Of a DNA stretch of 64,000 bases, positions 1 through 64,000 are shown piece by piece. Location of the stretch: positions 72,508 to 136,507 of the forward strand of contig CAWIED010000004.1 in assembly GCA_963835085.1 (NCBI GenBank), read 5' to 3'. Under the pieces are notes generated by a model. It was not told the origin of the DNA and did no database searches. It worked only from the letters and a program-made list of their open reading frames with translations. The first letter of the stretch is position 1. The number at the start of each line of letters is the position of its first letter. The translations under genes were made by a program, and so were the position numbers. Source of the DNA: an uncultured Actinomycetota bacterium. GTDB taxonomy: Bacteria; Actinomycetota; Actinomycetes; Actinomycetales; CAWJMD01.

Positions 1-1731
1 TTGGCGACAACTACTGATGACCTCTCCACGATCGCCCTGTGGCAGACAGCTATCGGCCTGCCCGGCAATTCGCTGTTCCAAGGTGATCTGCCAGTCGGAA
101 CGCCGGGCGATGTTCTCAAGGCGCGGCAGCGGCTCGAAGAACTGACCGCCGCCGACGTCCTCAACGACAGAGAACGGTCGATGGATGCCGCCGGACTCCT
201 TGACGATGCGCTCGCCTCGCTGGACCAGCGAGCGGTCCGGATCTTGGAGCTTCGGCTGTTTGCAGATAGGCGGCTCAGTCTTGATGAAGTCGGACGGGAG
301 TTTGGCGTGACCCGTGAACGCGTCCGGCAGGTTGAGGGCAGAGCCCGGACCGCGATGCTTGATGCCATCTCAGCGGGGCAGCTCGACCTGGTTGCCTCTG
401 CTGCCCGATCTTTGATCGGCACGGTTCGTCCCTTGTCGGACCTCCTGCAACTGATGCCTGCGCTCGGACGCGAGGTCGCGCTCGTTGCCCAACCGGTCTG
501 GCGTGTCCTCGATCGCCTCGATGACGCTTATGAAATCGAAGATGGGTGGTGCGTCGTTCCGACCCTCAGCGCTGCCCAGGATTGGACGTCGACCCAGCTT
601 CGGGAGCGTGCTAATCAGTATGGAGTCGTCTTGCTGGACGAGCTGGACCTCATCGAGACGAGCGCTCCAGATGATCTGGGTGCCCTGACGACGCAGTGGC
701 TGGAACGTTGTGGCTATGTCATCCACGGTGGCCACGTTCTGACGCGTACCCAGTCGGTCGGAGACTACGCGGCAGCCATCTTGTCGATCTGCGGTGAACC
801 AGTGGGCGTTCAGGAGATAATCAACCGATTCCGCTTCGAACGGACGACTGGCTCCCTCAGGAACGCCATGAGCGTTGACGACCGCTTCGAGCGTGTGGAC
901 CGTGATCGCTGGGCGCTGCGTGAATGGGGCATGGATGCATACGCCAGCATCAGGTCGGTTATCCGTATGGAGCTTGCCAAAGCTGGCGGCACGATCCCGA
1001 TCGACACACTCGTGGAGCGGATCGCCGGCACCTACTCCGTCACCAGCAGTAGTGTCATCGCGTATGCCAGTACCCCGCCGTTCGAGCTGCGCGGCGGGGT
1101 CGTCCGTCCCGCAGGTACGTCTCGGGCGGCGCGCAAGCCACCCGAGCGCACCGCCCGCCTCTACCGGCGGGGTCAGTCGTGGATCTACCGGGTGTGCGTC
1201 AGTCACGATCACCTGCGGGGCAGCGGCTTCGTCGCACCGGTAGCGGTCACCACAATCTTAGGAATGGAGTTCGGCGACAAGATTCAGCTGAGTTCAGAAC
1301 TCGGTGATCAGTTGATCCGCTGGAACGGAACGCAGCCAGCCTTCGGCACAATTCGCCGTTACCTGCTGGAGTACGACGTGGCAGCGGAGACCGAGGTCTT
1401 CTTGGTGATGAGTGACGACCGCCGTTTTGACGTCGACGTTGTCGAAGATTTGACCGGCGATCCCCTGTCCGACGCATTGGCGCTCGTCGGCGCCCGGCGA
1501 GACCTGTCCTGCGAGGCGGCTAGACAAGCTCTGGAGGCGGCCGTTGGGCTTCCCGAGGACTCTCCCGTCGTGAGCATGATCGGTACCTATCGTGACCGGG
1601 GTGATGGCGATGTTGCGGACCTGCTTACGGCGGTTCGGTATCACCTCGAAACGGGGGAGCCGCCCGGGGAGCCGCCGAAGCGAACGATCCGGTCTACCGA
1701 CGTCGACGACATAATGGACCTGCTGTCATGA
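1..1731 (+). CDS. Sigma-70 region-4-like HTH domain protein (576 aa); first gene of the PT-associated operon; may be 5'-truncated by the window edge (TTG at position 1)
   Basis: Long ORF with high GC3. The segment RAVRILELRLFADRRLSLDEVGREFGVTRERVRQVEGRA resembles the sigma70 region 4 HTH. Its stop overlaps the next start (ATGA at 1728-1731). Confidence 0.65.
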   Translation: MATTTDDLSTIALWQTAIGLPGNSLFQGDLPVGTPGDVLKARQRLEELTAADVLNDRERSMDAAGLLDDALASLDQRAVRILELRLFADRRLSLDEVGREFGVTRERVRQVEGRARTAMLDAISAGQLDLVASAARSLIGTVRPLSDLLQLMPALGREVALVAQPVWRVLDRLDDAYEIEDGWCVVPTLSAAQDWTSTQLRERANQYGVVLLDELDLIETSAPDDLGALTTQWLERCGYVIHGGHVLTRTQSVGDYAAAILSICGEPVGVQEIINRFRFERTTGSLRNAMSVDDRFERVDRDRWALREWGMDAYASIRSVIRMELAKAGGTIPIDTLVERIAGTYSVTSSSVIAYASTPPFELRGGVVRPAGTSRAARKPPERTARLYRRGQSWIYRVCVSHDHLRGSGFVAPVAVTTILGMEFGDKIQLSSELGDQLIRWNGTQPAFGTIRRYLLEYDVAAETEVFLVMSDDRRFDVDVVEDLTGDPLSDALALVGARRDLSCEAARQALEAAVGLPEDSPVVSMIGTYRDRGDGDVADLLTAVRYHLETGEPPGEPPKRTIRSTDVDDIMDLLS

Positions 1732-3865
1732 CTGAACCAGCACCATCGGGTCTCCGCGGTCTGACGCTCGCTAGTCGCTATCGCAGCAACCGTGGAGACG
1801 TGGTTCAAGGCTTCTACTTGCCTGCGTTCGGAGTGGCCACAAGTTACAGCCGCGCCGTCGGCTACTTCACATCGACCAGTCTGGCGCTGTACTCGCGTGG
1901 AATCGAAACCTTCGCGGCGCGCGGAGGCAGGATGCGACTCATTGCATCGCCCCACTTCAGCGACGACGATGCACTGGACATCGAGCGGGGCTACGACATT
2001 CGGACGGTGATCGCCCGCGCGGCGGCGCGGGAGTTGGAGGCGGAGGAGCGTGACACCGTCCTCGATGGACTCGGGCTGCTGGGCCGGCTCATCGCTGACG
2101 AACGACTGGACATCAAGCTGGCGTTCGTCGAGCGGGGCGGTCGGGTCGGCATCTATCACGAGAAGCTCGGGATATTCCGCGACGCGGTCGGCGACCTCGT
2201 GGCGTTCACAGGTAGTAGCAATGAGACCCATGGTGGCCTTGCTGCAAACTTCGAATCGATCGAGGTCTACCGGGGTTGGGTCGATGGAGATGGCGTCAGG
2301 GCACTCAACCTGGAGCAAGACTTCGAAGAGCTATGGGCTAACCAAACCCCGTTCCTGAGCGTGGAGGACTTCCCTCACGTGGCTCGCGACCGTCTCCTTC
2401 AGCTCGGGCATGAACGCAGCCTTCCGCTGCCACCCAGGGACGACGCTCTGATCCCGTCAGAGGTGAGAGTCGATGAACCGTCGCGGCTGGCCATCCCAGG
2501 CCGACTGACAGTCCGGGAGTACCAGCGGACGGCCGTGGAATCGTGGCTGCGTAATCGTGCTCAAGGCATCCTCAAGATGGCTACAGGCACCGGTAAGACC
2601 AAGACATCAATGATCGCTGCAACAAAGTTGGCCGGCGTGCTGCAGCAGCGTGAGGAGCCACTCATCCTTCTCATACTTGCGCCGCTCCAGCACCTGGTCG
2701 ACCAGTGGATATCGGAGGTGGAGGACTTCGGTGTCCGTCCGATTCCGGTCTACGAGTCGAGTCACAAGTGGCTGCGCCTGGTCGAAGAGCAACTCACGCA
2801 AGTGCGATTGGGGCGGCGGCCTTTGTTATGGCGATGGTCGCAACCAACGCATCGTTCTCAGGTGCCAAGTTCCAGTCGATTCTCTCTCGGATCTCGCTCC
2901 CGATGCTGGTTATCGCCGACGAAGCTCACAACCTTGGATCCCCGACGTACCGGGCGTCACTGCCGTCAAATGCCACCTATCGGCTTGCTCTATCGGCGAC
3001 GCCCGAACGATGGTTCGACGACGAGGGGACCGATGCACTAGTCGACTACTTCGGTCCGATCGTCTACGAGCTTGGGCTCGGTGAAGCCATCGAGATGGGC
3101 GCTCTCTGTCGGTACAATTACCTGCCCCGACTTGTGGAGCTCAACCACGCAGAGACACAGCTTTATGTCGACCTCTCTGCGCAGATAGCTGCCTGCATCG
3201 CAGCCGGTGAAGAACCCGAGGACACTGATTCTGACTCGCCGCTTGGCCAGCTGCTTCGCAAGCGTTCCGGGGTGCTTGGACACGCGGCTGGCAAGCTCGC
3301 CACGTTGCGCCGGGACATCGGCGATCGCGCGGATGGCTGGTTCCAGCTCGTGTATTGCGCCGAGGGGAGCCGTCCGTCACCCGTAGGCGAGCCCTCGGGA
3401 CCAAACCAGCTCCGCGACGTGATGAGGGTTGTCGGCAACGAACTGCGCCTCGCTGCGCACTCCTACATCTCCGAAACACCAAGGGCGGAGCGCAAGGCGC
3501 TCCTGCGCCGTTTTGCGACCGGCGACGACCTGCGCGTCCTGGTCGCCATGCGCTGCCTGGATGAGGGCGTGGATATCCCCGACGCACGGGCGGGCTACCT
3601 GCTGGCCAGCAGCAGCAATCCTCGCCAGTTCATCCAACGGCGGGGTCGACTGCTGCGCCGCGCCGATGGCAAGGAGCATGCCGAAATCCTCGACTATCTC
3701 GCTGTGCCGCCCGCCGGGACTCCGTTCAACTTCGAAATCGAGCGGCGCCTGCTGACGCGAGAACTTGAAAGAGCGAACGAGTTCGGAAAACTGTCGGAGA
3801 ATTACGAAGCCACCCTAGAAATTCTGCGTCCGCTGAAGGACCGCTATCAGCTGATGCACCTCTGA
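1728..3865 (+). pseudogene. PLD(HKD)-nuclease / SF2 DEAH-helicase fusion (type III Res-like; resembles the family PGAP names 'DNA phosphorothioation system restriction enzyme'); reading frame broken by a 1-nt deficit at the G-run 2810-2813
   Basis: Two ORFs (1728..3041 and 2705..3865) join into one protein. HKD motif GIYHEKLGIFRD...GSSNET. Helicase motif I MATGTGKTKT, motif II IADEAHNLG, motif III LSATPER, motif VI QFIQRRGRLLRR. Total length 2138 nt equals 3n+2, consistent with one missing base. Confidence 0.8.
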
Positions 3866-3888
3866 GAGCAATGTGATGAGACGGAAGG

Positions 3889-4059
3889 ATGCAGCAAGTG
3901 ATTATTGATCGCACGGAAGAACAGGTGGTACAGGAGCTAACCGACGATGAGCGCGCTCTACTCAAGAGGGTCCTGCAGATCGAGCGCGCCAAGCTCCATG
4001 TCAGCGCCTACGAGCCGACCGACGACCTGCTGGCCGTCGTGAAGGAGATCTTGCCGTGA
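3889..4059 (+). CDS. Small hypothetical protein (56 aa), below the ORF-track cutoff
   Basis: ATG at 3889 preceded by GGAAGGA. High-GC3 codons. Its stop overlaps the GTG start of the next gene (GTGA at 4056-4059). Fills the otherwise empty gap between the helicase and ATPase genes. Confidence 0.4.
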   Translation: MQQVIIDRTEEQVVQELTDDERALLKRVLQIERAKLHVSAYEPTDDLLAVVKEILP

Positions 4060-6110
4060 AGCTGCACCGGATCACGCTGACGAACTTTCGCCAGTTCAAG
4101 GGCGAGCAGCCTTTCGACCTGCGGTCGGACACGCTAATGCCAGTTACGCTGCTCTTCGGTGCCAACGGTGCGGGAAAGACGACACTCCTCAACGCTTTTA
4201 CCTGGGCGCTCTACGGCTCGCTGTCTGATGATCTCGAGCAGCAGGAGCGCCTCGTCACCGACAGTGTCTGGCGAGCAACTGCCGCGGGTGGCTCGGCAAG
4301 TGCCAGCGTGGAGCTGGTCTTCGATCACGAGGGTCAGGGCTACCGTCTACGCCGGCGGATTACGCTCCGCAAGGAGGGTGACCACCAGGCGAAGGCAGCA
4401 CCCGAAGTGCAGTTGTGGATGACCTCGTCGGACGGCTCTTCCGAGATTGTGGGAGCGCCTCAGGAGAAGATCCAGTCGATCCTGCCTCGCAGTATCAGCC
4501 GCTTCTTCTTCTTCAACGGGGAGCGTATTGAGAAGCTCGTTGAGAAGAGCGCGTATAGCGAGGTTCAACAGGACATCAAAGTGCTACTGGATCTGGAACA
4601 GGTCGAGCGAGCGCTTGCCCACCTTCCAAAGGTGGATCGGAAACTAACGGCGGATATCCGTAAGCATGGCGGGGACAAAGCCAGCGATATCCAGAACGCG
4701 ATCGACCAACTTGGCGAACGTGAGTCAAGCTTCCGCGATGAGCAGAAGATCCTTGAGGGTGACCTTGCGACCCTGAACAAGGAGCGCGAGGAGGTCACCG
4801 AGTTGCTGCGGCAACATGACGCTGCAGCTCCCATACAGGCGCAGAGGGATTCCGTCACCCGGCAACTCGAGGAGACGCGGATTGGACTCGACACTGCGGT
4901 GAAGGAGCGTGCGAACCTCATCGCAACACGGGGATTTCTGGCATTCACCGAGGAGCTCGGCGACGCAACCGGTTCGATGGCCGAGCAGCTGTACGAACGG
5001 GGTGCCCTGCCGGCTCCTCTCAAGCGTGAGTTCGTCGACCAGTTACTCGATGAGGGCATCTGCATTTGCGGTACGGGTTTGGCGGAGCACAGCGAGCCAT
5101 GGAAGCACGTAACGGAATGGCGTCAGCGAGCTGGACTGCAGGCGGTCGAGACCGCGTGGCAAAAGCTGAGCGGTCAGATCGAGCCGATGGCGGCGGCGCG
5201 GAGCGACCTGCGAGAGGCTCTCGGACGGATTGTGAAGCGGATCGGCGATCTTCGCGACAGCATCGCCGAACTGGAGGAGACGAAGTCCGAGCTCGATGGC
5301 AAGCTGCGCGACAGCCGGCTGGAGGATGTTCAGGCGCTGGAGTCGAAGCGGATCGACCTCGACAACCGACACGGCGAGAAGCAGCGCCGGATCGGTGCGG
5401 TAGCAAGTGATCTCCAGCGGATTGCAAAGGACATCCAGCACAAGGTCCAGGAACTCAAGAACGCAGAGGTGACTGACGAACTGGCCGCCAAGGCGCGAGC
5501 GCGCTCGGACATGGTCAGGAACGTCAAGCGTGCGCTCGAAGAAATCTTGGAGATCCGTTCAGAGCGGATGCGTCAGCGCCTCGACGCCGAACTCAAGTCG
5601 ATCTACAGGAGTATCACGTACAAGAACTACGTCCCGGCGCTCAGCGAGTCGTTTGAGCTGACCCTGCATACCAATGTGGACGGCGTGCTACTGCCCGTCG
5701 GCAAGTCCACCGGCGAGAACCAAATCCTCAGTCTGAGCTTCGTCGCCGCAGTCTCCAAGCTTGCTCGTGAGATCCGCAAGGAGCGCCGGGCGGAGGGCGA
5801 GTCCGCCGAGGACGCAGGCACCTACCCCATCGTGATGGATGCCGCGTTCGGGTCGCTCGACGAGAACTACCAGGAGTCCGTAGCGCGCGTGCTCGCTCGG
5901 ATGGCTCCCCAGTTGGTAGTGCTGGTGAGCAAGAGCCAGGGACTCGGAAAGGTGGTCGCCGAACTGGGCCCGTACGTCAGCCACCTTGGGGTCATTGAGG
6001 TCCACAGCAGCCTGACAGGTGCCGATGAAGACATTGAGTTGCGCGGACATGGCTATCCATACATCCGCCACGCCGAGACCGACTACGCCCTGCTTAAGGA
6101 GATTCAGTGA
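4056..6110 (+). CDS. SMC/ABC-type ATPase, DndD-like paralogue (684 aa)
   Basis: N-terminus MKLHRITLTNFRQFKG...LLFGANGAGKTTLLNAFTWALYG (Walker A). Long coiled-coil-like E/L/R-rich middle region. C-terminal signature-like STGENQILSL and Walker B/D-loop YPIVMDAAFGSLD. Same layout as DndD at 10569. Confidence 0.85.
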   Translation: MKLHRITLTNFRQFKGEQPFDLRSDTLMPVTLLFGANGAGKTTLLNAFTWALYGSLSDDLEQQERLVTDSVWRATAAGGSASASVELVFDHEGQGYRLRRRITLRKEGDHQAKAAPEVQLWMTSSDGSSEIVGAPQEKIQSILPRSISRFFFFNGERIEKLVEKSAYSEVQQDIKVLLDLEQVERALAHLPKVDRKLTADIRKHGGDKASDIQNAIDQLGERESSFRDEQKILEGDLATLNKEREEVTELLRQHDAAAPIQAQRDSVTRQLEETRIGLDTAVKERANLIATRGFLAFTEELGDATGSMAEQLYERGALPAPLKREFVDQLLDEGICICGTGLAEHSEPWKHVTEWRQRAGLQAVETAWQKLSGQIEPMAAARSDLREALGRIVKRIGDLRDSIAELEETKSELDGKLRDSRLEDVQALESKRIDLDNRHGEKQRRIGAVASDLQRIAKDIQHKVQELKNAEVTDELAAKARARSDMVRNVKRALEEILEIRSERMRQRLDAELKSIYRSITYKNYVPALSESFELTLHTNVDGVLLPVGKSTGENQILSLSFVAAVSKLAREIRKERRAEGESAEDAGTYPIVMDAAFGSLDENYQESVARVLARMAPQLVVLVSKSQGLGKVVAELGPYVSHLGVIEVHSSLTGADEDIELRGHGYPYIRHAETDYALLKEIQ

Positions 6111-6580
6111 CGATCCCGCCCGCCGATGTCCGCATCCGGCGCCCCCAAGAGCATGAACGGCTCATGAAGGAACTTCAGGACGCGGAAGGTGGCTTTGGTA
6201 CCTTCCGCGACATTCTGTTGCTGTCTGCCGCCGTCGGGTACCGGTTCGAGCGCAGGGTGGCCTTCACCAAGACGGCCGGGGATCCGATCCGCTACGAGAC
6301 CTTAACAGGGCCGGCTTTCGGAGAAACGCTGGTCAACATGATGGCTGCGAACGTCGCAGAGGATGATCCGGAGATCATGGATGCGAATCGGATCGAGGAG
6401 CGGATCACGATCTTCGAGGAGTACGCCAATGGAGGGCTGGAGTACATCCAGGAGCAAGTCAACGTGCGCCATCAACCTCCGGCGCTCGTAGTCGGTGACC
6501 TAGTCTCTGAGGCGCTCGGCGATAGCAGAGGCGCCACTCGCGCCTCAGTCGACGAACTGCTTGGCGGTGTGAGTTGGTAA
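6107..6580 (+). CDS. 157-aa protein, probably the 'DNA phosphorothioation-associated protein 4' type family (assignment from memory, not verified)
   Basis: ORF translationally coupled to the ATPase gene (GTGA overlap at 6107). Last gene of the operon; ends 16 bp from the convergent dndA stop. Confidence 0.55.
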   Translation: MTIPPADVRIRRPQEHERLMKELQDAEGGFGTFRDILLLSAAVGYRFERRVAFTKTAGDPIRYETLTGPAFGETLVNMMAANVAEDDPEIMDANRIEERITIFEEYANGGLEYIQEQVNVRHQPPALVVGDLVSEALGDSRGATRASVDELLGGVSW

Positions 6581-6596
6581 CCGGAAGTGGCTGATG

Positions 6597-7790
6597 CTAG
6601 ACGCTGATGAGTGCTGCGAGCCGGTCGACGAGATCGCGGAGCGGGATATCAACGGTCTGCGGGCCCCACGACAGTCGGAGCGCTCCTGCCACGCGTTCTG
6701 GTTCGTATCCAGCCGCGACCAGAACATGGCTTGGCTCGTAGCTCTGGCTAGTGCAGGCTGACCCGTTTGACAACGCAACGATATCTTTCAGTGCTACGAG
6801 CGCTGCTTCGGAGTCGATGCCGGGGATGGAGAAATTCAAGGTGCTGGCCATTGTCCGAAGCGGGTCACCGTTGAGCTGAGCACCTAGTGGAGTCAACGCC
6901 GCGAGGAGCTGTTGCTTTATTGCCGCGGCCTCCTCTGTGTAGGCGCGGACTTCTTTTTGTGCGATCGCAGCGGCGGTGCCAAGACCTGCTATTAGGGCGA
7001 CTGGGAGAGTTCCGGGTCGGAGTCCGCGCTCTTGGCCGCCCCCATACATCAGTGGGGTGAGTGGGGGGCGTTGGTAGCCGCGGCGGCGGGTGATGAGACC
7101 GCCGATGCCCTTGGGCGCGCCGATCTTGTGACCCGAAAATGCGAGTAGGTCGATACGTGGGTTCTGCAGCAGGGTAATCAGCTTGCCGTATGCCTGGGCG
7201 GCGTCGACGTGGAAGTACGCGTCGTGTCCGTCAAGTACTTGGGCGATGCCTTCGATCGGCTGGATGACGCCAGTCTCGTTGTTGACAGCCATCACCGAGA
7301 CCAGCAACGTGTCGGGCCGGAGGGCCTCGGCGACGGCCTCCGCTGAGACCCAGCCTCCATGGTTGGGTGGCAGTAGCGTGATCTCGAAGCCTTGCTTGTC
7401 GAGGGCTTCGAGTGGCTCTAGAACGGCCTTGTGTTCGATTTGGGTAGAGATGATGTGCTTCTTGCCGTGGGCTTCACCGTGGGGAGCGAGTCCGAGGATG
7501 GCGAGGTTGTCGCTCTCTGTAGCGCCACTGGTAAAGACGACTTCGTCGGGCTTGGCGGCGACCACGGCTGCCACCTGGTCGCGTGCCTGGTTGACCCTGG
7601 CTTTGGCGATCTGGCCGTAGCTGTGTGTTCGGCTGCCCGCGTTGCCGAACTCCAGTGTCATGAAGCGCATGACCTCCTCGGCCACGCGCGGGTCGACCGG
7701 CGCCGTGGCGTTGACGTCCAGGTAGGTCGGTCGTCGCGGGCCTCCGGCGGCTCGCTGATCGGCCTTGTCGGAGGTGCTCGCTACTGTCAT
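6597..7790 (-). CDS. dndA: Cysteine desulfurase DndA (IscS/NifS class V aminotransferase)
   Basis: PLP-lysine motif FSGHKIGAPKGIGGL and active-site Cys loop LSNGSACTSQS. Start chosen at the ATG at 7790 (MTVASTSDK...) because the longer ORF extension is not protein-like. Divergent from dndB. Confidence 0.88.
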   Translation of the reverse strand: MTVASTSDKADQRAAGGPRRPTYLDVNATAPVDPRVAEEVMRFMTLEFGNAGSRTHSYGQIAKARVNQARDQVAAVVAAKPDEVVFTSGATESDNLAILGLAPHGEAHGKKHIISTQIEHKAVLEPLEALDKQGFEITLLPPNHGGWVSAEAVAEALRPDTLLVSVMAVNNETGVIQPIEGIAQVLDGHDAYFHVDAAQAYGKLITLLQNPRIDLLAFSGHKIGAPKGIGGLITRRRGYQRPPLTPLMYGGGQERGLRPGTLPVALIAGLGTAAAIAQKEVRAYTEEAAAIKQQLLAALTPLGAQLNGDPLRTMASTLNFSIPGIDSEAALVALKDIVALSNGSACTSQSYEPSHVLVAAGYEPERVAGALRLSWGPQTVDIPLRDLVDRLAALISV

Positions 7791-7879
7791 GTTTGGAAGC
7801 CTAGCCGCTGTACGGATCGTTGTTTGGATTGTTCGCATGGAGTGTTTGGAAGTGGATCCAAACATGGTAGGACTGGAGT
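7791..7879. promoter_or_regulatory. Divergent dndA/dndB intergenic region with repeated GTTTGGA boxes (candidate operator/promoter)
   Basis: GTTTGGA at 7791, 7822 and 7844, plus the inverted copy TCCAAAC at 7857. Together 7844-7863 forms the palindrome GTTTGGAAGTGGATCCAAAC. The 89-bp region is more AT-rich than its flanks. Confidence 0.35.
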
Positions 7880-9037
7880 ATGGCAGGGACGGGATCGATC
7901 GACCGGGCGCTGGTGACCGTGCCGCCAAGCGCGCGGGCGGGGGAGTTTGAGTACGTCTTTCCGGCGATCCGTGGTGTCCAGGCTGGCCACGTGTACTACG
8001 TGACGATGTGTCCGCTCCGTATCATTCCACGCCTCTTCCTGTTCAACGAGGAGGAGTTGCCGCCTGAGATGCGCGCCCAGCGATCGCTGAACAAGAACCG
8101 CGTGCCGGAGATGGCCCGTTACATCGTGGAGAACCCGGACAGCTACATCTTCTCGGCGTTGACCGCCAGCGTGAACGCGGATGTGCGCTTCGACTCGTTG
8201 CTGGGCGGCAGCGGTGCGACGGAGCGTATCGGGACGCTCACGATCCCGATGTCGGCCACCTTCGTCATCAACGATGGTCAGCATCGGCGCGCGGCCATCC
8301 AGCAAGCACTCACGGAGAACCCATCCCTGGGTGAGGAGACGATTGCCATCGTGATGTTCATCGACGTCGGACTGCGCCGCTGCCAGCAGATGTTCGCGGA
8401 CCTCAACCGCTACGCGATCCGTCCGGCGCCTTCGATCGGTGTGCTCTACGACCATCGCGATCCCATGGCTGAGATCACCCGGCAGGTCGTGACCAGCACC
8501 CCGTTCCTGCGGGACGTCACCGACATGGAGAACAGCAGCTTGGCGCAGCGATCCCGCAAGCTCTTCACGCTCTCCTCGCTGCACACGGCCAATGCCTCGC
8601 TGCTTGAGGACATCGAGGTTGACAACTTCGACGAGCGCGTGCGGCTCGCACGCGCGTACTGGCATGCGGTGGCCGGTCAGTTTCCACATTGGCAGCAGGT
8701 CTACCGCGCGGAGATCACCGCGGGTGAGGTGCGTCGTGACTTCATTCACACTCACAGCATCGTTCTGCATGCTCTCGGCCGGATCGGCAACGCGCTACTG
8801 CGCCAGAGCGTCGATCCCACGACCTGGACTAGGACTCTCTCGGAACTGGGCAGCATTGACTGGCATCGTGCCAATGCCGCAGTGTGGGAAGGCCGCGCAA
8901 CATCGGGCGGAACCGTGAGTAAGAGCCGTCGCAACGTTGAACTGACTACCGCCCATATCCGGACTGTCCTCGGGCTCCCGCTGCCACCTGATGAGCAGCG
9001 CGCCGAGGACGCTTTCGTTGGAGGAGACACGAAGTGA
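7880..9037 (+). CDS. dndB: DndB (DGQHR-domain PT regulator)
   Basis: FVINDGQHRRAAIQ (DGQHR motif). N-terminus FPAIRGVQAGHVYYVTMCPLRIIPRLFLFNEEELPPEMRAQRSLN is typical of DndB. Stop overlaps the dndC start (GTGA). Confidence 0.9.
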   Translation: MAGTGSIDRALVTVPPSARAGEFEYVFPAIRGVQAGHVYYVTMCPLRIIPRLFLFNEEELPPEMRAQRSLNKNRVPEMARYIVENPDSYIFSALTASVNADVRFDSLLGGSGATERIGTLTIPMSATFVINDGQHRRAAIQQALTENPSLGEETIAIVMFIDVGLRRCQQMFADLNRYAIRPAPSIGVLYDHRDPMAEITRQVVTSTPFLRDVTDMENSSLAQRSRKLFTLSSLHTANASLLEDIEVDNFDERVRLARAYWHAVAGQFPHWQQVYRAEITAGEVRRDFIHTHSIVLHALGRIGNALLRQSVDPTTWTRTLSELGSIDWHRANAAVWEGRATSGGTVSKSRRNVELTTAHIRTVLGLPLPPDEQRAEDAFVGGDTK

Positions 9038-10572
9038 CCACCAGCTTGCCGATCCGTCCGCGTTCTGCGTTCGACGAACTGGGCTTTTCCAGCACCGTGG
9101 ATGCGCTGGTTGCGCAGACGCAGCAGCTCTACCTCGCGGACAGTGTGCCCTGGGTGGTTGGCTACTCCGGCGGCAAGGACTCGACGGCCACACTGCAGCT
9201 CGTCTGGCTCTCGCTGGCGCGTTTGAGCCCGAACCAGCGCACCAAGCCGGTACATGTCATCAGCACGGACACGCTGGTGGAGAACCCTGTCGTCGCCGCG
9301 TGGGTGACCCATTCCCTCGACGTGATGGCTGAGGCTGCCGAGGAGCAGGGTCTGCCCTTGACGCCGCACCGGCTGACGCCTGCGGTCACCGACACCTTCT
9401 GGGTCAACCTCATTGGCCGCGGATACCCGGCTCCTCGTCCGAAGTTCCGCTGGTGCACCGAACGGCTCAAGATCAAGCCGTCGAACGCGTTCATCCGCGA
9501 GATGGTGCGGTCCCATGGCGAGGCCATCCTCGTGCTCGGCACCCGCAAGGCCGAGAGCTCGGGACGGTCATGCGCGCATGGCCGCGCTGGAGTCGCGTCG
9601 CGTCCGCGACCTACTCAGCCCGAACGACTCGCTCCCGAACTGCGCTGGTGTATTCGCCGGTCGAGAACTGGTCGAACGATGACGTGTGGACGTTCCTCAT
9701 GCAGTCGCCCAACCCGTGGGGCTACTCCAACAAGGAGCTGCTCACGATGTACCAGGGCGCCTCGGCCGATGGTGAGTGCCCACTGGTGGTCGACTCCAGC
9801 ACACCCAGCTGCGGCGATAGCCGTTTCGGCTGCTGGACCTGCACGCTCGTGGAGAAGGACAAGTCAATGTCGGCCATGATCCAGAACGACGAAGAGAAGG
9901 AGTGGATGCTGCCACTCCTGGAGCTGCGCAACGCGCTCGACGTCGCCGGACGATCGCCACTTGCGTGACTTCCGCCGGATGAATGGCTCGGTGCAGCTCT
10001 TCCATGACAAGACCATCCCCGGGCCGTACACACAGACCGCGCGGGAGGACTGGCTGACTCGACTGCTTGAGGCGCAGGCGTGGATTCGGGAGAACGGCCC
10101 CGACTACGTGAACTCCCTCGATCTGGTCACGCTTGCTGAGCTTGAGGAGATCCGCCGCATCTGGGTTGTCGATAAGCACGAGTTCGAAGACAGCCTGCCT
10201 CGGATCTATGAGAAGGCAATGGGCGAGCCGTACTCGGGCGGTAAGCTCGACGAGCACCTGCCGCTCGGTGCAGACATGATTGAGTCTCTGCACGCCGTGG
10301 CGGGCGGCGACCGACTGCACTTCGAACTAGTACGCGAACTACTCGACATCGAGCAGCGCCACCGCGCCCAGGTGCGACGCTCAGGACTCTTCGACTCCCT
10401 GGAGAAGGCCCTCCGCAAGGGCTTCTACGACGACGAAGAGGACGCCACGTTGCGTGCGCAACGCCGCAAGGCTGCCATGGAACGCGCACCCGACTCGCCC
10501 CCGGACACCGAGCCCGATCCGCTCGATGTGGCGGACGGGTACGTGCGGGCAGTAGCGGAGTCGACGCCGTGA
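9034..10572 (+). pseudogene. dndC: DndC (PAPS-reductase-like PP-loop ATP pyrophosphatase with Fe-S cysteines), split by three +1 frame changes
   Basis: PP-loop VVGYSGGKDSTATLQLVW. Conserved text continues across the three frames: ...GTRKAESS / ARMAALESRRVRDLLSPNDSLPN / LVYSPVENWSNDDVW...CPLVVDSSTPSCGDSRFGCWTC...LLELRNALDV / DDRHLRDFRRMNGSVQLF... Shifts are near 9561-9563, 9641-9646 and 9948-9949. First and last segments share a frame. Confidence 0.85.
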
Positions 10573-12539
10573 TCCTCGGAAAGCTGGTCCTGCACAATGT
10601 CGGCACCTTCGCTGGGCGTCAGGTAGTCGACCTGACACCGGTGTCTGAAACAAAGCCAGTAGTCCTGATCGGAGGCCTGAACGGCGCTGGAAAGACAACG
10701 ATCCTAGAAGCTATCCAACTCGCGCTCTACGGGTCGCTGGCACACGCCTCCGGACGACGCGCTGGCAGCTACGAGAACTACCTCCGCAGCCTCATCCACC
10801 GCGGCGTGGCTGCCAGTGAGGGAGCAGCCATAGAACTCAACTTCACGGCTCATCAGGAAGGCCAAGAGCACACCTACTGGATTCGCAGGAGTTGGAAGGC
10901 GACCGGCTCCTCGATTCGGGAGATCTTGCTGGTCGCCGTCGATGGCAAGCACAACCAGTCACTCGGCAGTACCTGGAACGAGCACATCGAAACCTTCCTG
11001 CCGCGCGGTATCGCCGGGCTCTTCTTCTTCGACGGTGAGCAGATCGAGGCACTCGCCGATCTCGATCGTTCCCGACAGGTCCTGGGTTCGGCCCTTGCGG
11101 CCTTGCTTGGTCTGGACCTGGTCGAACGGCTGTCGACCGATCTCTCGGTGTTGCGACGTCGTCACCATGGCGAGCAGGTGCCAGAGAGCCTGCGCCGGAG
11201 CCTGGAGGAGAAGAAGCAATTGGTCACCGCCCTGCGTCAGGCCGAAGAAGCTGCGATCGAAGCGGTCGCTGCACGCCTCACCGAACTCGAACGGTGCCAG
11301 AAGGTCTTCCACGAGGTGACCGAGGCGCACCGGTCCGCGGGCGGCGATTTGGTGGAGCGTCGTGAGGCGTTGGAGGCATCGGCGGCCATGGTGCGGTCAG
11401 GACTTGCTCGTGCCGAGGACGACATCCGCCACGAGCTGGCGGAACTGACGCCGCTGCTGCAGGTGCCAGTTCTCCTTGATCAACTCCGCTCCCAAGCCGA
11501 GATGGAGGCGGCGGCCACGCGGGATCGGCTGTTGGTCGAAGCCCTCGTAGCGCGGGATGACACGCTGATGCAACAGCTCACGGAGGCCAAGGTCAAGACC
11601 TCTACGCTCGTCGCTGTCCAAGAGTTCCTCACGAGGGACCGGCAGAAGCGTCAAGCGTCAGCCGCGACCGGGGCGATCCTCGGATTCGGCGATCACCTGG
11701 CTCTTGAGAACCTGATGTCTGCACTTCCGGAGTCGCGGAAACGGCTGCAGGCTGCGACTAGGCGTCGGTCCGATGCGAAGGCCGAACTTGATCAGGCGGA
11801 GCGCATGCTCGCTGCAATCCCTGACCCGGAATCGCTGGCGCCATTGAACCGGGCTCGTGAAGAAGCCCGTGAGGCGATGCTGCGGGCTGAAGCGGCACAC
11901 AATTTCGCAACCGAGTTGCTGACAACGGCGGCCGCAGATCGCGCTAAGGCAACCGGCGCCTACGAGTCGGCGCTCGACAAGGCGGCTCACGCTAACCTCG
12001 CCGCTGACGACGACCGCCGACTGGTCGAGCATGTCGATCGTGTCCGCGCCACGCTGGAAAATTTGCGGGTCACCGCCACCCGACGCCATCTGGACCGCAT
12101 CTCACAACTCGTTCTAGAGGCTCTCGGCATGCTCCTGCGCAAGCAGAAACTTGTCACGGACGTCAAGATCGACCCCGAGACCTACACGGTCTCGCTCACG
12201 GGCGTCGACGGGCACGCATTGCCAGCCAAAGAGCTCTCTGCAGGAGAGCGTCAACTGCTGGCCGTCGCACTGCTCTGGGGCCTGGCACGAGCCGCCGGCC
12301 AGCCCCTGCCGGTCGTGATCGACACGCCACTGGGCCGCCTCGACGGATCTCACCGAGAGCACCTGCTCATGCGGTACTTTCCGCACGCCAGCCACCAGGT
12401 TGTGTTGCTGTCCACGGATACCGAGATCGATGAGGAGGCTTACGACCTGATCGCACCACGCATCGGTCGCAGCTACCACTTGGAGTTCGACCAGGAAATC
12501 AACGCGACGTTCGTCGACGACGGCTATTTCTGGAGCTGA
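10569..12539 (+). CDS. dndD: DndD (SMC-like ABC ATPase of the PT modification complex)
   Basis: MILGKLVLHNVGTFAG...LIGGLNGAGKTTILEAIQLALYG. Signature LSAGERQLLAVALLWGL. Walker B LPVVIDTPLGRLD. GTGA overlap with dndC. Confidence 0.9.
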   Translation: MILGKLVLHNVGTFAGRQVVDLTPVSETKPVVLIGGLNGAGKTTILEAIQLALYGSLAHASGRRAGSYENYLRSLIHRGVAASEGAAIELNFTAHQEGQEHTYWIRRSWKATGSSIREILLVAVDGKHNQSLGSTWNEHIETFLPRGIAGLFFFDGEQIEALADLDRSRQVLGSALAALLGLDLVERLSTDLSVLRRRHHGEQVPESLRRSLEEKKQLVTALRQAEEAAIEAVAARLTELERCQKVFHEVTEAHRSAGGDLVERREALEASAAMVRSGLARAEDDIRHELAELTPLLQVPVLLDQLRSQAEMEAAATRDRLLVEALVARDDTLMQQLTEAKVKTSTLVAVQEFLTRDRQKRQASAATGAILGFGDHLALENLMSALPESRKRLQAATRRRSDAKAELDQAERMLAAIPDPESLAPLNRAREEAREAMLRAEAAHNFATELLTTAAADRAKATGAYESALDKAAHANLAADDDRRLVEHVDRVRATLENLRVTATRRHLDRISQLVLEALGMLLRKQKLVTDVKIDPETYTVSLTGVDGHALPAKELSAGERQLLAVALLWGLARAAGQPLPVVIDTPLGRLDGSHREHLLMRYFPHASHQVVLLSTDTEIDEEAYDLIAPRIGRSYHLEFDQEINATFVDDGYFWS

Positions 12540-12541
12540 CC

Positions 12542-12940
12542 ATGCCCATCGAACACATACGTCTTAGCCGACAGGCACGTGACCAGCTCATTACGCTGAA
12601 ACGACGCACCGGCATCCAGCACTGGAACGTCCTGTGCCGCTGGGCACTATGCCGCTCACTCGCCGAACCCGCACCACCACCAGCAACCAAGCTCACACTC
12701 GACAGCAACGTCGAAATGAACTGGCGGACATTCAGCGGCGAACTCGGCGACGCCCTCTGGGCACTCCTCCAGATGCGCTGCCACAACGACGGTCTGACAC
12801 TCGACGAAGAGACCCTAGCGCATCAGTTCAAGCTTCACCTCCACCGAGGCATCGGATACCTCGTTGGCGACCCACGAGTCACCGACGTCGTTGGACTCGC
12901 CAGCGTCGGACTCCAAGAGCCTGACGCACCCGCCGCATGA
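12542..12940 (+). CDS. dndE: DndE
   Basis: MPIEHIRLSRQARDQLITLKRRTGIQHWNVLCRWALCRSL matches the characteristic DndE N-terminus. Starts 2 nt after the dndD stop. Confidence 0.85.
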   Translation: MPIEHIRLSRQARDQLITLKRRTGIQHWNVLCRWALCRSLAEPAPPPATKLTLDSNVEMNWRTFSGELGDALWALLQMRCHNDGLTLDEETLAHQFKLHLHRGIGYLVGDPRVTDVVGLASVGLQEPDAPAA

Positions 12941-14424
12941 AGCCAGTCGCTGTCGCGCGACACAAGACCGCCCTCACCAGAACCGCCCTGTCGCGTCCGG
13001 TCGTGACCGCCATCGCCGATGGCCTTCTCGAGCCATCTGCGGCGATCTTCGACTACGGCTGCGGGAAGGGCGACGATATCCGCCACCTACGAGCCCGTGG
13101 CTTCGACGTGGATGGGTGGGACCCGACCCACCGACCCGCAACACCGAAGAGGTCCGCGCCTGTAGTGAACCTGGGCTACGTCATCAACGTCATCGAGGAC
13201 CCCACAGAACGCGCCACCGTCCTCCGGCAAGCATGGGCACTAACCGAAAAGCTCCTTATAGTGTCGGCGCGGATGCGCTGGGACGCTCGTGACCTTAGCG
13301 GTCGCCCTCTCGGGGACGGTCTCGTCACGCGGACTGGGACCTTCCAGAAGTTCTACCAACAGTCCGAACTCGCTGACTGGATCGAGGACACCGTCGGCGA
13401 GAAACCTCACGCCGCAGCACCGGGCATCTTCTATCTCTTCCGCGACGCCAGCGCCGCCCAACGTTTCCTGGCCTCCCGTGTCTACACCTACCGCCCCCGC
13501 GTCCACATCAACCCCCACGACCTCTACGAGACCCATCGTGAGGCGCTATCGCCACTCCTGAAGTTCATGCAGAACCACGCGCGACCCCCACGCGCTGGCG
13601 AAATCACTGATCACGATCACGCAGGAGTCCTCGCAGCTCTCGGCGGTATCGGTCGTGCTCAGCGACTAATCCGCGACGTCACCGACGACGCCTACTGGGA
13701 GGAAGTCACGCGCCGTCGCCGCAACGAACTCCTCATCTACATCGCACTCTCTCGTTTTGAGCGTCGACCCCGATTTTCGCATCTCGACCGCACTCTCGCC
13801 ACGGATGTTCGCGCCCTCTTCAGCAGCTACCAGGACGCCTGCCGCCAAGCCGACCGCCTGCTTCTTGCCTGCGGCGACCAAACGAGGCTCTACCTCCAAG
13901 CACGCAATTCGGCTATCGGCAAGCAGACGCCCAGCGCCTTATACGTGCATCGCTCCGCGATGGCCCTCACTTCACCGCTCCTTCAGGTCTACGAAGGTTG
14001 CGCTCGTGTCCTTGCCGGGACTATCGACCGCGCGAACATGATCAAGTTGTCGGTTACTCAACCGCAGATATCCTACTTAGCCTATCCCGAATTTGACCGC
14101 AAACCACACCCGACGCTCCAGACTGCAATAACCGTCAATTTGCGACAACTTACCGTACAGTGGCGTGACTATAGTAATTCCGATAATCCTCCACTTCTCC
14201 ACCGTAAAGAGGAATTTCTCGGCCCCGATCATCCAAAACGGAGACTGTACGAACGCCTGACGCGTGCCGAGATGCGTGCCGGTCTATATCAGAAGCCCGA
14301 GCAGATCGGCACTCTACTCGGATGGCAGGCGTCGCTTAGGGACGCGGGATATGTCCTTCGGGGGCATAAACTGATTCGCACCTGCGATCAACCATCGAGC
14401 CGTCCGGGTGCCCAACCCATGTAG
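12937..14424 (+). CDS. PT-associated putative SAM-dependent methyltransferase (495 aa)
   Basis: Motif I-like AIFDYGCGKGDDIRHLRARGFDVDGWDP. ATGA overlap with the dndE stop. Large C-terminal region of unknown function. Confidence 0.75.
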   Translation: MKPVAVARHKTALTRTALSRPVVTAIADGLLEPSAAIFDYGCGKGDDIRHLRARGFDVDGWDPTHRPATPKRSAPVVNLGYVINVIEDPTERATVLRQAWALTEKLLIVSARMRWDARDLSGRPLGDGLVTRTGTFQKFYQQSELADWIEDTVGEKPHAAAPGIFYLFRDASAAQRFLASRVYTYRPRVHINPHDLYETHREALSPLLKFMQNHARPPRAGEITDHDHAGVLAALGGIGRAQRLIRDVTDDAYWEEVTRRRRNELLIYIALSRFERRPRFSHLDRTLATDVRALFSSYQDACRQADRLLLACGDQTRLYLQARNSAIGKQTPSALYVHRSAMALTSPLLQVYEGCARVLAGTIDRANMIKLSVTQPQISYLAYPEFDRKPHPTLQTAITVNLRQLTVQWRDYSNSDNPPLLHRKEEFLGPDHPKRRLYERLTRAEMRAGLYQKPEQIGTLLGWQASLRDAGYVLRGHKLIRTCDQPSSRPGAQPM

Positions 14425-14610
14425 CGCAGCGTTAGCCAGTGGTCCTCCGAATCGCTCGCGCGAGGACTTGGACGCATCGCCGCGGGCGTGGAAGATGAGT
14501 CCCTTCTCCGGTCAGCCTATCGGCATGCCAGCCCGATCTCGACCGATTCAATTCGCCATCCCGAGATCGGTCTTTCGGGGACCACCGCTAACGCGGCGCG
14601 TCGTGGAGGC

Positions 14611-15453
14611 TCAGACCGTGCCGAGGGTCAGCTTGAACTTGTCAAGGGTCCAGGTCTCGAAGGGCAAGCCCAACAGTGCCGCGACCTCAGCCACCAGAAT
14701 CGGGTGAGCCACGCCACCGGAGCTCCAGTCATCCTTCACATCTTCGGTGATGAGGACCGCAGAGGAAAACGACGCGCCGCTCTCCTTCGCCTCCGACAGC
14801 CCTAGTAGAAAGTCAGCCCACACGAAGAAGTCACCGTCGCCGGGATCCTTGAAGCCGGGCGGGGTCCTGGTGCTATTGCGCACGCGCGCGAGGCGGGCGA
14901 ATCTGCTCCGGGGTACATAAGTGACCCGAGCTCGCGCGTCCAGCATCTCCCACAGATCCGTGAATCGCTCGACGGTCTTTGGGTCGTAGAGGTAGCCGTA
15001 CTGAGCCTCGACATCTCTCAGGAGCTCCCCGAAGCGCTCTTGCAACTCCTCGGCAAAATTTGCCTTAGAAAGCTCCTTCGCCAAGCTATCGTACTTCTTC
15101 TGGACCGCTTTGGAGACTGTGTCAATAACGGGGACCGTGTTATTCCAGAACTCTTGGACCACCTGTCCGGGTACAACCAGTGGTGCTTCGTGGGATGTTT
15201 CAAGGTAGTCGCGTAGGTCCGTCGTCTTCGGATCGGCTCTAGCCATCCGCAACACGATGTTCGTGTCGAGGCCGAACGCCGTCTTGGAAATGTCGGAAAT
15301 TCCTTCGGCGCCCGAGCTGCGCCGCGACAGCGAGGTCTTAAGCGCGCTAAGCGACTGGAGTGGGTCGGCGCGATCAAGAACACGCTCGACCCTGTCGACG
15401 AGCTGGTCGGTTACGCGGCGCCCTGCTTCGGCGCTGGGCTCAGTACCAGACAT
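14611..15453 (-). CDS. PIN-like domain protein (DUF4935-like)
   Basis: FGLDTNIVLRM (N-terminal acidic PIN motif) and C-terminal PPGFKDPGDGDFFVWADFLL...AVLITEDVKDDW. Start set at the ATG at 15453; it overlaps the upstream gene's end by 43 nt. Confidence 0.6.
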   Translation of the reverse strand: MSGTEPSAEAGRRVTDQLVDRVERVLDRADPLQSLSALKTSLSRRSSGAEGISDISKTAFGLDTNIVLRMARADPKTTDLRDYLETSHEAPLVVPGQVVQEFWNNTVPVIDTVSKAVQKKYDSLAKELSKANFAEELQERFGELLRDVEAQYGYLYDPKTVERFTDLWEMLDARARVTYVPRSRFARLARVRNSTRTPPGFKDPGDGDFFVWADFLLGLSEAKESGASFSSAVLITEDVKDDWSSGGVAHPILVAEVAALLGLPFETWTLDKFKLTLGTV

Positions 15454-17057
15454 TCGCGCAAGCCTCTGCGGCCGACGGAGCCGACGGTGGCCACCGTATG
15501 AGTGTTCCAATCATCGAACTCAGCCAATCGTTTCGCCCATTCGCCTTTGACGCCTGTGTGTAGCAGCACCGCCTTCACGCCTTCCCAACTTGTTGCGTCT
15601 CGGGGGCGCCGATATGAGGTGCTGAGAAAGGCGTTGCCGATCGTCGACCCCCAGTAGGTGACGTCATCCTCGTCGAACCCTGCCCATCTAGTGGCGCTTC
15701 GCGGGCGTACGAGGTGCAGGAATCCGATCACCTCAGGGGTCAACGAACCCTGCACGAGGGATCGTCGGAGGAACTGTAGGGTGCTCTTGTTGAACGAGCG
15801 CTTCCTGAGCTGCTCGATGAAATCGTCCCGAGTAGCGTCCAGTGGCGCCAGCTCGGCAGTAGCTCGCGCCCAGTCTCTGGTATTCGTTATGAGGCTGGCA
15901 GCTTCACTGAAGCGGCGCTCGGCACCGCTGGTCCCTAGGTTTCCGACAACTGTACGCCGCGCGACGACCTTCAGCACGTGGAGCATCGCGTCGTCAGAGT
16001 CATCCATGGTTGATGCCGCCATCAAGAGGGGGCGGACCGCCGCGACATTGAGCTCGTTGAGCGACTCGAAAATTCGCAGCTGCGACGGCGTGGCCGGACC
16101 ATCGACAGTCGGATCGATCATTTGGAGGTAGATCGGGAGCCACTGTTCAAGTCGTTCTAGCAACTCTCCAACGGCCGGCGCCTGGGTCGCACCGCGCCGT
16201 TGCGCAAGGTAGTCGTACAAGTCCTTCGGCAAGATATAGCCGGAGCCCATGCTTACCACATGACGAATGAACTGCACGAAATTGTTCGCCGGGGAAGTTC
16301 CAAACTGTGTGGCTAGTTGTGACCAGCGCCGGTAATGCGATGCACGCAATTTGGGAGCCGTTTGGCTAAGGAGATAGTTCTTGAGCAGGTCGGCAGTCGT
16401 GAGCTCTCGGCCGCGGGTGTTAATAACCTCGAATACCCGGTACGCGGCACCGGGGTTGGGGTGCACAAAAACCGCAAAGTAGAGCCTATCGGTAAGGAAC
16501 TGGGTCCAAAGGCTCAACCTCCGGAAGGGATCTTCGCTTAGGTGCTCCCGAACCTTGTTACAAAGAAACGTGTACGACTCGAGAAGTCGCTCGGATATGG
16601 TCCCATCGTCGCCGCCGGCGGCGTCCGCCGTGAAGGGTTCATCCGAATTAATGATGCGCTGTAAGGTGGCGTTGTCGGTGACATCGCTGAGAGCGATCCT
16701 TTCTACGTACTCGTCAGAGTCGTAGTCGAGCACCTTGAGGAATGTCGACTCAATTTGGTCTGCCAGGCCACGACGACGGTGTTTTATGGCTTCGTGGCGT
16801 AGAGCGGCAGCCAGAAGTGTGATCGTCAGGAGACGCTGTTGGCCATCGACCACCTGCATGCGGTCTTCACTAGCAGTCAGGATCACCAGGCCGAGGAAGT
16901 ACGACTCGTCGTTGAGGCTGCTGCGGAGGTCGTTCCAAAACTCAATGTACTCGTCCTTCAACCAGGCGTACTCGCGCTGGAAGTCAGGAACCAAGAAGCG
17001 CTCGGTTGAGATCAGGGCGCCCGCCGTCGTCGCGGATGCTGTCAGCTGGCTCTGCAC
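15411..17057 (-). CDS. DUF262 (ParB-like NTPase) / DUF1524-like (His-Me finger) protein, GmrSD-family type IV restriction-like
   Basis: FLVPDFQREYAW and VVDGQQRLLTITLL (DUF262 signatures). C-terminal FLHLVRP...STIGNAFLS resembles a degenerate DUF1524 H..P / N motif. Visibly lower GC than the core genes. Confidence 0.78.
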   Translation of the reverse strand: MQSQLTASATTAGALISTERFLVPDFQREYAWLKDEYIEFWNDLRSSLNDESYFLGLVILTASEDRMQVVDGQQRLLTITLLAAALRHEAIKHRRRGLADQIESTFLKVLDYDSDEYVERIALSDVTDNATLQRIINSDEPFTADAAGGDDGTISERLLESYTFLCNKVREHLSEDPFRRLSLWTQFLTDRLYFAVFVHPNPGAAYRVFEVINTRGRELTTADLLKNYLLSQTAPKLRASHYRRWSQLATQFGTSPANNFVQFIRHVVSMGSGYILPKDLYDYLAQRRGATQAPAVGELLERLEQWLPIYLQMIDPTVDGPATPSQLRIFESLNELNVAAVRPLLMAASTMDDSDDAMLHVLKVVARRTVVGNLGTSGAERRFSEAASLITNTRDWARATAELAPLDATRDDFIEQLRKRSFNKSTLQFLRRSLVQGSLTPEVIGFLHLVRPRSATRWAGFDEDDVTYWGSTIGNAFLSTSYRRPRDATSWEGVKAVLLHTGVKGEWAKRLAEFDDWNTHTVATVGSVGRRGLRECLVLSPAPKQGAA

Positions 17058-17627
17058 GGATGTTCTCCCTCACCGCGATCTTCGCTGCATCCGGAACGTT
17101 ATCTCAGCGGGCTCTTCTTGCACTTACTGCATCATCGTGAAGTCTGCCGTAGCGGCCTGCGGAGCCTACTCCGAGTACGTTCAGACCTCCTGGATCGGGA
17201 GGACAGAGAGGTTTGACGTCATCGACGGCGTCCACGCCCACCCTGAAGGGCTCTCAACCGAGAGCCGCAAACCCGGTATGGGGGCGCGCCAGAGCACCCG
17301 GGTCGCTTCAGCTTGTGAACCCTGACCGGACCGGGCGGCGCCTGCGCCTGCTGCCGTAAGTGCCCTCGTGGTGGGTGGTCCTCGTGCTCGATCGGGGTGA
17401 TCATCTCGAGCTGCCCAGGACGGTCGTTTATCCTGGCATTCTGCGACGATGCGTGGTCAGAGTTGGACGTCTCAGCCGAGTTGAGGCGACGTGGCCGCTG
17501 ATGCGTGCGATCGCTCGCAGTCTTGCGGGCCCGTTCGAGGTAGTGGTTTCGGCTCATTCACGGTTCAGTCGGCGTCGAATAGACCATCGTCGCAGGTCGG
17601 CGAGTCGGCGGGGACGCTCTGTAAATC

Positions 17628-17727
17628 CGTCGGCTTAGCCTACGTTGGTTCGAATCCAACAGCTGCTACCAGCAGGAAACGAGGCCCTGACCAGCGGAAA
17701 CGCCGGTCAGGGCCTCGATCTATGTGT
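17628..17727 (+). repeat. Direct repeat copy 1: tRNA 3'-fragment (variable-arm-like hairpin, T-arm GTTGGTTCGAATCCAAC, acceptor strand AGCTGCT-A-CCA) plus a GC-rich GAAA-loop hairpin; att-like
   Basis: By manual alignment it matches 27225-27323 with 3 substitutions and 1 single-nt indel. No 5' acceptor strand or anticodon arm could be found upstream. Confidence 0.7.
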
Positions 17728-18043
17728 CCGGGCGGTGTCGGTGGGAAGCGGCCGTCTACGGGTGTCTGCGGATGAGGGGTGGATGAGTTTTGGGGTTTGC
17801 ATCGCCGCTCCGCTTGCTCCCGAACCGTGTGGCACGGCACCGATGCTGCCGCTGTGTCGCTCAATGGCCTAAGCGTCGAGGGTGCCCGACGGCCTCGGTG
17901 CGGTCCAAGGTCAAGCCAATGATCGCCTCGTCGTAGTTGCACGGAACCGCGCGGTGGTGAATGGCCTGAGTGGCCTTACGCACCTGTCGTGCCGCCGCAG
18001 CCTAGGGCGCACCTGGCTCGCGCAGCCGGCCTCGTGAGCCTCA

Positions 18044-18622
18044 TCAGCCGCTCCATCCCTCTCGCAGAGCGGTGGGCGTCCAGGCTGGCCAGCTCGCAGA
18101 GCCGATGAGCGCGCCGTGCTCGAACGAGGCGCAGAGGCGGAACGGGGCGCGCGCGCTGCTGTTGTCGAGCACCTCCGCCACGTCTGCGATCCGGATCGCT
18201 TCGCCGATGTGATCCCATAGGCGCTCATAGCGGTCGCGGATCTTCTGCTTCGGAACGGCATGGCCGCCGCGGCGCACTCGCTCAAGGACGCGCTGCACGG
18301 TGAGCTCGACAGGAACGATGATCACGTGCAGGTGCACGAGGTATCCGGCGTCGGCGGCGTCGGCGACGAGTTGGACCTTGCTCGGGTGCGAGAACACCGT
18401 CTCGGAGATGAACGACGCACCCTCGGCAATCCGGCCCCGACGCTGGGCCTCAGCGATCCGCGCCGCCTCGTAGGCGTGCTCGGCCTGAGCGTCGGGCCAC
18501 CGTTCGGCGGCGATCTCGTCGGCGTTGATGAATGGCAGGCCGGTCGCCGGCGTCAGGACGTCGTGCACGTAGCTCGACTTCCCCGCACCGTTTGGGCCAG
18601 CAAGAAGGTGCAGCAGTGGCAT
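18044..18622 (-). CDS. Zeta-toxin-like P-loop kinase/ATPase (COG4185-like) toxin
   Basis: MPLLHLLAGPNGAGKSSY (Walker A). 192 aa. Start overlaps the stop of the upstream small gene (TGATG). Confidence 0.7.
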   Translation of the reverse strand: MPLLHLLAGPNGAGKSSYVHDVLTPATGLPFINADEIAAERWPDAQAEHAYEAARIAEAQRRGRIAEGASFISETVFSHPSKVQLVADAADAGYLVHLHVIIVPVELTVQRVLERVRRGGHAVPKQKIRDRYERLWDHIGEAIRIADVAEVLDNSSARAPFRLCASFEHGALIGSASWPAWTPTALREGWSG

Positions 18623-18981
18623 CAGCCGCGAGCCGGGTGGACGATCAGGTTGCCGTCCTCGTCGGCCTCGGAGTACGACTCACCGCCGGCCGCGAACCGC
18701 GCCGCGTAGTCCAGCCCGTCCCGTAGCTCCGTCATGCGAGCGGCCCATTCCTCGCGGATGATGGCCTGCTCCCGCTCACCGAGCGAGTCGTAGGACCCCG
18801 TGCCGGTGAGGACCCTGACGATCTGCCGGTGGTTCACCCGCGGCGACATCTCCAGCTCGCGCCCGATACGCGCCCAGTGCGCGATCTGCTGCGGCACCGT
18901 CCGGGATGTGACGCGCGCCGCTGCGAGGGCGGACTCATACACGTCCGCGGGGAGCCGGGTCGGCTGGCTTGCCCTGGTCAT
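18622..18981 (-). CDS. ParD-like antitoxin (119 aa)
   Basis: Start at the ATG at 18981 (MTRASQPTRLPADVYESALAAARVTSRTVPQQIAHWARIGRELE...). Translationally coupled to the toxin gene. The longer ORF extension is R/P-rich and unlikely to be real. Confidence 0.55.
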   Translation of the reverse strand: MTRASQPTRLPADVYESALAAARVTSRTVPQQIAHWARIGRELEMSPRVNHRQIVRVLTGTGSYDSLGEREQAIIREEWAARMTELRDGLDYAARFAAGGESYSEADEDGNLIVHPARG

Positions 18982-19073
18982 GCAACCAGTGTAGCGCCGT
19001 GCTACCCGATTGCTGCGACGCGCAGCTCGTCGACGAGGCTTGCCAGGACGCACCGGCCGAGGAGCGCGCGGAC

Positions 19074-19441
19074 ATGCTGCCCGCCCTCGAGGACGCCCTA
19101 CAGGCCCTCTGCAACGCGGGGGAGCAGTGGCACCAGGCACACGCGCCCCCAGGTCAGGACGCAAGCTCGGCCGAGCTGCGCGCCTACCAGGACGTGATCG
19201 AGGCCCAGGCCGAGCAGGAGGCCGCCGCGGAGGAGAGCTTGCGCCGCCGCTATGCCGAGGCGTTCGCGGTCTATGCCGAGCGGTTCACCGCCGCCGTCCT
19301 CGACGCGGCCACGGCTCTTGCCGGGCTCACGGTGCCGGTCGAGGTGCGGGCTGAGGTCGATCCAGCCGCGCCGTGGTGGGACGTCGAGCGCGGGACACCA
19401 TCAACCCGCAGGAGTGGGACGAGGACGACGAGCTCGCGTGA
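19074..19441 (+). pseudogene. Hypothetical protein, apparently missing 1 nt at the G-run 19392-19394
   Basis: High-GC3 ORF MLPALEDALQAL...AAPWWDVERG continues in another frame as DTINPQEWDEDDELA-stop with near-perfect GC3. No recognisable family. Confidence 0.3.
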
Positions 19442-19796
19442 CGACTGTGGGCAGCAGCTCAACAGCGGGGCGGCCTGCCCACATTCGACGAGACCCCCAC
19501 CCCAGGAGTGAGCATGTCCGGGACGTCCAGGAGGGCAGTCGGGACGTTCGAATGGTCAGACCCGCGGGTGCAGGAGTTCACGCCGGGGGGAACGCGAGAG
19601 GAGCAGAGTGTGACGTACGTCGGCGAGATGGGAAGAGATGGAGTTTGGGGCAACGGTCACGTCTGCTCGGCTCAGCTGCAGACTTCGGCGCACCTGGCAG
19701 CCACGCGACGGCCGGTCCTGCGCATACTGCGGGCGCATGAGGGTGAAGCGTAGGTCGTACATCAACGGCGAGGCCGTCGAATGCGTCGATCGTGGC

Positions 19797-19934
19797 TCAT
19801 GCGACCTCGTCGTCGAGGCCGGCATCTTCGAGTTCGACGATTGACCAGGGCGGGCGTTCTCGGCGTTCCAGTCGCTGCTCGGCCGTGGCCCACCGTTGTT
19901 CGTCGCCATAGATCAGTACGAGGAAACGCGGCAT
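19797..19934 (-). pseudogene. YciI/YCII-like protein, N-terminal fragment only (45 aa)
   Basis: MPRFLVLIYGDEQRW is the typical YCII-family N-terminus, but the ORF stops after 45 aa where about 110 aa would be expected. Confidence 0.4.
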
Positions 19935-19944
19935 GGCAGGCCTT

Positions 19945-20949
19945 TCAGGTGGTCGTGATGGGTTGGGCGATCTCCCACTTATGGCCGGCGGGGTCCTCGA
20001 AGCAGGCGGTGCGCACACCCCACTCGCGGTTGCAGGGTCCGTTGAGCAGCTGTACGCCGCGGCTGCTCAGTACGGCACAAACCGCATCGACGTCGGACAC
20101 GGTGATCGTGAGCTGGACTCGACTGCGGTCCTCGGGACCTCCCGGCTGAGCGGGCGCGATCAGACTGCCGGCATGGCGGACGTCCAGGAGATTGATCAAT
20201 GTCAACCCAATCCGAAAGACAGTCGAGGCGTCGTCGTGATACGCCGGCTTCTCGTCGAAGGCCTGCCGGTAGAAGGCGGTAGACGCCGCGAGGTCATCGC
20301 AGAACAGCGTGATGGCCGACAGGCTCCTCGCCCAGCTGGGATTCCCGCTCACGGCGTGACCCGCGCCGGCACTGGCGTCGGAAGCCAGCGCCGCCCTCCT
20401 CGTTCGTTCTGCTTGCCAGTCGTCGGCGAGAAGGGCCCACACCTGTGTGTCGTAGTGAACGCCCTCGACTGGCCAGCTCTGGCGCAGCACTCCTTCCAAT
20501 GTCATGTTCAGTTGCTGGGCGACTCGCGAGCTGCGGGTGTTGTCGGCTCGGCAGCGCCACTCGGCCCGGTGCATGCCACGGACGTCGAAGGCCCACTCCA
20601 GTAGGCGACGGCATGCTTGGACGACAAGCCCGTTGCCTTCGGCCGCCGGTTCGAGCCAGCAGCCCAGTTCGCACCCGCCGGTCGCTGGGTCGAAGTGCGC
20701 GAACATCACCCCGCCGCATAGACGCCCGTGGCGCCAGATCCCGTACAGCCGGGGGCGGTCTGCCGCCGCGGCAGTGGCGTAGCGCTGCAGGGTGGTGCGC
20801 GCTTGGTCGAGCGTGTCGGTGACGAACGCCGGTCCCACCCAGGGCCTGATGTGCTCGCGGGCGCGATCCATGTGCGCGGCGAACTCTGCTGCGTGCCATA
20901 CCTCCAACGGGCCCAGCCGGGCATCCGCTGACAGGTCGATCGCGAACAT
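19945..20949 (-). CDS. GNAT N-acetyltransferase (RimJ/RimL-like) fused to a C-terminal VOC/glyoxalase domain
   Basis: N-terminal half LEVWHAAEFAAHMDRAREHIRPWVG...GCELGCWLEPAAEGNGL. C-terminal half LSAITLFCDDLAASTAFYRQAF...FEDPAGHKWEIAQ. Start at the ATG at 20949. Confidence 0.75.
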   Translation of the reverse strand: MFAIDLSADARLGPLEVWHAAEFAAHMDRAREHIRPWVGPAFVTDTLDQARTTLQRYATAAAADRPRLYGIWRHGRLCGGVMFAHFDPATGGCELGCWLEPAAEGNGLVVQACRRLLEWAFDVRGMHRAEWRCRADNTRSSRVAQQLNMTLEGVLRQSWPVEGVHYDTQVWALLADDWQAERTRRAALASDASAGAGHAVSGNPSWARSLSAITLFCDDLAASTAFYRQAFDEKPAYHDDASTVFRIGLTLINLLDVRHAGSLIAPAQPGGPEDRSRVQLTITVSDVDAVCAVLSSRGVQLLNGPCNREWGVRTACFEDPAGHKWEIAQPITTT

Positions 20950-20963
20950 GACGCCAGCCTCCG

Positions 20964-20989
20964 ATTCACACAACAACCGTTGCGTGAAT
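20964..20989. promoter_or_regulatory. Palindromic candidate TetR operator in the divergent GNAT/TetR intergenic region
   Basis: ATTCACACAAC-aacc-GTTGCGTGAAT (10 of 11 positions pair), located between start codons at 20949 (minus) and 21002 (plus). Confidence 0.4.
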
Positions 20990-21001
20990 ATTGTAGCGAG
21001 C

Positions 21002-21604
21002 GTGCCGCGACCACGAGGTGATCATGACGCGCGCCGGGGCGAGGTTGCTCGCGCGGTATTGCGTGTTCTAGCTGTGCGAGGGTTCCTAGGGCTGACCATG
21101 CGTGCCGTGGCTGCTGAGCTGGGTGCGAGCACGGGTGTGGTCACGCACTATTTCGCGTCCAAGCGTGAACTCCAGATGTTCGCGCTGGACCTCCTGGCGC
21201 GCAGTGTGGAGGAACGCCAGCGACCCACTGCGGCGCCGGGCATGGCGACCGTGCGCACGCTGCTGCTCGGCATACTGCCCATCAACGCCGAGGCCGCGAC
21301 CGCGAACCGCATCTGGATCTCATCCTGGGACGTCGTACTCGCCGAGCCACAGCTGGCCGCCGCCCACGCGAAAACCTATGCCGACAGTCGCGCCCGGCTC
21401 GAAGACGCCATTCGCGCCGCCCAGGACGACGGCGACCTGATCGCCGCCGACCCGGCCGATCTCGCCGCCACGCTGCACGCCTTCACACTCGGCCTCACCA
21501 TCCAGGCAGTCCTGGACCCCGACGCATTTCCGCCCGATCGCCAGACCGCGCTCACCGACGCCTACCTGACCGGCCTCACCCCGGCCCGTCGGCCGGCTGA
21601 CTGA
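21002..21604 (+). CDS. TetR-family transcriptional regulator
   Basis: HTH LTMRAVAAELGASTGVVTHYFASKRELQ. GTG start at 21002. Divergent from the GNAT-VOC gene. Confidence 0.8.
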   Translation: MPRPRGDHDARRGEVARAVLRVLAVRGFLGLTMRAVAAELGASTGVVTHYFASKRELQMFALDLLARSVEERQRPTAAPGMATVRTLLLGILPINAEAATANRIWISSWDVVLAEPQLAAAHAKTYADSRARLEDAIRAAQDDGDLIAADPADLAATLHAFTLGLTIQAVLDPDAFPPDRQTALTDAYLTGLTPARRPAD

Positions 21605-21645
21605 TCTTCGATCACCACGAGCCAGGAGAGCCAACCTCGCGAATC

Positions 21646-22082
21646 GTGCTGTACAGCCTGATGTCGCTCGACGGCGCCCTCGATGACCCGCACCGGTATT
21701 TCCCGGAGACTGGAAGGGGGACAGGCGCACCCGTTGTCGACCAGCAGTTCGCCGCCGCCAAGAGCGTGCTGCTCGCGGTGGTGATCGCCCGACAGGTAAG
21801 GCGGCCGGGACAACCTTCGTGATCATCGGCGCCAGCACTAGCCCGGCACTCAGGTAACTCAAAGTCTGTCGAGAGAACACTCAGAGATTCCTTGCAGAGA
21901 CTGGGGAGTTCCAGGTCTCCCGTTCGCGCTACCTGAGAGGACCCAGCTGTGACCACCACCTCGGGGGGCTGATGAGCCTGACCGGGCCATGGGCGCTGTC
22001 CAAGGACACCGCCGCACCCGGCCAGCCACTGGCCTACGAAGCATCTCCCAAAGACCTGTTCCCGGACGTGCGCGACGGCTGA
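21646..22082 (+). pseudogene. Degraded RibD_C / dihydrofolate-reductase-family gene (internal deletion and frameshifts)
   Basis: N-terminus (R)IVLYSLMSLDGALDDPHRYFPE. A later frame reads KAAGTTFVIIGASTSPAL, like the PGxDIxVxGS region. C-terminal ...PLAYEASPKDLFPDVRDG-stop at 22080-22082. Too short and multi-frame. Confidence 0.4.
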
Positions 22083-22212
22083 ACTCCCCTCTCAGCCGTA
22101 TCCCCCGAGCACGTCGACGGGGAGCATGGGCAAGGGGCCGACCTCTCGGTGAGGTCGGCCCCTTCGTCGTGCTCGTCGAGCTGGGGTTCACATAGCAGCG
22201 GAGCGGATCTGG
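22033..22212 (+). repeat. Inverted repeat, left copy (about 180 bp; contains the gene 3' end plus a perfect 14-bp-stem hairpin at 22132-22164)
   Basis: The reverse complement of 26934-27111 matches with one substitution and one 2-nt indel by manual alignment. Confidence 0.8.
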
Positions 22213-22244
22213 GCGTGGGGGCGGCCGCGGCCTGAGGAGGGCGC

Positions 22245-23117
22245 TTATGCGCCGCCGGCGGTGACGATGGCGTCGGTGATGAATCCGGCGAGGATGCCGA
22301 GCAGCAGACCGTAGGCGACCAAGTCGGGGCGTTTGGCGCGGGCGGCGACGCCGAGCAGTTGGGCGATGACGTAGACGATCGATCCGGCGGCGAGGGTGAG
22401 GAACACGACACTGACCGGTTCGGAGGTGAAGTTGTGCCCGACGGCGGTGCCGATGAAGGTTGGTCCGCCGGCGATGGCGGCCATCGCCAGCAGGAATCTC
22501 CAGGTGGGTCGGGTGTCCACGCCGTCGAGGTCCTTGTCGGCGGCCAACGGGGCGACGATGCCGAACCCTTCGGTGGCGTTGTGCAACGCGAATCCGATGA
22601 CCAGCACGGTGGCCAGGGCGATGGCGTTGCTGGCGGCGGCCTGCCCGATGGCCAGGCCTTCGGCGAAGTTGTGCAGCCCGATGCCGACCGCGATGAGCAG
22701 CGACAGCCGGCGCGCGGGTGACCAGGTGGCCGGGCCGCGGGTGTGCGCGAACCGTTCGGTGGCCGCCATCGTGCCCGGGCCACGGCTGCCGCGGTTGCGC
22801 GTGGCGCGGGCCAGGTAGCGGTCGTAGGCCACCAAGCCGAGGAGACCGACAGCCAAGCCGCCGGCGAACAGGCTGCCGTAGCCGAACACCGGGGCCAGAC
22901 CGCCGCTGCCGTCGTGCACCGCGCCGAGTCCGGTGTCGATCGGTTCCCACGCCGCGGCCAGGACGTCCCAGAACAAGAACATCAGGATGCCGACGGCGGT
23001 GGCGTTCAGGAAGACCCGCAGCCCGGGTGCGGGCTGGCGCATCCGGCCGACGGGCAGCCCGAACAGGATAGTGACGCCGGCGATGAAGCCGAGCAGCAAA
23101 GTCGTCATCAGGCTCAT
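22245..23117 (-). CDS. zupT: ZIP-family divalent metal transporter (ZupT-like)
   Basis: 290-aa polytopic membrane protein with GLHNFAEGLAIG and ALHNATEGFGI motifs. Confidence 0.85.
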   Translation of the reverse strand: MSLMTTLLLGFIAGVTILFGLPVGRMRQPAPGLRVFLNATAVGILMFLFWDVLAAAWEPIDTGLGAVHDGSGGLAPVFGYGSLFAGGLAVGLLGLVAYDRYLARATRNRGSRGPGTMAATERFAHTRGPATWSPARRLSLLIAVGIGLHNFAEGLAIGQAAASNAIALATVLVIGFALHNATEGFGIVAPLAADKDLDGVDTRPTWRFLLAMAAIAGGPTFIGTAVGHNFTSEPVSVVFLTLAAGSIVYVIAQLLGVAARAKRPDLVAYGLLLGILAGFITDAIVTAGGA

Positions 23118-23324
23118 GCCGACACCCTGCCACAGGCAGGTTAGGCATGCCTAACAGGCGGCTGGTCTGCTGCTGAGTTCGCGGAACCATGCTCACCGTT
23201 TCTCTCGGACCTCACCGACACACGTCCCGGGCAACCCGATCACCGAGTAGCGCCATCCCGCGTACCGTGGAGACCCTCCACCGGGCCGCCGCGGCAAAGG
23301 GGAGCCGACTTATGAAGGGCCACC

Positions 23325-23894
23325 ATGCAACTCGATGACCTCCTCCAGGCGCTCAACGCCGGCCAGACCATCGTCGGGGATTCACCGCTGCACCGAGTCA
23401 TGCATCGAGTCAGCCAAGAGGCCCTACGCATCACCGGCGAGCTCAATGGCGGGTACCGCGAGCCGGCGCGGGTGCGGGAACTGCTGGGCCAGCTGATCGG
23501 TACGCCCGTCGACGATTCGGTGACGGTATTCCCCCCGTTCTATTCCGACTTCGGGAAGAACATCACCCTCGGAAAGAGGATCTTCATCAACTCCGGATGC
23601 AGGTTCCAGGACCAGGGTGGTGTGGTCATCGGCGACGACTGCCTCATTGGGCACAACACGGTCTTAGCCACGCTCAACCACGACCTCGACCCGTCCCGCC
23701 GCGCGGACCTGCACCCAGCGCCGATCGTCATCGGCCGCAACGTGTGGATCGGATCGAACGCGACCGTTCTGCCGGGCGTGACAATCGGCGACAACGCCGT
23801 CGTGGCAGCGGCCTCCGTTGTCACCAAGGACGTTCCGGAGAACACGGTCGTCGTGGGATCACCCGCCCGGGTGGTGCGCACCTTAACCACCTGA
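23325..23894 (+). CDS. Left-handed beta-helix (hexapeptide) O-acetyltransferase, Maa/LacA-like
   Basis: Hexapeptide repeats IGDDCLIGHNTVL and IGRNVWIGSNATVLPGVTIGDNAVVAAASVV. N-terminal Mac-like region. Confidence 0.8.
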   Translation: MQLDDLLQALNAGQTIVGDSPLHRVMHRVSQEALRITGELNGGYREPARVRELLGQLIGTPVDDSVTVFPPFYSDFGKNITLGKRIFINSGCRFQDQGGVVIGDDCLIGHNTVLATLNHDLDPSRRADLHPAPIVIGRNVWIGSNATVLPGVTIGDNAVVAAASVVTKDVPENTVVVGSPARVVRTLTT

Positions 23895-23918
23895 ACCGAC
23901 AAGCTGCTGGCCCGTTTA

Positions 23919-24026
23919 TTACGTTTCCGATGTGTCATACCTTGCAGAGTTACTCCCAGTCATAACACTGCCCAATGCGACCACGCCAGCGATGGTCACG
24001 CCAGCTAGACTCCTCTTGATGCTCAT
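23919..24026 (-). CDS. 35-aa ORF with a signal-peptide-like N-terminus (speculative)
   Basis: MSIKRSLAGVTIAGVVALGSVMTGSNSARYDTSET. GGAAGGA lies 8 nt upstream of the ATG. Sits at the 3' side of the low-GC structured region. Confidence 0.3.
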   Translation of the reverse strand: MSIKRSLAGVTIAGVVALGSVMTGSNSARYDTSET

Positions 24027-24460
24027 AACGCCAATCCTTCCGTCGCGTCCCTAAAGGCTTGTATATGGTCCTTCGTCATCCGTCTTGGCTTTCGAGTCAA
24101 GGAACCTTCCAATCACGGAGATGATGCAGTGCCGTGTTACATACCGTCGCTGTGATCGGCGCACCGCTCTGTCCATTGAGTCCTGGCTATTGTTCAGTAC
24201 AATAGTTTTCGACAGGACCGGCTGAGCTGGTGGCATACCCGTCGGGTTACCTTCTTTTGCTTCCAGCTTGACAGGCAATTCACTACCTATCAGTTCATGG
24301 AGGATACGCACACTCAGGTGCGCTGAGGAACCTCTCCGATATACCCCTTTCGAGGACCTGATCTCAGGCATCCCTCAGGCCATGGGTCTTCGTCTCCGAT
24401 ACCACGGGCGTGGTGGGTGCCGATGTGCCTCGGGGGCACCGGTCCTTCGGGGTGTGACCA
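24027..24460 (-). promoter_or_regulatory. Low-GC, hairpin-rich about 430-nt region (candidate structured leader or ncRNA; unclassified)
   Basis: Marked GC drop relative to flanks. Hairpins on the minus-strand transcript include CTATTGT-actga-ACAATAG, CCTGA-ga-TCAGG, GGTGCC-13nt-GGCACC and CTGAGG...CCTCAG. The only ORF here (24051..24371) has atypical codon usage. Confidence 0.25.
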
Positions 24461-24971
24461 CCTCAGGAATCGAGCGCCGGGTGTGTCAGATTAACGGTGG
24501 ATCTGGCCCGGCTCATTTCAGTTGGTTCGGCCTTCGAAGGTGATGGCGAAGGCGTTGAGTGCGGGGCTTCCACTTCCTCACCCAGCGTGCCCGGCCGCGA
24601 GGCTGGGATTGGATTCACCGCGTTGTCGAACGGGTTCGCCACCTGTGACGACCCGGCCGGGTTGCAGACGATCTGTGAGGAGAGTCTTGTGGCTCGACCT
24701 GGGCGAAGTAGGTACCGAGTTGCCGAGCCCACTCCACGTGCCAGAGTTCCCACCGTGCTCAAAACGTGTAACGGCTCATGCTGCTCTTCGTGGCGTGCCG
24801 TTGGTTGGGGGTAGTGGCGAGGATGACTACCACGGCGCTGGTGGTGGACACTGTTGCGATGGCACACGCCCGAAGAGCGTATCGAGCGCCGGGTGAGGTG
24901 GGCCACCGAGTCCTTGGACGTTGCGTCGGCCGTCCACGCTTCAGCTTGAGCTGTAGGACCGTGGTCTGGGC

Positions 24972-25454
24972 GTGCGCCGGATGACGCCTCGAGTATTCGC
25001 GTCTGGAACCGATTCGGCCACTGAGTTGCGTCGCGTGCGGGACCTTATGGATCGCGAGTTCACCGATGAGGGATTGAATCTGGATCGCGTTGCTGCTGCG
25101 GCGTTCATGTCGAAGTCGCACTTCGTGCGTCGCTTCGCACAGCAGTTTGGCACGACGCCGGCGGCGTATCTCAGCCAGCGGCGGATCGAACGGGCCCAGG
25201 ACTTGTTGCGCTTCGCCAACCTGACGGTGACCGACGTCTGCCACGCGGTGGGGTTCAGGTCACTCGGGTCGTTTTCGTCGGTGTTCACCGAGCGGGTCGG
25301 AGTTACGCCGTCTGAGTTTCAGCGACGCTGGCGTGGCCAAGACCCGCCGCGCGTTCCCGGGTGCGTGATCCTGATGTGGGGACCGCAGCGTTGCTCCGCC
25401 GTCGGAACTGAGCAATCTGGGAGAAGCGCGGGCGGCGGCGGAGACTTACGGTGA
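24972..25454 (+). CDS. AraC-family HTH transcriptional regulator (short form)
   Basis: SKSHFVRRFAQQFGTTPAAYLSQRRIERAQDLLRFANLTVTDVCHAVGFRSLGSFSSVF. Followed 4 nt later by a VOC gene. Confidence 0.8.
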   Translation: MRRMTPRVFASGTDSATELRRVRDLMDREFTDEGLNLDRVAAAAFMSKSHFVRRFAQQFGTTPAAYLSQRRIERAQDLLRFANLTVTDVCHAVGFRSLGSFSSVFTERVGVTPSEFQRRWRGQDPPRVPGCVILMWGPQRCSAVGTEQSGRSAGGGGDLR

Positions 25455-25458
25455 CGAC

Positions 25459-25887
25459 GTGATTACCAACGTGGCTATTGTCAATGTCTTCGTGCAGGAT
25501 CAACAGGAGGCGCTCGAGTTCTACACGCAGGTTCTGGGGTTCGAAGTCCGTGACGACGTGACCCTCGATGGCGGGTTCCGATGGTGCACCGTGGGTCATC
25601 CGAATCAGCCCGAACTGCTGCTCAGCCTTATCGAGTTCGGGCCCCCACTGCCGCGCGATCTAGTCGACAAGCTCAACCTGGCGCAGCGCTCCGGGGGCTG
25701 GCGCGGCCTTGGGTTCAACGTCGACGATTGTCGCCACACGCACCGCGAGCTGGTCGCCAAGGGCGTGGAGTTCGTGCAGGAACCGCAGCAACGCCCGTAC
25801 GGGACGGAGGCGGTTTGCCGGGACAACTCAGGCAACTGGATCGTCCTCATCGAACTCCCCGGGCACGGCACGCGAGGGCGTCGATGA
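25459..25887 (+). CDS. VOC/glyoxalase-family protein
   Basis: MITNVAIVNVFVQDQQEALEFYTQVLGFEV...YGTEAVCRDNSGNWIVLIE. Confidence 0.8.
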   Translation: MITNVAIVNVFVQDQQEALEFYTQVLGFEVRDDVTLDGGFRWCTVGHPNQPELLLSLIEFGPPLPRDLVDKLNLAQRSGGWRGLGFNVDDCRHTHRELVAKGVEFVQEPQQRPYGTEAVCRDNSGNWIVLIELPGHGTRGRR

Positions 25888-26315
25888 CCACGTCGCCCAT
25901 GCCTTCCGCGATCCGATCGGTGGCCAACCTCGTTATCCCGATCGCCGGGTCTTCGCTGGATCGAAGTCGCGCCGATTGGTGCTCACACCACAATCGCTCT
26001 GGCCACGTCTCGCGGTGGCATGTGGGGGACCGCCGGAGGCGAGACAACGTCAATCTGTTCTGTGAGGACGTCGCCGGCGAACACGCGCGTTTGTGCGACT
26101 GTGGGATCGATGTCGACCCGCAGATGCTGGAGATACCGGGCGCGCCGCCCATGTTCCGGTTCGTGTCCCGTTCGGGAACATCCTTCAAGTCGTCCAGATC
26201 GGAGGGAAATCCCGGCGACGGAGGCCCGAGCGCATGACGCGCGCAGCGATGAGGGTGGCCGCACACCGCCCCGGTCGTGGGACGTCAACCCGAGAACGAG
26301 CAGATGGGAGTTGTC

Positions 26316-26705
26316 ATGGACATGAAACTAGAGCTGATTCCGGTACCCGTGGAAGATGTTGACCGGGCCAAGGCGTTCTACACGAAACTAGGCTTCCACG
26401 TCGACGTCGACGTTCAACTTGGCGAGGGGGTACGCGTCGTACAGCTGACGCCTCCAGGCTCGAGCTGCTCGATCGGTATGGGTACCGGCCTGGGTGCCTA
26501 CGAAGGCGAGCCCGGGTCCATTCGAGCGCTTCATCTAGTCGTCGCCGACATCGAGAAGAGCCGAGCCGAGTTGATCGCGCTCGGCGTTGATGTAGGCGAC
26601 GTGATGGACCACGGAGGAGGGGTCAAGAGCGCCGGCTTCGCCGACCCGGATGGCAACACTCTCCAGTTGCAGGAGATGGCGTGGCGAACGGGAGACGCCT
26701 TCTAG
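26316..26705 (+). CDS. VOC/glyoxalase-family protein
   Basis: MDMKLELIPVPVEDVDRAKAFYTKLGFHVDVD...FADPDGNTLQLQE. ATG at 26316 with GGGAG upstream. Confidence 0.8.
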   Translation: MDMKLELIPVPVEDVDRAKAFYTKLGFHVDVDVQLGEGVRVVQLTPPGSSCSIGMGTGLGAYEGEPGSIRALHLVVADIEKSRAELIALGVDVGDVMDHGGGVKSAGFADPDGNTLQLQEMAWRTGDAF

Positions 26706-26745
26706 CGGCCGACGTTGTCAGGCAGGTGTCGTCGATGCCCCTGGG

Positions 26746-26915
26746 TGAACGAACCAGATGACGAGCCAGATCAGTGGATGGTCGACTCGCTGTCTGAGGT
26801 CTCGGTGCACGCGACGGGCTCGAACACCTATCGATCGATGGTGGACTACTGGCCCGAGTCGAATGAGGTGGTCGCGGAGCCTATGAGACCGGTCCGGCGT
26901 CTACTCCTGTTCGCC
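26746..26915 (+). pseudogene. RibD_C/DHFR-family internal fragment
   Basis: ...EVSVHATGSNTYRSMVDYWPESNEVVAEPM... resembles the LLLGRxTYExxxxYWP...FAxxMN core that is missing from the degraded copy at 21646-22082. It abuts the right inverted repeat. Confidence 0.35.
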
Positions 26916-26933
26916 TTCCTCCTGCGGCAGGGA

Positions 26934-27111
26934 CCAGATCCGCTCCGCTGCTATGAACCCCAGCTCGACGAGCACGACGAAGGGGCCGACCTCACCGAGA
27001 GGTCGGCCCCTTGCCCATGCTCCCCGTCGACGTGTTCGGGGGATACGGCTGAGAGGGGAGTTCAGCCGTCGCGCACGTCCGGGAACAGGTCTTTGGGAGA
27101 TGCTTCGTAGG
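26934..27111 (-). repeat. Inverted repeat, right copy (hairpin at 26980-27012)
   Basis: Reverse complement of 22033-22212 (one substitution, one 2-nt indel). Confidence 0.8.
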
Positions 27112-27224
27112 TGGTCAGACATGATCACCCAAGTCAGCTTGGACTGTGGCCAGCTGAGCCACTGCCTCACGGGTATGCGGAAAGGTCCTCGCGCTCAGTA
27201 AGCCGAACTGGCGGTCTGTAGGTT

Positions 27225-27323
27225 CGTCGGCTTGGCCTACGTTGGTTCGAATCCAACAGCTGCTACCAGCAGGAACCGAGGCCCTGACCGGCGGAAACGC
27301 GGTCAGGGCCTCGATCTATGTGT
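27225..27323 (+). repeat. Direct repeat copy 2: tRNA 3'-fragment plus hairpin (att-like)
   Basis: Same sequence as 17628-17727: T-arm GTTGGTTCGAATCCAAC, AGCTGCTACCA, then GGCCCTGACCGGCG-gaaa-CGCGGTCAGGGCC. Confidence 0.7.
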
Positions 27324-27629
27324 TGGCTGTGCGGCGGGTGCGCTCGGCGCCGCGTGGGCGAAGATCGCCGATACCTGACGTGAGAACGCAGTTCGTGCCG
27401 CGCGCGTGAAGGTGGACGTGTGCCGAGACTGATCCAAATCGGAGTCCTCCGGGCGGGTGAGGAAGGAGCCGCCGCCGGGTGTTTCAACTCGCGGTTCCGG
27501 GGTACACCCGAGCGGACTGTCCGGGCACCGCAGCAGCATCAACCAGGGCGTCAACAGCTTCGCTGCTGACGCGGTGGTCAGTGTCCGGTCGACAGTCGAT
27601 TGGAGTCGGCGAACGTGAGGGAGACCGAG

Positions 27630-27764
27630 ATGAGCGAACAACCGAAACAGCAGGACGTCGACAACCCCACCATCGAGGAGGCAGACCCTGACGGTAAGGG
27701 CATCAGCATCGGCTCGGGAGAGCCGAACACGTTCGAACCGGAGGAGGAGCCTGACGCCGAGTAG
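27630..27764 (+). CDS. Small acidic hypothetical protein (44 aa)
   Basis: ATG preceded by GAGGGAG. Mostly G/C-ending codons. MSEQPKQQDVDNPTIEEADPDGKGISIGSGEPNTFEPEEEPDAE. Below the ORF-track cutoff. Confidence 0.35.
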   Translation: MSEQPKQQDVDNPTIEEADPDGKGISIGSGEPNTFEPEEEPDAE

Positions 27765-28085
27765 TCCCCTTGCTTCACCACTGGGCTGCCCCGCTGAGAA
27801 GCGCATCCACCCCGCATTCTCCGCGGGTGGGTGCGTCGGTGTCGCTGACGCGCAACAAGCGGTGCCCGAGGTCTGGCGGTCGGCCGAAGCTGTCGGACAG
27901 CGGCACGAACTCCGCGCGGGTGATACCGGCGACTGTGGCTGCCAGCCGGGCGCCGTACGAGGTGGCGATTGGTGAAGCCAGTCGCTTCACAGCCTGACCA
28001 GGGCGAACAAGCCGGCACATCAGAACTCGGGAGTCGGGCGACCGCAAGCCGACGTGCCCAGCAACGTCCTCAGGCGAGCGCTCGG

Positions 28086-29267
28086 CTACGAACGCACCAT
28101 CATGGCGTCTCGAACGCTGAAGGTGGCTCCCTCGAGGTCTGCGGCGTCGGTGACGAAGGTGAAGGCATCGTCGTGCACCGTGGCGCCGGGCTGCACCGGG
28201 CCGGTGCTCACGGAGTCCGAGTCGACCTCTTGCCCGCTCTTGGTGGCGATGACCGTGAGCAAGAACGAGGCCGGGAATGATGACTTGTTCGTGAGCGTGA
28301 CCGGAACCTTGGTGTCGGGGAAGCTGGAGTCACCGGTGATGACGGGCGTGCCGAAGGTGACCGTCAAGTCGTTGGCCATGATGCTGTCGACATCGGTGGT
28401 CAGCCCCGAGTCGTTGGAGACGGAGGGCCTCGACTCGCGTGAGGTGGACGGCATTGCGTCCGATGTGGAGATCCAGTAGACGGTGCCGACGAACACCACA
28501 ATCGAGACGATGATGGCCAGCGCCGAGGTGGCGATGCCGCCGATTGCCAGACCCCGACCGGCCGCAAGGCCCTTTCTGATCTGAACCAACGCGACGATGC
28601 CCATGATGAGGCCGACCAGGGCGATGAAGGCGAAGACCAGGCCGATGATGGGGATCCAGCCGAGCATCAGCCCCACGACGCCGAGCACCAGACTCAGGAT
28701 CGCCAGCACCTTGCTCGGCCCGGCAGGTGTGTACATGCCGTACGCCTGAGGGTTGGTGTACATGGCCGATTGGGCGCCAGGCTGCTGGTAGTTGGCGTCG
28801 GGTGGTTGGTAGCCGGCCTGCGGATTGCCGGCCGGGCCGTAGCCGGCTTGCTGATATTCCGGCTGCTGGAAACCCGGCGGTGGGTATCCCGGTTGCTGGA
28901 AGCCTGATGGCCCGTAACCCGGCTGCTCGTAGGTCGGCTGCTCGTAGGTCGGTGGTCCGAAGCCTGGCTGCTCGTAAGTCGGTTGCCCGTACCCGGGCTG
29001 TCCGTACCCGGGTTGCCCAAAGCCGGGTTGCCCAAAGCCGGGTTGCCCGGACCCGGGTTGCCCAAAGCCGGGTTGCCCAAAGCCGGGTTGCGCGAAGCCC
29101 GGTTGCCCGGAGCCGGGCTGCTGATCTGCAGGCCGGTACGTCTCGGGCTCGGTGTAGCCCGGCCCCGGAGCCTGCTGCTGAGGGCCACCTGCTGCGAACG
29201 GGTTCGGATCGCCGTCGGGGGAGTTGTGCTTGGTCAGATCGGGGCGCTGCGGCGTGGAGTCGCTCAT
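28086..29267 (-). CDS. Membrane protein with a Pro/Gln/Gly-rich repeat N-terminal region, two or more TM helices and a DUF4352-like extracytoplasmic domain
   Basis: Start at the ATG at 29267 (MSDSTPQRPDL...) with GGGAAAG upstream. Repeats QPGFGQPGFGQPGSGQPG... TM region VLAILSLVLGVVGLMLGWIPIIGLVFAFIALVGLIMGIVALV. Confidence 0.8.
   Translation of the reverse strand: MSDSTPQRPDLTKHNSPDGDPNPFAAGGPQQQAPGPGYTEPETYRPADQQPGSGQPGFAQPGFGQPGFGQPGSGQPGFGQPGFGQPGYGQPGYGQPTYEQPGFGPPTYEQPTYEQPGYGPSGFQQPGYPPPGFQQPEYQQAGYGPAGNPQAGYQPPDANYQQPGAQSAMYTNPQAYGMYTPAGPSKVLAILSLVLGVVGLMLGWIPIIGLVFAFIALVGLIMGIVALVQIRKGLAAGRGLAIGGIATSALAIIVSIVVFVGTVYWISTSDAMPSTSRESRPSVSNDSGLTTDVDSIMANDLTVTFGTPVITGDSSFPDTKVPVTLTNKSSFPASFLLTVIATKSGQEVDSDSVSTGPVQPGATVHDDAFTFVTDAADLEGATFSVRDAMMVRS
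28981..29115. repeat. 15-bp tandem repeat (9 units) encoding the (Q/E)PG(F/Y/S)G pentapeptide array
   Basis: Units GGTTGCCCAAAGCCG and variants run head to tail from 28981 to 29115. Confidence 0.8.
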
Positions 29268-29494
29268 CTGCTTTCCCTTCGCGATGGTCGTCCGGCGACC
29301 AGCACGGCCACCCACCGGCTCGGCCCTCACATGTATGCCATCAGCAGGGTATCCGTTCGGTGCAGGTTCAGCTCGATGCAAGGCTCAGAGCCCGCCACGA
29401 CGCCCGTTGGGGTGAACGACATCGCCGGCTGCGACCCCATCCAGAGATCGGTTGGGAAACAGGGGCCAAGGCCGTGTACGCTACTGGACGCACC

Positions 29495-29570
29495 GCCCCG
29501 ATAGCTCAGTCGGCAGAGCGTCTCCATGGTAAGGAGAAGGTCTAGGGTTCGATTCCCTATCGGGGCTCCA
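29495..29570 (+). tRNA. tRNA-Thr (anticodon GGT), CCA encoded
   Basis: Manual cloverleaf: GCCCCGA/TCGGGGC acceptor, GCTC/GAGC D-stem, TCTCC-ATGGTAA-GGAGA anticodon arm, TAGGG-TTCGATT-CCCTA T-arm. Confidence 0.92.
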
Positions 29571-29603
29571 CTGGCCCGGTCAGCTTTGACGACCGGGCCA
29601 CTA

Positions 29604-29679
29604 GGCGGGATAGCTCAGTCGGTAGAGCAAACGGCTCATAATCGTTGTGTCGCGGGTTCGAGTCCCGCTCCCGCTACCA
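29604..29679 (+). tRNA. tRNA-Met (anticodon CAT; elongator-type by acceptor stem), CCA encoded
   Basis: GGCGGGA/TCCCGCT acceptor, AACGG-CTCATAA-TCGTT anticodon arm, GCGGG-TTCGAGT-CCCGC T-arm. A lysidine-modified tRNA-Ile2 cannot be excluded from sequence alone. Confidence 0.88.
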
Positions 29680-29736
29680 GTTCTTCTCGGAGCCCCTCAG
29701 CCCAACGGGTTCTACGCCTCAGCCGGCCCTCACGTG

Positions 29737-30395
29737 TCAGGCCTCAGCGGTCCAGGCTTCGTCAACTGCTGCGGCAACCCGGTCTTCGGCAAGGCTGCTT
29801 CCAAGGCCCATGACACTCACCGTCAGGTTGGCCGTGCGTCGGGAGCACAACGTGGTGGCAGGTGATGAGTGGATCGTCCCTGTGCCGTCTGGGCTTGCGT
29901 CGATGGTGTGCGTGCACTGCACCGCGCCGTGGCCGGTGAAGGGTGGTCGCGCAGCCCTCAGGTCCATCGAGTCGGGAAAGTCGCCGCGCACCACGACGAG
30001 CGTCAGTTGTCCGCTCTGCCGACCATCCGTGAGTTGCTCATAGCTGGCGCTGCCGCTGGGGTAGGTCCCGTAGGCTGACCGGGCCTGAGCCGCCCAGTTG
30101 GGATTATTAGGCAGTTGCGAGCGGGCGGGAGCCAGGGTCAAGCCCGAGAGCGTCTGCGGCAGCACGACGGCCGGGCGTCGCTGGGGCTCGTACCGTGATG
30201 GCGCTGCACGGTCCAGCCGATCGCAGCCGCTGCAGCCGCCAGCATGCACAGCAGTGCAGCCAGGAGGGGCAGCGGCCAATGCCGTCGGGAGCGCTCGTGA
30301 TCGCGCGCGAGGCTGCTGACGGAGTTCGCCTGCCACCGCGGGGCCTCGACCTGAGACTGGCGGGTCTCAAGAGGAGATGGGTGGCCCGGCTGCAT
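29737..30395 (-). pseudogene. N-terminally membrane-anchored hypothetical protein, frame broken around 30165-30200
   Basis: ORF 30138..30395 supplies the N-terminus with TM helix WPLPLLAALLCMLAAAAAAIGW and better GC3. ORF 29737..30336 supplies the C-terminal about 150 aa (AVVLPQTLSGL...). The 659-nt length equals 3n+2. Confidence 0.45.
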
Positions 30396-30627
30396 GCAAA
30401 GAACTGTCGGATCGTTGGACTGTCCACTTCAGTCATCCGGTGAATTCGACTCTGCCCCGAGACCCGGCTAATCTGGACGGTCGGTGCGCCCAGGTGGCGG
30501 CTGCCGTTCGCTGTCTTCGGAAGACCCGTGTCTTGGAAGACCTGTGTCTTCGGGAAACCCCGAAGAACTGTCCGGAGAACGCGGCCCGTCCCGCACCCGT
30601 CCGTTACGAGTGAGAGAAGGCTGCCCC

Positions 30628-30798
30628 GTGGCCAGCAAGACCGCCGACGTTCGGCCCAAGATCACGCTTGCCTGCACCGTGTGCAAAGAGCGCAACTACA
30701 TCACCCGCAAGAACCGGCGGAACGACCCCGACCGGCTCGACCTCAAGAAGTTCTGCCCGCGCTGTGCGCACCACACCGACCACCGCGAGACTCGCTGA
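30628..30798 (+). CDS. rpmG: 50S ribosomal protein L33 (Zn-ribbon C+ form)
   Basis: [59 protein letters not shown] start with GAGAGAAGG upstream. Confidence 0.92.
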
Positions 30799-30815
30799 GC
30801 GATAGCGTCACCCGC

Positions 30816-31271
30816 GTGAGCGTCAACGAGGCCTTTGTCGGCAAGGTGTATCCGCCCGAGTCAACCTATGAGGTGAGTCGGGAGAAGATCCGCGAGTTCG
30901 CCCTGGCCACCTACGGCGCAGACCTCGTGCACCCTGCTCACGTGGATCCCGACGCTGCGCGATCGCTCGGCTACGCCGACGTGGTCGCGCCGCCGACATT
31001 CCTGGTGATCGCCGCGCAGCGCAGCGACGAACGGCTCATCTCCGACCCCGAGGCCGGCATCGACTTCAGTCGGGTGCTGCACGGTGAAGAGGCGTTCACC
31101 CATCACCGGCCCGTTGTGGCCGGTGATCGGCTTGCGGTCACCCTGCATGTCGACGGCGTGCGGACGGTGGCGGGCAACAGCATTCTCACCACCCGCAACG
31201 AGATCACCGACGAGGCCGGGCAACCGGTGAGCACCGTGATCTCCACCCTTGTCGTGCGAGGTGATTCGTGA
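30816..31271 (+). CDS. MaoC-like (3R)-hydroxyacyl dehydratase subunit (HadA-like)
   Basis: VSVNEAFVGKVYPPESTYEVSREKIREFALA... Position directly after rpmG, as in mycobacterial rpmG-hadABC. GTGA overlap with the next gene. Confidence 0.75.
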   Translation: MSVNEAFVGKVYPPESTYEVSREKIREFALATYGADLVHPAHVDPDAARSLGYADVVAPPTFLVIAAQRSDERLISDPEAGIDFSRVLHGEEAFTHHRPVVAGDRLAVTLHVDGVRTVAGNSILTTRNEITDEAGQPVSTVISTLVVRGDS

Positions 31272-31696
31272 GCACGCCCAGCCTGGCCGAACTCAGCATC
31301 GGTGACGAAGTGGTGCGGCATTCCACCACTCTCGAACGACTCGATCTCGTGAAGTACGCGGGTGCCAGCGGCGACTTCAACCTGATCCACTGGAATCCGC
31401 GCTTCGCGACCCAGGTGGGCCTGCCCGACACCATCGTGCACGGCATGCTCACCATGGGGCGGGCGATCGCACCCGTAGCGGTGTGGGCCGGCGACCCCGG
31501 AGCGATCGTCAGCTATGGCGTGCGGTTCACCAAGCCGATCGTGATACCCGATCCGGGCTCGGCCACCATCGACATCGTGGGCAAAGTGGCTGCGCTCGAC
31601 CCGGAAGCAGGCACCGTGCGGATCGATCTCACCGCCACCGTCGACGGCGCGGCCGTTCTGGGCAAGGCCCGCGCGCTCGTCCGGCTGCCGCACTGA
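31268..31696 (+). CDS. MaoC-like (3R)-hydroxyacyl dehydratase subunit (HadB-like)
   Basis: LVKYAGASGDFNLIHWNPRFATQVGLPDTIVHGMLTMG (hot-dog fold hydratase motif). Confidence 0.8.
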   Translation: MSTPSLAELSIGDEVVRHSTTLERLDLVKYAGASGDFNLIHWNPRFATQVGLPDTIVHGMLTMGRAIAPVAVWAGDPGAIVSYGVRFTKPIVIPDPGSATIDIVGKVAALDPEAGTVRIDLTATVDGAAVLGKARALVRLPH

Positions 31697-31721
31697 GCGG
31701 GCAGACCTGCGCCGGGTACCG

Positions 31722-32837
31722 TTGCCGATTGTGAGCACGCTGCCCGGCCCTACGGCATCTCCTGATCTGGCCACGGCTTCCGAATCGGACCCCCTGGCCG
31801 GGCCTTCGCTGTCGGCCGACCAGAGGCTGGCCGACCTGACAACCTTGCGCGTCGGTGGCCCCGCCCGGCGCCTCGTCACCGTCCGCACCGCCGAAGAGTT
31901 GGTGCAGGCGGTCTCCGCAGCAGACGAGGCCGACGAACCCGTGCTTGTGGTTGCCGGCGGGTCGAACCTCCTGGTCAGCGATGACGGCTTCGACGGTGTG
32001 GTCGTGCTGATGCGCAGCAGTGGGTTCGACGTGCTCAGCGACGACGGCTGCTCCGGAGTGAGCCTGCGGGTGGCGGCCGGTCAGCCCTGGGACGAGGTGG
32101 TGGCGCACGCCGTTGCGCAGGGGTGGGTGGGCATCGAGGCGCTGTCGGGAATTCCGGGGGCCACGGGCTCGACTCCGATCCAGAATGTGGGTGCCTACGG
32201 CCAGGAGGTGGCCCAGACCATTGCGTCCGTGCGCACCTGGGACCGCGTCGAGAGGCGTCAGCGCACCTTCGCCGCCTCCGAATGCGGCTTCTCGTACCGA
32301 CATTCGCGGTTCAAGGCCGATCCGGCCCGCTATCTGGTGCTCGACGTGACCTTCCAGTTGGTGCATGGCACGGACTCGGCACCCGTCCGGTACGCCGAAC
32401 TCGCCCGCAGCCTCGGCGTGGAAGTGGGGGAGCGGGCACCGCTGGCCGACGTCCGCGCGCATGTGCTCGCCCTGCGCGCCAGCAAGGGGATGGTGCTCGA
32501 CGCCACCGATCACGACACCTGGAGCGCCGGGTCGTTCTTCACCAATCCGATCCTGGCGACTGGGGTGGAAGCCCCCGAGGGTGCCCCGAGCTATCCGGCC
32601 GAGGGCGGCAGCAAGACCAGCGCGGCCTGGCTGATCGAACACGCCGGCTTCGCCAAGGGCTTCGGACTGCCGGGCCCGGCCGCGCTGTCGACGAAGCACA
32701 CTCTCGCGCTCACCAACCGTGGCTCCGCGACGGCGGACGACCTGGTGGCGCTCGCCCGTACGGTGCGCGATGGCGTTCGCGAGCGGTTCGGCATCACACT
32801 GGTCAATGAGCCTGTGCTGGTGGGGCTGCAACTCTAG
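31722..32837 (+). CDS. murB: UDP-N-acetylenolpyruvoylglucosamine reductase MurB
   Basis: LTTLRVGGPARRLVTVRT...VLVVAGGSNLLVSD...GIPGATGSTPIQNVGAYGQE...GSFFTNP. Confidence 0.88.
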   Translation: MPIVSTLPGPTASPDLATASESDPLAGPSLSADQRLADLTTLRVGGPARRLVTVRTAEELVQAVSAADEADEPVLVVAGGSNLLVSDDGFDGVVVLMRSSGFDVLSDDGCSGVSLRVAAGQPWDEVVAHAVAQGWVGIEALSGIPGATGSTPIQNVGAYGQEVAQTIASVRTWDRVERRQRTFAASECGFSYRHSRFKADPARYLVLDVTFQLVHGTDSAPVRYAELARSLGVEVGERAPLADVRAHVLALRASKGMVLDATDHDTWSAGSFFTNPILATGVEAPEGAPSYPAEGGSKTSAAWLIEHAGFAKGFGLPGPAALSTKHTLALTNRGSATADDLVALARTVRDGVRERFGITLVNEPVLVGLQL

Positions 32838-32990
32838 GAACCAAGCGGGCTCGGCGACGCTCGGCAAGATGACCTGCTTTGAGGTTGTCGTATGCGGCTC
32901 AAGCCAGCAGCTTCCGTAACCGGTGTCGGCTCTGTGAAGCGCTGCCAGATACGCCGGATGTTGTCGGTGGCGGCTCGTAGCCTGCCCTGC

Positions 32991-34004
32991 ATGTCCGAGG
33001 AACGAGGAGTGCCGAAGCCGGGGTCGGAGCCATCGTCGGCTGGGATGGCACATGCTCATGACCGGTATTTTCGTGCTGGGCTGCAGGGCCGTCCGGAGCA
33101 GGCGGCACTGGTGGGCGAGCTGTTCCCAGGGTTGATGCCGTTCTTGGACGCGGTGGCGTTTGAGACGGTCGATGGCACGTTCGTGGACGAGGAACTGCGG
33201 GAACGGCAAACGGACGTGGTGTTACGCACCCGGCTGTCCGGCCGCGACGTCTTCATCTACGTGCTCGTCGAGCACCAACGCACGGTCGACCCGCTGATGG
33301 CCGTGCGGATGATGCGGTATCAGACGCGAATCTGGGATCGCCATCTCGCTCGGCATCCTGGCGCGACCCGGGTCCCGGTGATCCTGCCGGCGGTGGTCTA
33401 CCAGGGTGAGCGGACTTGGACGGCTGCGACAGATCTACGCGACATACTGGATCTGGACCCCACAAGCCAGCAGCCGCAGTGGAGCAGTACTTGCCCCGGC
33501 TGCGGTACCGGCTCGACGATCTGACCCAGGTGGACGTGGAGACTCTGCGGGCGCGGGTCTCGACAGCGCCATTGAGGGTTGATGCTGTCGTTGCTGATGC
33601 GAGCTCCTGGCAATCCACAGGTGGTGGAGTTGTTGGAGAACATGTCCGACGACCTGACCGCGGTGGCTGCCGGGCCCAATGGGTCTCGGCATCTGGAGGC
33701 GGCGTTCACGTACATTGTGAATGTCACTGATGTTTCGGCTGGCCGGCTTCGGCCGGTCGCTAGTCGACTTGGACCCGTCGCAATGGAGGCACTGATGACA
33801 ACCGCAGACGTACTTCGCGCTGAAGGTCGCGCCCAAGGGCAGGCGGAGGGTCAGGCTGGGCTGTTGCTACGCCAGTTAGGGGTCAAGTTCGGTCCGCTGA
33901 CCGAGAGTGTCCAGGCTCGGGTGCACACTGGCACCGCGGCCGAGGTGGAGGTCTGGGCTGAGCGTGTCCTGACGGCCATGACTCTGGACGACGTCCTCGG
34001 CTGA
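32991..34004 (+). pseudogene. Rpn-family recombination-promoting nuclease / putative transposase (PD-(D/E)XK), two compensating frameshifts
   Basis: HDRYFRAG...DVVLRTRLSGRDVFIYVLVEHQ in one frame, AAAVEQYLPRLRYRLDDLTQVDVETLRAR in a second, then back for MLSLLMRAPGNP...DVLRAEGRAQGQAEGQAGLLLRQL. Shifts are at the C-run 33458-33461 and the G-run 33576-33578. Confidence 0.7.
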
Positions 34005-34021
34005 GAGAGCCACGAACTGGA

Positions 34022-34870
34022 TCATGCGCGAAGGCTCCGCGAGTTCCGGTCGATGGTCCGAGGGCCCGACCAGAGGCCCGTGTCCACGGTTGCGGATGTG
34101 CGGAAGGGGAGACCGACCGGAATCAGCTCAGACGTCTCCCGCGCTTCCCAATCACCGTGCACAGGCGCCGCTGCGATCTCGTCGAGACTGATGATCTCAA
34201 CCACGCCAGAGATGGCACCGTAGGAACCCAACTGGTCGCTGTCGTTCTGCCACATGCGTCGGACGACAGCCATTCCGTAGGTGCCCTTCAGGTATAGCCA
34301 GTCCGACGAGCCTGTTAATGTCTTCCCGAACAGTGTGCAGTACCGCGTTGCCTGTTCGCCCGTCAGACCTGTCGGGTCTTGGGGAATGTCGGACGAGATC
34401 TCGTGGGCACCCAGCAGCTGCCAAGAGGCGACCGGTTCCAGAGAGGTCCATGCGAAGAACTCGGGAGAGTCCCCAGCATCTCCTATGACATCCTCCGGTG
34501 ATGGCAGCCAGGGTTGTATCAATGCGTATGACAGCTCTAGCGGGTCAAACCACAAATCACCAGGCCTTGGCTCGGTGGGGAGATCCAGACTGACGAAGCA
34601 TCGCGCTTCGGGAGCCCACCAGGCCGCATCAGTGACATGATCGCCGTCACGGACAAAGGCGCACAGCAACTCGGCTCGCTGACGGTCACCGAGGTCGACC
34701 AGGCGGACCGCCAAGTCGAGACAAGCCCGGGCCGTTTGTTCACGGAGATGCCTTGCGAAGGCGGAGCCGACGTGAGCAAGCGAATCTCGACTCTGACTTC
34801 TGTTCACCTCTCCAATCCTCCACTTCTGCCTCGTCCACATCTGCCGATTGTTGCTCCGAAGGACATGCAA
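34022..34870 (-). CDS. Hypothetical protein (weak SUMF1/FGE-like string GEQATRYCTLFGKTLTGSSDW)
   Basis: Uninterrupted 282-aa ORF. No confident family assignment. Start uncertain. Confidence 0.45.
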   Translation of the reverse strand: MHVLRSNNRQMWTRQKWRIGEVNRSQSRDSLAHVGSAFARHLREQTARACLDLAVRLVDLGDRQRAELLCAFVRDGDHVTDAAWWAPEARCFVSLDLPTEPRPGDLWFDPLELSYALIQPWLPSPEDVIGDAGDSPEFFAWTSLEPVASWQLLGAHEISSDIPQDPTGLTGEQATRYCTLFGKTLTGSSDWLYLKGTYGMAVVRRMWQNDSDQLGSYGAISGVVEIISLDEIAAAPVHGDWEARETSELIPVGLPFRTSATVDTGLWSGPRTIDRNSRSLRA

Positions 34871-35437
34871 GGCTTCGGCCTAGCGGGTGTGTCTCGTTCC
34901 GGTCCATTCTCGCGTGGAACGCCTACGTCAGGACCAACCTCTGCGTAGTACGTGGACGGATCGCATCTCTCCCCGTGGATATCCGCCATGGAATTGGTTG
35001 CCCGGCTGATCGTTACCGTGCGACGTGGGCGCCGCGACCGGTTGCTGGAAGTCTCGACCTGTCCGTCATGTGTGCGCCAAGGGAGAACGGCTCGATTCTG
35101 TGTAGTTGGCTATCGCTGACTCCGAGACGTTCGGGTGCGATGCGTACGGTCGGTCCGACGGTGCGGCTGCGCAACTTGGCCAATCTCGCTGAAAGCGGCG
35201 AATGCGTTCACTTGCTGCCGCCCACCTCGAGCACTCAAGACGTAGAAATTGCAACGCTCAATGCGGCCGAGGTTGGCACCGTCGAGCCCGGTGGCCGAAG
35301 CTGCAATGGCTTGCGTGGTGCCAACCGTGTGCGCCAAACCGGGCCCCGCTAACAAACTCGACTTTCGAGAAGTCGGAAACGAAGCCCGGCGTCTCAGAAC
35401 CGCCATCCGTCAGATCCCACCGACTTCAGCCAACTAC

Positions 35438-36505
35438 CTACCCACCTGTGCCCTCGAGCGAGCCGGGAGCGGGCGTGGCCAGCCACTCGTCGATGCGTCG
35501 GCCCAGGTCGAGCTTGACGTCGGCCGGGGCGCGGGAGGCCGCGACGGACGAGCCGGCCAGCCGCGCCAGGTGGGCATCGTCGAAGCCGTGCACAGTTCGG
35601 GCGGCGCGGTACTGCTGCACGATCCGGCTTCCGAACAACAGCGGGTCGTCGGCCCCGAGTGCGATCGTGGCGCCGGCGTCCACCAGGGTGCGCAGGGGCA
35701 CCTCGGCCGGGCTCGGGTAGACCCCAAGTGCGACGTTGCTGCCCGGACAGACCTCCAGTGCCACGCCCGCATCGACGATCTGCCCGAGTACCGCAGGGTC
35801 TTCGGCTGATCTGACCCCGTGCCCGATCCGGTCGGGCCGCAGCAACTCAAGTGTGACGTCGACGTGGTCGGCCCCCAGCAGTTCCCCGGAGTGCGGCACG
35901 CTTGCCAAGCCGGCGCGGCGGGCGATCGCGAAGGCGGGGGCGAAGTCGGACGTCCAGCCCTTGCGTTCGTCGTTGGAGAGCCCGAAGCCCACCACGGTGC
36001 CGGGCCCCTCTCCCGCGTATCGGGCCGCGAGCCGCGCCAGGGTGCGCGCCTCGAAAGGGTGCCTGATCCGGCTGGCGGCAACGATGACGGCCACGCCGAT
36101 GCCAGCGTCCGCCCCCGCGAGCCGGGCCTCGTCGAGCACGATCTCCAGGGCGTTGGTGAGACCTCCAACGAAGGGTGCGTAGCTCGTGGGGTCGACCTGT
36201 AGCTCAAGCCACGCCGAACCCTCGGCCGCGTCGTCGAAGGCTGCTTCGCGCACGATGCGCCGCATGGCGGCCTCGTCGCGAACCACAGCACGAGCCGCGT
36301 CGTACAGGCGCTGGAACCGGAACCAGCCGCGTGCGTCGGGAGTGAGGGCCTGGGCGGCAGTGCCCAGGCTCTGCTCCAGTAGCGATTCAGGCAATCTGAG
36401 GTTGTGCTCTGCCGCCAGCTCCACCAGGGTCTCGACCCGCATGGAGCCGGTGAAATGCAGATGCAGGTGCGCCTTGGGCAGTGCAGCAAGGTCGCGGCCG
36501 GCCAT
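35438..36505 (-). CDS. add: Adenosine deaminase
   Basis: LPKAHLHLHFTGSMR (metal-binding HxH) and a ...FGLSNDER... region. 355 aa. Confidence 0.85.
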   Translation of the reverse strand: MAGRDLAALPKAHLHLHFTGSMRVETLVELAAEHNLRLPESLLEQSLGTAAQALTPDARGWFRFQRLYDAARAVVRDEAAMRRIVREAAFDDAAEGSAWLELQVDPTSYAPFVGGLTNALEIVLDEARLAGADAGIGVAVIVAASRIRHPFEARTLARLAARYAGEGPGTVVGFGLSNDERKGWTSDFAPAFAIARRAGLASVPHSGELLGADHVDVTLELLRPDRIGHGVRSAEDPAVLGQIVDAGVALEVCPGSNVALGVYPSPAEVPLRTLVDAGATIALGADDPLLFGSRIVQQYRAARTVHGFDDAHLARLAGSSVAASRAPADVKLDLGRRIDEWLATPAPGSLEGTGG

Positions 36506-36517
36506 TGCCCGATCTTG

Positions 36518-37258
36518 TCAGGTGCCGCGCAGCCGGTGCGCGCGGGCCACTTCGTCGTAGCGGTCGAGGGCGATCTCGGCCAGGATGGGGTCTGGGCCCA
36601 GCGGCGCGCTGACCACATCGGCACCGCACCGGGCCAACTGATCGTGAAAGAAGCCGGGAGCCAGCAGGTACGAGGCCACGGCCACCGGAGCGCGCGGCCG
36701 CCGGGCACGCGCCATAGCCACCGCCTCAGTCACCGAGGGTTTGGCACTGGCGCCATAACCTATTGTCACTGAACAGTTTTCGGCTACGAGCTGGCGAACG
36801 TGTACGGCTGTCTGAGCCGCGGCCAGGGCGGCATCGGGGTCGCTGGAGCCGGCTGCGGCGAGCACGATCGACCAGCCGTCCCCCACGCCAGCCGCACGGA
36901 GCCGCCGGCACAGCAGATCGGCCAGGCGTGGGTCCGGACCCAGTGGCCCGGCAGCGGCGGCGCCGCCGGCGGGCGACAGAGCCGGACAGGCGGCCACGGC
37001 TCGGGCGACGTCCACCCGCACGTGATAGCCCACGGACAGCAGCAGCGGCACGACGATCACGGTGGCACCTGCTCTGAGGTCAGGAAGGAGTTCCGCCGTC
37101 ACATCGCCCACGAACGGCGCCTGCACGTCTACGTGCGCGAGGTGTAGTTGCAGGCCGGCCCGGCGCCGGCGCGCGTCCGCGACTATGGAGCTGACCACCG
37201 CCCGGCCTGCTAGATCGCTGGTGCCGTGCGACACCAGAACGGCGTGGTGGGTTGCCAT
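36518..37258 (-). CDS. Sirohydrochlorin chelatase (CbiX/SirB-like, two-domain)
   Basis: MATHHAVLVSHGTSD...VVPLLLSVGYH...IVLAAAGSSD...ASYLLAPGFF. Start set at the ATG at 37258 because the longer ORF overlaps cobA out of frame. Confidence 0.75.
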   Translation of the reverse strand: MATHHAVLVSHGTSDLAGRAVVSSIVADARRRRAGLQLHLAHVDVQAPFVGDVTAELLPDLRAGATVIVVPLLLSVGYHVRVDVARAVAACPALSPAGGAAAAGPLGPDPRLADLLCRRLRAAGVGDGWSIVLAAAGSSDPDAALAAAQTAVHVRQLVAENCSVTIGYGASAKPSVTEAVAMARARRPRAPVAVASYLLAPGFFHDQLARCGADVVSAPLGPDPILAEIALDRYDEVARAHRLRGT

Positions 37259-37263
37259 GGAGC

Positions 37264-38034
37264 TCAACTGGCGCGGGGAGAGCGGGGAGCGCGGGGCTCC
37301 AGGGGCACCCGCTCGGCGATCGTCGCCAGGCCGACAGCCACGTCGCCCACCACGATCACGGCAGGCGCCCCCACTTTGAGCCGCGCGCACTCGGTGGCCA
37401 TCGTCGCGAGGTCGGCTCGCACGATCCGTTGGTCGTTGCTCCAGGCGCGGTGCACCACGGCAACCGGGGTGGTGGCCGGCAGCCCGGCGCGGGTGAGGCC
37501 GGCCCCGATCTCGTGCAGCCGGCTCATGCCCATCAGGACGACGATCGTGCCGCCCACCGTAGCCAAGGCGGCGTAGTCGAGGGACTCGTGCCCGCTGATG
37601 ATGGTGACCGACTTCGACAAGCCCCGATGAGTCACCGGGATATCGGCGGCCAGGGGCGCCGACAGGGCGCTCGTCACTCCCGGGACGACCTCCACCTCGA
37701 TGCCCGCTGCCCGGCAGGCCTGCACCTCCTCGCCACCGCGGCCGAGCAGGAACGGATCGCCGCCCTTGAGTCGCACGACCCGCTTTCCGGCCAGGGCATG
37801 CTCGATGAGAATGGCCTCGATGTCGCGCTGTGGGATGGGGTGGTGGAACGGGGTCTTGCCCACATCGAAGACCTCGACCTCGGCCGGAAGATCGCTCCAC
37901 AACGCTCTCGGCGCCAGTCGGTCGACGACCACCACCTCGGCCTCGGCGAGGGCGCGGGCGCCGCGCACGGTGATGAGGTCAGGATCGCCGGGGCCGGCGC
38001 CCACCAGGGTGACCTTCCCTGCCGTGTGGCTCAC
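37264..38034 (-). CDS. cobA: Uroporphyrinogen-III C-methyltransferase
   Basis: GKVTLVGAGPGDPDLITVRGARAL...VVRLKGGDPFLLGRGGEE...VVPGVTSA. Confidence 0.88.
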   Translation of the reverse strand: MSHTAGKVTLVGAGPGDPDLITVRGARALAEAEVVVVDRLAPRALWSDLPAEVEVFDVGKTPFHHPIPQRDIEAILIEHALAGKRVVRLKGGDPFLLGRGGEEVQACRAAGIEVEVVPGVTSALSAPLAADIPVTHRGLSKSVTIISGHESLDYAALATVGGTIVVLMGMSRLHEIGAGLTRAGLPATTPVAVVHRAWSNDQRIVRADLATMATECARLKVGAPAVIVVGDVAVGLATIAERVPLEPRAPRSPRAS

Positions 38035-38247
38035 GTGGCCACGTTACTCACTCCGCGCGCGGGCCTGCCGCCCTGCCCGGCCGAAGGCGTTGCGGGAGGA
38101 TTTGCACCATCTGATTTCCCGATCTCATTCGACCTCGCGGTCGGTGCCGCGTACACTTCACGGAGCGGTTGCACGCCGTCATGCTCTTGCGCGCCTGTCT
38201 CGGGAACGAGCGGGTGGCTATGAAGCAGGATGGTGCAGATCGCAGAT

Positions 38248-38320
38248 AGGGCAGTGGCGCAATTGGCAGCGCACCGGTCTCCAAAACCGGCGGTTGTGGG
38301 TTCGAGTCCCTCCTGCCCTG
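38248..38320 (+). tRNA. tRNA-Trp (anticodon CCA), CCA not encoded
   Basis: AGGGCAG/CTGCCCT acceptor, CCGGT-CTCCAAA-ACCGG anticodon arm, T-arm GTGGG-TTCGAGT-CCCTC (one U-U mismatch). Canonical position upstream of secE-nusG. Confidence 0.88.
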
Positions 38321-38375
38321 CGGGTCGTCGTGGATGCACCGTCCACGATGAGTTCGTTCGAGAGAAAGTTAGTTT

Positions 38376-38687
38376 GTGACCGACAAGGCAGACGAGACCG
38401 AGATGACCGAAGAGTCGTCGTCGCGCTCAACCGGCGACACGCCTGAGCGCGCTGCCACCTCGTCGCGCTCGGGCGGCACTGAGCGCAAAGAACGGCGCCG
38501 TTCGGGCGGACTGATGCTCTTCCTGCGCGAGGTCATCGCCGAGCTCCGCAAGGTCGTTTACCCCACTCGCCAAGAGCTGTTGACCTACACGAGCGTGGTG
38601 ATCGTCTTCGTGCTCGTGGTCATGCTGTTCGTCTCCGTGCTCGACTTCGGTATCGCCAGGCTCATGAGTTGGGCCTTTGCCGGCTGA
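38376..38687 (+). CDS. secE: Preprotein translocase subunit SecE
   Basis: C-terminal LFLREVIAELRKVVYPTRQELLTYTSVVIVFVLVVMLFVSVLDF. Synteny with nusG. Confidence 0.88.
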   Translation: MTDKADETEMTEESSSRSTGDTPERAATSSRSGGTERKERRRSGGLMLFLREVIAELRKVVYPTRQELLTYTSVVIVFVLVVMLFVSVLDFGIARLMSWAFAG

Positions 38688-38741
38688 CGTCTGCTCGTCG
38701 CCCGTCTTGCCGTACCCGCCAGAAGGAAGCAGGTTTGCCCC

Positions 38742-39599
38742 GTGTCCGATCAGTTCGACCCCGCCGAGGAATCTTCGGAGCAGTTCGAGGATGTTGTCGG
38801 CAACGACTCGTCGGCCCACTCGGTTGACCTCGCTGACGAGGCAGATCTTGCTGACGAGGCAGACGTAGACGGCGTGGTATCCGACGACAACGTCGCCGAA
38901 CAGAGTGTCGCGGAAGCCGTCGGCGCCGAAGAGGTCGCCGCCGTCGAGGCGGTTGCCGACGAAGCAGGTGCCGACGAAGCAGGTGCCGACGAGCAGCCGG
39001 CCGAAGAAGTCGACACGGCCGAGGCTTTTCGGACGCGACTGCGCGACAAGCTGGGTGACTGGTACGTCATCCACTCCTACGCCGGGTATGAGAACCGGGT
39101 GAAGGCCAACCTCGAGAACCGGATCTCCTCCCTCAACATGGAGGACTACATCTTCGAGGTCGAGGTGCCCATGGAAGAGGTCACCGAGATCAAGAACGGC
39201 CAGCGTAAGAACGTGCGTCGGGTGCGCATCCCCGGCTACGTGCTGGTTCGGATGGACTTGACGGACGAGTCATGGGGTGCCGTGCGGCACACGCCCGGCG
39301 TCACGGGCTTTGTGGGCAACGCCCACGACCCTGTGCCGCTGAGCATCGACGAGGTGTTCTCGATGCTGGCGCCCACCTTCGACAAGCCCACCGCCGTGGG
39401 CAAGCCCAAGAAGTCCGAGACCACGATCGTGGAGTTCGAGGTGGGCGAGTCGGTGACCGTGATGGAGCCGCCGTTCGAGACGTTGCCCGCTACGATCACG
39501 GAGATCAACCCCGACTCCCAGAAGCTCAAGGTGCTCGTGTCGATCTTCGGCCGCGAGACGCCGGTGGAGCTGGGGTTCAACCAGGTGGCCAAGCTCTAA
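38742..39599 (+). CDS. nusG: Transcription termination/antitermination factor NusG with an acidic N-terminal extension
   Basis: [19 protein letters not shown]...[11 protein letters not shown]...[24 protein letters not shown] (KOW). N-terminal about 100 aa is D/E/A-rich with 18-bp repeats. Confidence 0.92.
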
Positions 39600-39768
39600 G
39601 ATCCGGCTTGCGTCTCCTTGATCGCCAGGAAGCGCTGAGTTTGGCGTCCACGGCACCACGTAAAGACTGCAACACCAACCGACCGCCAGGTGCACCGCGC
39701 CTGGAATTCGCGGCCGTCCCACCTCGGACGGAACCACCGCGTCAACCACAGAAGGAAGAGGTAGGGCT

Positions 39769-40197
39769 ATGCCCCCCAAGAAGAAGGTCACAGGTCTGAT
39801 CAAAATTCAGATCCAGGCCGGTCAGGCCAACCCGGGTGCCGTGGGTCCCGCACTCGGTGCGCGCGGCGTCAACATCATGGAGTTCTGCAAGGCGTACAAC
39901 GCGGCCACCGAGGCCCAGCGCGGCAACGTGATCCCGGTGGAGATCACGGTCTACGAAGACCGTTCGTTCACCTTCATCACCAAGACCCCGCCGGCTGCTG
40001 AGCTCATCAAGAAGGCCGCAGGCGTCGCCAAGGGCTCTGGAGTGCCGCACAAGACCAAGGTCGGCAACCTCACCGCGGCCCAGGTGCGCGAGATCGCCGA
40101 GACCAAGATGGCCGACCTCAACGCCCGCGATTTGGACGCAGCGAGCAAGATCATCGCCGGCACCGCCCGCTCCATGGGCATCACGGTCGAAGGCTGA
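39769..40197 (+). CDS. rplK: 50S ribosomal protein L11
   Basis: [44 protein letters not shown]. Confidence 0.95.
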
Positions 40198-40211
40198 GAG
40201 GGAACCAGACC

Positions 40212-40928
40212 ATGCAGCGCAGCAAGAAGTACCAGGCCGCGGCCGCCAAGATCGACCGCGAGAAGCTCTACTCCCCGCTGGCCGCCGTGCGGCTCGCGAA
40301 GGAGACCTCCACCACGAACTATGACGCCACCGTCGAGGTTGCGCTCCGGCTCGGGGTCGACCCCCGTAAGGCCGACCAGATGGTTCGTGGCACCGTCAAC
40401 CTCCCGCACGGCACGGGCAAGACCGCTCGGGTGCTCGTGTTCGCAACGGGTGACAAGGCCGAGGCCGCCCGTGCGGCCGGCGCCGACTTCGTCGGCTCCG
40501 ACGACTTGATCGAGAAGGTTGCCGGCGGTTTCGTCGATTTCGATGCTGCCGTCGCCACCCCCGACCTGATGGGCAAGGTCGGTCGCCTGGGCCGGGTTCT
40601 CGGTCCGCGTGGCCTCATGCCCAACCCCCGTACCGGCACGGTCACGATGGACGTGGCCAAGGCGGTCGAGGACATCAAGGGCGGCAAGATCGAGTTCCGC
40701 GTCGACAAGCACTCGAACCTGCACTTCATCATCGGCAAGACGTCGTTCTCCGAGCAGAACCTCATCGAGAACTACGCCGCCGCCATCGAAGAGGTGCTGC
40801 GGCTCAAGCCGTCGGCTGCCAAGGGTCGGTACGTGTCGAAGGCCAACATCTCCACCACGATGGGCCCGGGCATCCCGGTCGACCCCAACCGCACCCGCAA
40901 CCTGCTCGAAGAAGAGGTTGACGCCTGA
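40212..40928 (+). CDS. rplA: 50S ribosomal protein L1
   Basis: [20 protein letters not shown]...[11 protein letters not shown]...[14 protein letters not shown]. Confidence 0.95.
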
Positions 40929-41131
40929 GTTCCTCATCAGGACGTTTCGTTTGATGGCCGCCCGATTTCGGGCGGCCATCGGCGTTCAGACCGGTTTCAG
41001 GCGCGCCAACGGATCGAACCCAGAATCGAAACGATTTGAATTGCCGTCGCTATTGACGCGATAACACCCGATTCGCGACGCTTGGACACCGCACGACAAC
41101 GACGTTGGCCCGGTCGAGGTGGGGGAAGTTC

Positions 41132-42247
41132 ATGGCAAAGAAGGTCGCGCGACGCGCACTTGCGCTCGCCGCAACGACAGCGCTGGTGCTGACCCCGGTG
41201 GCAGCTGCCCCGGCTTGGTCTGTGGCCAAGAGGCCCAGTCCCGTAGTCATCGCGCACGGGTTGAAGAATCCACGGCAACTGTCGTTCGACGGCAATCGGC
41301 TCTACGTCGCCGAGGCCGGCACTGGCGGCACCGGGGCCTGTACGGCCAGTTCGGAGGGCAGCGAGGTCTGCTTCGGCGACACCGGCGGCGTGACCCGAAT
41401 CGACTCGTCAGGGCAGAAGCGCGTGCTTGGCCAGTTACCCTCGGTTGCCCCTTCGGACGGCAACAGCGCGGTCGGCCCCTCGGACGTCTCCTTCACCGGC
41501 GACTCGTATCAGGTGCTCCTCGGGCTCGGGGCCAACCCGGCGGTGCGTCCCACGCTGGACAACTCCGCTCATGAGCTGGCGTCTCTGGTGGCCGGCAGGC
41601 TCAATCATTCGCGTAGCACTCTCGCCGATCTCGGCGGCTATGAGGCCGCGCACGACCCAGACGGCGCCGGCCCGGACTCCAACCCGGCGGGAATGACGCG
41701 CGCAGGAGGCTCCGTGTACGTCGCCGACGCGGGCGGCAACTCGATCCTCAAGGTCCAGAACAAGAAGGTGACCACGGTCGCCACCCTTCCCACCCAGTTG
41801 GAGGAGGCTCCACCGTCCCTCGGGCTTCCGGCCGGCGCCAAGATCCCCGCACAAGCGGTGCCGACCTCGGTGGCCGTCGGCCCCGACGGCGCGCTCTACG
41901 TCAGCCAGCTGACTGGGTTCCCGTTCCAGCCGGGCAAGGCGTCCATCTACCGAATCGGCAAGAGCGGAAAGCCGACCGTGTACGCGCGCGGGCTGACCAA
42001 CGTCACCGACCTGGCCTGGTATCGCGGGACCCTCTACGCGGTCCAGATCGCCGACGGCGGGCTGCTCGCCGTGCCTGAAGACACCCTTCCCAGTGGGTCA
42101 TTGGTGAAGATCGTCAAGGGGGCTCCCAAGACCGTGGTAGACGATCTGGTAGCCCCGTACGGTGTTGCGCTCCGTGGGGGAAACGCCTACGTCACAACGT
42201 GTTCGGTGTGCGCAACGAAGGGTTCTGTAGTCAGGATCAAGCTCTGA
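41132..42247 (+). CDS. Secreted beta-propeller protein, ScyD/ScyE-family-like
   Basis: Signal peptide MAKKVARRALALAATTALVLTPVAAAPAWS. GLKNPRQLSFDGNRLYVAEAGTGG and repeated propeller-like segments. Confidence 0.7.
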   Translation: MAKKVARRALALAATTALVLTPVAAAPAWSVAKRPSPVVIAHGLKNPRQLSFDGNRLYVAEAGTGGTGACTASSEGSEVCFGDTGGVTRIDSSGQKRVLGQLPSVAPSDGNSAVGPSDVSFTGDSYQVLLGLGANPAVRPTLDNSAHELASLVAGRLNHSRSTLADLGGYEAAHDPDGAGPDSNPAGMTRAGGSVYVADAGGNSILKVQNKKVTTVATLPTQLEEAPPSLGLPAGAKIPAQAVPTSVAVGPDGALYVSQLTGFPFQPGKASIYRIGKSGKPTVYARGLTNVTDLAWYRGTLYAVQIADGGLLAVPEDTLPSGSLVKIVKGAPKTVVDDLVAPYGVALRGGNAYVTTCSVCATKGSVVRIKL

Positions 42248-42301
42248 CCGAGCACTGATTCGCGACCCTGTCGTGGGCCGGCAACGCCGTCTACAAGGCG
42301 G

Positions 42302-43270
42302 TCAGGGCTCTCGACGCGAACCCGGGCTTGACGCAGCGGGCCGACGCCGGACCAGCACCAAAGCTGCCAACAGTCCTCCCAGCAGGCCGCCGAGGTGGCC
42401 CTGCCAGGAGATGTTCGGGCCGAGGAACGTGAAGGCGACGTTGATGCCGAGCCAGGCGAGCACCCCGCGCATATCGCCACCCAGTCGCCACACGACCACC
42501 AGCAGCGCTCCCAGCAGGCCGAAGATGGCTCCCGAGGCACCCAGGGTCAGTGTCTGCGGTGCACTCATCGCGTACACGAACCCTGAGGCGGTCAAGCCTG
42601 AGAACAGATAGATCGCGAGGTAGCGGCTTGCCCTTACGACGCGGCACAGCTGTGGCCCCAGGAAGAACAGCGCCAGCATGTTCATTCCGAGGTGCATGAG
42701 ATCCACGTGTGTGAAGACGTTGGTGATCACCTGCCAGTAGGCGCCGTCCGCCACTCCCGCAGACCAGGTTCCGAACGCGGCGCAGGTCTGCCGGCCGATC
42801 TGGGGGTAGATCGCGTCCGGCTGCGAAAGGGGAACGCACACCCCATGCGGACGCAAGCCGAGCCGGTCGGTCCACAGACTTGCCTGGCCGCCGGTGGCCG
42901 TGATCAGCAGCCAAACGGCCACGTTGAGCGCGATCAAGACGGCCGTGTATCTGTCGGGACGGGCACTGGCTCTCTGCGCTGCAGGCCTCCCGGCGTGGGG
43001 CTGGTGGGTCGAGGTCTGCGCCGGTTGCGGCTGGCCTGGTTGTAGCCGGCCTGGTTGTAGCTGGCCTGGTTGTAGCTGGCCCGGTTGCAGCCGGCCTGGT
43101 TGTAGCCGGTCCGGTTCCGGCTTGGGTGAACGCCAGCGCTCGGGCAGGTGGCCGGGCCCCTGCTGGCCGGGTTCGTCACTCACGCTGACCTGCTTCCATC
43201 CGCCACCTGAGCCCCCAGCATAGATTCGCCGCGGCAACCGAACCCGGGCGAACGCCGGCACTGTGATCAT
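42302..43270 (-). CDS. Rhomboid-family intramembrane serine protease with an N-terminal Q/P/G repeat region
   Basis: HLGMNMLALFFLG and catalytic GASGAIFGLLGA motifs. Start uncertain (an internal GTG giving MSDEPGQQ is possible). Confidence 0.82.
   Translation of the reverse strand: MITVPAFARVRLPRRIYAGGSGGGWKQVSVSDEPGQQGPGHLPERWRSPKPEPDRLQPGRLQPGQLQPGQLQPGRLQPGQPQPAQTSTHQPHAGRPAAQRASARPDRYTAVLIALNVAVWLLITATGGQASLWTDRLGLRPHGVCVPLSQPDAIYPQIGRQTCAAFGTWSAGVADGAYWQVITNVFTHVDLMHLGMNMLALFFLGPQLCRVVRASRYLAIYLFSGLTASGFVYAMSAPQTLTLGASGAIFGLLGALLVVVWRLGGDMRGVLAWLGINVAFTFLGPNISWQGHLGGLLGGLLAALVLVRRRPAASSPGSRREP
43021..43125. repeat. 15-bp tandem repeat (about 7 units) encoding the (Q/R)LQPG array of the rhomboid N-terminus
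   Basis: CTGGTTGTAGCTGGC and variants run head to tail. Confidence 0.75.
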
Positions 43271-43276
43271 CGGGGG

Positions 43277-43621
43277 ATGGATGTCTACGAGATCTCAGTC
43301 GACCTCGCGTCGGGAGTGCGCGACCTCGACTTCGCCGACGCACTTGCCCGCTACCTCGACGACCTCGGCGCCGACAGCCGGATCCACTCCTGGAGACTGC
43401 TGCGCCGCAAGCTGGGCTTCGGGGAGGGCCAGGAGTTCAAGGTGCTGATCGAGACGCGCAACCTTGCTCAATTGGACGGGGCGTTCCAGGTGGTCTCGGC
43501 GCGTTCGGGTCCGATCGAGGACGCCCACGCCGGGGTCAACCAGCTGGTCAGCAACTTCCACGCCGCGCTCTACCGCGACTTTCCCGACCCGAACCGGGAG
43601 CGCGGTCAGGAGCGCTTCTGA
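43277..43621 (+). CDS. Hypothetical protein (114 aa)
   Basis: Clean ORF with high GC3. MDVYEISVDLASGVRDLDFADALARYLDDL... No family recognised. Confidence 0.5.
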   Translation: MDVYEISVDLASGVRDLDFADALARYLDDLGADSRIHSWRLLRRKLGFGEGQEFKVLIETRNLAQLDGAFQVVSARSGPIEDAHAGVNQLVSNFHAALYRDFPDPNRERGQERF

Positions 43622-44364
43622 CGTGTCGCCCGCCGGATGATCGCCAGGGCCACCGCCACCTGCGCCATGAGCAGAACGATGCCGAAGGCCACCTCGTCCC
43701 AGCCGAAGACAAGGCCCGTCCGCAGCGTGACGACCGTGGTGGCCGCCGGGTAGAACAGCGGCCAGGCGATCAGCAGGTTGCGGGTGGTGGCGAACACTGC
43801 CGCGAAGAAGGGCGCGAAGCACCCAAGGCCGACGGCGTCGGCAACGGGCATCGCACCCAGATGCTGCAGTGTGCTGCCGAGCCCCACCAGCACGACGGCC
43901 GGAAGGATGCCGAACGCCTTTTCCCAGCGCAGATACAACCAGCCGAAGAGGAAGAAGGGCTCCCAGAGCATCAGCAGATTCGAGAGCAGCTGGGTGGTCA
44001 GTGAGACACCGGCGTCCTGGGCGAGTCGGTTGGCCAGGGCGATGCCGCCTGCCCCGAGCACGGCTGACACGGCGAACGACCAGCCTGCGTTGCGACGGGT
44101 GATGCCCAGGTCGGCCCAAGGTGCGCCGGAGCGGGCGATCGTCCACACCGGCACCGCTGTCCCGCCCACGAGGATCACGAGCGTGAAAGCGAACGGGACT
44201 CCGGCGTCCGCTTCAAGGTAGTTCGCCAGCCAGAGCCCGGCGAGCGTCAGCGCCGCCACGCCGGTATCGGCGGCTGGCGTGCCACCGAACCAGCGGCGAC
44301 GGTGGGTCGGGCGATCGTCCAGGGCAGGTGTGCTGGGAGCCAGCGTGCTGTCCATAACGGCCAA
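43606..44364 (-). CDS. Polytopic membrane protein, tentatively CPBP-like
   Basis: Seven or so hydrophobic segments. WEPFFLFGWLYLRWE resembles a degenerate EExxFRG motif. Assignment is weak. Confidence 0.5.
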   Translation of the reverse strand: MAVMDSTLAPSTPALDDRPTHRRRWFGGTPAADTGVAALTLAGLWLANYLEADAGVPFAFTLVILVGGTAVPVWTIARSGAPWADLGITRRNAGWSFAVSAVLGAGGIALANRLAQDAGVSLTTQLLSNLLMLWEPFFLFGWLYLRWEKAFGILPAVVLVGLGSTLQHLGAMPVADAVGLGCFAPFFAAVFATTRNLLIAWPLFYPAATTVVTLRTGLVFGWDEVAFGIVLLMAQVAVALAIIRRATRQKRS

Positions 44365-44717
44365 ACCTACTGCGTGTCGACAGCCTCGGACCGTTGCGGT
44401 CTAGCCGAGGATTTGGGTCCTTCGGCCGGCAGCGGCTACCCTTATCGATGCCGAAGACCGCCGGTTGACGTCTTCACCACTTCTCACGCAGGCAGTTCAC
44501 GCTCCGAGTCGTTCTCTCTGAGTCGTGCACGATGCCTGCTACGGAGGCGAAGACGTCCGAAGGCCCACGAACACGTGGCGTCCAGCGCAGGTGCCCGCAG
44601 TACCCGTTCCGCCCAAGCTGTTCAGCAGGCGATCCGTGTGCCCCGTGCTCCTGCGCGGGGCTTTTGTGTGTTCAGGGGCGGGAAACGACCGGCACACCCC
44701 ACCACGGAAGGAGCGCC
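44365..44717 (+). promoter_or_regulatory. rplJ 5' leader (L10-leader-type region) with a terminator-like hairpin and U-tract at 44640-44672
   Basis: About 350-nt non-coding gap before rplJ. GCCCCGtgctcctgCGCGGGGC followed by TTTTGTGTGTT, 45 nt before the ATG. RBS GGAAGGAG. Confidence 0.4.
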
Positions 44718-45299
44718 ATGGCAAAGCCTGACAAGGCCGCCGCGGTCGCCGAGCTCACGGAGAAGTTCACGAGCTCGAACGCTGGGGTGCTCACGGAGTA
44801 CCGGGGCCTGACTGTCAGTCAGCTCAAGACTCTGCGCACCTCGCTGGGGAACGATGCCACCTACACGGTGGCGAAGAACACGCTGACGGCGATCGCAGCC
44901 AAGGAGGCCGGCGTCGACGCGTTCGACGGCCAGCTCTCGGGCCCGTCCGCCATCGCCTTCGTCACCGGTGACCCGGTGTCGGTGGCCAAGAGCCTGCGTG
45001 ACTTTGCCAAGACGAACCCCCAGCTCGTCATCAAGTCCGGCTATCTCGACGGCAAGCCGCTGTCGGTTGCCGAAATCACCAAGCTTGCCGACCTCGAGTC
45101 GCGCGAGGTCCTGCTGGCCAAGCTGGCAGGTGCGATGAAGGCGTCCCACACCAAGGCTGCCTACCTCTTCGCGGCACCGCTCTCGCAGGCGGCCCGCACG
45201 TTCGATGCGCTGCGCGCCAAGGTCGCCGACGGTGCCCCCGCCGACGCCGCGGCGGATGCCTCACCGCAGGACGCAACGCAGGACTCAGCCGAGGGCTGA
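44718..45299 (+). CDS. rplJ: 50S ribosomal protein L10
   Basis: [40 protein letters not shown]... Confidence 0.95.
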
Positions 45300-45400
45300 G
45301 CCCACCAGGGGGATCACCCCGCCCGGTGGGCCACCCCGGCACACCGTTCGACCAGCACCGCCCCACCCTCAACGGGGCACCAAAAGGAAGGACCGCCACC

Positions 45401-45787
45401 ATGGCGAAGCTCAGCACCGACGAGCTGCTCGACGCGTTCAAGGACATGACCCTGCTCGAGCTCTCGGAGTTCGTGAAGAAGTTCGAGGAGACCTTCGAGG
45501 TCACCGCGGCCGCCCCGGTCGCCGTTGCCGCCGCCGGCGGCGCTGCTGCCGCTCCGGTCGAGGCCGAGGAGGAGCAGTCGGAGTTCGACGTCATCCTCAC
45601 CGGCGCCGGTGAGAAGAAGATCCAGGTCATCAAGGAGGTGCGCGCCCTCACCAGCCTCGGCCTGAAGGAGGCCAAGGACCTGGTCGACGGCGCCCCCAAG
45701 GCCGTCCTGGAGAAGGTCAACAAGGAGGCCGCAGACAAGGCCAAGGCCGCCCTCGAGGGCGCTGGCGCCTCCGTCGAGGTCAAGTGA
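45401..45787 (+). CDS. rplL: 50S ribosomal protein L7/L12
   Basis: [34 protein letters not shown]...[28 protein letters not shown]. Confidence 0.95.
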
Positions 45788-45808
45788 CCTCAGCTTCCTG
45801 AGAGCGCC

Positions 45809-45842
45809 GAAAGGCGGGACGGTCACGACCGTCCCGCCTTTC
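45809..45842 (+). terminator. Hairpin terminator after rplL
   Basis: GAAAGGCGGGACGGT-cacg-ACCGTCCCGCCTTTC (15-bp stem), 22 nt after the rplL stop. Confidence 0.7.
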
Positions 45843-45865
45843 GTGTCCCCAGGGGCCAAGACCAC

Positions 45866-46200
45866 TGCCGTTCGGTTAGTCGTCTGGTGGGTGTCGAATT
45901 CTGTGTGGAGTGTCGCGGGCAGTTCAGCGGCGCGCGGCAGCGGAGCAGAGCAGGGCGACAGTGGACGGAGCCGGGCGATGGGAAGCGCCAGCCTGCCCGG
46001 GTCTTCCGCAAAGGGCGGTTTCGACAGTCGCAGGCCAGGGTTTTTCTGCGCTATGGCGATGCCCCGTCCGGCGGGGCATTGTCATAGCGTCAGAAACCGG
46101 CCCCCGTTCACAGCCCGGCAGTGCCGGACCCGACACATCACGATCCGGGGGCCGGGGGGTGCCGTCCGCGGTGTATTCGCCGCGGTTGGCCGGGCTAGGC
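45866..46200. repeat. Intergenic repeat-family copy A (single unit; imperfect long palindrome at 46050-46088)
   Basis: Shares conserved blocks with 60729-61130: TGCCGTTCGGTTAGTCGTC, GGAGCCGGGCGATGGGA, CTGCCCGGGTCTTCCGCAA, GGTTTCGACAGTCGC, TGCGCTATGnCGATGCCCCGTCCGGCGGGGCAT, CCGTTCACAGCCC, GGTGCCGTnCGCGGTGTATTCGCCGCGGTTGG. Confidence 0.75.
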
Positions 46201-46292
46201 GTCCTAGGTTGATGATCGCATCAGGAGTCCCCATCGCCCAGGTCCGTGAGAGGCCGTGGATGGAGATCCCAGGCATCAGCCGGGCAAGGCCA

Positions 46293-47504
46293 TCAGTCGA
46301 CGTCAGCGCGCCACAGGTCGGGACCGAAGACCTCGTACTGGATGTCGGAGGCCGACACGCCCTGGTCGATCAGCTGCGAGCGCACCGCCTGCATGAACGG
46401 CACCGGCCCGCACAGGTAATACGAGGCGCCCTCGGGCAGGTCGAGCACGGAGACGTCCATCAGGCCCGCGTGCACGCAGCCGGCACCGGTGGCGCCGTCC
46501 TCGTTCTCGTAGAACACGTGCAGGCTCGCGTTGGGCAGTGCCACGACGTCGGACTCGATCTGCGACCGCAGGGCGAACGAGGCCTCGTCGGCGTCGGCGT
46601 GCAGCACCAGGACGGGCAGGTCCGAGTCGGCCTTCACCAGATGGCTCAGCATGCCGGCGGTGGTCGTGACCCCGATGCCCGCGGTGCAGAACACGACGGG
46701 CTGGCCACTGTCGTCGAGCACGATGGCTCCGAACGGTGGCGAGGTCACCAGCGCGTCACCCACCTGCACGGAGTCGTGCAGGAGATTGGAGACCTCGCCG
46801 GCCGGGTGAGCATCCACCGGGCTCACCCGCTTGACCGCGAACGCGCGAGTGCGGCCGTCGTCGGCGCGGGTGAGCGAGAACTGCCGGGGTTGCTTGGTGC
46901 CGTCCGGCAGTTCCATCTGCAGGGTGACGTACTGGCCGGGCAGCGACGACTTGACGATGCGGTCGTCCATCCGGCCCACCACGAACTCCACTACGTCTGG
47001 GCTCACCTGGTTCTTCTCCAGCACCTTCCAGGGGCGCCAGATCCGGTCGGGGGTCACCCCGTGGGCGCTGTAGATGCCGCGTTCCATGTTGATGAGCTCG
47101 TTGGCCATCAACCAGAAGACCTCGTCCCACGCGGCGGCCACGTCCGGCGTGACGGCCTCGCCCAGCACGTCGACGATGGCCCAGAACAGGTTCTCGTGCA
47201 CGATCGGGTACTGCTCGGGTCGAATGCCGAGTGACGTGTGCTTGTGAGCCACCCGGCTCATCATCGCGAGCGGGGTCTGGCCGGGGTGCTCCACCAGCCA
47301 GGTGGCGTAGATGGCCACCGAGCCGGCCAGCGACTGCTGCTGCTCGCCGGAAGACTGGTTGCCCCGGTTGAACACCCCTTGGGTCAACAGCTCGGGATGG
47401 GCCGAGAACATGTGGCCGTAGAAGCGACCTGCGATCTCGCCGATGTTCTCGCCCACGACGGGCAGGGTCGCCTCGATGACGGGGCGTGCGGTGTCGGACA
47501 GCAT
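46293..47504 (-). CDS. hmp: Flavohaemoglobin (NO dioxygenase)
   Basis: Globin N-terminus MLSDTARPVIEATLPVVGENIGEIAGRFYGHMFSAHPELL. FAD/NAD reductase half with RQFSLT and YYLCGPVPFMQAV. ATG at 47504 with GGAGAA upstream. Confidence 0.88.
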   Translation of the reverse strand: MLSDTARPVIEATLPVVGENIGEIAGRFYGHMFSAHPELLTQGVFNRGNQSSGEQQQSLAGSVAIYATWLVEHPGQTPLAMMSRVAHKHTSLGIRPEQYPIVHENLFWAIVDVLGEAVTPDVAAAWDEVFWLMANELINMERGIYSAHGVTPDRIWRPWKVLEKNQVSPDVVEFVVGRMDDRIVKSSLPGQYVTLQMELPDGTKQPRQFSLTRADDGRTRAFAVKRVSPVDAHPAGEVSNLLHDSVQVGDALVTSPPFGAIVLDDSGQPVVFCTAGIGVTTTAGMLSHLVKADSDLPVLVLHADADEASFALRSQIESDVVALPNASLHVFYENEDGATGAGCVHAGLMDVSVLDLPEGASYYLCGPVPFMQAVRSQLIDQGVSASDIQYEVFGPDLWRADVD

Positions 47505-47753
47505 GGGTTTCTCCAATTCAGACTTGTGCTGACTCGCTTGTCGCCGAGAACACTATTCGGGTTCGTCCGTAAAGATCACGGCTGGGACTCGGCAATCCTG
47601 GGACAGTTGGCGCGTTCGCCTTGACGTGCTGGCCCTGCGGGCCTCAATCTTGTGCACGTAGCGCTTGTCCGCTCTCCGGGAGTGGGCTGGATGGCCCGGG
47701 TTCTACCGGGCAGTGTTCCGGCCGGTCCTGTAGAAGAGCCCTTGGGACAGGCG

Positions 47754-47782
47754 TTGACACTCGTGTCCGCAAGCGGTAGGCT
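47754..47782 (+). promoter_or_regulatory. Candidate housekeeping-sigma promoter for rpoBC
   Basis: TTGACA (47754-47759), 17 nt, TAGGCT (47777-47782), about 100 nt upstream of the rpoB start. Confidence 0.5.
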
Positions 47783-47883
47783 GTCGCCTTGCGCCTCGTT
47801 GTGTGCCTTGCCAACACCCTCAACTGAAATGTTGCCGTGCTTGACACGGGTCACTCAGCGTGCGCTCTAACCACCGCAGGCCC

Positions 47884-51381
<3,498 letters not shown>

Positions 51382-51389
51382 TCCACGCG

Positions 51390-51420
51390 GTCGGCGCCCG
51401 GAACCGCTCCGGGCGCCGAC
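51390..51420 (+). other. rpoB-rpoC intergenic hairpin (possible attenuator or processing site)
   Basis: GTCGGCGCCCGG-aaccgct-CCGGGCGCCGAC (12-bp stem), 9 nt after the rpoB stop with no U-tract. Followed by an AT-rich spacer containing CCAAGT-gcttttg-ACTTGG. Confidence 0.4.
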
Positions 51421-51491
51421 GGCCACCAACACTTGCTATTCGAAAAACCAACAGCTCCAAGTGCTTTTGACTTGGGAAAGAGGGAAAAACC

Positions 51492-55370
<3,879 letters not shown>

Positions 55371-55414
55371 TCGGTGGCAGCGCCGGTTCAGCCGCTGGCG
55401 TGATGTGACAGACG

Positions 55415-55451
55415 AGAGGGGCCGGATGGCGTTAAGGCGTCCGGCCCCTCT
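55415..55451 (+). terminator. Hairpin terminator after rpoC
   Basis: AGAGGGGCCGGA-13nt-TCCGGCCCCTCT (12-bp stem), 45 nt after the stop. Confidence 0.55.
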
Positions 55452-55575
55452 GCTGTCGTCTCCTCGGGTCTGGCAGAGACCGCTCGGATCGGCGTGGTGA
55501 GCGGTTGGCGGCGCGTTGTCCACAGGCGCGCGGCCGCGGCTTTCAGTTGGCCGGCGCGATATCTAGGCTGGCTCG

Positions 55576-55920
55576 ATGACCAGTCAGCCCGACCTGCAGC
55601 GCAAGGTGCGCCAACTCGACAACGACGTCTCGGCGATCTACGACCTGATCTTCAAGATCCAGAACACCCAGATCCGGCACGGCAATCGCCTTGATGAGAT
55701 CGTGACCGACCTGGCGGCCCACGACGCCAGGTTCGACCGTCTCGACCAGCGGTTGGACGGAGTGGAGCAGCGTTTGGACGGGGTGGAGCAGCGGCTGGAG
55801 GGGCTGGAGCAGCGTTTGGACGGGGTGGAGCAGCGGCTGGAGGGGCTGGAGCATACGATGGTCGACCAGTTCGGCCGGGTGCTGCGCTTGTTGGGCGACG
55901 ACACGGAGGGCTCCCGCTAG
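55576..55920 (+). CDS. Small coiled-coil protein with heptad (21-bp) repeats
   Basis: 114-aa ORF. ...RFDRLDQRLDGVEQRLDGVEQRLEGLEQRLDGVEQRLEGLEH... 21-bp DNA repeat units run about 55744-55852. Confidence 0.55.
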   Translation: MTSQPDLQRKVRQLDNDVSAIYDLIFKIQNTQIRHGNRLDEIVTDLAAHDARFDRLDQRLDGVEQRLDGVEQRLEGLEQRLDGVEQRLEGLEHTMVDQFGRVLRLLGDDTEGSR

Positions 55921-55996
55921 ACGCTCTGCCGGAGGCGGACACCTGCACCACGGCGGCTCCCGCGTAGGAGCCGGCAGCCCGCGGTGGAGGAGTGTT

Positions 55997-56026
55997 TTGA
56001 CCCGTACCCGGCCCAGCCGGTAGCCT
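55997..56026 (+). promoter_or_regulatory. Candidate promoter of the rpsL-rpsG-fusA-tuf operon
   Basis: TTGACC (55997-56002), 18 nt, TAGCCT (56021-56026), about 170 nt upstream of rpsL. Confidence 0.45.
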
Positions 56027-56198
56027 GTACCGGTTGTCCGACCAAGGGCGCCCGTGTGCCCTGGGCAGGTGCTTGCCTCCAGGCAAGCAACACCAGGCGC
56101 AAGCATGAGCCCAATGGGCTGATCGCGAACGCGCGGCGAAGACAACGCAAGCTACCGCTAATCAACGGTGCCGGACGAGACGAAGGCAGGACGACGTA

Positions 56199-56573
56199 GT
56201 GCCCACGATCCAACAGCTGGTGCGCAAGGGCCGCCAGGACAAGGTCGGGAAGCAGAAGACTCCCGCCCTGAAGGGGAGCCCCCAGCGTCGTGGTGTGTGC
56301 ACCCGCGTGTACACCACCACCCCCAAGAAGCCGAACTCGGCGCTGCGCAAGGTCGCCCGCGTGAAGCTCTCCAGCCAGGTCGAGGTCACCGCCTACATCC
56401 CGGGCGTCGGCCACAACCTCCAGGAGCACTCCATCGTGCTCGTCCGCGGCGGCCGGGTGAAAGACCTGCCGGGTGTTCGCTACAAGATCGTGCGTGGCTC
56501 GCTCGACACGCAGGGCGTGAAGAACCGCAAGCAGGCTCGCAGCCGTTACGGCGCGAAGAAGGAGAAGAAGTAA
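56199..56573 (+). CDS. rpsL: 30S ribosomal protein S12
   Basis: [54 protein letters not shown]. Confidence 0.97.
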
Positions 56574-57043
56574 TGCCCCGCAAGGGCCCGGCCCCCAAGC
56601 GGCCGCTGATCATCGACCCCGTGTACCAGTCGCCGCTGGTGACCCAGCTCGTCAACAAGGTGCTCAAGGACGGGAAGAAATCCACCGCCGAGCGCATTGT
56701 CTACGGTGCACTCGAAGGCGCCAAGGACAAGTCGGGCAACGACCCGGTCCTCACCCTCAAGCGGGCGCTCGACAACGTGAAGCCGGCTCTTGAGGTCAAG
56801 TCCCGCCGCGTCGGTGGTGCCACCTACCAGGTGCCCATCGAGGTCAAGCCCAACCGGGCCACCACGCTGGCATTGCGTTGGCTGGTGGGCTACGCCCAGG
56901 CGCGTCGTGAGAAGACCATGACCGAGCGGCTGATGAACGAGATTCTCGACGCCAGCAACGGTCTTGGTGCCGCGGTCAAGCGCCGCGAAGACACTCACAA
57001 GATGGCCGACTCCAACAAGGCCTTCGCGCACTACCGCTGGTGA
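56573..57043 (+). CDS. rpsG: 30S ribosomal protein S7
   Basis: [52 protein letters not shown] overlap with rpsL. Confidence 0.97.
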
Positions 57044-57159
57044 CGTCCGGCGGGCGCCCTCGCAGGCGCCCGCTGACCACCGTGTGATTTGGCGAGCCCC
57101 GTCCAGAAGACGACCCGCCCGGCCTTCGTGCCGGAACCTGCCGCAGAAAGAAGGATCCC

Positions 57160-59274
<2,115 letters not shown>

Positions 59275-59394
59275 GTTTCGCCTAGCACGACACAGTGGTC
59301 GCGGGGTGTCCCGCCCTGCGACTAGACTCAACCCTCGTTGCCTCAGCCATGGGGCCAGCGAACCAATCAAAGTAGCTTCAAGGAGGAACCCCGA

Positions 59395-60585
59395 GTGGGT
59401 AAGGCGAAGTTCGAGCGGACCAAGCCGCACGTCAACATTGGCACGATCGGTCACGTCGACCACGGCAAGACGACGCTGACCGCGGCCATCAGCAAGGTCC
59501 TGCACGACAAGTACCCGGACCTCAACCCCTTCACGCCGTTCGATGAGATCGACAAGGCGCCGGAGGAAAAGCAGCGCGGTATCACGATCAACATCGCGCA
59601 CGTGGAGTACCAGACCGACAAGCGCCACTACGCGCACGTCGACGCTCCCGGCCACGCCGATTACATCAAGAACATGATCACCGGTGCGGCTCAGATGGAC
59701 GGCGCCATCCTGGTGGTCGCCGCCACCGACGGCCCGATGGCCCAGACCCGCGAGCACGTGCTGCTCGCCCGTCAGGTCGGCGTGCCCTACCTGCTCGTGG
59801 CGCTCAACAAGTCCGACATGGTCGACGACGAGGAGATCCTCGAGCTCGTCGAGCTTGAGGTCCGTGAGCTGCTTTCGGCGCAGGAGTTCGACGGCGACAA
59901 CGCCCCCGTCGTCCGCGTCTCGGCGCTCAAGGCGCTCGAGGGCGACCCCGAGTGGGTCAAGTCGGTCGAAGAGCTGCTTGACGCTGTCGACGAGTCCGTT
60001 CCGGACCCGGTGCGCGACATGGACAAGCCGTTCCTCATGCCGATCGAAGACGTCTTCACGATCACCGGTCGTGGCACCGTCGTCACCGGCAAGGTCGACC
60101 GGGGCAAGCTCCCGATCAACTCCGAGGTCGAGATTCTCGGCATCCGTGCGAAGCAGAAGACCACGGTCACCGGTATCGAGATGTTCCACAAGCAGATGGA
60201 CGAGGCGTGGGCGGGCGAGAACTGCGGTCTGCTGCTGCGTGGCATCAAGCGTGAGGACGTCGAGCGTGGCCAGGTTGTCGCCAAGCCCGGCACCATCACC
60301 CCGCACACCGACTTCGAGGCTCAGGTCTACATCCTGACCAAGGACGAGGGCGGCCGCCACAACCCGTTCTACTCGAACTACCGTCCCCAGTTCTACTTCC
60401 GCACCACCGACGTCACGGGTGTCATCACCCTGCCTGACGGTGTGGAGATGGTCATGCCGGGCGACAACACCGAGATGACGGTGGCGCTGATCCAGCCCAT
60501 CGCCATGGAGGAAGGCCTGAAGTTCGCCATCCGTGAGGGTGGTCGTACCGTCGGCGCCGGCCGGGTCACCAAGATCATCAAGTGA
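59395..60585 (+). CDS. tuf: Elongation factor Tu
   Basis: [31 protein letters not shown]...[28 protein letters not shown] start with AAGGAGGA upstream. Confidence 0.97.
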
Positions 60586-60604
60586 GCTGACGCTCTCGCA
60601 TAGA

Positions 60605-60640
60605 GCGACCCCGAACCCACTGCGGTTCGGGGTCGCTTTT
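60605..60640 (+). terminator. Intrinsic terminator after tuf
   Basis: GCGACCCCGAAC-ccactgcg-GTTCGGGGTCGC followed by TTTT. Confidence 0.8.
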
Positions 60641-60728
60641 GTCGTCTCTGGACCTCCGGGTGATCTATTCCGCGGGGGCAGGCGGCGTGCTGATGAGGAT
60701 GTCAGGACTAGATCCGGGCTAGACGCAA

Positions 60729-61410
60729 TGCCGTTCGGTTAGTCGTCCGGTGTGGGTGTCAAGGTCTGTCCAGCCAGCCGGCGACAGATGGGGCCAGCCC
60801 GCTGACGGGCCCGGCAGGTCAGCGACAGATGGTCAGCTCAGCGACGCGTGGGCAGCCCAGGGGTGGGGCGGAGCCGGGCGATGGGACGGGGCAGTCTGCC
60901 CGGGTCTTCCGCAAGGGGAGGTTTCGACAGTCGCGGGGCAGGGGCTTTCCTGCGCTATGCCGATGCCCCGTCCGGCGGGGCATCGGCATAGCGTGAGAAA
61001 CCGACCCGTTCACAGCCCTCCAGAAGCCGGACTCGACCATCACGGTCCGGAGTCGTTGGGTGGTGCCGTGCGCGGTGTATTCGCCGCGGTTGGCACCGGG
61101 TTGAGTGCCGGGGCTGGGGTTGGGGTCGTTGGGTGGTGCCGTGCGCGGTGTATTCGCCGCGGTTGGCACCGGGTTGAGTGCCGGGGCTGGGGTTGGGGTC
61201 GTTGGGTGGTGCCGTGCGCGGTGTATTCGCCGCGGTTGGCACCGGGTTGAGTGCCGGGGCTGGGGTTGGGGTCGTTGGGTGGTGCCGTGCGCGGTGTATT
61301 CGCCGCGGTTGGCACCGGGTTGAGTGCCGGAGCTCGGGTTGGAGTCGTTGCGTGGTGCCGTTGGCGGTGTATCCGCCGCGGTGGGCACCGGGTCAGGCGT
61401 CTTGGGTGGA
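60729..61410. repeat. Intergenic repeat-family copy B (perfect 17-bp-stem palindrome at 60954-60992, then a 73-bp tandem array)
   Basis: Same conserved blocks as copy A. GCTATGCCGATGCCCCG-tccgg-CGGGGCATCGGCATAGC. Distal module repeated with period 73. Confidence 0.8.
61052..61410. repeat. 73-bp tandem repeat, 4 near-identical units plus 1 degenerate unit
   Basis: GTCGTTGGGTGGTGCCGTGCGCGGTGTATTCGCCGCGGTTGGCACCGGGTTGAGTGCCGGGGCTGGGGTTGGG starts at 61052, 61125, 61198 and 61271. A diverged copy starts at 61344. Confidence 0.85.
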
Positions 61411-62809
61411 AGACCGACTCAGCAACCGGAAAGACTGTGATTCAAGGGTTGCGCCTTCCTCGCCAGACGCAGCTCCGAAAGCCGGGACGACACCCAGCCG
61501 GAACCTTAACCCAACGGCATTGGGGCTTGACCGCCCTTAGGCCGTCGAACTGCGACGTTGTTCGCGAGGGAGCCACCAACTTGGTGACGGATGGGCGAAG
61601 AACGTGACAGGTGGACGCGCGATCGTTCCCGCGGCTGCCCCGACTCATTGGCCCGAACGGGCATTTTGCTACACCCAGACGAGGGCAATCGTCCAGATCA
61701 AGCGATACGTCGCAGGCCAGATTGCTACGTTGCGGGGGTGACGATGACTAAGAGTGAGGGGCGGCCGTCGAGCCTGGCGCGAGTGGCGGCGGTTCTGCTG
61801 ACGGCCCTGTTGTCCCTTGCCGGCTTGGCGGGTCCGGCCATGGCAAGTGATACCGTCGGCGCCCTCCGGGGGACGCTCCTCAACTCCGACGAGACCGTTA
61901 TCGCCTCGGCACAGGTCGCCGTCTATCGCCTGAACGCCTCGACCCCCATCGCCAGCACAGTGACCGACGCCGCCGGCAACTGGTCGGTATCGGTGCCGCT
62001 GGGCACGTACCAGGTTGCCTTCACGTGGGGCGGTCAGACGCAGTGGGCGTTCTCGCGTCCCACCCGCGAGCAGTCGGACTCCTTCGGTGTGTTGCCTGGC
62101 AGCGAGGTGCTGGTCACCAACCATTGGGTGTCGGTGGCGCACGTGGCCGGCACGGTCAGGTCGACGACCGGCGCGACGCTGTCGGGCATCTGCGTCAAGG
62201 CCCTGTCGGCGGTACATCGCGAAGAGGTCATCGCCCAGGGGTGCACCGATGCGAGCGGCCACTACGACCTACCGGTGGGACAACCCGTGGCGGTCGTGGT
62301 GCAGGCGGCCGACCCAACGGGCCGCTATGCCACCCAGTACGCCCCGGGCGTCAACGGCTACAGCGGTGGCACGCGCTACCAGCTCACCGGCGGGCTCACC
62401 ACGACGGTGAATGTGCGGCTGGCCCAGTCGTCGGCGATCACCGGGATAGCCGTGAGCGCAGCGGGCAGGCCTGTGTCGGGTGTCTGCGCCGACGTGTGGA
62501 TCGGCCGCAACGGTGAGAACGTGGTGGGCCAGGTTCCCAGCTGTTCCGGCACCGACGGCCGCTGGCGCGTCTCGACGTTGCCCGCGGGCACCTTCACCGT
62601 GCGGCTCTATCCCAAGGACGGCGCATCGTTCGCGGCCACCTGGCTGGGCGGCCCGCAACGTGGTCTCGCGCAGGTCGTGCGCGTGACGCGGCGCGGATCG
62701 ACCCTCGACTTCGGCCGAGTGCCCGTGCCCGTCAGCGACTCCGGGAAGATCGACCCCACCTATCGCTACCGGTCCTGGATGCCCATAGTCGGCCCCCGCG
62801 CGGGTGCTG

Positions 62810-64000
<1,191 letters not shown>

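Follow-up and report, generated by a model that had tools for sequence, protein, structure and literature searches.

Does the five-gene operon that abuts the dnd genes in this actinobacterial DNA encode a new type of phosphorothioate (PT)-dependent effector or a bacterial form of a known one, and what is the role of the large protein encoded by its first gene? The window, that is the whole 64,000-nucleotide stretch analysed, opens inside this operon (Table 1). The arrangement given in a preliminary description, five co-directional genes with stop/start overlaps (ATGA at 1728, GTGA at 4056 and GTGA at 6107), was re-read in the sequence, as was the end of the operon 16 nt (6581–6596) from the convergent dndA, which NCBIfam confirmed with 492 bits against TIGR03235 (cut-off 480). 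No internal promoter or terminator signals rose above chance within positions 1–8200. All five genes are real, showing 41–85% identity and the same order in 38 other genomes. The domain calls also held (Sigma70_r4 in gene 1, PLDc_2, ResIII and Helicase_C in gene 2, and a DndD-like ABC ATPase in gene 4). The length of 576 aa first given for gene 1 did not, as the gene runs past the window edge: its complete product, P0001 (100% identical), has 741 aa, and alignment places the window start at about its residue 166, leaving the first ~165 codons outside. Gene 2 had been taken for one nuclease-helicase, for which the domains are present, but not as a single ORF in the window, where it is split into 1728–3041 and 2705–3865.

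Table 1. Features of the Pbe operon and the neighbouring dnd genes, in positions of the window.
Feature	Position	Strand	Basis or remark
Gene 1, sigma-like protein	1–1731	+	final 576 codons; complete protein 741 aa
Sigma-70 region-4 HTH (gene 1)	208–351	+	Pfam PF04545, 39.4 bits (cut-off 24.1), aa 70–117
Array of ~four winged-helix units (gene 1)	379–1110	+	secondary structure of AF2 model
B3-like DNA-binding pseudobarrel (gene 1)	1075–1443	+	domain model, mean pLDDT 87.7, pTM 0.73
pbeA, HKD nuclease and SF2 DEAH helicase	1728–3865	+	frame broken in window
pbeB, 56-aa small protein	3889–4059	+	position and size
pbeC, CxC-type coiled-coil ABC ATPase	4056–6110	+	PADLOC PbeC, motifs
pbeD, 157-aa dnd-associated protein 4	6107–6580	+	TIGR04062
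dndA, cysteine desulfurase, convergent with pbeD	6597–7928	-	TIGR03235
dndB	7880–9037	+	NCBIfam DndB, 495 bits
dndC	9034–10572	+	NCBIfam DndC, 664 bits (intact Logan copy)
dndD	10569–12539	+	NCBIfam DndD, 592 bits
dndE	12542–12940	+	NCBIfam DndE, 122 bits
PT-associated methyltransferase	12937–14424	+	TIGR04096, 620 bits

Sequence comparison identifies genes 2–5 as PbeA, PbeB, PbeC and PbeD, and the operon as a predicted bacterial Pbe system. Of the two options first considered, a fifth type of PT effector and a bacterial Pbe variant, the PADLOC PbeA and PbeC models and TIGR04062 show the variant to be right and the fifth solution wrong. Profile searches against the NCBIfam dnd-associated models and PADLOC, suggested at the outset, matched PbeA, PbeC and dnd_assoc_4. 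Gene 2 combines the PLD HKD nuclease, ResIII/DEAD SF2 and helicase-C domains expected of PbeA in an ORF that is frameshifted in the window, with the HKD motif at 2157–2183, GSSN at 2211–2222, Walker A (GTGKT) at 2586–2600 and DEAH at 2918–2929. PADLOC PbeA models matched both halves of the gene (397 and 412 bits), the TIGR04095 match of the window copy was split over profile positions 2–108 and 109–451, and an intact 711-aa PbeA scored 533 bits against the same model, just below the cut-off of 600. PbeB matched no family or profile model and is assigned to Pbe on position and size only (about 50–70 aa, between pbeA and pbeC, its ORF overlapping the pbeC start); it is 61–82% identical at the same position in 38 loci.

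PbeC scored 876 bits against the PADLOC PbeC model versus only 142 bits against TIGR03185 DndD (cut-off 246), and carries a Walker A motif (4158–4181), a CIC zinc-hook (5061–5069) and a signature motif (5712–5723). The CIC corresponds to aa 336–338, and both C336 and C338 are invariant in eight diverse PbeC sequences. Judged by its sequence, PbeC is a CxC ATPase and a DndD paralogue distinct from DndD itself. PbeD, a dnd-associated protein 4 of the usual size (~150 aa) directly after pbeC, reached 75.5 bits against TIGR04062 dnd_assoc_4 (cut-off 74.25), with PF27807 detected on its orthologues. This protein has been described as the DndE-like cognate or partner of the CxC ATPase (PMC10853773); BLASTP found no similarity between PbeD and the window’s own DndE. 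In the literature PbeABCD is also called the CxC ABC-ATPase system, and 235 pbeAC pairs are reported from bacterial genomes. No new class of PT-dependent defence emerges from this locus, and the unusual composition first attributed to the operon fails for four of the five genes, which match characterised PbeABCD, leaving gene 1 as the residual novelty.

Genes 2–5 correspond one-to-one in domain content, size and order to the PbeABCD of Xiong et al. (a PLD, ResIII and helicase-C protein, a 56-aa protein, a CxC coiled-coil ABC ATPase and a ~155-aa dnd_assoc_4 protein), with dnd genes adjoining. The characterised system is archaeal and stands with dndCDEA without dndB, whereas here dndA, dndBCDE and a methyltransferase are present and a fifth, translationally coupled gene, encoding a sigma-like multi-HTH protein with a B3-like domain, heads the operon. 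DndFGH, SspE and SspFGH share this genomic niche, next to PT modification genes, but show no homology to the five proteins among the matches listed. Indeed, no DndF/G/H model was among the PADLOC and NCBIfam matches listed for eight proteins scanned from 1–17057, the five operon proteins had no DndF/G/H or Ssp model among theirs (for PbeC, the best 25 of 125), and SspE-type models matched only a separate GmrSD-like gene at 15411–17057.

All five dnd genes and the methyltransferase scored above their NCBIfam cut-offs (dndC as the intact Logan copy), and the linkage of operon and dnd proposed initially extends well beyond this genome, 31 of 38 actinobacterial cassettes having dnd genes within the flanks that were fetched, usually directly abutting. 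A PT link of the Pbe operon in this clade is supported, here through genomic linkage, and the PT dependence of archaeal Pbe is experimental (Xiong et al.). Both observations weigh against a PT-independent cassette, that is an autonomous CxC-ATPase system working perhaps with the TIGR04096 methyltransferase or with no modification, and sharing a defence island with dnd. Such autonomy would agree with the literature, in which only 42% of pbeAC pairs are near dndCD and CxC systems also occur without dnd and with methylases, with three full-flank actinobacterial loci devoid of dnd genes over the 10 kb upstream and ~5 kb downstream that were fetched, and with the Lactiplantibacillus plantarum and Aurantiacibacter versions, which have no dnd genes nearby; for the locus described here we consider it quite improbable.

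The gene 1 product contains four kinds of DNA-binding module, namely an HhH resembling that of alpha-CTD, an HTH of sigma70 region 4, an array of winged helices and a B3-like barrel (AF2 model, mean pLDDT 78.9). No catalytic domain was detected in it, and Sigma70_r4 was the only Pfam domain above threshold. The recognition helix of region 4 (VTRERVRQVEGRA) is of the primary-sigma type, a profile search of PDB sequences matched only sigma region 4 (E ~1e-9), and Foldseek matched the domain to 1ku7 (TMt 0.71). A true sigma-70 factor was rejected as an identity for the protein, with region 4 only and region 2 not detected; every score against the sigma NCBIfam models fell far below cut-off (e.g., RpoH, 43 vs 323 bits). 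Within the winged-helix array, the unit at nt ~850–927 (RFERVDRDRWALREWG) gave a sub-threshold Pfam HARE-HTH match (E 0.0076, 17 bits), and Foldseek matched the array to a tandem winged-helix UFL1/DDRGK1 chimera. The B3-like domain contains invariant DHLRGSG and QPxFGTIRR motifs, and each of its top 28 Foldseek PDB matches is a B3 or pseudobarrel domain, among them the N-terminal domain of LlaJI.R1. TMt was 0.43–0.54 for stand-alone B3 domains (three weaker, 0.29–0.31) and 0.19–0.24 for the larger ARF DNA-binding domains, and BfiI ranked 44th among the matches.

MzaA of the MzaABCDE system is likewise a large product (~700 aa) of a defence operon, recognisable by a sigma region-4 HTH, and its model is the best NCBIfam match of the alphaproteobacterial Pbe-linked region 4 and near the best for the window protein. 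The two differ, however, in that only the ~70-aa HTH aligns (37–69 bits vs a cut-off of 800) and the partner genes are not the same. MzaA was rejected as the identity of gene 1, which scored 37.7 bits against NF041931 (cut-off 800) with only profile positions 629–697 aligned.

In 38 actinobacterial loci the sigma-like gene stands ahead of PbeABCD, in 35 of them directly before PbeA, with a stop/start overlap seen in the window (1728–1731) and in annotated or called loci. Outside Actinobacteria, it abuts PbeA on Ruegeria and Pontibrevibacter plasmids, precedes PbeA with a stop/start overlap on an L. plantarum plasmid, lies ~200 bp upstream of PbeA on a plasmid of Rhizobium sp. NXC14, and in Aurantiacibacter is found downstream of PbeD, encoding a protein of only 437 aa. 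Overall, translational coupling of a sigma-like gene to PbeA was seen in four bacterial orders, and in a fifth the gene is just upstream. The sigma region 4 and winged-helix array of the actinobacterial and Rhodobacterales proteins are homologous (hhalign 96%, E 2e-9, 291 columns); the core common across phyla is the pair of alpha-CTD-like and sigma region-4 domains, and the B3 part could be demonstrated in Actinobacteria only. Furthermore, in Mycobacterium sp. NS-7484 a module reaching from sigma region 4 to the C-terminal domain that in P0001 holds the B3-like barrel (53% identical to P0001 208–740) is fused to an unrelated helicase-nuclease, with SF1 helicase and REase_MTES_1575 nuclease, in a 2451-aa protein encoded beside dndA and dndB. 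A 2134-aa relative (32% identical) has the same architecture, and these fusion proteins are without the alpha-CTD-like N-terminus.

The sigma-like gene was absent from the two archaeal Pbe loci examined and from 8 of the 14 Pbe loci examined on bacterial plasmids (including Priestia, B. thuringiensis, Leuconostoc and one L. plantarum type), hence it is not needed for core Pbe function. It is not mentioned for the characterised Pbe system of H. jeotgali, nor is it among the Pbe partners listed in Xiong et al. or in the CxC ABC-ATPase description. What is new here is a large, enzyme-free DNA-binding gene that recurs with Pbe in several bacterial groups, PbeABCD itself being already known.

Our main reading, to which we give a probability of roughly 0.55, is an actinobacterial PbeABCD locus beside dndA, dndBCDE and a methyltransferase, extended at its 5' end by the gene for a sigma-like DNA-recognition subunit. 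Its observed basis is homology, domain content, gene order, translational coupling, co-occurrence with dnd and fusion to a helicase-nuclease, and we favour a DNA-recognition subunit over a mere regulator. We infer that the proteins would form a complex reading DNA or its PT status, in the following way. DndA–E would place phosphorothioate marks on host DNA, and PbeC (as a dimer, with its CxC zinc hook) would load on DNA and scan it together with the DndE-like PbeD. PbeA, driven by its SF2 motor, would act on DNA judged foreign, presumably as a dimer since it has a single HKD motif, and PbeB may be a small regulatory or trigger peptide. The sigma-like protein would be a stoichiometric subunit providing DNA recognition or loading for PbeA, which has no DNA-recognition domain of its own, and possibly reading the modification state.

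By analogy, a template for such a role may be found in BfiI, R.NgoAVII and R.CglI, where a PLD nuclease is positioned by a B3-like domain. BfiI and the ATP-dependent restriction enzymes CglI and NgoAVII resemble this locus in their PLD nuclease, B3-like pseudobarrel, SF2 ATPase and adjoining modification function; the pairing of PLD nuclease and B3 domain is precedented, and NgoAVII and CglI also need a separate SF2 ATPase (PMC4267654, PMC4267653, PMC5737866, PMC3973309). DNA cutting by Pbe is disputed: Xiong et al. observed no cleavage by the archaeal system, which counts against the mechanism above, whereas according to a 2024 re-analysis the HKD nuclease must cut DNA.

Were the sigma-like protein a regulator, the functional system would be plain PbeABCD. 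Its primary-sigma-type region-4 HTH and alpha-CTD-like HhH, the first position of its gene in the operon, and the many Pbe loci that work or exist without it would all fit, but we think this unlikely. At 741–1080 aa, with at least four DNA-binding modules, the proteins greatly exceed the usual size of an operon regulator, and no domain for sensing a ligand was detected in them; the stop codon of the gene overlaps the PbeA start, a crude test found no upstream operator-like motif common to 21 loci, the Aurantiacibacter gene is at the 3' end of its operon, and the module is also fused to a helicase-nuclease. First-gene position with overlapping codons, taken by itself, also fits a regulator.

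The protein might also mimic the modules by which RNA polymerase contacts promoters and activators (alpha-CTD and sigma region 4), either as bait that detects phage proteins directed at these modules or as a coupling of Pbe to transcription complexes, and so license PbeA. The cross-phylum core is exactly the alpha-CTD-like and sigma region-4 pair, the recognition helix differs little from that of primary sigma factors, and the sigma-like part of another defence system, MzaA, is the best NCBIfam model for the alphaproteobacterial region-4 part. The same domains are, however, ordinary DNA binders and the fusion proteins lack the alpha-CTD-like N-terminus, which makes this highly improbable.

A DNA-recognition subunit may have a wider bearing. 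It is conceivable, if somewhat doubtful, that many bacterial Pbe systems are five-component, with a fifth subunit that would direct PbeA and would either read the DNA or PT status or detect a phage’s takeover of transcription; just as tentatively, this subunit would be built of the alpha-CTD-like and sigma region-4 pair, winged helices and, in Actinobacteria, a B3-like barrel. If true, this would explain self/non-self discrimination by Pbe. For the step at which Pbe recognises unmodified invader DNA, a DNA-binding partner conserved in this way is an obvious candidate. Our results suggest that tools and papers defining Pbe as four genes overlook a component present in many bacteria, and gene 1 offers a concrete protein for work on PT versus non-PT DNA.

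The pbeA frame is broken in the window by an extra TT at ~2822–2823, between helicase motifs I and II, and dndC by three 1-nt insertions (~9566, ~9641 and ~9943). Both genes could be true pseudogenes and the locus dead in this genome, as a codon-usage scan of the 64 kb found no further convincing frameshift beside the one in pbeA and the three in dndC. We regard this as very unlikely, given that independent Logan contigs of run ERR11523670 show 100% identity everywhere but at these sites and have both genes intact (PbeA, 711 aa; DndC, 511 aa), and that each out-of-frame segment is still 79–94% identical to homologues. The contig covering pbeA is identical to window positions 351–7129 except for two T’s fewer (CCTG for CCTTTG in the window), and none of the dndC insertions occurs in the Logan sequence. 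The frameshifts are probably assembly or strain artefacts. Indeed, the dndC indels sit within a ~900-nt patch in which 14 substitutions were also counted at the nucleotide level, most of them in third codon positions, and this points to a consensus of mixed strains.

The locus consists of the known Pbe core and a conserved sigma-like partner, the latter being the new element relative to Xiong et al. and the 2024 re-analysis of CxC systems (PMC10853773). Profile searches, together with position and size for pbeB, identified the four genes following the sigma-like gene as the four named pbeABCD genes, with dnd genes adjoining. The preliminary description had offered two readings of this operon, a fifth solution for sensing phosphorothioate (PT) modification or a bacterial variant of Pbe; this identity refutes the first, and the second stands on PADLOC PbeA and PbeC matches and a TIGR04062 match beside dnd. 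The PADLOC PbeA model hit both halves of gene 2 (397 and 412 bits; profile positions 2–358 and 352–679), on which TIGR04095 (“DNA phosphorothioation system restriction enzyme”) was also split (2–108 and 109–451), and intact PbeA scored 533 bits against the latter, slightly below its cut-off of 600. PbeA carries one HKD motif (HEKLGIFRD ... GSSN), a Walker A motif (GTGKT) and a DEAH motif. PbeC scored 876 bits with the PADLOC PbeC model versus only 142 bits with the DndD equivalog (cut-off 246), and its CIC motif is invariant in eight PbeC sequences, both bacterial and archaeal. PbeD passes TIGR04062 (dnd_assoc_4; 75.5 bits, cut-off 74.25), but as BLASTP found no similarity to the window's own DndE, its DndE-like label is taken from the literature. 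Family and profile searches gave no match for the 56-aa PbeB, whose identically placed counterparts in 38 genomes show 61–82% identity. The neighbouring DndB, DndC, DndD, DndE and TIGR04096 methyltransferase each scored above the curated cut-off.

CxC systems were reportedly first described by Krishnan et al. in 2020. Xiong et al. defined pbeABCD as encoding a PLD-ResIII-helicase, a 66-aa protein, an AAA_23 ATPase and a 152-aa protein, all four being needed for PT-dependent protection of a haloarchaeon; DNA cleavage was undetectable, and 235 pbeAC pairs were found in bacterial genomes. The re-analysis assigned pbeABCD to the CxC ABC-ATPase systems, with PbeA as an HKD endoDNase and SF2 helicase, PbeB as a fast-evolving small protein, PbeC as the CxC ABC ATPase and PbeD as a DndE cognate (PMC10853773). 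A Pbe core beside dnd is already known and is recognised by PADLOC models; the sigma-like protein is not among the CxC/Pbe partners in Xiong et al. or PMC10853773, the two sources to which this comparison extends.

The stop/start overlaps reported previously (ATGA at 1728, GTGA at 4056 and GTGA at 6107) are present, and the 16-nt gap between the pbeD stop and the convergent dndA was borne out. The 576-aa size first given for the sigma-like protein results from truncation at the window edge: a database protein that matches all 576 residues exactly (hereafter P0001) is 741 aa long, which places the window start at about residue 166, and relatives are ~735 aa. A consensus scan of positions 1–8200 found no promoter- or terminator-like sites exceeding shuffled expectation, which hints that the cassette region, i.e. 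the sigma-like gene and pbeABCD, could form one transcription unit.

Table. Genes of the cassette and adjoining island, in window positions.
Feature	Position	Strand	Basis or match
Sigma-like gene (gene 1)	1–1731	+	ORF call, 5' end outside window
pbeA (gene 2), two frames	1728–3041 and 2705–3865	+	ORF call
pbeB	3889–4059	+	ORF call
pbeC	4056–6110	+	ORF call
pbeD	6107–6580	+	ORF call
dndA	6597–7928	convergent	TIGR03235, 492 bits (cut-off 480)
dndC	9034–10572		
Putative methyltransferase	12937–14424		TIGR04096, 620 bits
PIN protein	14611–15510	-	PIN_8/PIN_12
GmrSD_N protein	15411–17057	-	PADLOC candidate HEC-06, 227 bits; “Orf5” models; SspE models weakly
Zeta-toxin-like kinase	18044–18622	-	
ParD-like antitoxin	18622–19164	-	

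Gene 2 had been described as a single nuclease-helicase gene; that identity holds, the single reading frame does not, as tblastn with an intact orthologue places a frame switch between positions 2828 and 2843, flanked by helicase motifs I and II. Similarly, dndC is broken by three single-base insertions (at ~9566, ~9641 and ~9943). A codon-usage Viterbi scan, which replaced a GC3 frame plot dropped for excess noise at 62% GC, gave no further convincing same-strand frame switches across the 64 kb; one candidate at 37297 was a cobA/CbiX gene junction, and rpoB and rpoC are each a single long ORF. Two broken genes could mean that pbeA and dndC were genuinely co-inactivated and the locus is dead in its source genome. 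Such targeted decay was rejected because contigs from an independent Logan assembly of sequencing run ERR11523670 encode intact PbeA and DndC, and a dead locus is accordingly quite improbable. One contig equals window positions 351–7129 with a sole difference, CCTG in place of CCTTTG, and encodes an intact 711-aa PbeA; removing the two T's from the window sequence regains the 711-codon ORF. The other matches positions 7101–15469 and encodes an intact DndC of 511 aa. Its differences from the window, all inside ~900 nt of dndC, are three 1-nt gaps plus 14 substitutions that fall mainly on third codon positions in the nucleotide-level comparison, the remaining ~7.4 kb being 100% identical. Strain mixing or poor polishing of the consensus would leave such a pattern, and the ~900-nt stretch itself looks either strain-mixed or recombinant. 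A biological cause of the frameshifts is improbable, and both genes are treated as probably intact in the population.

An exhaustive profile search recovered 801 clusters of the sigma-like family at 50% identity (E ≤ 1e-30), most of 700–750 aa, the named members all being Actinomycetota. Among the loci collected (45 from a species-level genome scan and two exact look-ups, one duplicating a scan locus), the full cassette, with pbeABCD in conserved order, occurred in 38, and the sigma-like gene directly abutted PbeA in 35 of them. It encodes the fastest-evolving of the five proteins (median identity 55% versus 66–74% for the others). Fetched flanks contained dnd genes in 31 of the 38 cassettes; in four of the other seven the downstream sequence was shorter than 3.1 kb, and dndC, D and E were not found in the full flanks of three, from Hoyosella, Actinocorallia and Rhodococcus ruber. 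The Hoyosella flank held a faint DndB Pfam match on a 722-aa product, with another SMC-like gene nearby. A cassette that works independently of PT, the reading to which these three loci speak, is unlikely given the 31 cassettes with dnd. A PbeC-anchored metagenome scan, intended to give an unbiased count, used patterns that were too generic and returned zero confirmed loci. The TIGR04096 methyltransferase ([quoted passage not shown]), whose gene overlaps the dndE stop codon in the window, accompanies the cassette in most actinobacterial loci.

Outside the Actinobacteria, plasmid Pbe operons of several lineages include a gene annotated “sigma factor-like helix-turn-helix DNA-binding protein”. 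With dnd present, the protein is ~1020 aa and abuts PbeA in Ruegeria and Pontibrevibacter, and is 748 aa and encoded ~200 bp upstream of PbeA in Rhizobium sp. NXC14; a 437-aa form lies downstream of PbeD in Aurantiacibacter, with a methyltransferase and no dnd. Actinobacterial and Rhodobacterales proteins are homologous across 291 columns in profile-profile comparison (probability 96%, E 2e-9), spanning sigma region 4 and the subsequent winged-helix array, whereas single-sequence alignments recover region 4 only. The gene occurred in six of 14 bacterial plasmid Pbe loci, a small and non-random sample, and was missing from two archaeal and the eight further bacterial ones. As it is missing from archaeal and many bacterial Pbe loci, it is best classed as accessory rather than a core Pbe part. 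One L. plantarum plasmid type (pLtBDGP2C, locus L052 3219–10494) has a 1080-aa sigma-like protein and no dnd genes, and its PbeA is a 458-aa helicase without the PLD nuclease; a PLD domain concealed in the 1080-aa protein would account for this, but neither Pfam nor BLASTP shows one. Distant homologues (33–37% identity) in Demequina and Microbacterium adjoin neither Pbe nor dnd. The 37%-identical Demequina iriomotensis gene (L040 9965–19735) is convergent to Zorya-like genes (SNF2 helicase, EH_Signature protein and two upstream ORFs), indicating that the family is found in other, Pbe-free defence settings too.

Sigma70_r4 was the only Pfam family above threshold on the sigma-like protein, accompanied by a weak match to RNA_pol_A_CTD; relatives give a stronger alpha-CTD signal, with rpoA models reaching E ~1e-8 on the Aurantiacibacter protein. 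The region-4 helix (VTRERVRQVEGRA) is of primary-sigma type, and since sigma region 2 was absent in profile searches, the protein is not a sigma factor. A sensor mimicking RNA polymerase, for which region 4 and the alpha-CTD signal would speak, is highly improbable. The AlphaFold model of P0001 (mean pLDDT 78.9) comprises a helical N-terminal domain, a disordered linker (139–162), the region-4 HTH, approximately four winged-helix units (292–535), a beta-rich domain (~524–646) and a helical C-terminal domain, and Foldseek matched it in the PDB to sigma region 4, a tandem winged-helix protein, plant B3 domains and the LlaJI.R1 N-terminal domain. When the C-terminal 247 residues were modelled on their own (mean pLDDT 87.7, pTM 0.73), the top 28 consecutive Foldseek matches were all B3 or DNA-binding pseudobarrel domains, with probabilities of 0.82–1.0 in 21 and lower in seven, although E-values were only 0.01–0.6 and BfiI ranked 44th. 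Target-normalised TM scores were 0.43–0.54 for most stand-alone B3 domains, 0.29–0.31 for three weaker ones and 0.19–0.24 for the larger ARF DNA-binding domains. One winged-helix unit gave a HARE-HTH match below threshold (E 0.0076), and its RF-x-RV...W-x-L-x-x-W ending resembles what we take to be a hallmark of that family.

Pfam, Foldseek and the AlphaFold model revealed no nuclease, ATPase or methylase domain in the sigma-like protein. A crude k-mer search upstream of the gene in 21 loci found no shared operator beyond the start-codon region. The main argument that the module serves effectors directly, beyond transcription regulation, is a fusion. In Mycobacterium sp. NS-7484 (NZ_MBEJ01000055.1, L037 4244–11596), a single 2451-aa frame immediately beside dndA, dndBCDE and a methyltransferase gene encodes an SF1 helicase (AAA_11, AAA_12), a REase_MTES_1575 nuclease and Sigma70_r4, its C-terminus being 53% identical to P0001 208–740, and the five-gene cassette is present on this contig too, on the opposite side of dnd. 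The exhaustive search also yielded a 2134-aa protein that shares this C-terminal module and is 32% identical to the fusion over ~1500 residues, which argues for a recurrent architecture rather than an assembly accident. Since the module has joined another helicase-nuclease within this genomic niche, it would appear to serve effectors directly, and a mere operon regulator is rather unlikely. The helicase-nuclease part of the 2451-aa protein matches PADLOC candidate PDC-S37, Hhe and Mokosh models, and the protein itself could represent a distinct PT-associated effector not yet described.

Building on the directly established composition, gene order, coupling, co-occurrence and fusion, we propose that DndA–E would mark self DNA, that PbeC and PbeD would load onto DNA and scan, and that PbeA, as a dimer via its single HKD motif, would translocate and act on unmarked DNA, with PbeB as a putative modulator. 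PbeA is without any recognition domain; the sigma-like protein, binding DNA via several modules, would recruit or license it. The nearest mechanistic precedent for this pair is BfiI, NgoAVII and CglI, in which a PLD nuclease is positioned by a B3-like domain and, for NgoAVII and CglI, cleavage additionally requires a separate SF2 ATPase (PMC4267654, PMC4267653, PMC5737866, PMC3973309).

After the dnd cluster, the PIN and GmrSD_N proteins may together act as another effector pair linked to PT or to modification, and a zeta-toxin-like/ParD-like toxin-antitoxin pair, whose ranges share base 18622, lies at the island edge. On plasmids of Rhizobium indigoferae and Sphingomonadaceae (L051, L065), Pbe-type genes stand beside an SspABCD-like set (DUF4007, large ATPase, PAPS reductase and cysteine desulfurase) rather than dndBCDE, so the second PT modification system may likewise serve as a partner of Pbe modules.

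Follow-up and report, generated by a model that had tools for sequence, protein, structure and literature searches.

A DUF262 gene and an overlapping PIN_8 gene as a conserved two-gene unit and probable variant of GmrSD-like defence

A growing number of modification-sensing defence enzymes are GmrSD-like, among them GmrSD, BrxU, SspE, DndI, HEC-06 and TgvAB/GrwAB; to our knowledge, all of these are believed to rely on a His-Me nuclease of their own. DndI of Salmonella Cerro 87 (PDB 9JFL), a single protein with a DGQQR-containing DUF262 domain, a helical domain and a C-terminal ββα domain, is an active HNH nickase whose ATPase is stimulated by phosphorothioate (PT) DNA (PMC11662687). HEC-06 (Hma-embedded candidate 06) is a GmrSD-like one-gene system in which EHICP is required, and its defence is abolished by Q79A or R80A in the DGQQR motif as well as by E471A or H472A (bioRxiv 10.1101/2024.01.29.577857). 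In the two-gene type IV modules TgvAB and GrwAB of Vibrio cholerae, both proteins are needed; the first has an active His-Me site (H431A, N521A and N530A in GrwA abolish defence) and the second is another DUF262 protein (PMC12137116). Menshen NsnABC combines a nuclease-less sensor containing DUF262 and a DNA-binding domain, the ABC ATPase NsnB and a separate effector whose PIN-like domains have no catalytic residues (inPIN; PMC12065111). The architectures found in the literature were single-chain, DUF262 plus DUF262, or Menshen, and no named system pairing DUF262 with a PIN partner was found in PADLOC, NCBIfam or the literature, in agreement with the preliminary description of the locus analyzed here, in which no described two-gene system with this pairing was recognized.

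The window (the whole stretch of 64,000 nucleotides that was analyzed, from contig CAWIED010000004.1 of an uncultured Actinomycetota bacterium) carries such a pair on the minus strand, and both open reading frames were recovered where they had been placed before. The upstream gene (15411–17057; Pfam GmrSD_N) has a GTG start and encodes a DUF262 protein of 548 aa, the putative sensor; the downstream gene (14611–15453; Pfam PIN_8) encodes a predicted PIN_8 nuclease of 280 aa, the putative effector, with its ATG at 15453 inside a maximal open reading frame that begins at a TTG at 15510. All motifs previously quoted from the two proteins (DFQREYAW, DGQQRL, LDTNIVL, PPGFKD, GDFFVWADFLL and ITEDVKDDW) were found.

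The two genes form a strict conserved two-gene unit. A full-length DUF262 homologue (40–54% identity) lies directly upstream of, and overlaps, the PIN gene in 46 of 50 PIN-carrying genomic loci, the remaining four being gene fragments. In the other direction, a PIN gene follows 24 of the 25 DUF262 relatives with at least 40% identity and enough downstream sequence, and none of the 118 relatives below 40% identity. The pairwise identities of the two proteins are correlated (Mantel r = 0.79, a value reached by none of 2000 permutations), indicating co-divergence. With this reciprocal association and more than 70 independent loci in four bacterial phyla, the pairing is conserved elsewhere as a unit, which had been named beforehand as the test of the earlier proposal. 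In the 54 loci scanned, neither a large nor a small third gene is conserved up- or downstream of the pair, and a small conserved open reading frame was not found upstream of the sensor gene. DUF262-PIN fusion proteins were absent from the best 150 of 2792 PIN family matches, so that these matches provide no "Rosetta-stone" support for a physical interaction.

Judged by profile matches and its structural model, the upstream protein is a member of the HEC-06/DndI family (DndI being "Orf5" in PADLOC). Its DUF262 identity, proposed from the outset, is confirmed by Pfam (GmrSD_N/DUF262 on residues 17–230, E = 1.6e-31). Among PADLOC profiles, HEC-06 (PDLC04157) matches nearly the full length (E = 7.9e-68, residues 4–522 versus profile positions 6–540 of 558) and Orf5 matches with E = 5e-55; HEC-06 is probably the PADLOC label that the DUF262 gene would receive if taken alone. 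DndI 9JFL is both the best PDB match by sequence (E = 6e-7) and the best fold match of the AlphaFold model (pLDDT 87; TM 0.66, E = 7e-15), although sequence identity to DndI is only ~16–25%. In the protein, DUF262 (a ParB-like NTPase) is followed by a helical domain in the middle and by a C-terminus of degenerate His-Me (DUF1524-like) type. Whole-chain fold ranking places DndI first, SspE second and BrxU third. The likeness to GmrSD and SspE noted earlier thus holds for the N-terminal DUF262 sensor/NTPase domain, the three-part layout and the fold matches (Foldseek probability 1.0 for SspE and BrxU), but global superposition is poor (TM 0.31–0.44) and the closest characterized relatives are DndI and HEC-06. 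Membership of SspE was rejected, as similarity to the SspE profiles is confined to the N-terminal ~100 residues (E = 1.8e-14) and the modification genes present are dnd, with no ssp genes.

The DUF262 motifs, including FxxxN, are intact. Across 30 homologues, no variation was seen in Q27, R28, E29, Y30 and W32 of motif I (QREYAW, residues 27–32; 16962–16979, minus strand), in motif II (DGQQR, the NTP-hydrolysis motif, residues 71–75; 16833–16847, minus strand) or in the FEVINTRG region. F26 places an aromatic residue at the position of the PT-sensing Y25 of DndI, within the pattern [YF]QREY.

A different picture was obtained for the C-terminal domain. Pfam DUF1524 (GmrSD_C, PF07510) gave no match on the protein, and alignment of 138 full-length relatives defined a His-Me finger remnant at residues 447–484 (15606–15719, minus strand). 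All PIN-less relatives retain EH...GN...N, whereas the PIN-linked clade has L/T/V-H...GN...RRP, the Glu and the last Asn being gone in every member; in the window, L447-H448 stands where relatives have E-H, G474-N475 is kept and R483-R484-P replaces the last Asn. Of the former DUF262/DUF1524 label, the degenerate His-Me C-terminus remains valid, but DUF1524 is undetectable and no clade member keeps the catalytic Glu or the last Asn. The His has become Q or Y in ~20% of the clade (L006, L009, L026, L035, L039, L041, L059, L060, L063, L072, L073, L075 and L076). Since H448 is kept in ~80% of members and N475 nearly always, residual or altered His-Me activity may persist in the sensor. The loss of nuclease residues coincides exactly with the presence of the PIN partner and, because the decay is confined to the PIN-linked clade, the nuclease role has probably passed from the sensor to that partner. 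The clade therefore offers a clean natural experiment, in which loss of the site in exactly the lineage that gained a PIN gene implies effector exchange.

The PIN protein appears, from its conserved residues and predicted fold, to be catalytically complete and VapC-like. Pfam PIN_8 matches it with E = 2.2e-15 (57.6 bits versus a cut-off of 26.1), and PIN_12 (formerly DUF4935) reaches 30.4 bits, just below its cut-off of 32; it had been described as PIN-like and DUF4935-type, of which the former is correct but the latter is better replaced by PIN_8-type. The top Foldseek matches of its AlphaFold model (pLDDT 89, pTM 0.86) are VapC and FitB toxins (probability ~1, TM on target 0.5–0.59). Within the predicted catalytic acidic span (14728–15267, minus strand), D63 (15265–15267), E101 (15151–15153), D208 (14830–14832) and D242 (14728–14730) are invariant in 27 homologues and D238 (14740–14742) is conserved in at least 90% of them, and this D63/E101/D208/D238-D242 pattern matches the D-E-D-D active site of PIN domains (PMC5499597). 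The protein shares with VapBC modules the VapC-like fold with its acidic tetrad and the overlap of a downstream gene with an upstream one; however, it has 280 aa versus ~130 aa, with a two-helix N-terminal extension of ~55 residues and long helical insertions, and its upstream partner is a 540-aa DUF262 protein, not a small VapB (AbrB, MazE, RHH or PHD). It also differs from the Menshen effector in being catalytically complete and in the lack of an accompanying ATPase gene, although both systems would combine a DUF262 sensor devoid of its own nuclease activity with a separate PIN-like effector. PADLOC and NCBIfam profiles did not match the PIN protein even at E ≤ 1, by which DzbB, a PD-T4-2 partner and an HEC/PDC component were ruled out, and a PDB sequence search returned only noise. 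No PIN homologue was present in the phage database; viral contigs carry only distant, PIN-less DUF262 relatives.

The 43-nt overlap originally reported between the two genes is real in the present sequence but is not ancestral. The final 20 residues of the window sensor match no homologue, and the +1 frame of its 3' end reads ...AAEACANVWY before a stop, which is the conserved C-terminus of the family. A probable 1-nt insertion was located in a GGCC run (15470–15473, minus strand), where the +1 frame gives the family consensus and DNA alignment reveals one extra base relative to the closest homologue; it puts the last ~10 sensor codons out of frame and turns a 14-nt overlap into one of 43 nt. 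With the insertion removed, the sensor has 538 aa, of which 528 are untouched by the indel, and a TGA stop at 15440–15442. Exact look-up of two "repaired" 538-aa sequences in the sequence collection found neither of them, and no contig was listed for the 548-aa form. The ancestral junction, ATGTCTGGTACTGA (15440–15453, minus strand), comprises the PIN ATG (15451–15453) and the ancestral sensor TGA in a 14-nt overlap, which is likewise present in L005, L006, L018, L026 and L039, overlaps of 8–17 nt being found at other loci. The termini MSGT(E/D) and VWY-stop are conserved, and the overlapping start and stop suggest translational coupling. With this frameshift, either the local sensor may work less well or the sequence record itself may contain an error.

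The pair lies convergent to the dnd genes, as was described before. The dnd cluster (6597–14424; PADLOC and NCBIfam) consists of dndA (6597–7928, minus strand), dndB (7880–9037), dndC (9034–10572, with three 1-nt insertions as assembled), dndD (10569–12539), dndE (12542–12940) and a dnd-associated methyltransferase gene (12937–14424), and the convergent genes are dndB to dndE and the methyltransferase gene. A pbe module (1728–6110, plus strand; PADLOC PbeA and PbeC) comprises pbeA (1728–3865), split by a frameshift near 2840–2940, as indicated by a change of frame in a tblastn search using the intact L041 PbeA, and pbeC (4056–6110). A zeta/ParD toxin-antitoxin pair is also found next to the sensor-PIN pair in the window. 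Apart from dnd/pbe genes, present at about 10% of loci, no neighbour of the pair recurs; they flank it in the window, L002, L006, L026, L040, L041, L051–54 and L063, in at least four geometries, and these dnd-linked copies include one from Methylobacterium (L002) and one from Mycobacterium (L026). The sensor gene adjoins dndBCDE, in the manner of DndI, in the window and ~8 of ~75 other loci, though not at most loci. PIN endoRNases have been noted to border dnd loci (PMC10853773), and the pair, if confirmed, would give concrete content to that remark. Canonical EH-type relatives of the sensor directly follow dndE in L098–L100. Most copies lie in other surroundings, some of them beside restriction-modification genes on plasmids: the pair adjoins a Dam methylase and a DpnII endonuclease on the Rhizobium plasmid pTi6.2 (L216), and genes for a methyltransferase, a helicase and a CHAT protein on a Rhodococcus plasmid. 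An intact pair is also carried by Pseudomonas sp. PDM18 (L007). As ~90% of copies have no dnd within 4–8 kb, PT cannot be the general signal. The previous idea of a second, PT-aware nuclease layer thus receives partial support from the recurrence of dnd/pbe in several geometries, but most copies lie away from dnd, and the dndC of the window carries its three insertions as assembled.

From these data, the pair would be a real variant of two-gene GmrSD-like defence, and probably an undescribed one. It is judged somewhat probable that it represents a self-contained, horizontally mobile defence cassette in which a DndI-like sensor passes its signal to the PIN nuclease. The ancestors of such a cassette would be single-chain GmrSD-like enzymes belonging to the DndI/HEC-06 lineage. 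The retention of the NTPase motifs and the helical, putatively DNA-binding middle domain suggests that the sensor has kept its ability to read DNA; the analogy to DndI, SspE and GmrSD makes it probable that what it reads is a DNA modification state, which in dnd-linked copies would be PT. The PIN_8 protein, its translation apparently coupled to that of the sensor, might then provide the nuclease output in trans; the sensor would bind it and hold it in check until detection of non-self DNA releases or activates it. The PIN protein would subsequently cut nucleic acid. Its membership of the VapC group makes RNA the most likely substrate, which could lead to growth arrest or abortive infection; DNA nicking appears less likely. 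A bolder version is improbable at present: a DndI-like sensor that no longer cuts DNA might license a VapC-like RNase, with the absence of the host backbone mark from incoming DNA (PT if dnd-linked, another mark elsewhere) triggering RNA cleavage and abortive infection. If true, it would be the first link of DNA-backbone self-marking to an RNA-targeting effector.

Several other explanations have to be weighed against the signal-passing cassette. An upstream neutralizer and a downstream PIN toxin overlapping by 8–17 nt correspond to the classical type II toxin-antitoxin layout; together with the VapC-like fold, the occurrence of the cassette on plasmids and mobile islands and the adjoining zeta/ParD pair in the window, this could point to an addiction module stabilizing islands or plasmids, whose DUF262 protein only neutralizes the toxin and autoregulates, with no modification sensing. 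Such a module is considered unlikely, as no VapB resembles a 540-aa "antitoxin" whose NTPase motifs are invariant and whose three-domain fold is DndI-like, the relatives of the sensor are proven defence nucleases, and the recurrent neighbours are DNA-modification systems. Many toxin-antitoxin-like modules are themselves defence systems, so this explanation overlaps with the signal-passing cassette. The DUF262 protein might instead remain a DNA nuclease or nickase through a divergent His-Me site (H448 and N475), with the PIN protein as an accessory, independent RNase layer or regulator, resembling TgvAB/GrwAB. H448 is invariant and N475 conserved among the 30 closest sensor homologues, the AlphaFold model retains a predicted ββα-like element at residues 446–501, and there are two-gene GmrSD-like systems in which one subunit has an active His-Me site. 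However, a surviving sensor nuclease is doubtful given the clade-wide loss of the Glu before the His and of the last Asn, the replacement of the His by Q or Y in 13 loci, the essential role of the equivalent residues in HEC-06 and GrwA, and the exact coincidence of residue loss with PIN gain. The second protein of TgvAB/GrwAB, moreover, is a DUF262 protein, whereas here it is PIN_8 without DUF262.

For dnd-linked copies, a more specific role is possible, though considerably less likely to be right than wrong: they might constitute the restriction arm of the PT system, a split DndI in which self PT stimulates the NTPase and keeps PIN off, and PT-free DNA leaves PIN on. DndI as the closest solved structure, dnd/pbe as the one recurrent neighbour, the EH-type relatives directly after dndE and the aromatic F26 are all consistent with it, and the several dnd/pbe geometries argue against simple inheritance of one arrangement. 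On the other hand, most copies have no dnd nearby, the aromatic at the F26 position is general to DUF262, and defence systems can cluster in islands without functional coupling. DndI itself has a working HNH nickase within one protein, whereas here a separate PIN_8 gene is obligatory. The local copy might also be a decaying remnant with no current function, given the frameshifted sensor 3' end, the three insertions of dndC and the split pbeA alongside intact rpoB and rpoC. General sequencing noise was rejected as the cause of the indels, since rpoB, rpoC and fusA show no such damage and since, of the 17 differences between the window and L218, an independent contig from the same sample, 16 fall inside dndC. 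This contig, otherwise identical, carries an intact dndC and stops at window position 15469, exactly at the suspected sensor indel, so that the indels look like record errors or strain variants. With the PIN gene intact, including all catalytic residues, and only the last sensor residues affected, decay is thought to have a low probability.

If confirmed, the signal-passing cassette would give defence catalogues a candidate two-gene system that PADLOC v2 and NCBIfam lack, and would put right the automatic "HEC-06" calls made for PIN-linked DUF262 genes. It would also be a tractable system in which to study the transfer of a DNA-state signal from a ParB-like NTPase to a nuclease on another chain. 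A promoter and terminator scan of positions 14300–17600 detected nothing beyond shuffled expectation. The GC content of the pair is 0.57–0.60, below that of its flanks.

The two minus-strand genes, encoding a 280-aa PIN protein (14611-15453) and a 548-aa DUF262 protein (15411-17057), lie exactly where the preliminary description had placed them, and all the motifs that it quoted were found in the translated ORFs (DFQREYAW and DGQQRL in the DUF262 protein; LDTNIVL, PPGFKD, GDFFVWADFLL and ITEDVKDDW in the PIN protein). Its view that the pair is convergent with the DNA phosphorothioate (PT) modification operon was also confirmed, the facing genes being dndB-C-D-E and a TIGR04096 dnd-associated methyltransferase that ends at 14424; pbeA, pbeC and dndA are located further left. 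GC content was 0.57-0.60 across the pair versus 0.62-0.70 in its surroundings. The pairing, whose conservation elsewhere had been made decisive, is indeed conserved and represents a unit. A pattern scan for PIN relatives, with one genome per GTDB species, yielded 50 loci, 46 of which had a full-length DUF262 homologue (40-54% identity) encoded directly 5' of the PIN gene, in the same orientation and overlapping it, the other four being truncated PIN fragments or contig ends. In the reverse scan of metagenomes with the DUF262 alignment, 25 relatives had at least 40% identity and 600 nt or more of sequence beyond the gene, and a PIN gene was detected downstream of 24 of them, but of none of 118 more distant ones from metagenomes and viruses (23-34% identity). 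Across 42 loci, the two proteins showed correlated pairwise identities (r = 0.79, attained by 0 of 2000 Mantel permutations), and neither clustering of all flanking ORFs nor tblastx of the immediate flanks revealed a third conserved gene. Hosts include Pseudomonadota (alpha, beta and gamma), Actinomycetota, Chloroflexota and Bdellovibrionota. Among 1.84 billion representatives, the PIN family (E <= 1e-30) accounted for ~142 clusters when grouped at 50% identity, with members of 120-360 aa throughout and no DUF262-PIN fusion among the best 150 of 2792 matches.

By profile and by fold, the DUF262 protein belongs to the lineage of HEC-06 and DndI, two GmrSD-like defence proteins. Pfam assigned residues 17-230 to GmrSD_N/DUF262 (E = 1.6e-31) and detected no DUF1524; thus, of the proposed DUF262/DUF1524 architecture, the DUF262 domain and a degenerate His-Me C-terminus were retained. 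The top PADLOC profiles were HEC-06 (7.9e-68, almost full length) and 'Orf5' (5e-55), the latter being DndI because a DndI crystal-sequence fragment matched it at 4e-137. DndI (9JFL) was also the best PDB sequence match (6e-7) and the best fold match (TM 0.66/0.62, E = 7e-15) of a confident model (pLDDT 87), followed by SspE and BrxU. The suggested comparison with SspE and GmrSD therefore led to HEC-06/DndI as the nearest relatives, with PADLOC SspE profiles covering only the first ~100 residues. HEC-06 is a one-gene defence in which the DGQQR motif and the EHICP nuclease motif are both required (bioRxiv 10.1101/2024.01.29.577857), and DndI is a PT-sensing DUF262-HNH nickase partnering with IscS-DndBCDE (PMC11662687). 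In the DUF262 protein, the NTPase motifs were invariant among homologues. Alignment of 138 full-length DUF262 relatives demonstrated that every PIN-less relative retains the canonical His-Me finger, (I/L/V)EH(I/V)xP ... (L/I)GN(L)xLL ... N, whereas all members of the PIN-linked clade have Glu replaced by L, T or V and the last Asn by RRP, so that nuclease residues were lost exactly where the PIN was gained; roughly one in five members of this clade has Q or Y instead of the His. Canonical EH-type relatives were also observed directly downstream of dndE in three metagenome contigs (L098-L100), whose DndI-like genes (4001-5467; intact EH...GN...N, products 27% identical to the window protein) immediately follow dndC-D-E and illustrate the ancestral single-gene arrangement.

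The partner was identified as PIN_8 (Pfam, E = 2.2e-15), and its match to PIN_12 (formerly DUF4935) was slightly under the cut-off, so the initial PIN-like label holds, as PIN_8 and not as DUF4935. The best PDB fold matches of its confident AlphaFold model (pLDDT 89, pTM 0.86) were VapC and FitB toxins (probability ~1, target TM 0.5-0.59), in agreement with the placement of PIN_8, a family of unknown function, in the VapC group (PMC5499597). Residues D63, E101, D208 and D242 were invariant among homologues and D238 (TxD motif) nearly so, which makes the active site complete. The protein is double the size of VapC; it contains long helical inserts, and its N-terminus is extended by two conserved helices (LxxVLDR motif).

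As the preliminary description had supposed, no named DUF262-PIN system was found in PADLOC v2, NCBIfam release 20, RefSeq product names or the literature searched; RefSeq uses 'DUF262 domain-containing protein' and 'PIN-like domain-containing protein'. Unlike GmrSD, HEC-06 and DndI, the DUF262 protein has neither their defining nuclease feature nor their single-gene architecture. The two-gene GmrSD-like systems TgvAB and GrwAB comprise two DUF262 proteins with a retained active His-Me site (PMC12137116), whereas in Menshen an ABC ATPase links the effector to a DUF262 sensor that lacks a nuclease, and the PIN-like domains are inactive (PMC12065111). Given its lineage, its lost nuclease residues and the lack of a named match in those sources, the pair was considered a variant of existing GmrSD-like defence. 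Effector exchange is a common theme among defence systems, and the pair is thus not categorically new; it merits testing. It is best read, with moderate confidence, as a split GmrSD-like system, in which the DUF262/helical module would still read DNA state and hydrolyse NTP, the His-Me domain would have become a non-catalytic scaffold, and the translationally coupled PIN would supply nuclease activity, most likely against RNA in view of its VapC affinity. Domain states, linkage and genomic context are direct observations, whereas a complex, a trigger, a substrate and a defence phenotype are what we infer for such a system.

For the dnd-linked copies, including that of the window, it is possible, with a distinctly lower probability, that the pair is a dedicated PT-dependent restriction arm, i.e., a split DndI. 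Flanking-ORF clustering recovered only dnd or pbe genes as recurrent neighbours, in at least four geometries and mostly in Actinomycetota: convergent with the methyltransferase (window, L063), beside dndA (L002, L026, L051-54), convergent with dndE (L006), or upstream of a sigma-like gene and pbeA (L040, L041). About 90% of pair copies had no dnd within 4-8 kb, and these copies adjoin housekeeping genes, integrases or resolvases, or sit on plasmids, such as pTi6.2 (beside Dam methylase and DpnII endonuclease) and a Rhodococcus plasmid (with methyltransferase, helicase and CHAT protein genes adjacent). A plain toxin-antitoxin module, to which the VapC and FitB resemblance of the PIN would point, appears unlikely given the HEC-06/DndI membership of its partner. 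Equally doubtful is that the His-Me enzyme, though divergent, remains active and the PIN is an accessory; such an enzyme would have to work with the His kept in most members and with Glu and the last Asn lost in all.

That the local copy is a decaying remnant also seems improbable, and bears on several broken frames in the window. The reported 43-nt overlap of the two genes is present in this record but is a peculiarity of it, not a property of the system: in the DUF262 protein, the final 20 residues have no counterpart in any homologue, ...(A)xxVWY* being the ending common to all of these, and ...AAEACANVWY* is what the +1 frame encodes. DNA alignment with the closest relative revealed one extra base, most simply assigned to a GGCC run (15470-15473). 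With this base removed, the DUF262 stop is TGA at 15440-15442 and the overlap with the PIN start is 14 nt (ATGTCTGGTACTGA), as in L005, L006, L018, L026 and L039 (8-17 nt in other loci). In addition, dndC (9034-10572) passes through frames 1, 2, 3 and then 1, with single-base insertions near 9566, 9641 and 9943, and pbeA (1728-3865), a PLD-helicase restriction gene (TIGR04095) unbroken in the Nocardioides locus L041, is interrupted near 2840-2940 by a frameshift that leaves two overlapping ORFs; rpoB, rpoC and fusA are all intact. L218, a separate contig assembled independently from this sample and 99.8% identical to the window across 8.4 kb, encodes an intact DndC (511 aa) and ends at 15469, directly at the suspected DUF262-gene indel, so the indels are probably record errors or strain variants. 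Differences from L218 (14 SNPs besides the three insertions) are confined to 9147-10023, nearly all within dndC, and the rest of the 8.4 kb is 100% identical.

A second damaged sensor with an intact PIN gene, besides that of the window, was observed on a Rhodococcus sp. DMF-1 plasmid (L215:10342-11957), where annotation splits the DUF262 partner into two CDSs of 299 aa and 191 aa. A solo PIN_8 paralogue directly follows the dnd-associated methyltransferase in L051 (20566-21243; 225 aa, ~33% identity, PIN core only) and L052-L054, and also occurs at L039:266-916; in L051, the locus of the closest relative, the DUF262-PIN pair lies on the opposite side of dnd. Both the dnd-flanking pairs and this paralogue fit the remark that PIN endoRNases occur at dnd-locus boundaries, sometimes on the opposite strand (PMC10853773). 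Approximately 1 kb past the DUF262 gene, on the side away from dnd, a toxin-antitoxin pair is formed by a zeta-toxin/AAA_33 kinase (18044-18622, minus strand) and a ParD-like antitoxin (18622-19164, minus strand), the gap at 17058-18043 containing no convincing gene. Directly upstream of pbeA, a 576-aa protein (1-1731) with sigma-70 region 4 as its sole recognisable domain and weak MzaA-like matches may belong to the pbe module as a component or serve as its regulator; L040 and L041 have homologues (55-58% identity) at the equivalent place, and in L095 another adjoins a DUF262 gene of the canonical EH type. The defence island comprises roughly the first 17-20 kb and continues past the left window end, and conserved core genome makes up the right half, as indicated by tRNA-Thr, tRNA-Met and tRNA-Trp genes together with the intact rpoB and rpoC (29495-29679, 38248-38321 and 47860-55370).

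Follow-up and report, generated by a model that had tools for sequence, protein, structure and literature searches.

The 64,000 nucleotides analysed here (the window) contain two direct repeats, copy L and copy R, which separate a defence island on the left (island A), an accessory block in the middle (block B) and a stretch with conserved chromosomal genes on the right (Table 1). The window opens inside island A, so that only the right-hand part of the island is visible. Pfam searches of this part gave matches to DndB, DndE and a class-V aminotransferase of the DndA type, and the assignment of DndC and DndD relies on domain matches that are weak or generic, combined with their position in the cluster. 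Searches with PADLOC recovered PbeA (7e-249, with the intact Logan version as query) and PbeC (4e-264). Hence, island A carries a Dnd-Pbe system as defined by the presence of dndA-E and the pbe restriction genes. Its G+C content of 62.0% is below that of the chromosome on the right-hand side (66.5%). An integrase or recombinase domain was not found among the main genes of positions 1-17600.

The gene content of block B, likewise derived from Pfam searches, consists of a toxin-antitoxin pair, three regulators or transporters and several acyltransferase and glyoxalase genes (Table 1). Domains of integrases, recombinases, transposases, replication proteins or transfer proteins were absent from all 115 frames of at least 55 amino acids in positions 17500-27420. 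Furthermore, tblastn with the integrase, DUF3631 and Prim-Pol proteins of a Nonomuraea element described below gave no match in block B. The first-pass annotation, which had described this second block as lacking an integrase, is borne out on both counts, and no remnant of an integrase or of another mobility gene was seen either.

Table 1. Features of the window, from left to right (strand given where reported).
Feature	Position	Strand	Remark
Island A, right-hand part	1..17617	.	DNA-phosphorothioation defence island; window opens inside it
Sigma70_r4-domain protein			Island A; cut by window start
PbeA, PLD-helicase	1728-3865		Island A; frameshifted in window
PbeC	4056-6110		Island A
dnd-associated gene	6107-6580		Island A
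dndA	6597-7928	-	Island A
dndB, C, D, E	7880-12940		Island A
Methyltransferase-like gene	12937-14424		Island A
PIN-domain gene	14611-15510	-	Island A
GmrSD-like gene	15411-17057	-	Island A
Copy L (putative att copy)	17618..17727	+	tRNA-Tyr 3' half 17618-17671; terminator-type hairpin stem ~17680-17717
Block B	17728..27214	.	9.5-kb accessory block between copies L and R
Zeta toxin	18044-18622	-	Block B
ParD-like antitoxin	18622-19164	-	Block B
GNAT-glyoxalase fusion	19945-20976	-	Block B
TetR regulator	20792-21604	+	Block B
ZIP-like transporter	22245-23117	-	Block B
Hexapeptide acyltransferase	23325-23894	+	Block B
AraC regulator	24972-25454	+	Block B
Glyoxalase/bleomycin-resistance-like gene 1	25459-25887	+	Block B
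Glyoxalase/bleomycin-resistance-like gene 2	26277-26705	+	Block B
Copy R (putative att copy)	27215..27323	+	Counterpart of copy L; bounds block B on the right
DUF4190 membrane-protein gene	28086..29381	-	First position-conserved gene right of copy R
tRNA-Thr(GGT) and tRNA-Met(CAT)	29495..29679	+	Conserved landmarks; followed by rpmG, hadA, hadB, murB

Alignment of copy L (110 nt) with copy R (109 nt) revealed six substitutions and one single-base indel, and the longest exact run common to both is about 41 nt. The first-pass annotation had counted three substitutions and one indel between 17628-17727 and 27225-27323, which is correct for these narrower limits; it had placed the start of the repeat inside a tRNA variable arm, while the true start lies about 10 nt further left, in the anticodon loop. 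The parts that it had named were all recovered in the copies: the T-arm GTTGG-TTCGAAT-CCAAC, the acceptor strand AGCTGCT, the discriminator A, CCA and a hairpin with a GAAA loop. The hairpin is stable, with folding energies of -37.6 kcal/mol in copy L and -36.7 kcal/mol in copy R (z = -7.6 and -5.9, respectively). A 28-nt core of T-arm, acceptor strand and CCA occurs exactly twice in the window, and did not occur in 100 dinucleotide-preserving shuffles even with three mismatches allowed. About 56 nt past the end of the tRNA are also duplicated between the copies.

The alignment of both copies to tRNA-Tyr sets in at the anticodon loop CTGTAAA (anticodon GTA), spans the variable arm, T-arm and acceptor strand, and ends with ACCA. 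Because the repeat starts in this loop, its source gene can be identified as tRNA-Tyr. Judged from their sequence, both copies combine the 3' half of a tRNA-Tyr(GUA) gene with a stable terminator-type hairpin, and the window thus holds two such displaced fragments in direct orientation. Neither copy is a tRNA gene. ARAGORN and Rfam called no tRNA at either position, and a tRNA-Tyr gene was not found anywhere in the 64-kb window. At relaxed thresholds the tRNA model gave 16.8 and 15.5 bits, compared to a gathering score of 29, and covered only the 3' part. The sequence upstream of the copies showed no significant similarity to the 5' half of the tRNA, as the observed scores were reached by 0.51 and 0.98 of the shuffles. 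These results agree with the earlier proposal that the two copies stem from the 3' end of a single tRNA gene and were displaced from it.

We compared the right flank with matching loci in other genomes. The two closest relatives among those retrieved were L089 (GCA_963851635.1) and L091 (GCA_016850845.1), with MurB proteins 76% and 74% identical to that of the window. In both, the gene order is yajQ (minus strand), an intact tRNA-Tyr, the DUF4190 gene (minus strand), tRNA-Thr, tRNA-Met, rpmG, hadAB and murB. The DUF4190 gene of the window has 40-43% amino acid identity to its counterparts (L089, 4640-6448; L091, 4799-5824). Apart from the tRNA fragments, none of the content of positions 1-27323 was present at the matching loci of these two relatives. 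None of the candidate genes of positions 14611-27806 had a counterpart in the other 80 syntenic loci, which were fetched first, so that the genes of block B are absent from all 82. An empty site, which had been suggested as a check, was thus found in the form of an intact tRNA-Tyr between yajQ and DUF4190; since the relatives are distant (MurB 74-76%), it applies at about the genus or family level and not between strains.

The intact tRNA-Tyr between yajQ and DUF4190 in the relatives also implies that conserved chromosomal sequence begins again beyond copy R, as had been predicted for the sequence after 27323. By synteny, copy R lies where the 3' end of the ancestral tRNA-Tyr is expected. The match is not seamless: the DUF4190 gene starts 49-70 bp past the tRNA in the relatives, whereas in the window about 760 bp after copy R (27324-28085) have no counterpart there. 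The terminator hairpin of the tRNA-Tyr genes of L089 and L091 differs from the hairpin of the repeats. A yajQ homologue lies outside the window on a 206,666-bp contig, and the proteins of the window likewise lie on a 206,666-bp contig. As yajQ is the conserved left neighbour of tRNA-Tyr, this lends indirect support to an intact tRNA-Tyr beyond the left edge of the window.

Over its tRNA part, copy L differs from the functional tRNA-Tyr of both relatives only by a change from C to T at position 72. This T occurs in both fragments, in contrast to the C of the functional tRNA. Copy R is more decayed, with four further changes in the tRNA part relative to copy L, three of which are located in the anticodon loop and stem.

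Similar junctions were found at tRNA-Tyr genes elsewhere. In Nonomuraea gerenzanensis (NZ_LT559118.1, 1227225-1248795), a 21.4-kb element adjoins an intact tRNA-Tyr; its tyrosine integrase gene lies 120 bp past the tRNA, and it also has DUF3631, Prim-Pol, MrcB-like, GmrSD and IS genes. Its far end is marked by a tRNA-Tyr fragment running from CTGTAAA to beyond the hairpin. The boundaries of this repeat match those of the repeat of the window, from CTGTAAA to just past the GAAA-loop hairpin, with about 78% identity over 120 nt. Like island A, the Nonomuraea element carries defence genes (GmrSD and MrcB-like); it is, however, a single element with an intact tRNA, an integrase, DUF3631 and Prim-Pol, whereas the window would hold a tandem. 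Except for a distant GmrSD match, the flanks and proteins of the Nonomuraea element showed no significant similarity to the window. Furthermore, five loci in Streptomyces and Kitasatospora contain orphan 3' halves of tRNA-Tyr that start at CTGTAAA, 2.5-7 kb upstream of tRNA-Thr. These fragments lie at the same integration hotspot. The motif AGGT[C/G], which was picked post hoc, occurs 25-33 nt upstream of the repeat in all eight junctions of this kind, compared to 0 of 20,000 shuffles.

We consider the repeats to be attachment-site scars of two successive site-specific integrations into a single tRNA-Tyr gene (tyrT), with a probability of about 85%. This model of tandem integration, already proposed in the first-pass annotation, is supported because relatives have an empty site, the Nonomuraea element shows the same repeat next to an integrase, and orphan fragments occur in Streptomyces and Kitasatospora. 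The tRNA 3' fragments themselves, the integrase-free block and tandem elements documented in other actinomycetes (PMC2440964, PMC3218068) point in the same direction.

The attP of such elements would hold a segment of about 110 bp that duplicates the tRNA between anticodon loop and 3' terminus and continues through the terminator hairpin, and a tyrosine integrase would recombine this attP with the tRNA-Tyr gene. Because the incoming element would bring a new 3' half, the tRNA would remain intact beside the integrase end of the element, and the old 3' half would be displaced to the far end as a dead fragment. Block B would have arrived first, with copy R as its displaced fragment, and may afterwards have lost its integrase and any genes for replication and transfer. 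The Dnd-Pbe island would next have integrated into the rebuilt tRNA, thereby displacing the 3' half supplied by block B to the position of copy L. On this model, the Dnd-Pbe island would end at copy L with a junction of the attR type, and block B would begin there; beyond the left edge of the window one would expect an intact tRNA-Tyr beside yajQ, along with the island's integrase. We infer this order of arrival, with block B before island A, as well as a crossover near the anticodon loop, the intact tRNA-Tyr and integrase on the left and any present-day excision. The four additional changes in the tRNA part of copy R fit an earlier displacement than that of copy L.

A mobile-element origin of block B is suggested by the flanking att copies, its accessory genes and its absence in relatives. 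Its presumed foreign nature is indicated by gene content and synteny and not by composition, with a chromosome-like G+C content of 65.9% versus 66.5% to the right.

An unlikely variant of the same mechanism is that block B and the defence island arrived together as a composite island that had accreted in an earlier host, was passed on and integrated here as a whole by way of its outermost att sites; in that case, copy L would date from the earlier event and represent an internal att site. There is documented transfer of composite tandems made up of a cis-mobilizable element (CIME) and an ICE (PMC5704250), and the near identity of the tRNA parts of the two copies, with their unusual common T72, would be in line with it. 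The stronger decay of copy R, however, fits a stepwise displacement in this chromosome, and the difference in G+C content between island A and block B also argues against a joint arrival, although neither observation is decisive.

It is very improbable that block B is ancestral chromosome and that one copy arose by local duplication or gene conversion without integration. The composition of block B and its lack of mobility genes would suit such an origin, but tRNA-Tyr directly precedes DUF4190 in both closest relatives, and the genes of block B occur in 0 of the 82 syntenic loci. These genes, a toxin-antitoxin pair, acetyltransferases and glyoxalase/bleomycin-resistance-like proteins, are moreover typical accessory cargo, and both copies share their boundaries with the integrase-associated repeat of Nonomuraea and the orphan fragments of Streptomyces.

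We regard it as extremely improbable that the order of island A, repeat, block B and repeat is an assembler chimera across the 110-bp repeats, joining separate strains that each have one element at tRNA-Tyr. The source is apparently an environmental assembly, and Logan contigs differ from the window by 14 mismatches over 8.4 kb and by the pbeA frameshift, which suggests strain variants or assembly errors. Yet contig L002 of another public assembly (Logan ERR11523670) reproduced, at 100% identity, the junction between the right end of copy L and block B, and no alternative junction was seen. Moreover, the repeats are short and distinguishable for current assemblers, because they differ at seven positions and share only a short exact run. 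Finally, tRNA pseudogenes do exist, and both copies give weak sub-threshold matches to the tRNA model, but there is next to no chance that they are decayed duplicate tRNA-Tyr genes whose 5' halves were lost independently, as both are cut at the same position, lack significant 5'-half similarity upstream, share the repeated sequence past the tRNA and have the boundaries of integrase-associated att sites in other genomes.

The preferred reading, two successive integrations, has several counterparts among known systems. SLP1 of Streptomyces coelicolor, an actinomycete integrative and conjugative element (AICE), has tRNA-Tyr as its target (PMC2440964, Table 1), the same gene as the source of the fragments in the window. 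The neighbourhood is shared too: at many Streptomyces loci, tRNA-Tyr lies upstream of tRNA-Thr, tRNA-Met, rpmG, hadAB and murB. The att identity segment is long in both cases, about 110 bp in the window and reportedly 112 bp in SLP1. SLP1, however, has genes for Int and Xis, for replication functions of the Prim-Pol type and for a transfer protein, whereas the cargo of the window comprises defence against phages (Dnd-Pbe, GmrSD-like) and small accessory genes. Neither block B nor the visible island A is classified here as an AICE, because the AICE modules (Int and Xis; Prim-Pol or Rep; FtsK-like transfer) were not found in them and only the type of att site is common. Mycobacteriophages Che9c, Dori, Sbash and others have an attP with a tRNA-Tyr segment from anticodon loop to acceptor that is 87% identical to window positions 17619-17670. 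This segment is annotated as a tRNA pseudogene and lies directly beside the phage integrase gene; in contrast to the repeats of the window, it resides in phage genomes and the match ends at the end of the tRNA, excluding the hairpin.

Tandem elements with a common att site at one tRNA gene are documented in actinomycetes (PMC2440964, PMC3218068), namely the tandem AICEs AICESav3728/AICESav3708 at tRNA-Arg in S. avermitilis (PMC2440964) and Fean5518/Fean5534 at tRNA-Lys in Frankia (PMC3218068). These arrays reflect successive integrations with an att copy in between, and the order put forward for them is the one proposed here: the element farther from the tRNA arrived before the other, and each integration restored the tRNA. 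Both of their elements have an integrase and AICE modules and share an att site of 44 bp, whereas in the window the distal block lacks an integrase, the att segment measures about 110 bp and a defence island, with no integrase seen in its visible part, takes the proximal place. Integration, decay and new integration are also described for the CIMEs and site-specific accretion of the ICESt1 family in Streptococcus thermophilus (PMC5704250). These belong to another host phylum and another integrase family, but block B resembles CIMEs in being flanked by att copies, lacking genes for integration and transfer, and adjoining another element in a tandem at the target gene's 3' end, and may by analogy be called a CIME-like remnant. 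The scar is thus real but of a well-known kind, most probably ordinary tandem accretion at an SLP1-type tRNA-Tyr site.

The window holds a pair of direct repeats with sharp edges on both sides, copy L (110 nt) and copy R (109 nt), which were delimited by repeat search and pairwise alignment. The two copies differ by six substitutions (at 17624, 17625, 17627, 17637, 17679 and 17693) and one single-base indel (17703). A first-pass annotation, made from the sequence alone, had described two direct repeats of about 100 bp with three substitutions and one indel, which is what its narrower coordinates indeed give. The window contains exactly two copies of the 28-nt core GTTGGTTCGAATCCAACAGCTGCTACCA, which appears in none of 100 dinucleotide-preserving shuffles, with up to three mismatches allowed. 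In the collections scanned, no exact-pattern match was found for a 43-mer of the repeat (genome contigs) or for the 28-mer (viral and metagenome contigs).

Features of the window and their positions
Feature	Position	Remarks
Sigma70_r4-domain protein gene		island A; cut by window start
pbeA (PLD-helicase)	1728-3865	island A; frameshifted in window
pbeC, then dnd-associated gene		island A
dndA, then dndBCDE	6597-14424 (with methyltransferase-like gene)	island A; dndA on opposite strand
Methyltransferase-like, PIN-domain and GmrSD-like genes		island A; after dndBCDE
AGGT[C/G] motif, left	17593-17597	upstream of copy L
Copy L	17618-17727	att copy
zeta-toxin/ParD pair		block B
GNAT-glyoxalase fusion gene		block B
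TetR and AraC regulator genes		block B
ZIP-like transporter and hexapeptide acyltransferase genes		block B
Two glyoxalase/bleomycin-resistance-like genes		block B
Inverted repeat, left arm	22035-22212	hairpin at 22122-22174
Inverted repeat, right arm	26934-27113	hairpin at 26970-27022
AGGT[C/G] motif, right	27183-27187	upstream of copy R
Copy R	27215-27323	att copy
Stretch without assignable gene	27324-28085	about 760 bp
Small acidic ORF	27600-27764	54 aa
DUF4190 membrane-protein gene	28086-29381	minus strand
tRNA-Thr	29495	right flank
tRNA-Met	29604	right flank
rpmG, hadA, hadB, murB		right flank; after tRNA-Met
tRNA-Trp	38248	
15-nt coding repeats	43001-43120	
330-bp segment, first copy	45863-46190	
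330-bp segment, second copy	60726-61094	
73-nt tandem units	60976-61413	five units
103-nt tandem units	62807-63056	

Both copies were aligned with tRNA-Tyr genes from the two closest retrievable relatives (GCA_963851635.1 and GCA_016850845.1) and from six further actinomycetes. Similarity begins at CTGTAAA, the anticodon loop with anticodon GTA, and each copy comprises the 3' half of tRNA-Tyr: anticodon loop, long variable arm, T-arm, acceptor strand, A73 and CCA. The first-pass annotation had thus rightly recognized displaced tRNA 3' fragments, although it let them begin in the variable arm; the actual start lies about 10 nt further left, in the anticodon loop, and the gene is tRNA-Tyr. Upstream of either copy, similarity to a tRNA 5' half was not significant, and hence both copies are clean truncations at one and the same nucleotide. 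With relaxed thresholds, a tRNA model gave copies L and R 16.8 and 15.5 bits (gathering score 29) and matched the 3' part only; the only tRNAs that ARAGORN and Rfam found in the window were tRNA-Thr, tRNA-Met and tRNA-Trp.

Beyond CCA, each copy carries about 56 nt more, including a long hairpin that is rich in G+C, has a GAAA loop and folds at -37.6 (copy L) and -36.7 kcal/mol (copy R), with z = -7.6 and -5.9. A similar hairpin with GCGGAAACGC at its centre is found 3' of tRNA-Tyr in Nonomuraea, Kitasatospora and some Streptomyces, so that it represents a common type of tRNA-Tyr terminator rather than one specific to the window. The tRNA-Tyr hairpin of the two relatives differs from that of the window repeats. 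Matches of the hairpins to Rfam sar and miRNA families were far under the gathering scores and were rejected as chance hairpin matches.

The 3' half of the relatives' functional tRNA-Tyr, CTGTAAATCCGTCGGCTTAGCCTACGTTGGTTCGAATCCAACAGCTGCCACCA, is identical to copy L except at position 72 (window 17670 and 27267), where a C pairs with G1 in the relatives and both fragments have a T. Besides this shared T72, copy R shows four changes relative to the relatives' tRNA. Either the tRNA-Tyr of this lineage has a G1-U72 pair, or the base arrived with the elements.

Between the two copies, at 17728-27214, lies block B. Pfam domains of integrases, recombinases, transposases, replication or transfer were detected in none of the 115 stop-to-stop frames of at least 55 aa at 17500-27420. 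Searches by tblastn with the integrase, DUF3631 and Prim-Pol proteins of a Nonomuraea element gave no match either, and no integrase remnant was found in block B. These results bear out the earlier view of a second element without a visible integrase; its description as a decayed element at 17728-27224 is supported as well, but the chromosome-like G+C content (65.9%) gives no foreign mark. The term CIME (cis-mobilizable element) denotes a block that has flanking att sites but no integrase, and accretion is the name for such blocks standing in tandem with incoming elements (PMC5704250); by its structure, block B is a CIME. [quoted passage not shown]

Block B also contains an inverted repeat of about 179 bp, whose arms differ by one substitution and a 2-nt indel and each hold a hairpin of their own; the right arm stops about 100 bp short of copy R. 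The repeat brackets 4.7 kb with the genes for the ZIP-like transporter, the hexapeptide acyltransferase, the AraC regulator and the two glyoxalase-like proteins. Within this segment we found no transposase; a clear target duplication was absent as well (at most 3 bp, TGG), and the repeat had no match in the plasmid collection. The segment could be invertible or once-mobile. Elsewhere in the window, a segment of about 330 bp occurs twice, 14.9 kb apart (87-95% identical), one copy running on into the 73-nt tandem units, and two further sets of short repeats are present.

Island A has a G+C content of 62.0%, compared with 66.5% in the chromosome to the right. Its pbeA gene consists of two overlapping frames, whereas the same gene is intact (711 aa) in a contig of Logan ERR11523670 that is 99.97% identical with one gap; the split reflects either an indel error of the source assembly or a difference between strains, in which case the restriction arm of Pbe would be inactivated. 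To the left, the Logan contig that carries pbeC reaches as far as window position 351. The dndBCDE-methyltransferase operon is codirectional with pbe, and dndA is divergent. In the contexts of the two closest PbeA homologues (80-84% identity) the entire dnd block is inverted relative to pbe, and therefore the module has been rearranged between islands. Both contexts carry the same Dnd-Pbe module, with no tRNA or integrase within 10 kb.

We fetched 80 loci via MurB and the loci of the two closest relatives via protein search (MurB 76% and 74% identical). The order of tRNA-Thr, tRNA-Met, rpmG, hadAB, murB and tRNA-Trp is broadly conserved across the 80 loci, and in many of these actinomycetes tRNA-Tyr lies 0.1-5.5 kb upstream of tRNA-Thr. 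The candidate genes at 14611-27806, a range that takes in the whole of block B, the last part of island A and the spacer past copy R, have no counterpart in the 80 loci. Both closest relatives show the order yajQ (minus strand), intact tRNA-Tyr, DUF4190 (minus strand), tRNA-Thr, tRNA-Met, rpmG and hadAB, with about 2-2.5 kb from yajQ/tRNA-Tyr to tRNA-Thr; their DUF4190 proteins are 40-43% identical to that of the window. Apart from the tRNA fragment, nothing of window 1-27323 matches these two loci. Hence the empty site, which the first-pass annotation had proposed to look for in related strains, is present among related genera. A homologue of yajQ, with 84% identity to a relative's gene, is recorded on a contig of 206,666 bp, equal in length to the contig of all window proteins tested, but is absent from the window. 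This fits a position of yajQ and an intact tRNA-Tyr past the left edge, at least 29 kb from tRNA-Thr.

The chromosome had been expected to resume after 27323. The conserved order from DUF4190 to murB to the right of copy R agrees with this, but the first 760 bp or so, up to the DUF4190 stop, hold no assignable gene and only a small acidic ORF. This stretch has no counterpart in the two relatives, where the DUF4190 gene lies 49-70 bp from tRNA-Tyr, and may be what is left of an even older insertion.

The same architecture was found with an integrase elsewhere. A similarity search with copy L gave two matches, spanning all 120 nt, on the chromosome of Nonomuraea gerenzanensis, whose record is filed as a plasmid. 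Here an intact tRNA-Tyr (locus L085, 226-308) is followed 120 bp on by the gene for a tyrosine integrase, which is encoded on the opposite strand, and further by DUF3631, Prim-Pol, MrcB-like and GmrSD restriction genes, an HTH-M78 gene and an IS. A tRNA-Tyr fragment 21.4 kb downstream runs from CTGTAAA to just past the hairpin, with the same boundaries as the window copies. The region (NZ_LT559118.1, 1227225-1248795) represents a previously unannotated 21.4-kb element at tRNA-Tyr, flanked by att repeats of 100 bp. Moreover, orphan tRNA-Tyr 3' halves starting at CTGTAAA occur in five Streptomyces and Kitasatospora loci (L042 at 3612, L049 at 3723, L056 at 4703, L058 at 5882 and L064 at 868), 2.5-7 kb upstream of tRNA-Thr and with no intact tRNA at that place, a sign of element integration at the SLP1-type site. 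In mycobacteriophages such as Che9c, the tRNA-Tyr segment is likewise present, directly next to the integrase, where it bears the annotation of a tRNA pseudogene.

The flanks of the window copies scored at shuffle level against the Nonomuraea element and the relatives' flanks. In all eight fragment junctions from five genera (both window copies, L085, L042, L049, L056, L058 and L064), AGGT[C/G] precedes the repeat by 25-33 nt, and by 25-27 nt in six of them, with CAGGTCA at 26-27 nt as the usual form. The observed value was matched by 0 of 20,000 shuffles, a figure that overstates the case because the motif was picked with the data already in view. This pattern suggests that the left flanks of the fragments are element arms of one type, in which AGGT[C/G] may be a binding site for the integrase or an accessory protein. 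Two other features of the junctions were rejected: a decayed tRNA 5' half of the Che9c pseudogene type, not significant at either window copy and recognizable, as a decayed D-arm, only in L058; and an upstream arm repeating the 3' arm of the hairpin, significant in 0/8 junctions.

Sequential site-specific integration at tRNA-Tyr, i.e. tandem accretion, is the best explanation of the array. The tRNA-Tyr fragments, the empty site, the integrase-less block B and the Nonomuraea architecture all support the tandem-integration model of the first-pass annotation. The order of events, with a crossover near the anticodon loop, is inferred as follows. The attP of each element would hold tRNA-Tyr from the anticodon loop to the terminator, so that integration would leave an intact tRNA at the integrase end and displace the previous 3' half to the other end of the element. 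Block B would have entered first, because it is distal to the tRNA, and would have lost its integrase afterwards; by analogy with Nonomuraea and Che9c, this integrase would have been located just right of copy L, at the present zeta/ParD position. Copy R would be the fragment displaced by block B, in keeping with its four extra changes, of which copy L has none. The Dnd-Pbe island would next have entered the rebuilt tRNA, and an intact tRNA-Tyr with a 5' half close to GGCAGCTTGCCCGAGTGGCCAATGGGAGCGGA is expected left of the window, as is an integrase.

Less probably, the array reached this genome already composite, as one unit, which would be a sub-case of this mechanism (PMC5704250). A chimeric assembly across the repeats is unlikely, since the copies differ at seven positions, their longest common exact run is about 41 bases, and the junction between block B and copy L is also present in a separate public assembly (Logan). 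The Logan contig with this junction ends 34 nt into the repeat, which could point to a third, L-like copy; this reading was set aside, since breaks outside repeats occur in other Logan contigs too. The synteny of 82 loci and the conservation of the att boundaries contradict a local duplication in which block B would be ancestral chromosome. That the copies share one truncation point and repeat the 56-nt tail as well contradicts an origin as independent tRNA pseudogenes.

Under tandem accretion, the scars set the exact limits of two accessory regions in this actinomycete. They indicate that the Dnd-Pbe system arrived on a tRNA-Tyr-targeted element, which would make island A a tRNA-targeted defence island. 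We consider it rather improbable that the array is still active as a modular unit, with the integrase of island A recognizing all three att copies and excising island A, block B or both, and that the att of about 110 bp with AGGT[C/G] about 26 nt upstream marks one integrase lineage across several actinomycete orders, now mainly ferrying defence cargo (Dnd-Pbe, GmrSD, MrcB) over conjugation genes. If so, an integrase-less cargo block would ride along with the defence island.

In target gene and neighbourhood alike, the array resembles SLP1 of Streptomyces coelicolor, whose att segment is reportedly 112 bp long. SLP1 integrates at tRNA-Tyr (PMC2440964). Tandem elements with a shared att copy at one tRNA gene have been described in S. 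avermitilis (tRNA-Arg, 44-bp att) and Frankia (tRNA-Lys), as have repeats running past the tRNA 3' end (PMC2440964, PMC3218068). Our results extend the known SLP1-type hotspot at tRNA-Tyr beyond Streptomyces, since both Nonomuraea and this lineage carry insertions there, whose att boundaries agree to the nucleotide. Otherwise, the array opens no new question and follows the textbook pattern of integration at a tRNA gene and tandem accretion.

Follow-up and report, generated by a model that had tools for sequence, protein, structure and literature searches.

Non-coding repeats downstream of rplL and tuf in an uncultured member of the Actinomycetales are probably MITE-like elements derived from an IS4-family insertion sequence

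Introduction

In the genome of an uncultured member of the Actinomycetales related to Actinotalea/Cellulomonas (65% GC; tuf identity of 97% to the nearest relative and 94% to Actinotalea), two repeated segments lie in the same orientation, each downstream of a strong operon: copy A after rplL and copy B after tuf. What kind of element are they, and why are they found past the ends of these genes? A first-pass annotation of the window (the whole stretch of DNA that was analysed, 64,000 nucleotides) left the repeats unclassified, and read them either as a transcribed 3′-UTR element (sRNA, RNA-stability or insulator element) or as a REP/MITE-like selfish repeat that targets terminator-proximal DNA. 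Based on the analysis of their termini, interior, further copies and target sites, A and B are very probably members of a small MITE-like family, non-autonomous and descended from an insertion sequence (IS) of the IS4 family, IS4 subgroup. The second reading was therefore right in kind, the element being MITE-like with IS4-type inverted repeats (IRs) and a target-site duplication (TSD). What had appeared to be an unclassified, terminator-associated repeat family would thus be ordinary IS-derived selfish DNA.

Results

Homology and extent of the two copies

In a MAFFT alignment, the regions of A (45840–46260) and B (60700–61110) showed 79% column identity over approximately 360 aligned nt, with long exact blocks spaced by indels that were not multiples of three. 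With the tandem array of B collapsed to a single module, global alignment gave an identity of 335/408 (82%) to A over 45863 to approximately 46232. These values bear out the earlier description of A and B as homologous non-coding repeats after rplL and tuf, but with altered limits: A had been placed at 45866–46200 and B at 60729–61410, while the homology extends to the ends given in Table 1, the right end of B lying 112 nt farther than proposed. The homology begins exactly at the terminus of an IR, and the flanking DNA is unrelated. Past position 46232, the A–B alignment was no better than that of shuffled sequences, 327 of 500 of which scored at least as high; since A to the right of this position scores like shuffled sequence, A is considered to be a truncated copy without the second IR. 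A candidate right IR and TSD of A (CCCAGGCATCAG / GGGCAAGGCC), plausible by eye, was rejected, its alignment score being no better than that of shuffles.

Table 1. Features of copies A and B and their flanks (coordinates in the window)
Feature	Coordinates	Strand	Evidence or remark
rplL intrinsic terminator (context)	45809..45847	+	15–16-bp G+C hairpin, then UUUCGUGU; −36.8 kcal/mol, z −6.8
Copy A left target flank GGGCCAAGAC	45853..45862	.	NNN-YTAR-NNN with one mismatch
Copy A, non-autonomous IS4-subgroup derivative, right end truncated, ~370 bp	45863..46232	+	82% identical to collapsed B
Copy A terminal IR CACTGCCGTTCGGTTAG	45863..45879	+	One mismatch to the IS consensus; IR scan, alignment to IS termini
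Transposase remnant of copy A, last ~15 codons and stop, frame-shifted	45877..45925	−	Aligns to 3′ ends of the L004, L005 and L003 transposase genes
Copy A central hairpin, two G.U pairs on +	46043..46096	+	RNA fold −42.8 kcal/mol (+), −33.3 kcal/mol (−)
Copy A distal module, single, GGTGCCGTCCGCGGTGTATTCGCCGCGGTTGG core	46154..46190	+	Family D3, 95% identical to B units
tuf intrinsic terminator (context)	60603..60645	+	−33.1 kcal/mol, z about −6.9, U-tail
Copy B left TSD GGGCTAGACG	60716..60725	.	8/10 identical to 61523–61532
Copy B, complete MITE-like element, IR to IR, 797 bp (505 bp array-collapsed)	60726..61522	+
Copy B left terminal IR CAATGCCGTTCGGTTAG	60726..60742	+	No mismatch, corresponds to IRR of the parent IS; IR scan
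Transposase C-terminal codon remnant of copy B (...TLTPTPDD*)	60740..60790	−	Alignment and direct reading
Copy B central hairpin, perfect, ~21 pairs	60946..61000	+	−45.1 kcal/mol, z −8.1
Copy B tandem array of the 73-bp distal module	61049..61413	+	Family D1; four units 98–100% alike, fifth at 86%
IS 5′ untranslated-end remnant of copy B, leader hairpin distal arm CAAGGGTTGCG... up to IR	61441..61505	+	Alignment
Copy B right terminal IR CAATGCCGTTGGGTTAA on − strand	61506..61522	−	Two mismatches, corresponds to IRL of the parent IS; IR scan
Copy B right TSD GGGCTTGACC	61523..61532	.	8/10 versus GGGCTAGACG

Terminal inverted repeats and target duplication

We scanned the whole window for the 17-nt IR with up to three mismatches. 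Exactly three sites were detected, compared with 0.15 expected, and none of 100 shuffled sequences reached three. The first-pass annotation had stated that terminal inverted repeats were absent; on the contrary, the inverted pair CAATGCCGTTCGGTTAG, at 60726–60742 (+) and 61506–61522 (−), bounds B. IS-like termini are thus present at both ends of B (zero and two mismatches) and at the left end of A. The two 10-bp flanks of B form an imperfect TSD, and decay of the TSD with age is expected for MITEs (PMC10969869). For the target flank of A, no right-hand duplicate was recognisable, and A is also without a second IR.

The parent insertion sequence

To trace the origin of the termini, an 18-mer from the conserved start of A and B (GCCGTTCGGTTAGTCGTC) was scanned against one genome per species. 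This search gave eight loci in six actinobacterial genomes (Pseudarthrobacter, Citricoccus, Leekyejoonella, Promicromonospora and two Streptomyces). The 18-mer was preceded by CAAT or CAAC at all eight loci, and at six of them a 455-aa ORF lay next to it on the reverse strand, its end (...PDD*) falling within the 18-mer. This ORF carries the Nterm_IS4 and DDE_Tnp_1 domains (E values of 1e-22 to 1e-27), scores 174.8 bits against the NCBIfam model transpos_IS4_1 (cut-off 115), and in the full-length ISs at loci L004 and L005 contains the YREK motif YHERWEIETAYCELK. The full-length ISs are approximately 1.52 kb long with the termini CAATGCCGTTCGGTTAG...CTAACCGAACGGCATTG; intact 1.52-kb copies with 10-bp target duplications were found in Pseudarthrobacter, Citricoccus, Leekyejoonella and Streptomyces, the TSDs at L004, L005 and L007 being perfect (CCCCTAATGG, CCACTAGGTC and CGCTCAGGCC). 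The signature of the IS4 subgroup comprises a size of 1400–1650 bp, ends of the form -AATR--------WTW and direct repeats of 10–13 bp (Table 1 of De Palmenaer et al. 2008, PMC2266710), and the full-length ISs agree with it in size, end motif and duplication length. These results describe an IS lineage with 100% conserved IRs in the Micrococcales, Streptomyces and relatives.

Both ends of this IS were recognized in the window. The left approximately 60 nt of A and of B align to the IRR end, that is, the IR plus the last transposase codons; the transposase ORFs of L004, L005 and L003 end ...TPDPDD* at the IR. The right approximately 80–85 nt of B align with the IRL-proximal end of the full-length ISs at L004, L005, L007 and L002. 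The earlier statement that no transposase is present therefore holds for the window as a whole, as judged by tblastn, but not for the left approximately 60 nt of A and B, which are a transposase 3′ end with its IR. As in the IS4 subgroup (PMC2266710), the termini of A and B fit the motif -AATR--------WTW (CAATGCCGTTCGGTTAG) and are associated with a 10-bp target duplication, and the related elements of approximately 1.52 kb encode a single-ORF DDE/YREK transposase with Nterm_IS4. In contrast to that subgroup, A and B retain only the last approximately 15 transposase codons, with unrelated non-coding DNA between the ends, and their lengths (approximately 370 bp and 797 bp) fall below the 1400–1650 bp of autonomous members. 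The Y(2)R(3)E(6)K motif was found only in the full-length ISs L004 and L005, and nowhere in the window. The derivation from a known IS family, which had been named beforehand as a finding that would count against a separate repeat family, replaces the label "unclassified".

Two further observations concern the IS itself. The leaders at L002, L005 and L007 (for example, L007 2783–2842) contain a conserved 15–27-nt inverted repeat, GCAGCCCTTG...CAAGGGCTGC, between the IRL and the transposase start codon, which may serve to control translation or transcription as a hairpin; in B, the distal arm alone is preserved (61441–61455). At L001 (5753–5797, Promicromonospora panici), approximately 45 nt of the IS end remain as a solo IR without transposase, a relic resembling copy A.

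A non-coding interior with a hairpin and a 73-bp module

Between the IS-derived ends, the interior of approximately 300–650 nt is non-coding and shows no similarity to a transposase at the DNA or protein level; tblastn of IS4 transposases on the window gave noise only. For the same reason, decayed full-length IS copies in the window were rejected, and no autonomous partner IS was detected within the 64 kb. The ORFs inside the elements have flat GC1/2/3 values of 0.65–0.74, whereas rplL, tuf, hmp and the secreted-protein gene downstream of B have GC2 values of 0.37–0.60 and GC3 values of 0.86–0.94. This difference from the neighbouring genes supports the previous view that no ORF in the elements has coding character.

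The central hairpins of both copies were approximately 8 SD more stable than those of shuffled sequences, and the folds agree with the earlier description of a palindrome that is perfect in B and imperfect in A. The A hairpin differs from that of B at two pairs, both of which are G.U on the + strand, one of them by a double change (C-G to G.U). Relative to B, the + strand RNA of A loses 2 kcal/mol, while the − strand loses about 9.5–11 kcal/mol. The sequence that follows the hairpin is GAGAAACC or CAGAAACC when the + strand is read and CAGGAAAG or CAGAAAAAC when the − strand is read, with no U-tract, and no terminator-like or promoter-like signal was found inside A or B.

The distal module had been described as single in A and amplified in B, and TRF analysis identified the amplified form as an array at 61052–61393 with a period of 73 bp, 4.7 copies and 97% matches. 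This array is a recent expansion through slippage or unequal recombination. The 73-bp module showed no significant excess of fold stability over shuffles (z −1.05 on + and −2.2 on −). With Rfam 15, the whole window gave only tRNAs at the gathering score, and both copies gave only sub-threshold chance hairpin matches at E≤10; the Rfam scan that had been suggested for these repeats thus yielded no RNA family at A or B.

Further copies in a second genome

A protein-database search with the spurious ORF running through B detected P0121, and an exhaustive HMMER search with P0121 detected P0242 and P0243. All three are spurious ORFs that translate the element interior, and all are located on one contig of 3,617,947 bp from another genome. 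P0121 starts at an ATG inside the IR (MPFGWSSGV, from ATGCCGTTCGGTTgG...) and, with frame switches and about two modules, is colinear with B up to its right end; its identity to the B translation is 78%. P0242 and P0243 translate the core, the hairpin and the modules. In P0243, the interior copy is fused in-frame to the first approximately 88 residues of an IS21-family transposase (E = 1.9e-8), indicating a mobile element nested in another IS and mis-called as a single gene. The same interior therefore occurs at unrelated loci (A, B, P0121, P0242 and P0243), giving at least five copies in two genomes: two in the 64-kb window and at least three in the second genome. The objection, foreseen by the first-pass annotation, that A and B might be the only two copies does not apply.

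These copies bear on the reading of A and B as two independently decayed full-length ISs, or as a local segmental duplication of no consequence. Such a reading could draw on the presence of only two copies in the window, both old (18% divergence) and one without an end. Independent decay, however, would not yield the same non-transposase interior in the same order in A, B and three copies elsewhere, and a segmental duplication would carry flanking DNA, whereas the homology starts precisely at the tip of the IR, and the far end of B is formed by the opposite IR followed by a TSD. Since P0121 is only 78% identical to the B translation and the contigs are of unequal length, the copies in the other genome are not A or B themselves. 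At least five copies in two genomes with the same non-IS interior thus exclude independent IS decay and local segmental duplication as we see it, and we regard this reading as extremely unlikely.

Both window copies are old, as indicated by their 18% divergence, the 8/10 match of the B duplication and the loss of the far end of A, and they are probably immobile today. A read-level assembly of the same organism breaks inside the distal module of A, as assemblies tend to do at repeats. Beyond these genomes, the hairpin 22-mer gave no match among viral contigs, the distal 23-mer none among JGI metagenomes, and copy B none by blastn against plasmids and phages. Five matches of a core 19-mer in JGI metagenomes were set aside as bare 19-mer coincidences with dissimilar flanks. 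From the absence of the interior in plasmids, phages, viral contigs and JGI metagenomes, the family appears to be lineage-restricted.

No element was found after tuf in L016–L018, the three nearest relatives for which DNA was available; their similarity to the window is lost approximately 10 nt past the stop codon, a divergence too rapid for an empty site to be reconstructed base by base. In the hmp relative L010, the synteny with rplL is missing. Neither the rplL nor the tuf product had an exact match on record. Several observations were made on these neighbourhoods. At 46293–47504 (−), a flavohemoprotein/NO-dioxygenase gene (hmp; globin, FAD and NAD domains) lies between rplL and rpoB, convergent with rplL; the hmp–rpoB adjacency is kept in L010, a 76%-identical relative, but the rplL side is not. 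In the window, tuf is followed by copy B and the secreted-protein gene (60586–61740), while the relative L018 (5192–5577) has the S10 (rpsJ) operon instead and the closest relative, L016, carries an oppositely oriented esterase gene there. The 3′ flank of tuf is a hotspot of rearrangement in the host lineage. In L017 (3729–5372), the tuf call is a 547-aa protein in which the GTP_EFTU domain is duplicated, probably through chimeric assembly, and the AT-rich segment downstream of it (5373–5790) contains a 14-mer, GGTGTGGGTGTCAA, identical to B 60747–60760, which is either a relic or chance. Downstream of B, a 103-bp tandem repeat (62810–63056; 2.4 copies, 96% matches) shares sequence with the 3′-terminal part of the secreted-protein ORF and extends beyond its stop codon.

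Target sites and placement past gene ends

Both copies lie just downstream of an intrinsic terminator, as had been reported with distances of 24 nt for A and 89 nt for B. In the present analysis, A starts approximately 16–19 nt past the rplL terminator and B approximately 85 nt past the tuf terminator. We compared the ten bases preceding the IR at nine sites: CCC-CTAA-TGG, CCA-CTAG-GTC, CGC-TCAG-GCC, GGG-TTAG-GGC, GGG-CTAG-ACG (B), GGG-CCAA-GAC (A), CGG-ATAA-CCC, GCA-CTAA-CCC and GGG-TTAC-GGG. Five of the nine match NNN-YTAR-NNN exactly and the other four with one mismatch. In the well-annotated, curated interval of the window (39.8–64 kb), the density of YTAR is 0.24 per kb within genes and 4.25 per kb in the remaining sequence, a difference of approximately 18-fold (p~1e-9). 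At L001 and L006 (1221–1323, Pseudarthrobacter), the TAA of the target serves at the same time as the stop codon of the gene upstream. Because YTAR is approximately 18-fold denser outside genes, gene-end placement follows: the YTAR preference, together with selection against insertion into essential operons, is sufficient for it.

IS621 and IS1397 target REP sequences, and an IS family or MITE that in the same way actively seeks terminator or hairpin DNA would also place copies where A and B are found. Both window copies lie within 16–85 nt of a terminator, the L007 TSD lies between the arms of a perfect 8-bp inverted repeat (GCGAACGC/GCGTTCGC), and the L004 target reads CCCC-TAAT-GGGG. Striking target-arm specificity is on record for some IS4-subgroup members (PMC2266710). 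Against this, the terminator distances are unequal (approximately 16 versus 85 nt), the feature common to all nine sites is the YTAR core and not a hairpin, L001 and L006 are inserted at the very stop codon, and the copy of P0243 is found within a transposase gene. Placement at gene ends would be expected from the distribution of YTAR alone, and two cases are no basis for a statistical claim of terminator targeting. Active hairpin targeting is therefore very unlikely, and the positions can be understood without the earlier proposal of terminator-proximal DNA as the target. The YTAR-centred 10-bp target suggests more generally that, in high-GC genomes, insertions of this kind are steered toward stop codons and gene ends.

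Discussion

Comparison with known small mobile elements

MITEs are described as elements of 50–1000 bp, typically under 500 bp, without coding capacity for a transposase (PMC4596501, PMC10969869). A (approximately 370 bp) and B (797 bp, or 505 bp with the array collapsed) fall in this range and encode no transposase, B being large for a MITE. With IS-type terminal inverted repeats (TIRs), a TSD, no transposase, several copies, intergenic location and a stable hairpin, the element is structurally a MITE.

Among known elements, BrickBuilt of Porphyromonas gingivalis (Klein et al. 2015, PMC4596501) comes closest; it is a MITE of an AT-rich host with IS5-family TIRs, a 23-nt unit, 19 copies per genome and measured promoter activity (PMC4596501). 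As in the case of A and B, BrickBuilt has IS-like TIRs, an interior without transposase remnant and an internal minisatellite that varies in copy number, is strictly intergenic and often beside Rho-independent terminators, and has no Rfam match. The elements described here differ in their IS4-subgroup TIRs, 73-bp unit, 65% GC host and lack of a promoter-like signal. Minisatellite growth inside a bacterial MITE would thus have a second example.

Nezha/ISNpu3 and Chunjie (PMC3184786, PMC10969869) resemble A and B in several respects: their TIRs match those of an IS from other species completely or almost completely, they have a TSD and a predicted secondary structure that is stable, they are intergenic, and truncated copies lacking a TIR occur beside complete ones. 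They are, however, 130–235 bp long, AT-rich and present in many copies, and both empty and filled sites have been demonstrated, while the element of the window is larger and GC-rich and its copies are old.

Among other extragenic palindromes found downstream of genes, two classes were considered. REPs are imperfectly palindromic 20–40-nt units of high copy number, without TIRs or TSD, that are mobilised by RAYT (tyrosine) transposases, and SPRITE is a terminator mimic. A and B share with REP/BIME and SPRITE an extragenic location, a palindrome and a position downstream of genes. They differ from REP/BIME in their size of 370–797 bp with IS4-type TIRs and TSD, and from SPRITE in a hairpin that is not followed by a U-tract and hence lacks the form of an intrinsic terminator.

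In the literature searched, no IS4-subgroup-derived MITE from actinobacteria was found. The elements would represent a MITE-like family not described before, with ends of the IS4 subgroup, in uncultured Actinomycetales near Actinotalea/Cellulomonas. They are also a source of assembly breaks and of spurious ORF calls such as P0121, P0242 and P0243 in MAGs.

Possible functions of the interior

The element, or its hairpin and module interior, might have been exapted as a transcribed 3′-UTR element acting as + strand RNA (sRNA, RNA-stability or insulator element). The same orientation of both copies downstream of strong operons and the very stable hairpin (z about −8) would fit such a role, as would the pairing of A, kept on the + strand by two G.U pairs, one via changes on both sides, with the − strand weakened; MITE-derived sRNAs and 3′-UTR MITEs are documented elsewhere (QMITE, PMC10969869). 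Both copies, however, lie behind strong intrinsic terminators, and neither an internal promoter-like site, nor a hairpin with a U-tract, nor an Rfam family was found. The absence of the element after tuf in three relatives argues against a conserved 3′-UTR function, other copies are located elsewhere, one of them inside an IS21 transposase gene, and two substitutions in one sequence pair carry no statistical weight. We therefore consider exaptation very unlikely; the negative results from Rfam, the internal signals and the tuf relatives leave the transcribed 3′-UTR reading of the first-pass annotation without support.

A related proposal regards the non-IS interior (hairpin plus 73-bp module) as functional cargo, either an RNA or a protein-binding module. 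If so, an IS4-type MITE would have spread this cargo to the 3′ ends of highly expressed operons, where it would be kept as a read-through barrier or stability element, and the G.U-preserving changes of the A hairpin would reflect selection on the + strand RNA. We judge this, too, to be highly improbable. Selfish, probably immobile DNA is the best-supported functional reading of A and B. The + strand pairing of the A hairpin, kept via G.U, is a faint hint of constraint on the RNA, which would not be expected from a purely selfish model.

A model for the origin and spread of the elements

For the IS4-subgroup-derived, MITE-like element, the following origin may be proposed on the basis of its structure. 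A progenitor would have kept both IS ends, approximately 60 nt at the IRR and, at the IRL, approximately 80 nt comprising the IR and a portion of the 5′ leader, with the transposase gene replaced by a few hundred nt of non-coding DNA that carried the stable hairpin and the amplification-prone 73-bp module. A related IS4-subgroup transposase, acting in trans, would bind the 17-nt IRs and excise the element. By analogy with the family, the excised element would then be pasted into a 10-bp target with a central YTAR, and the target duplicated. Cut-and-paste transposition is established for IS10, IS50 and IS231. In this genome of 65% GC, TAA and TAG stretches are nearly confined to gene ends and spacers, and insertions into essential operons are lethal, so that surviving copies would be those just past stop codons and terminators. 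Host function has no part in this model.

Other repeats in the window

Two direct repeats of approximately 115 bp (17612–17735 and 27209–27331), approximately 92% identical and 9.6 kb apart, each contain a stretch resembling a tRNA 3′ end (GGTTCGAATCC...GCTACCA), with a G+C hairpin after it. Their appearance is that of the attL/attR sites of an integrated element; ARAGORN and Rfam detected no complete tRNA at either repeat. Within this putative integrated region, a 53-nt segment containing a perfect G+C hairpin (GGGGCCGACCTC...GAGGTCGGCCCC) is present twice, at 22122–22174 and 26970–27022, 4.8 kb apart. Short-period tandem repeats (15, 21, 30 and 45 bp) were observed within long ORFs at 28599–29122, 43001–43120 and 55732–55857, and these probably code for low-complexity, repetitive protein segments.
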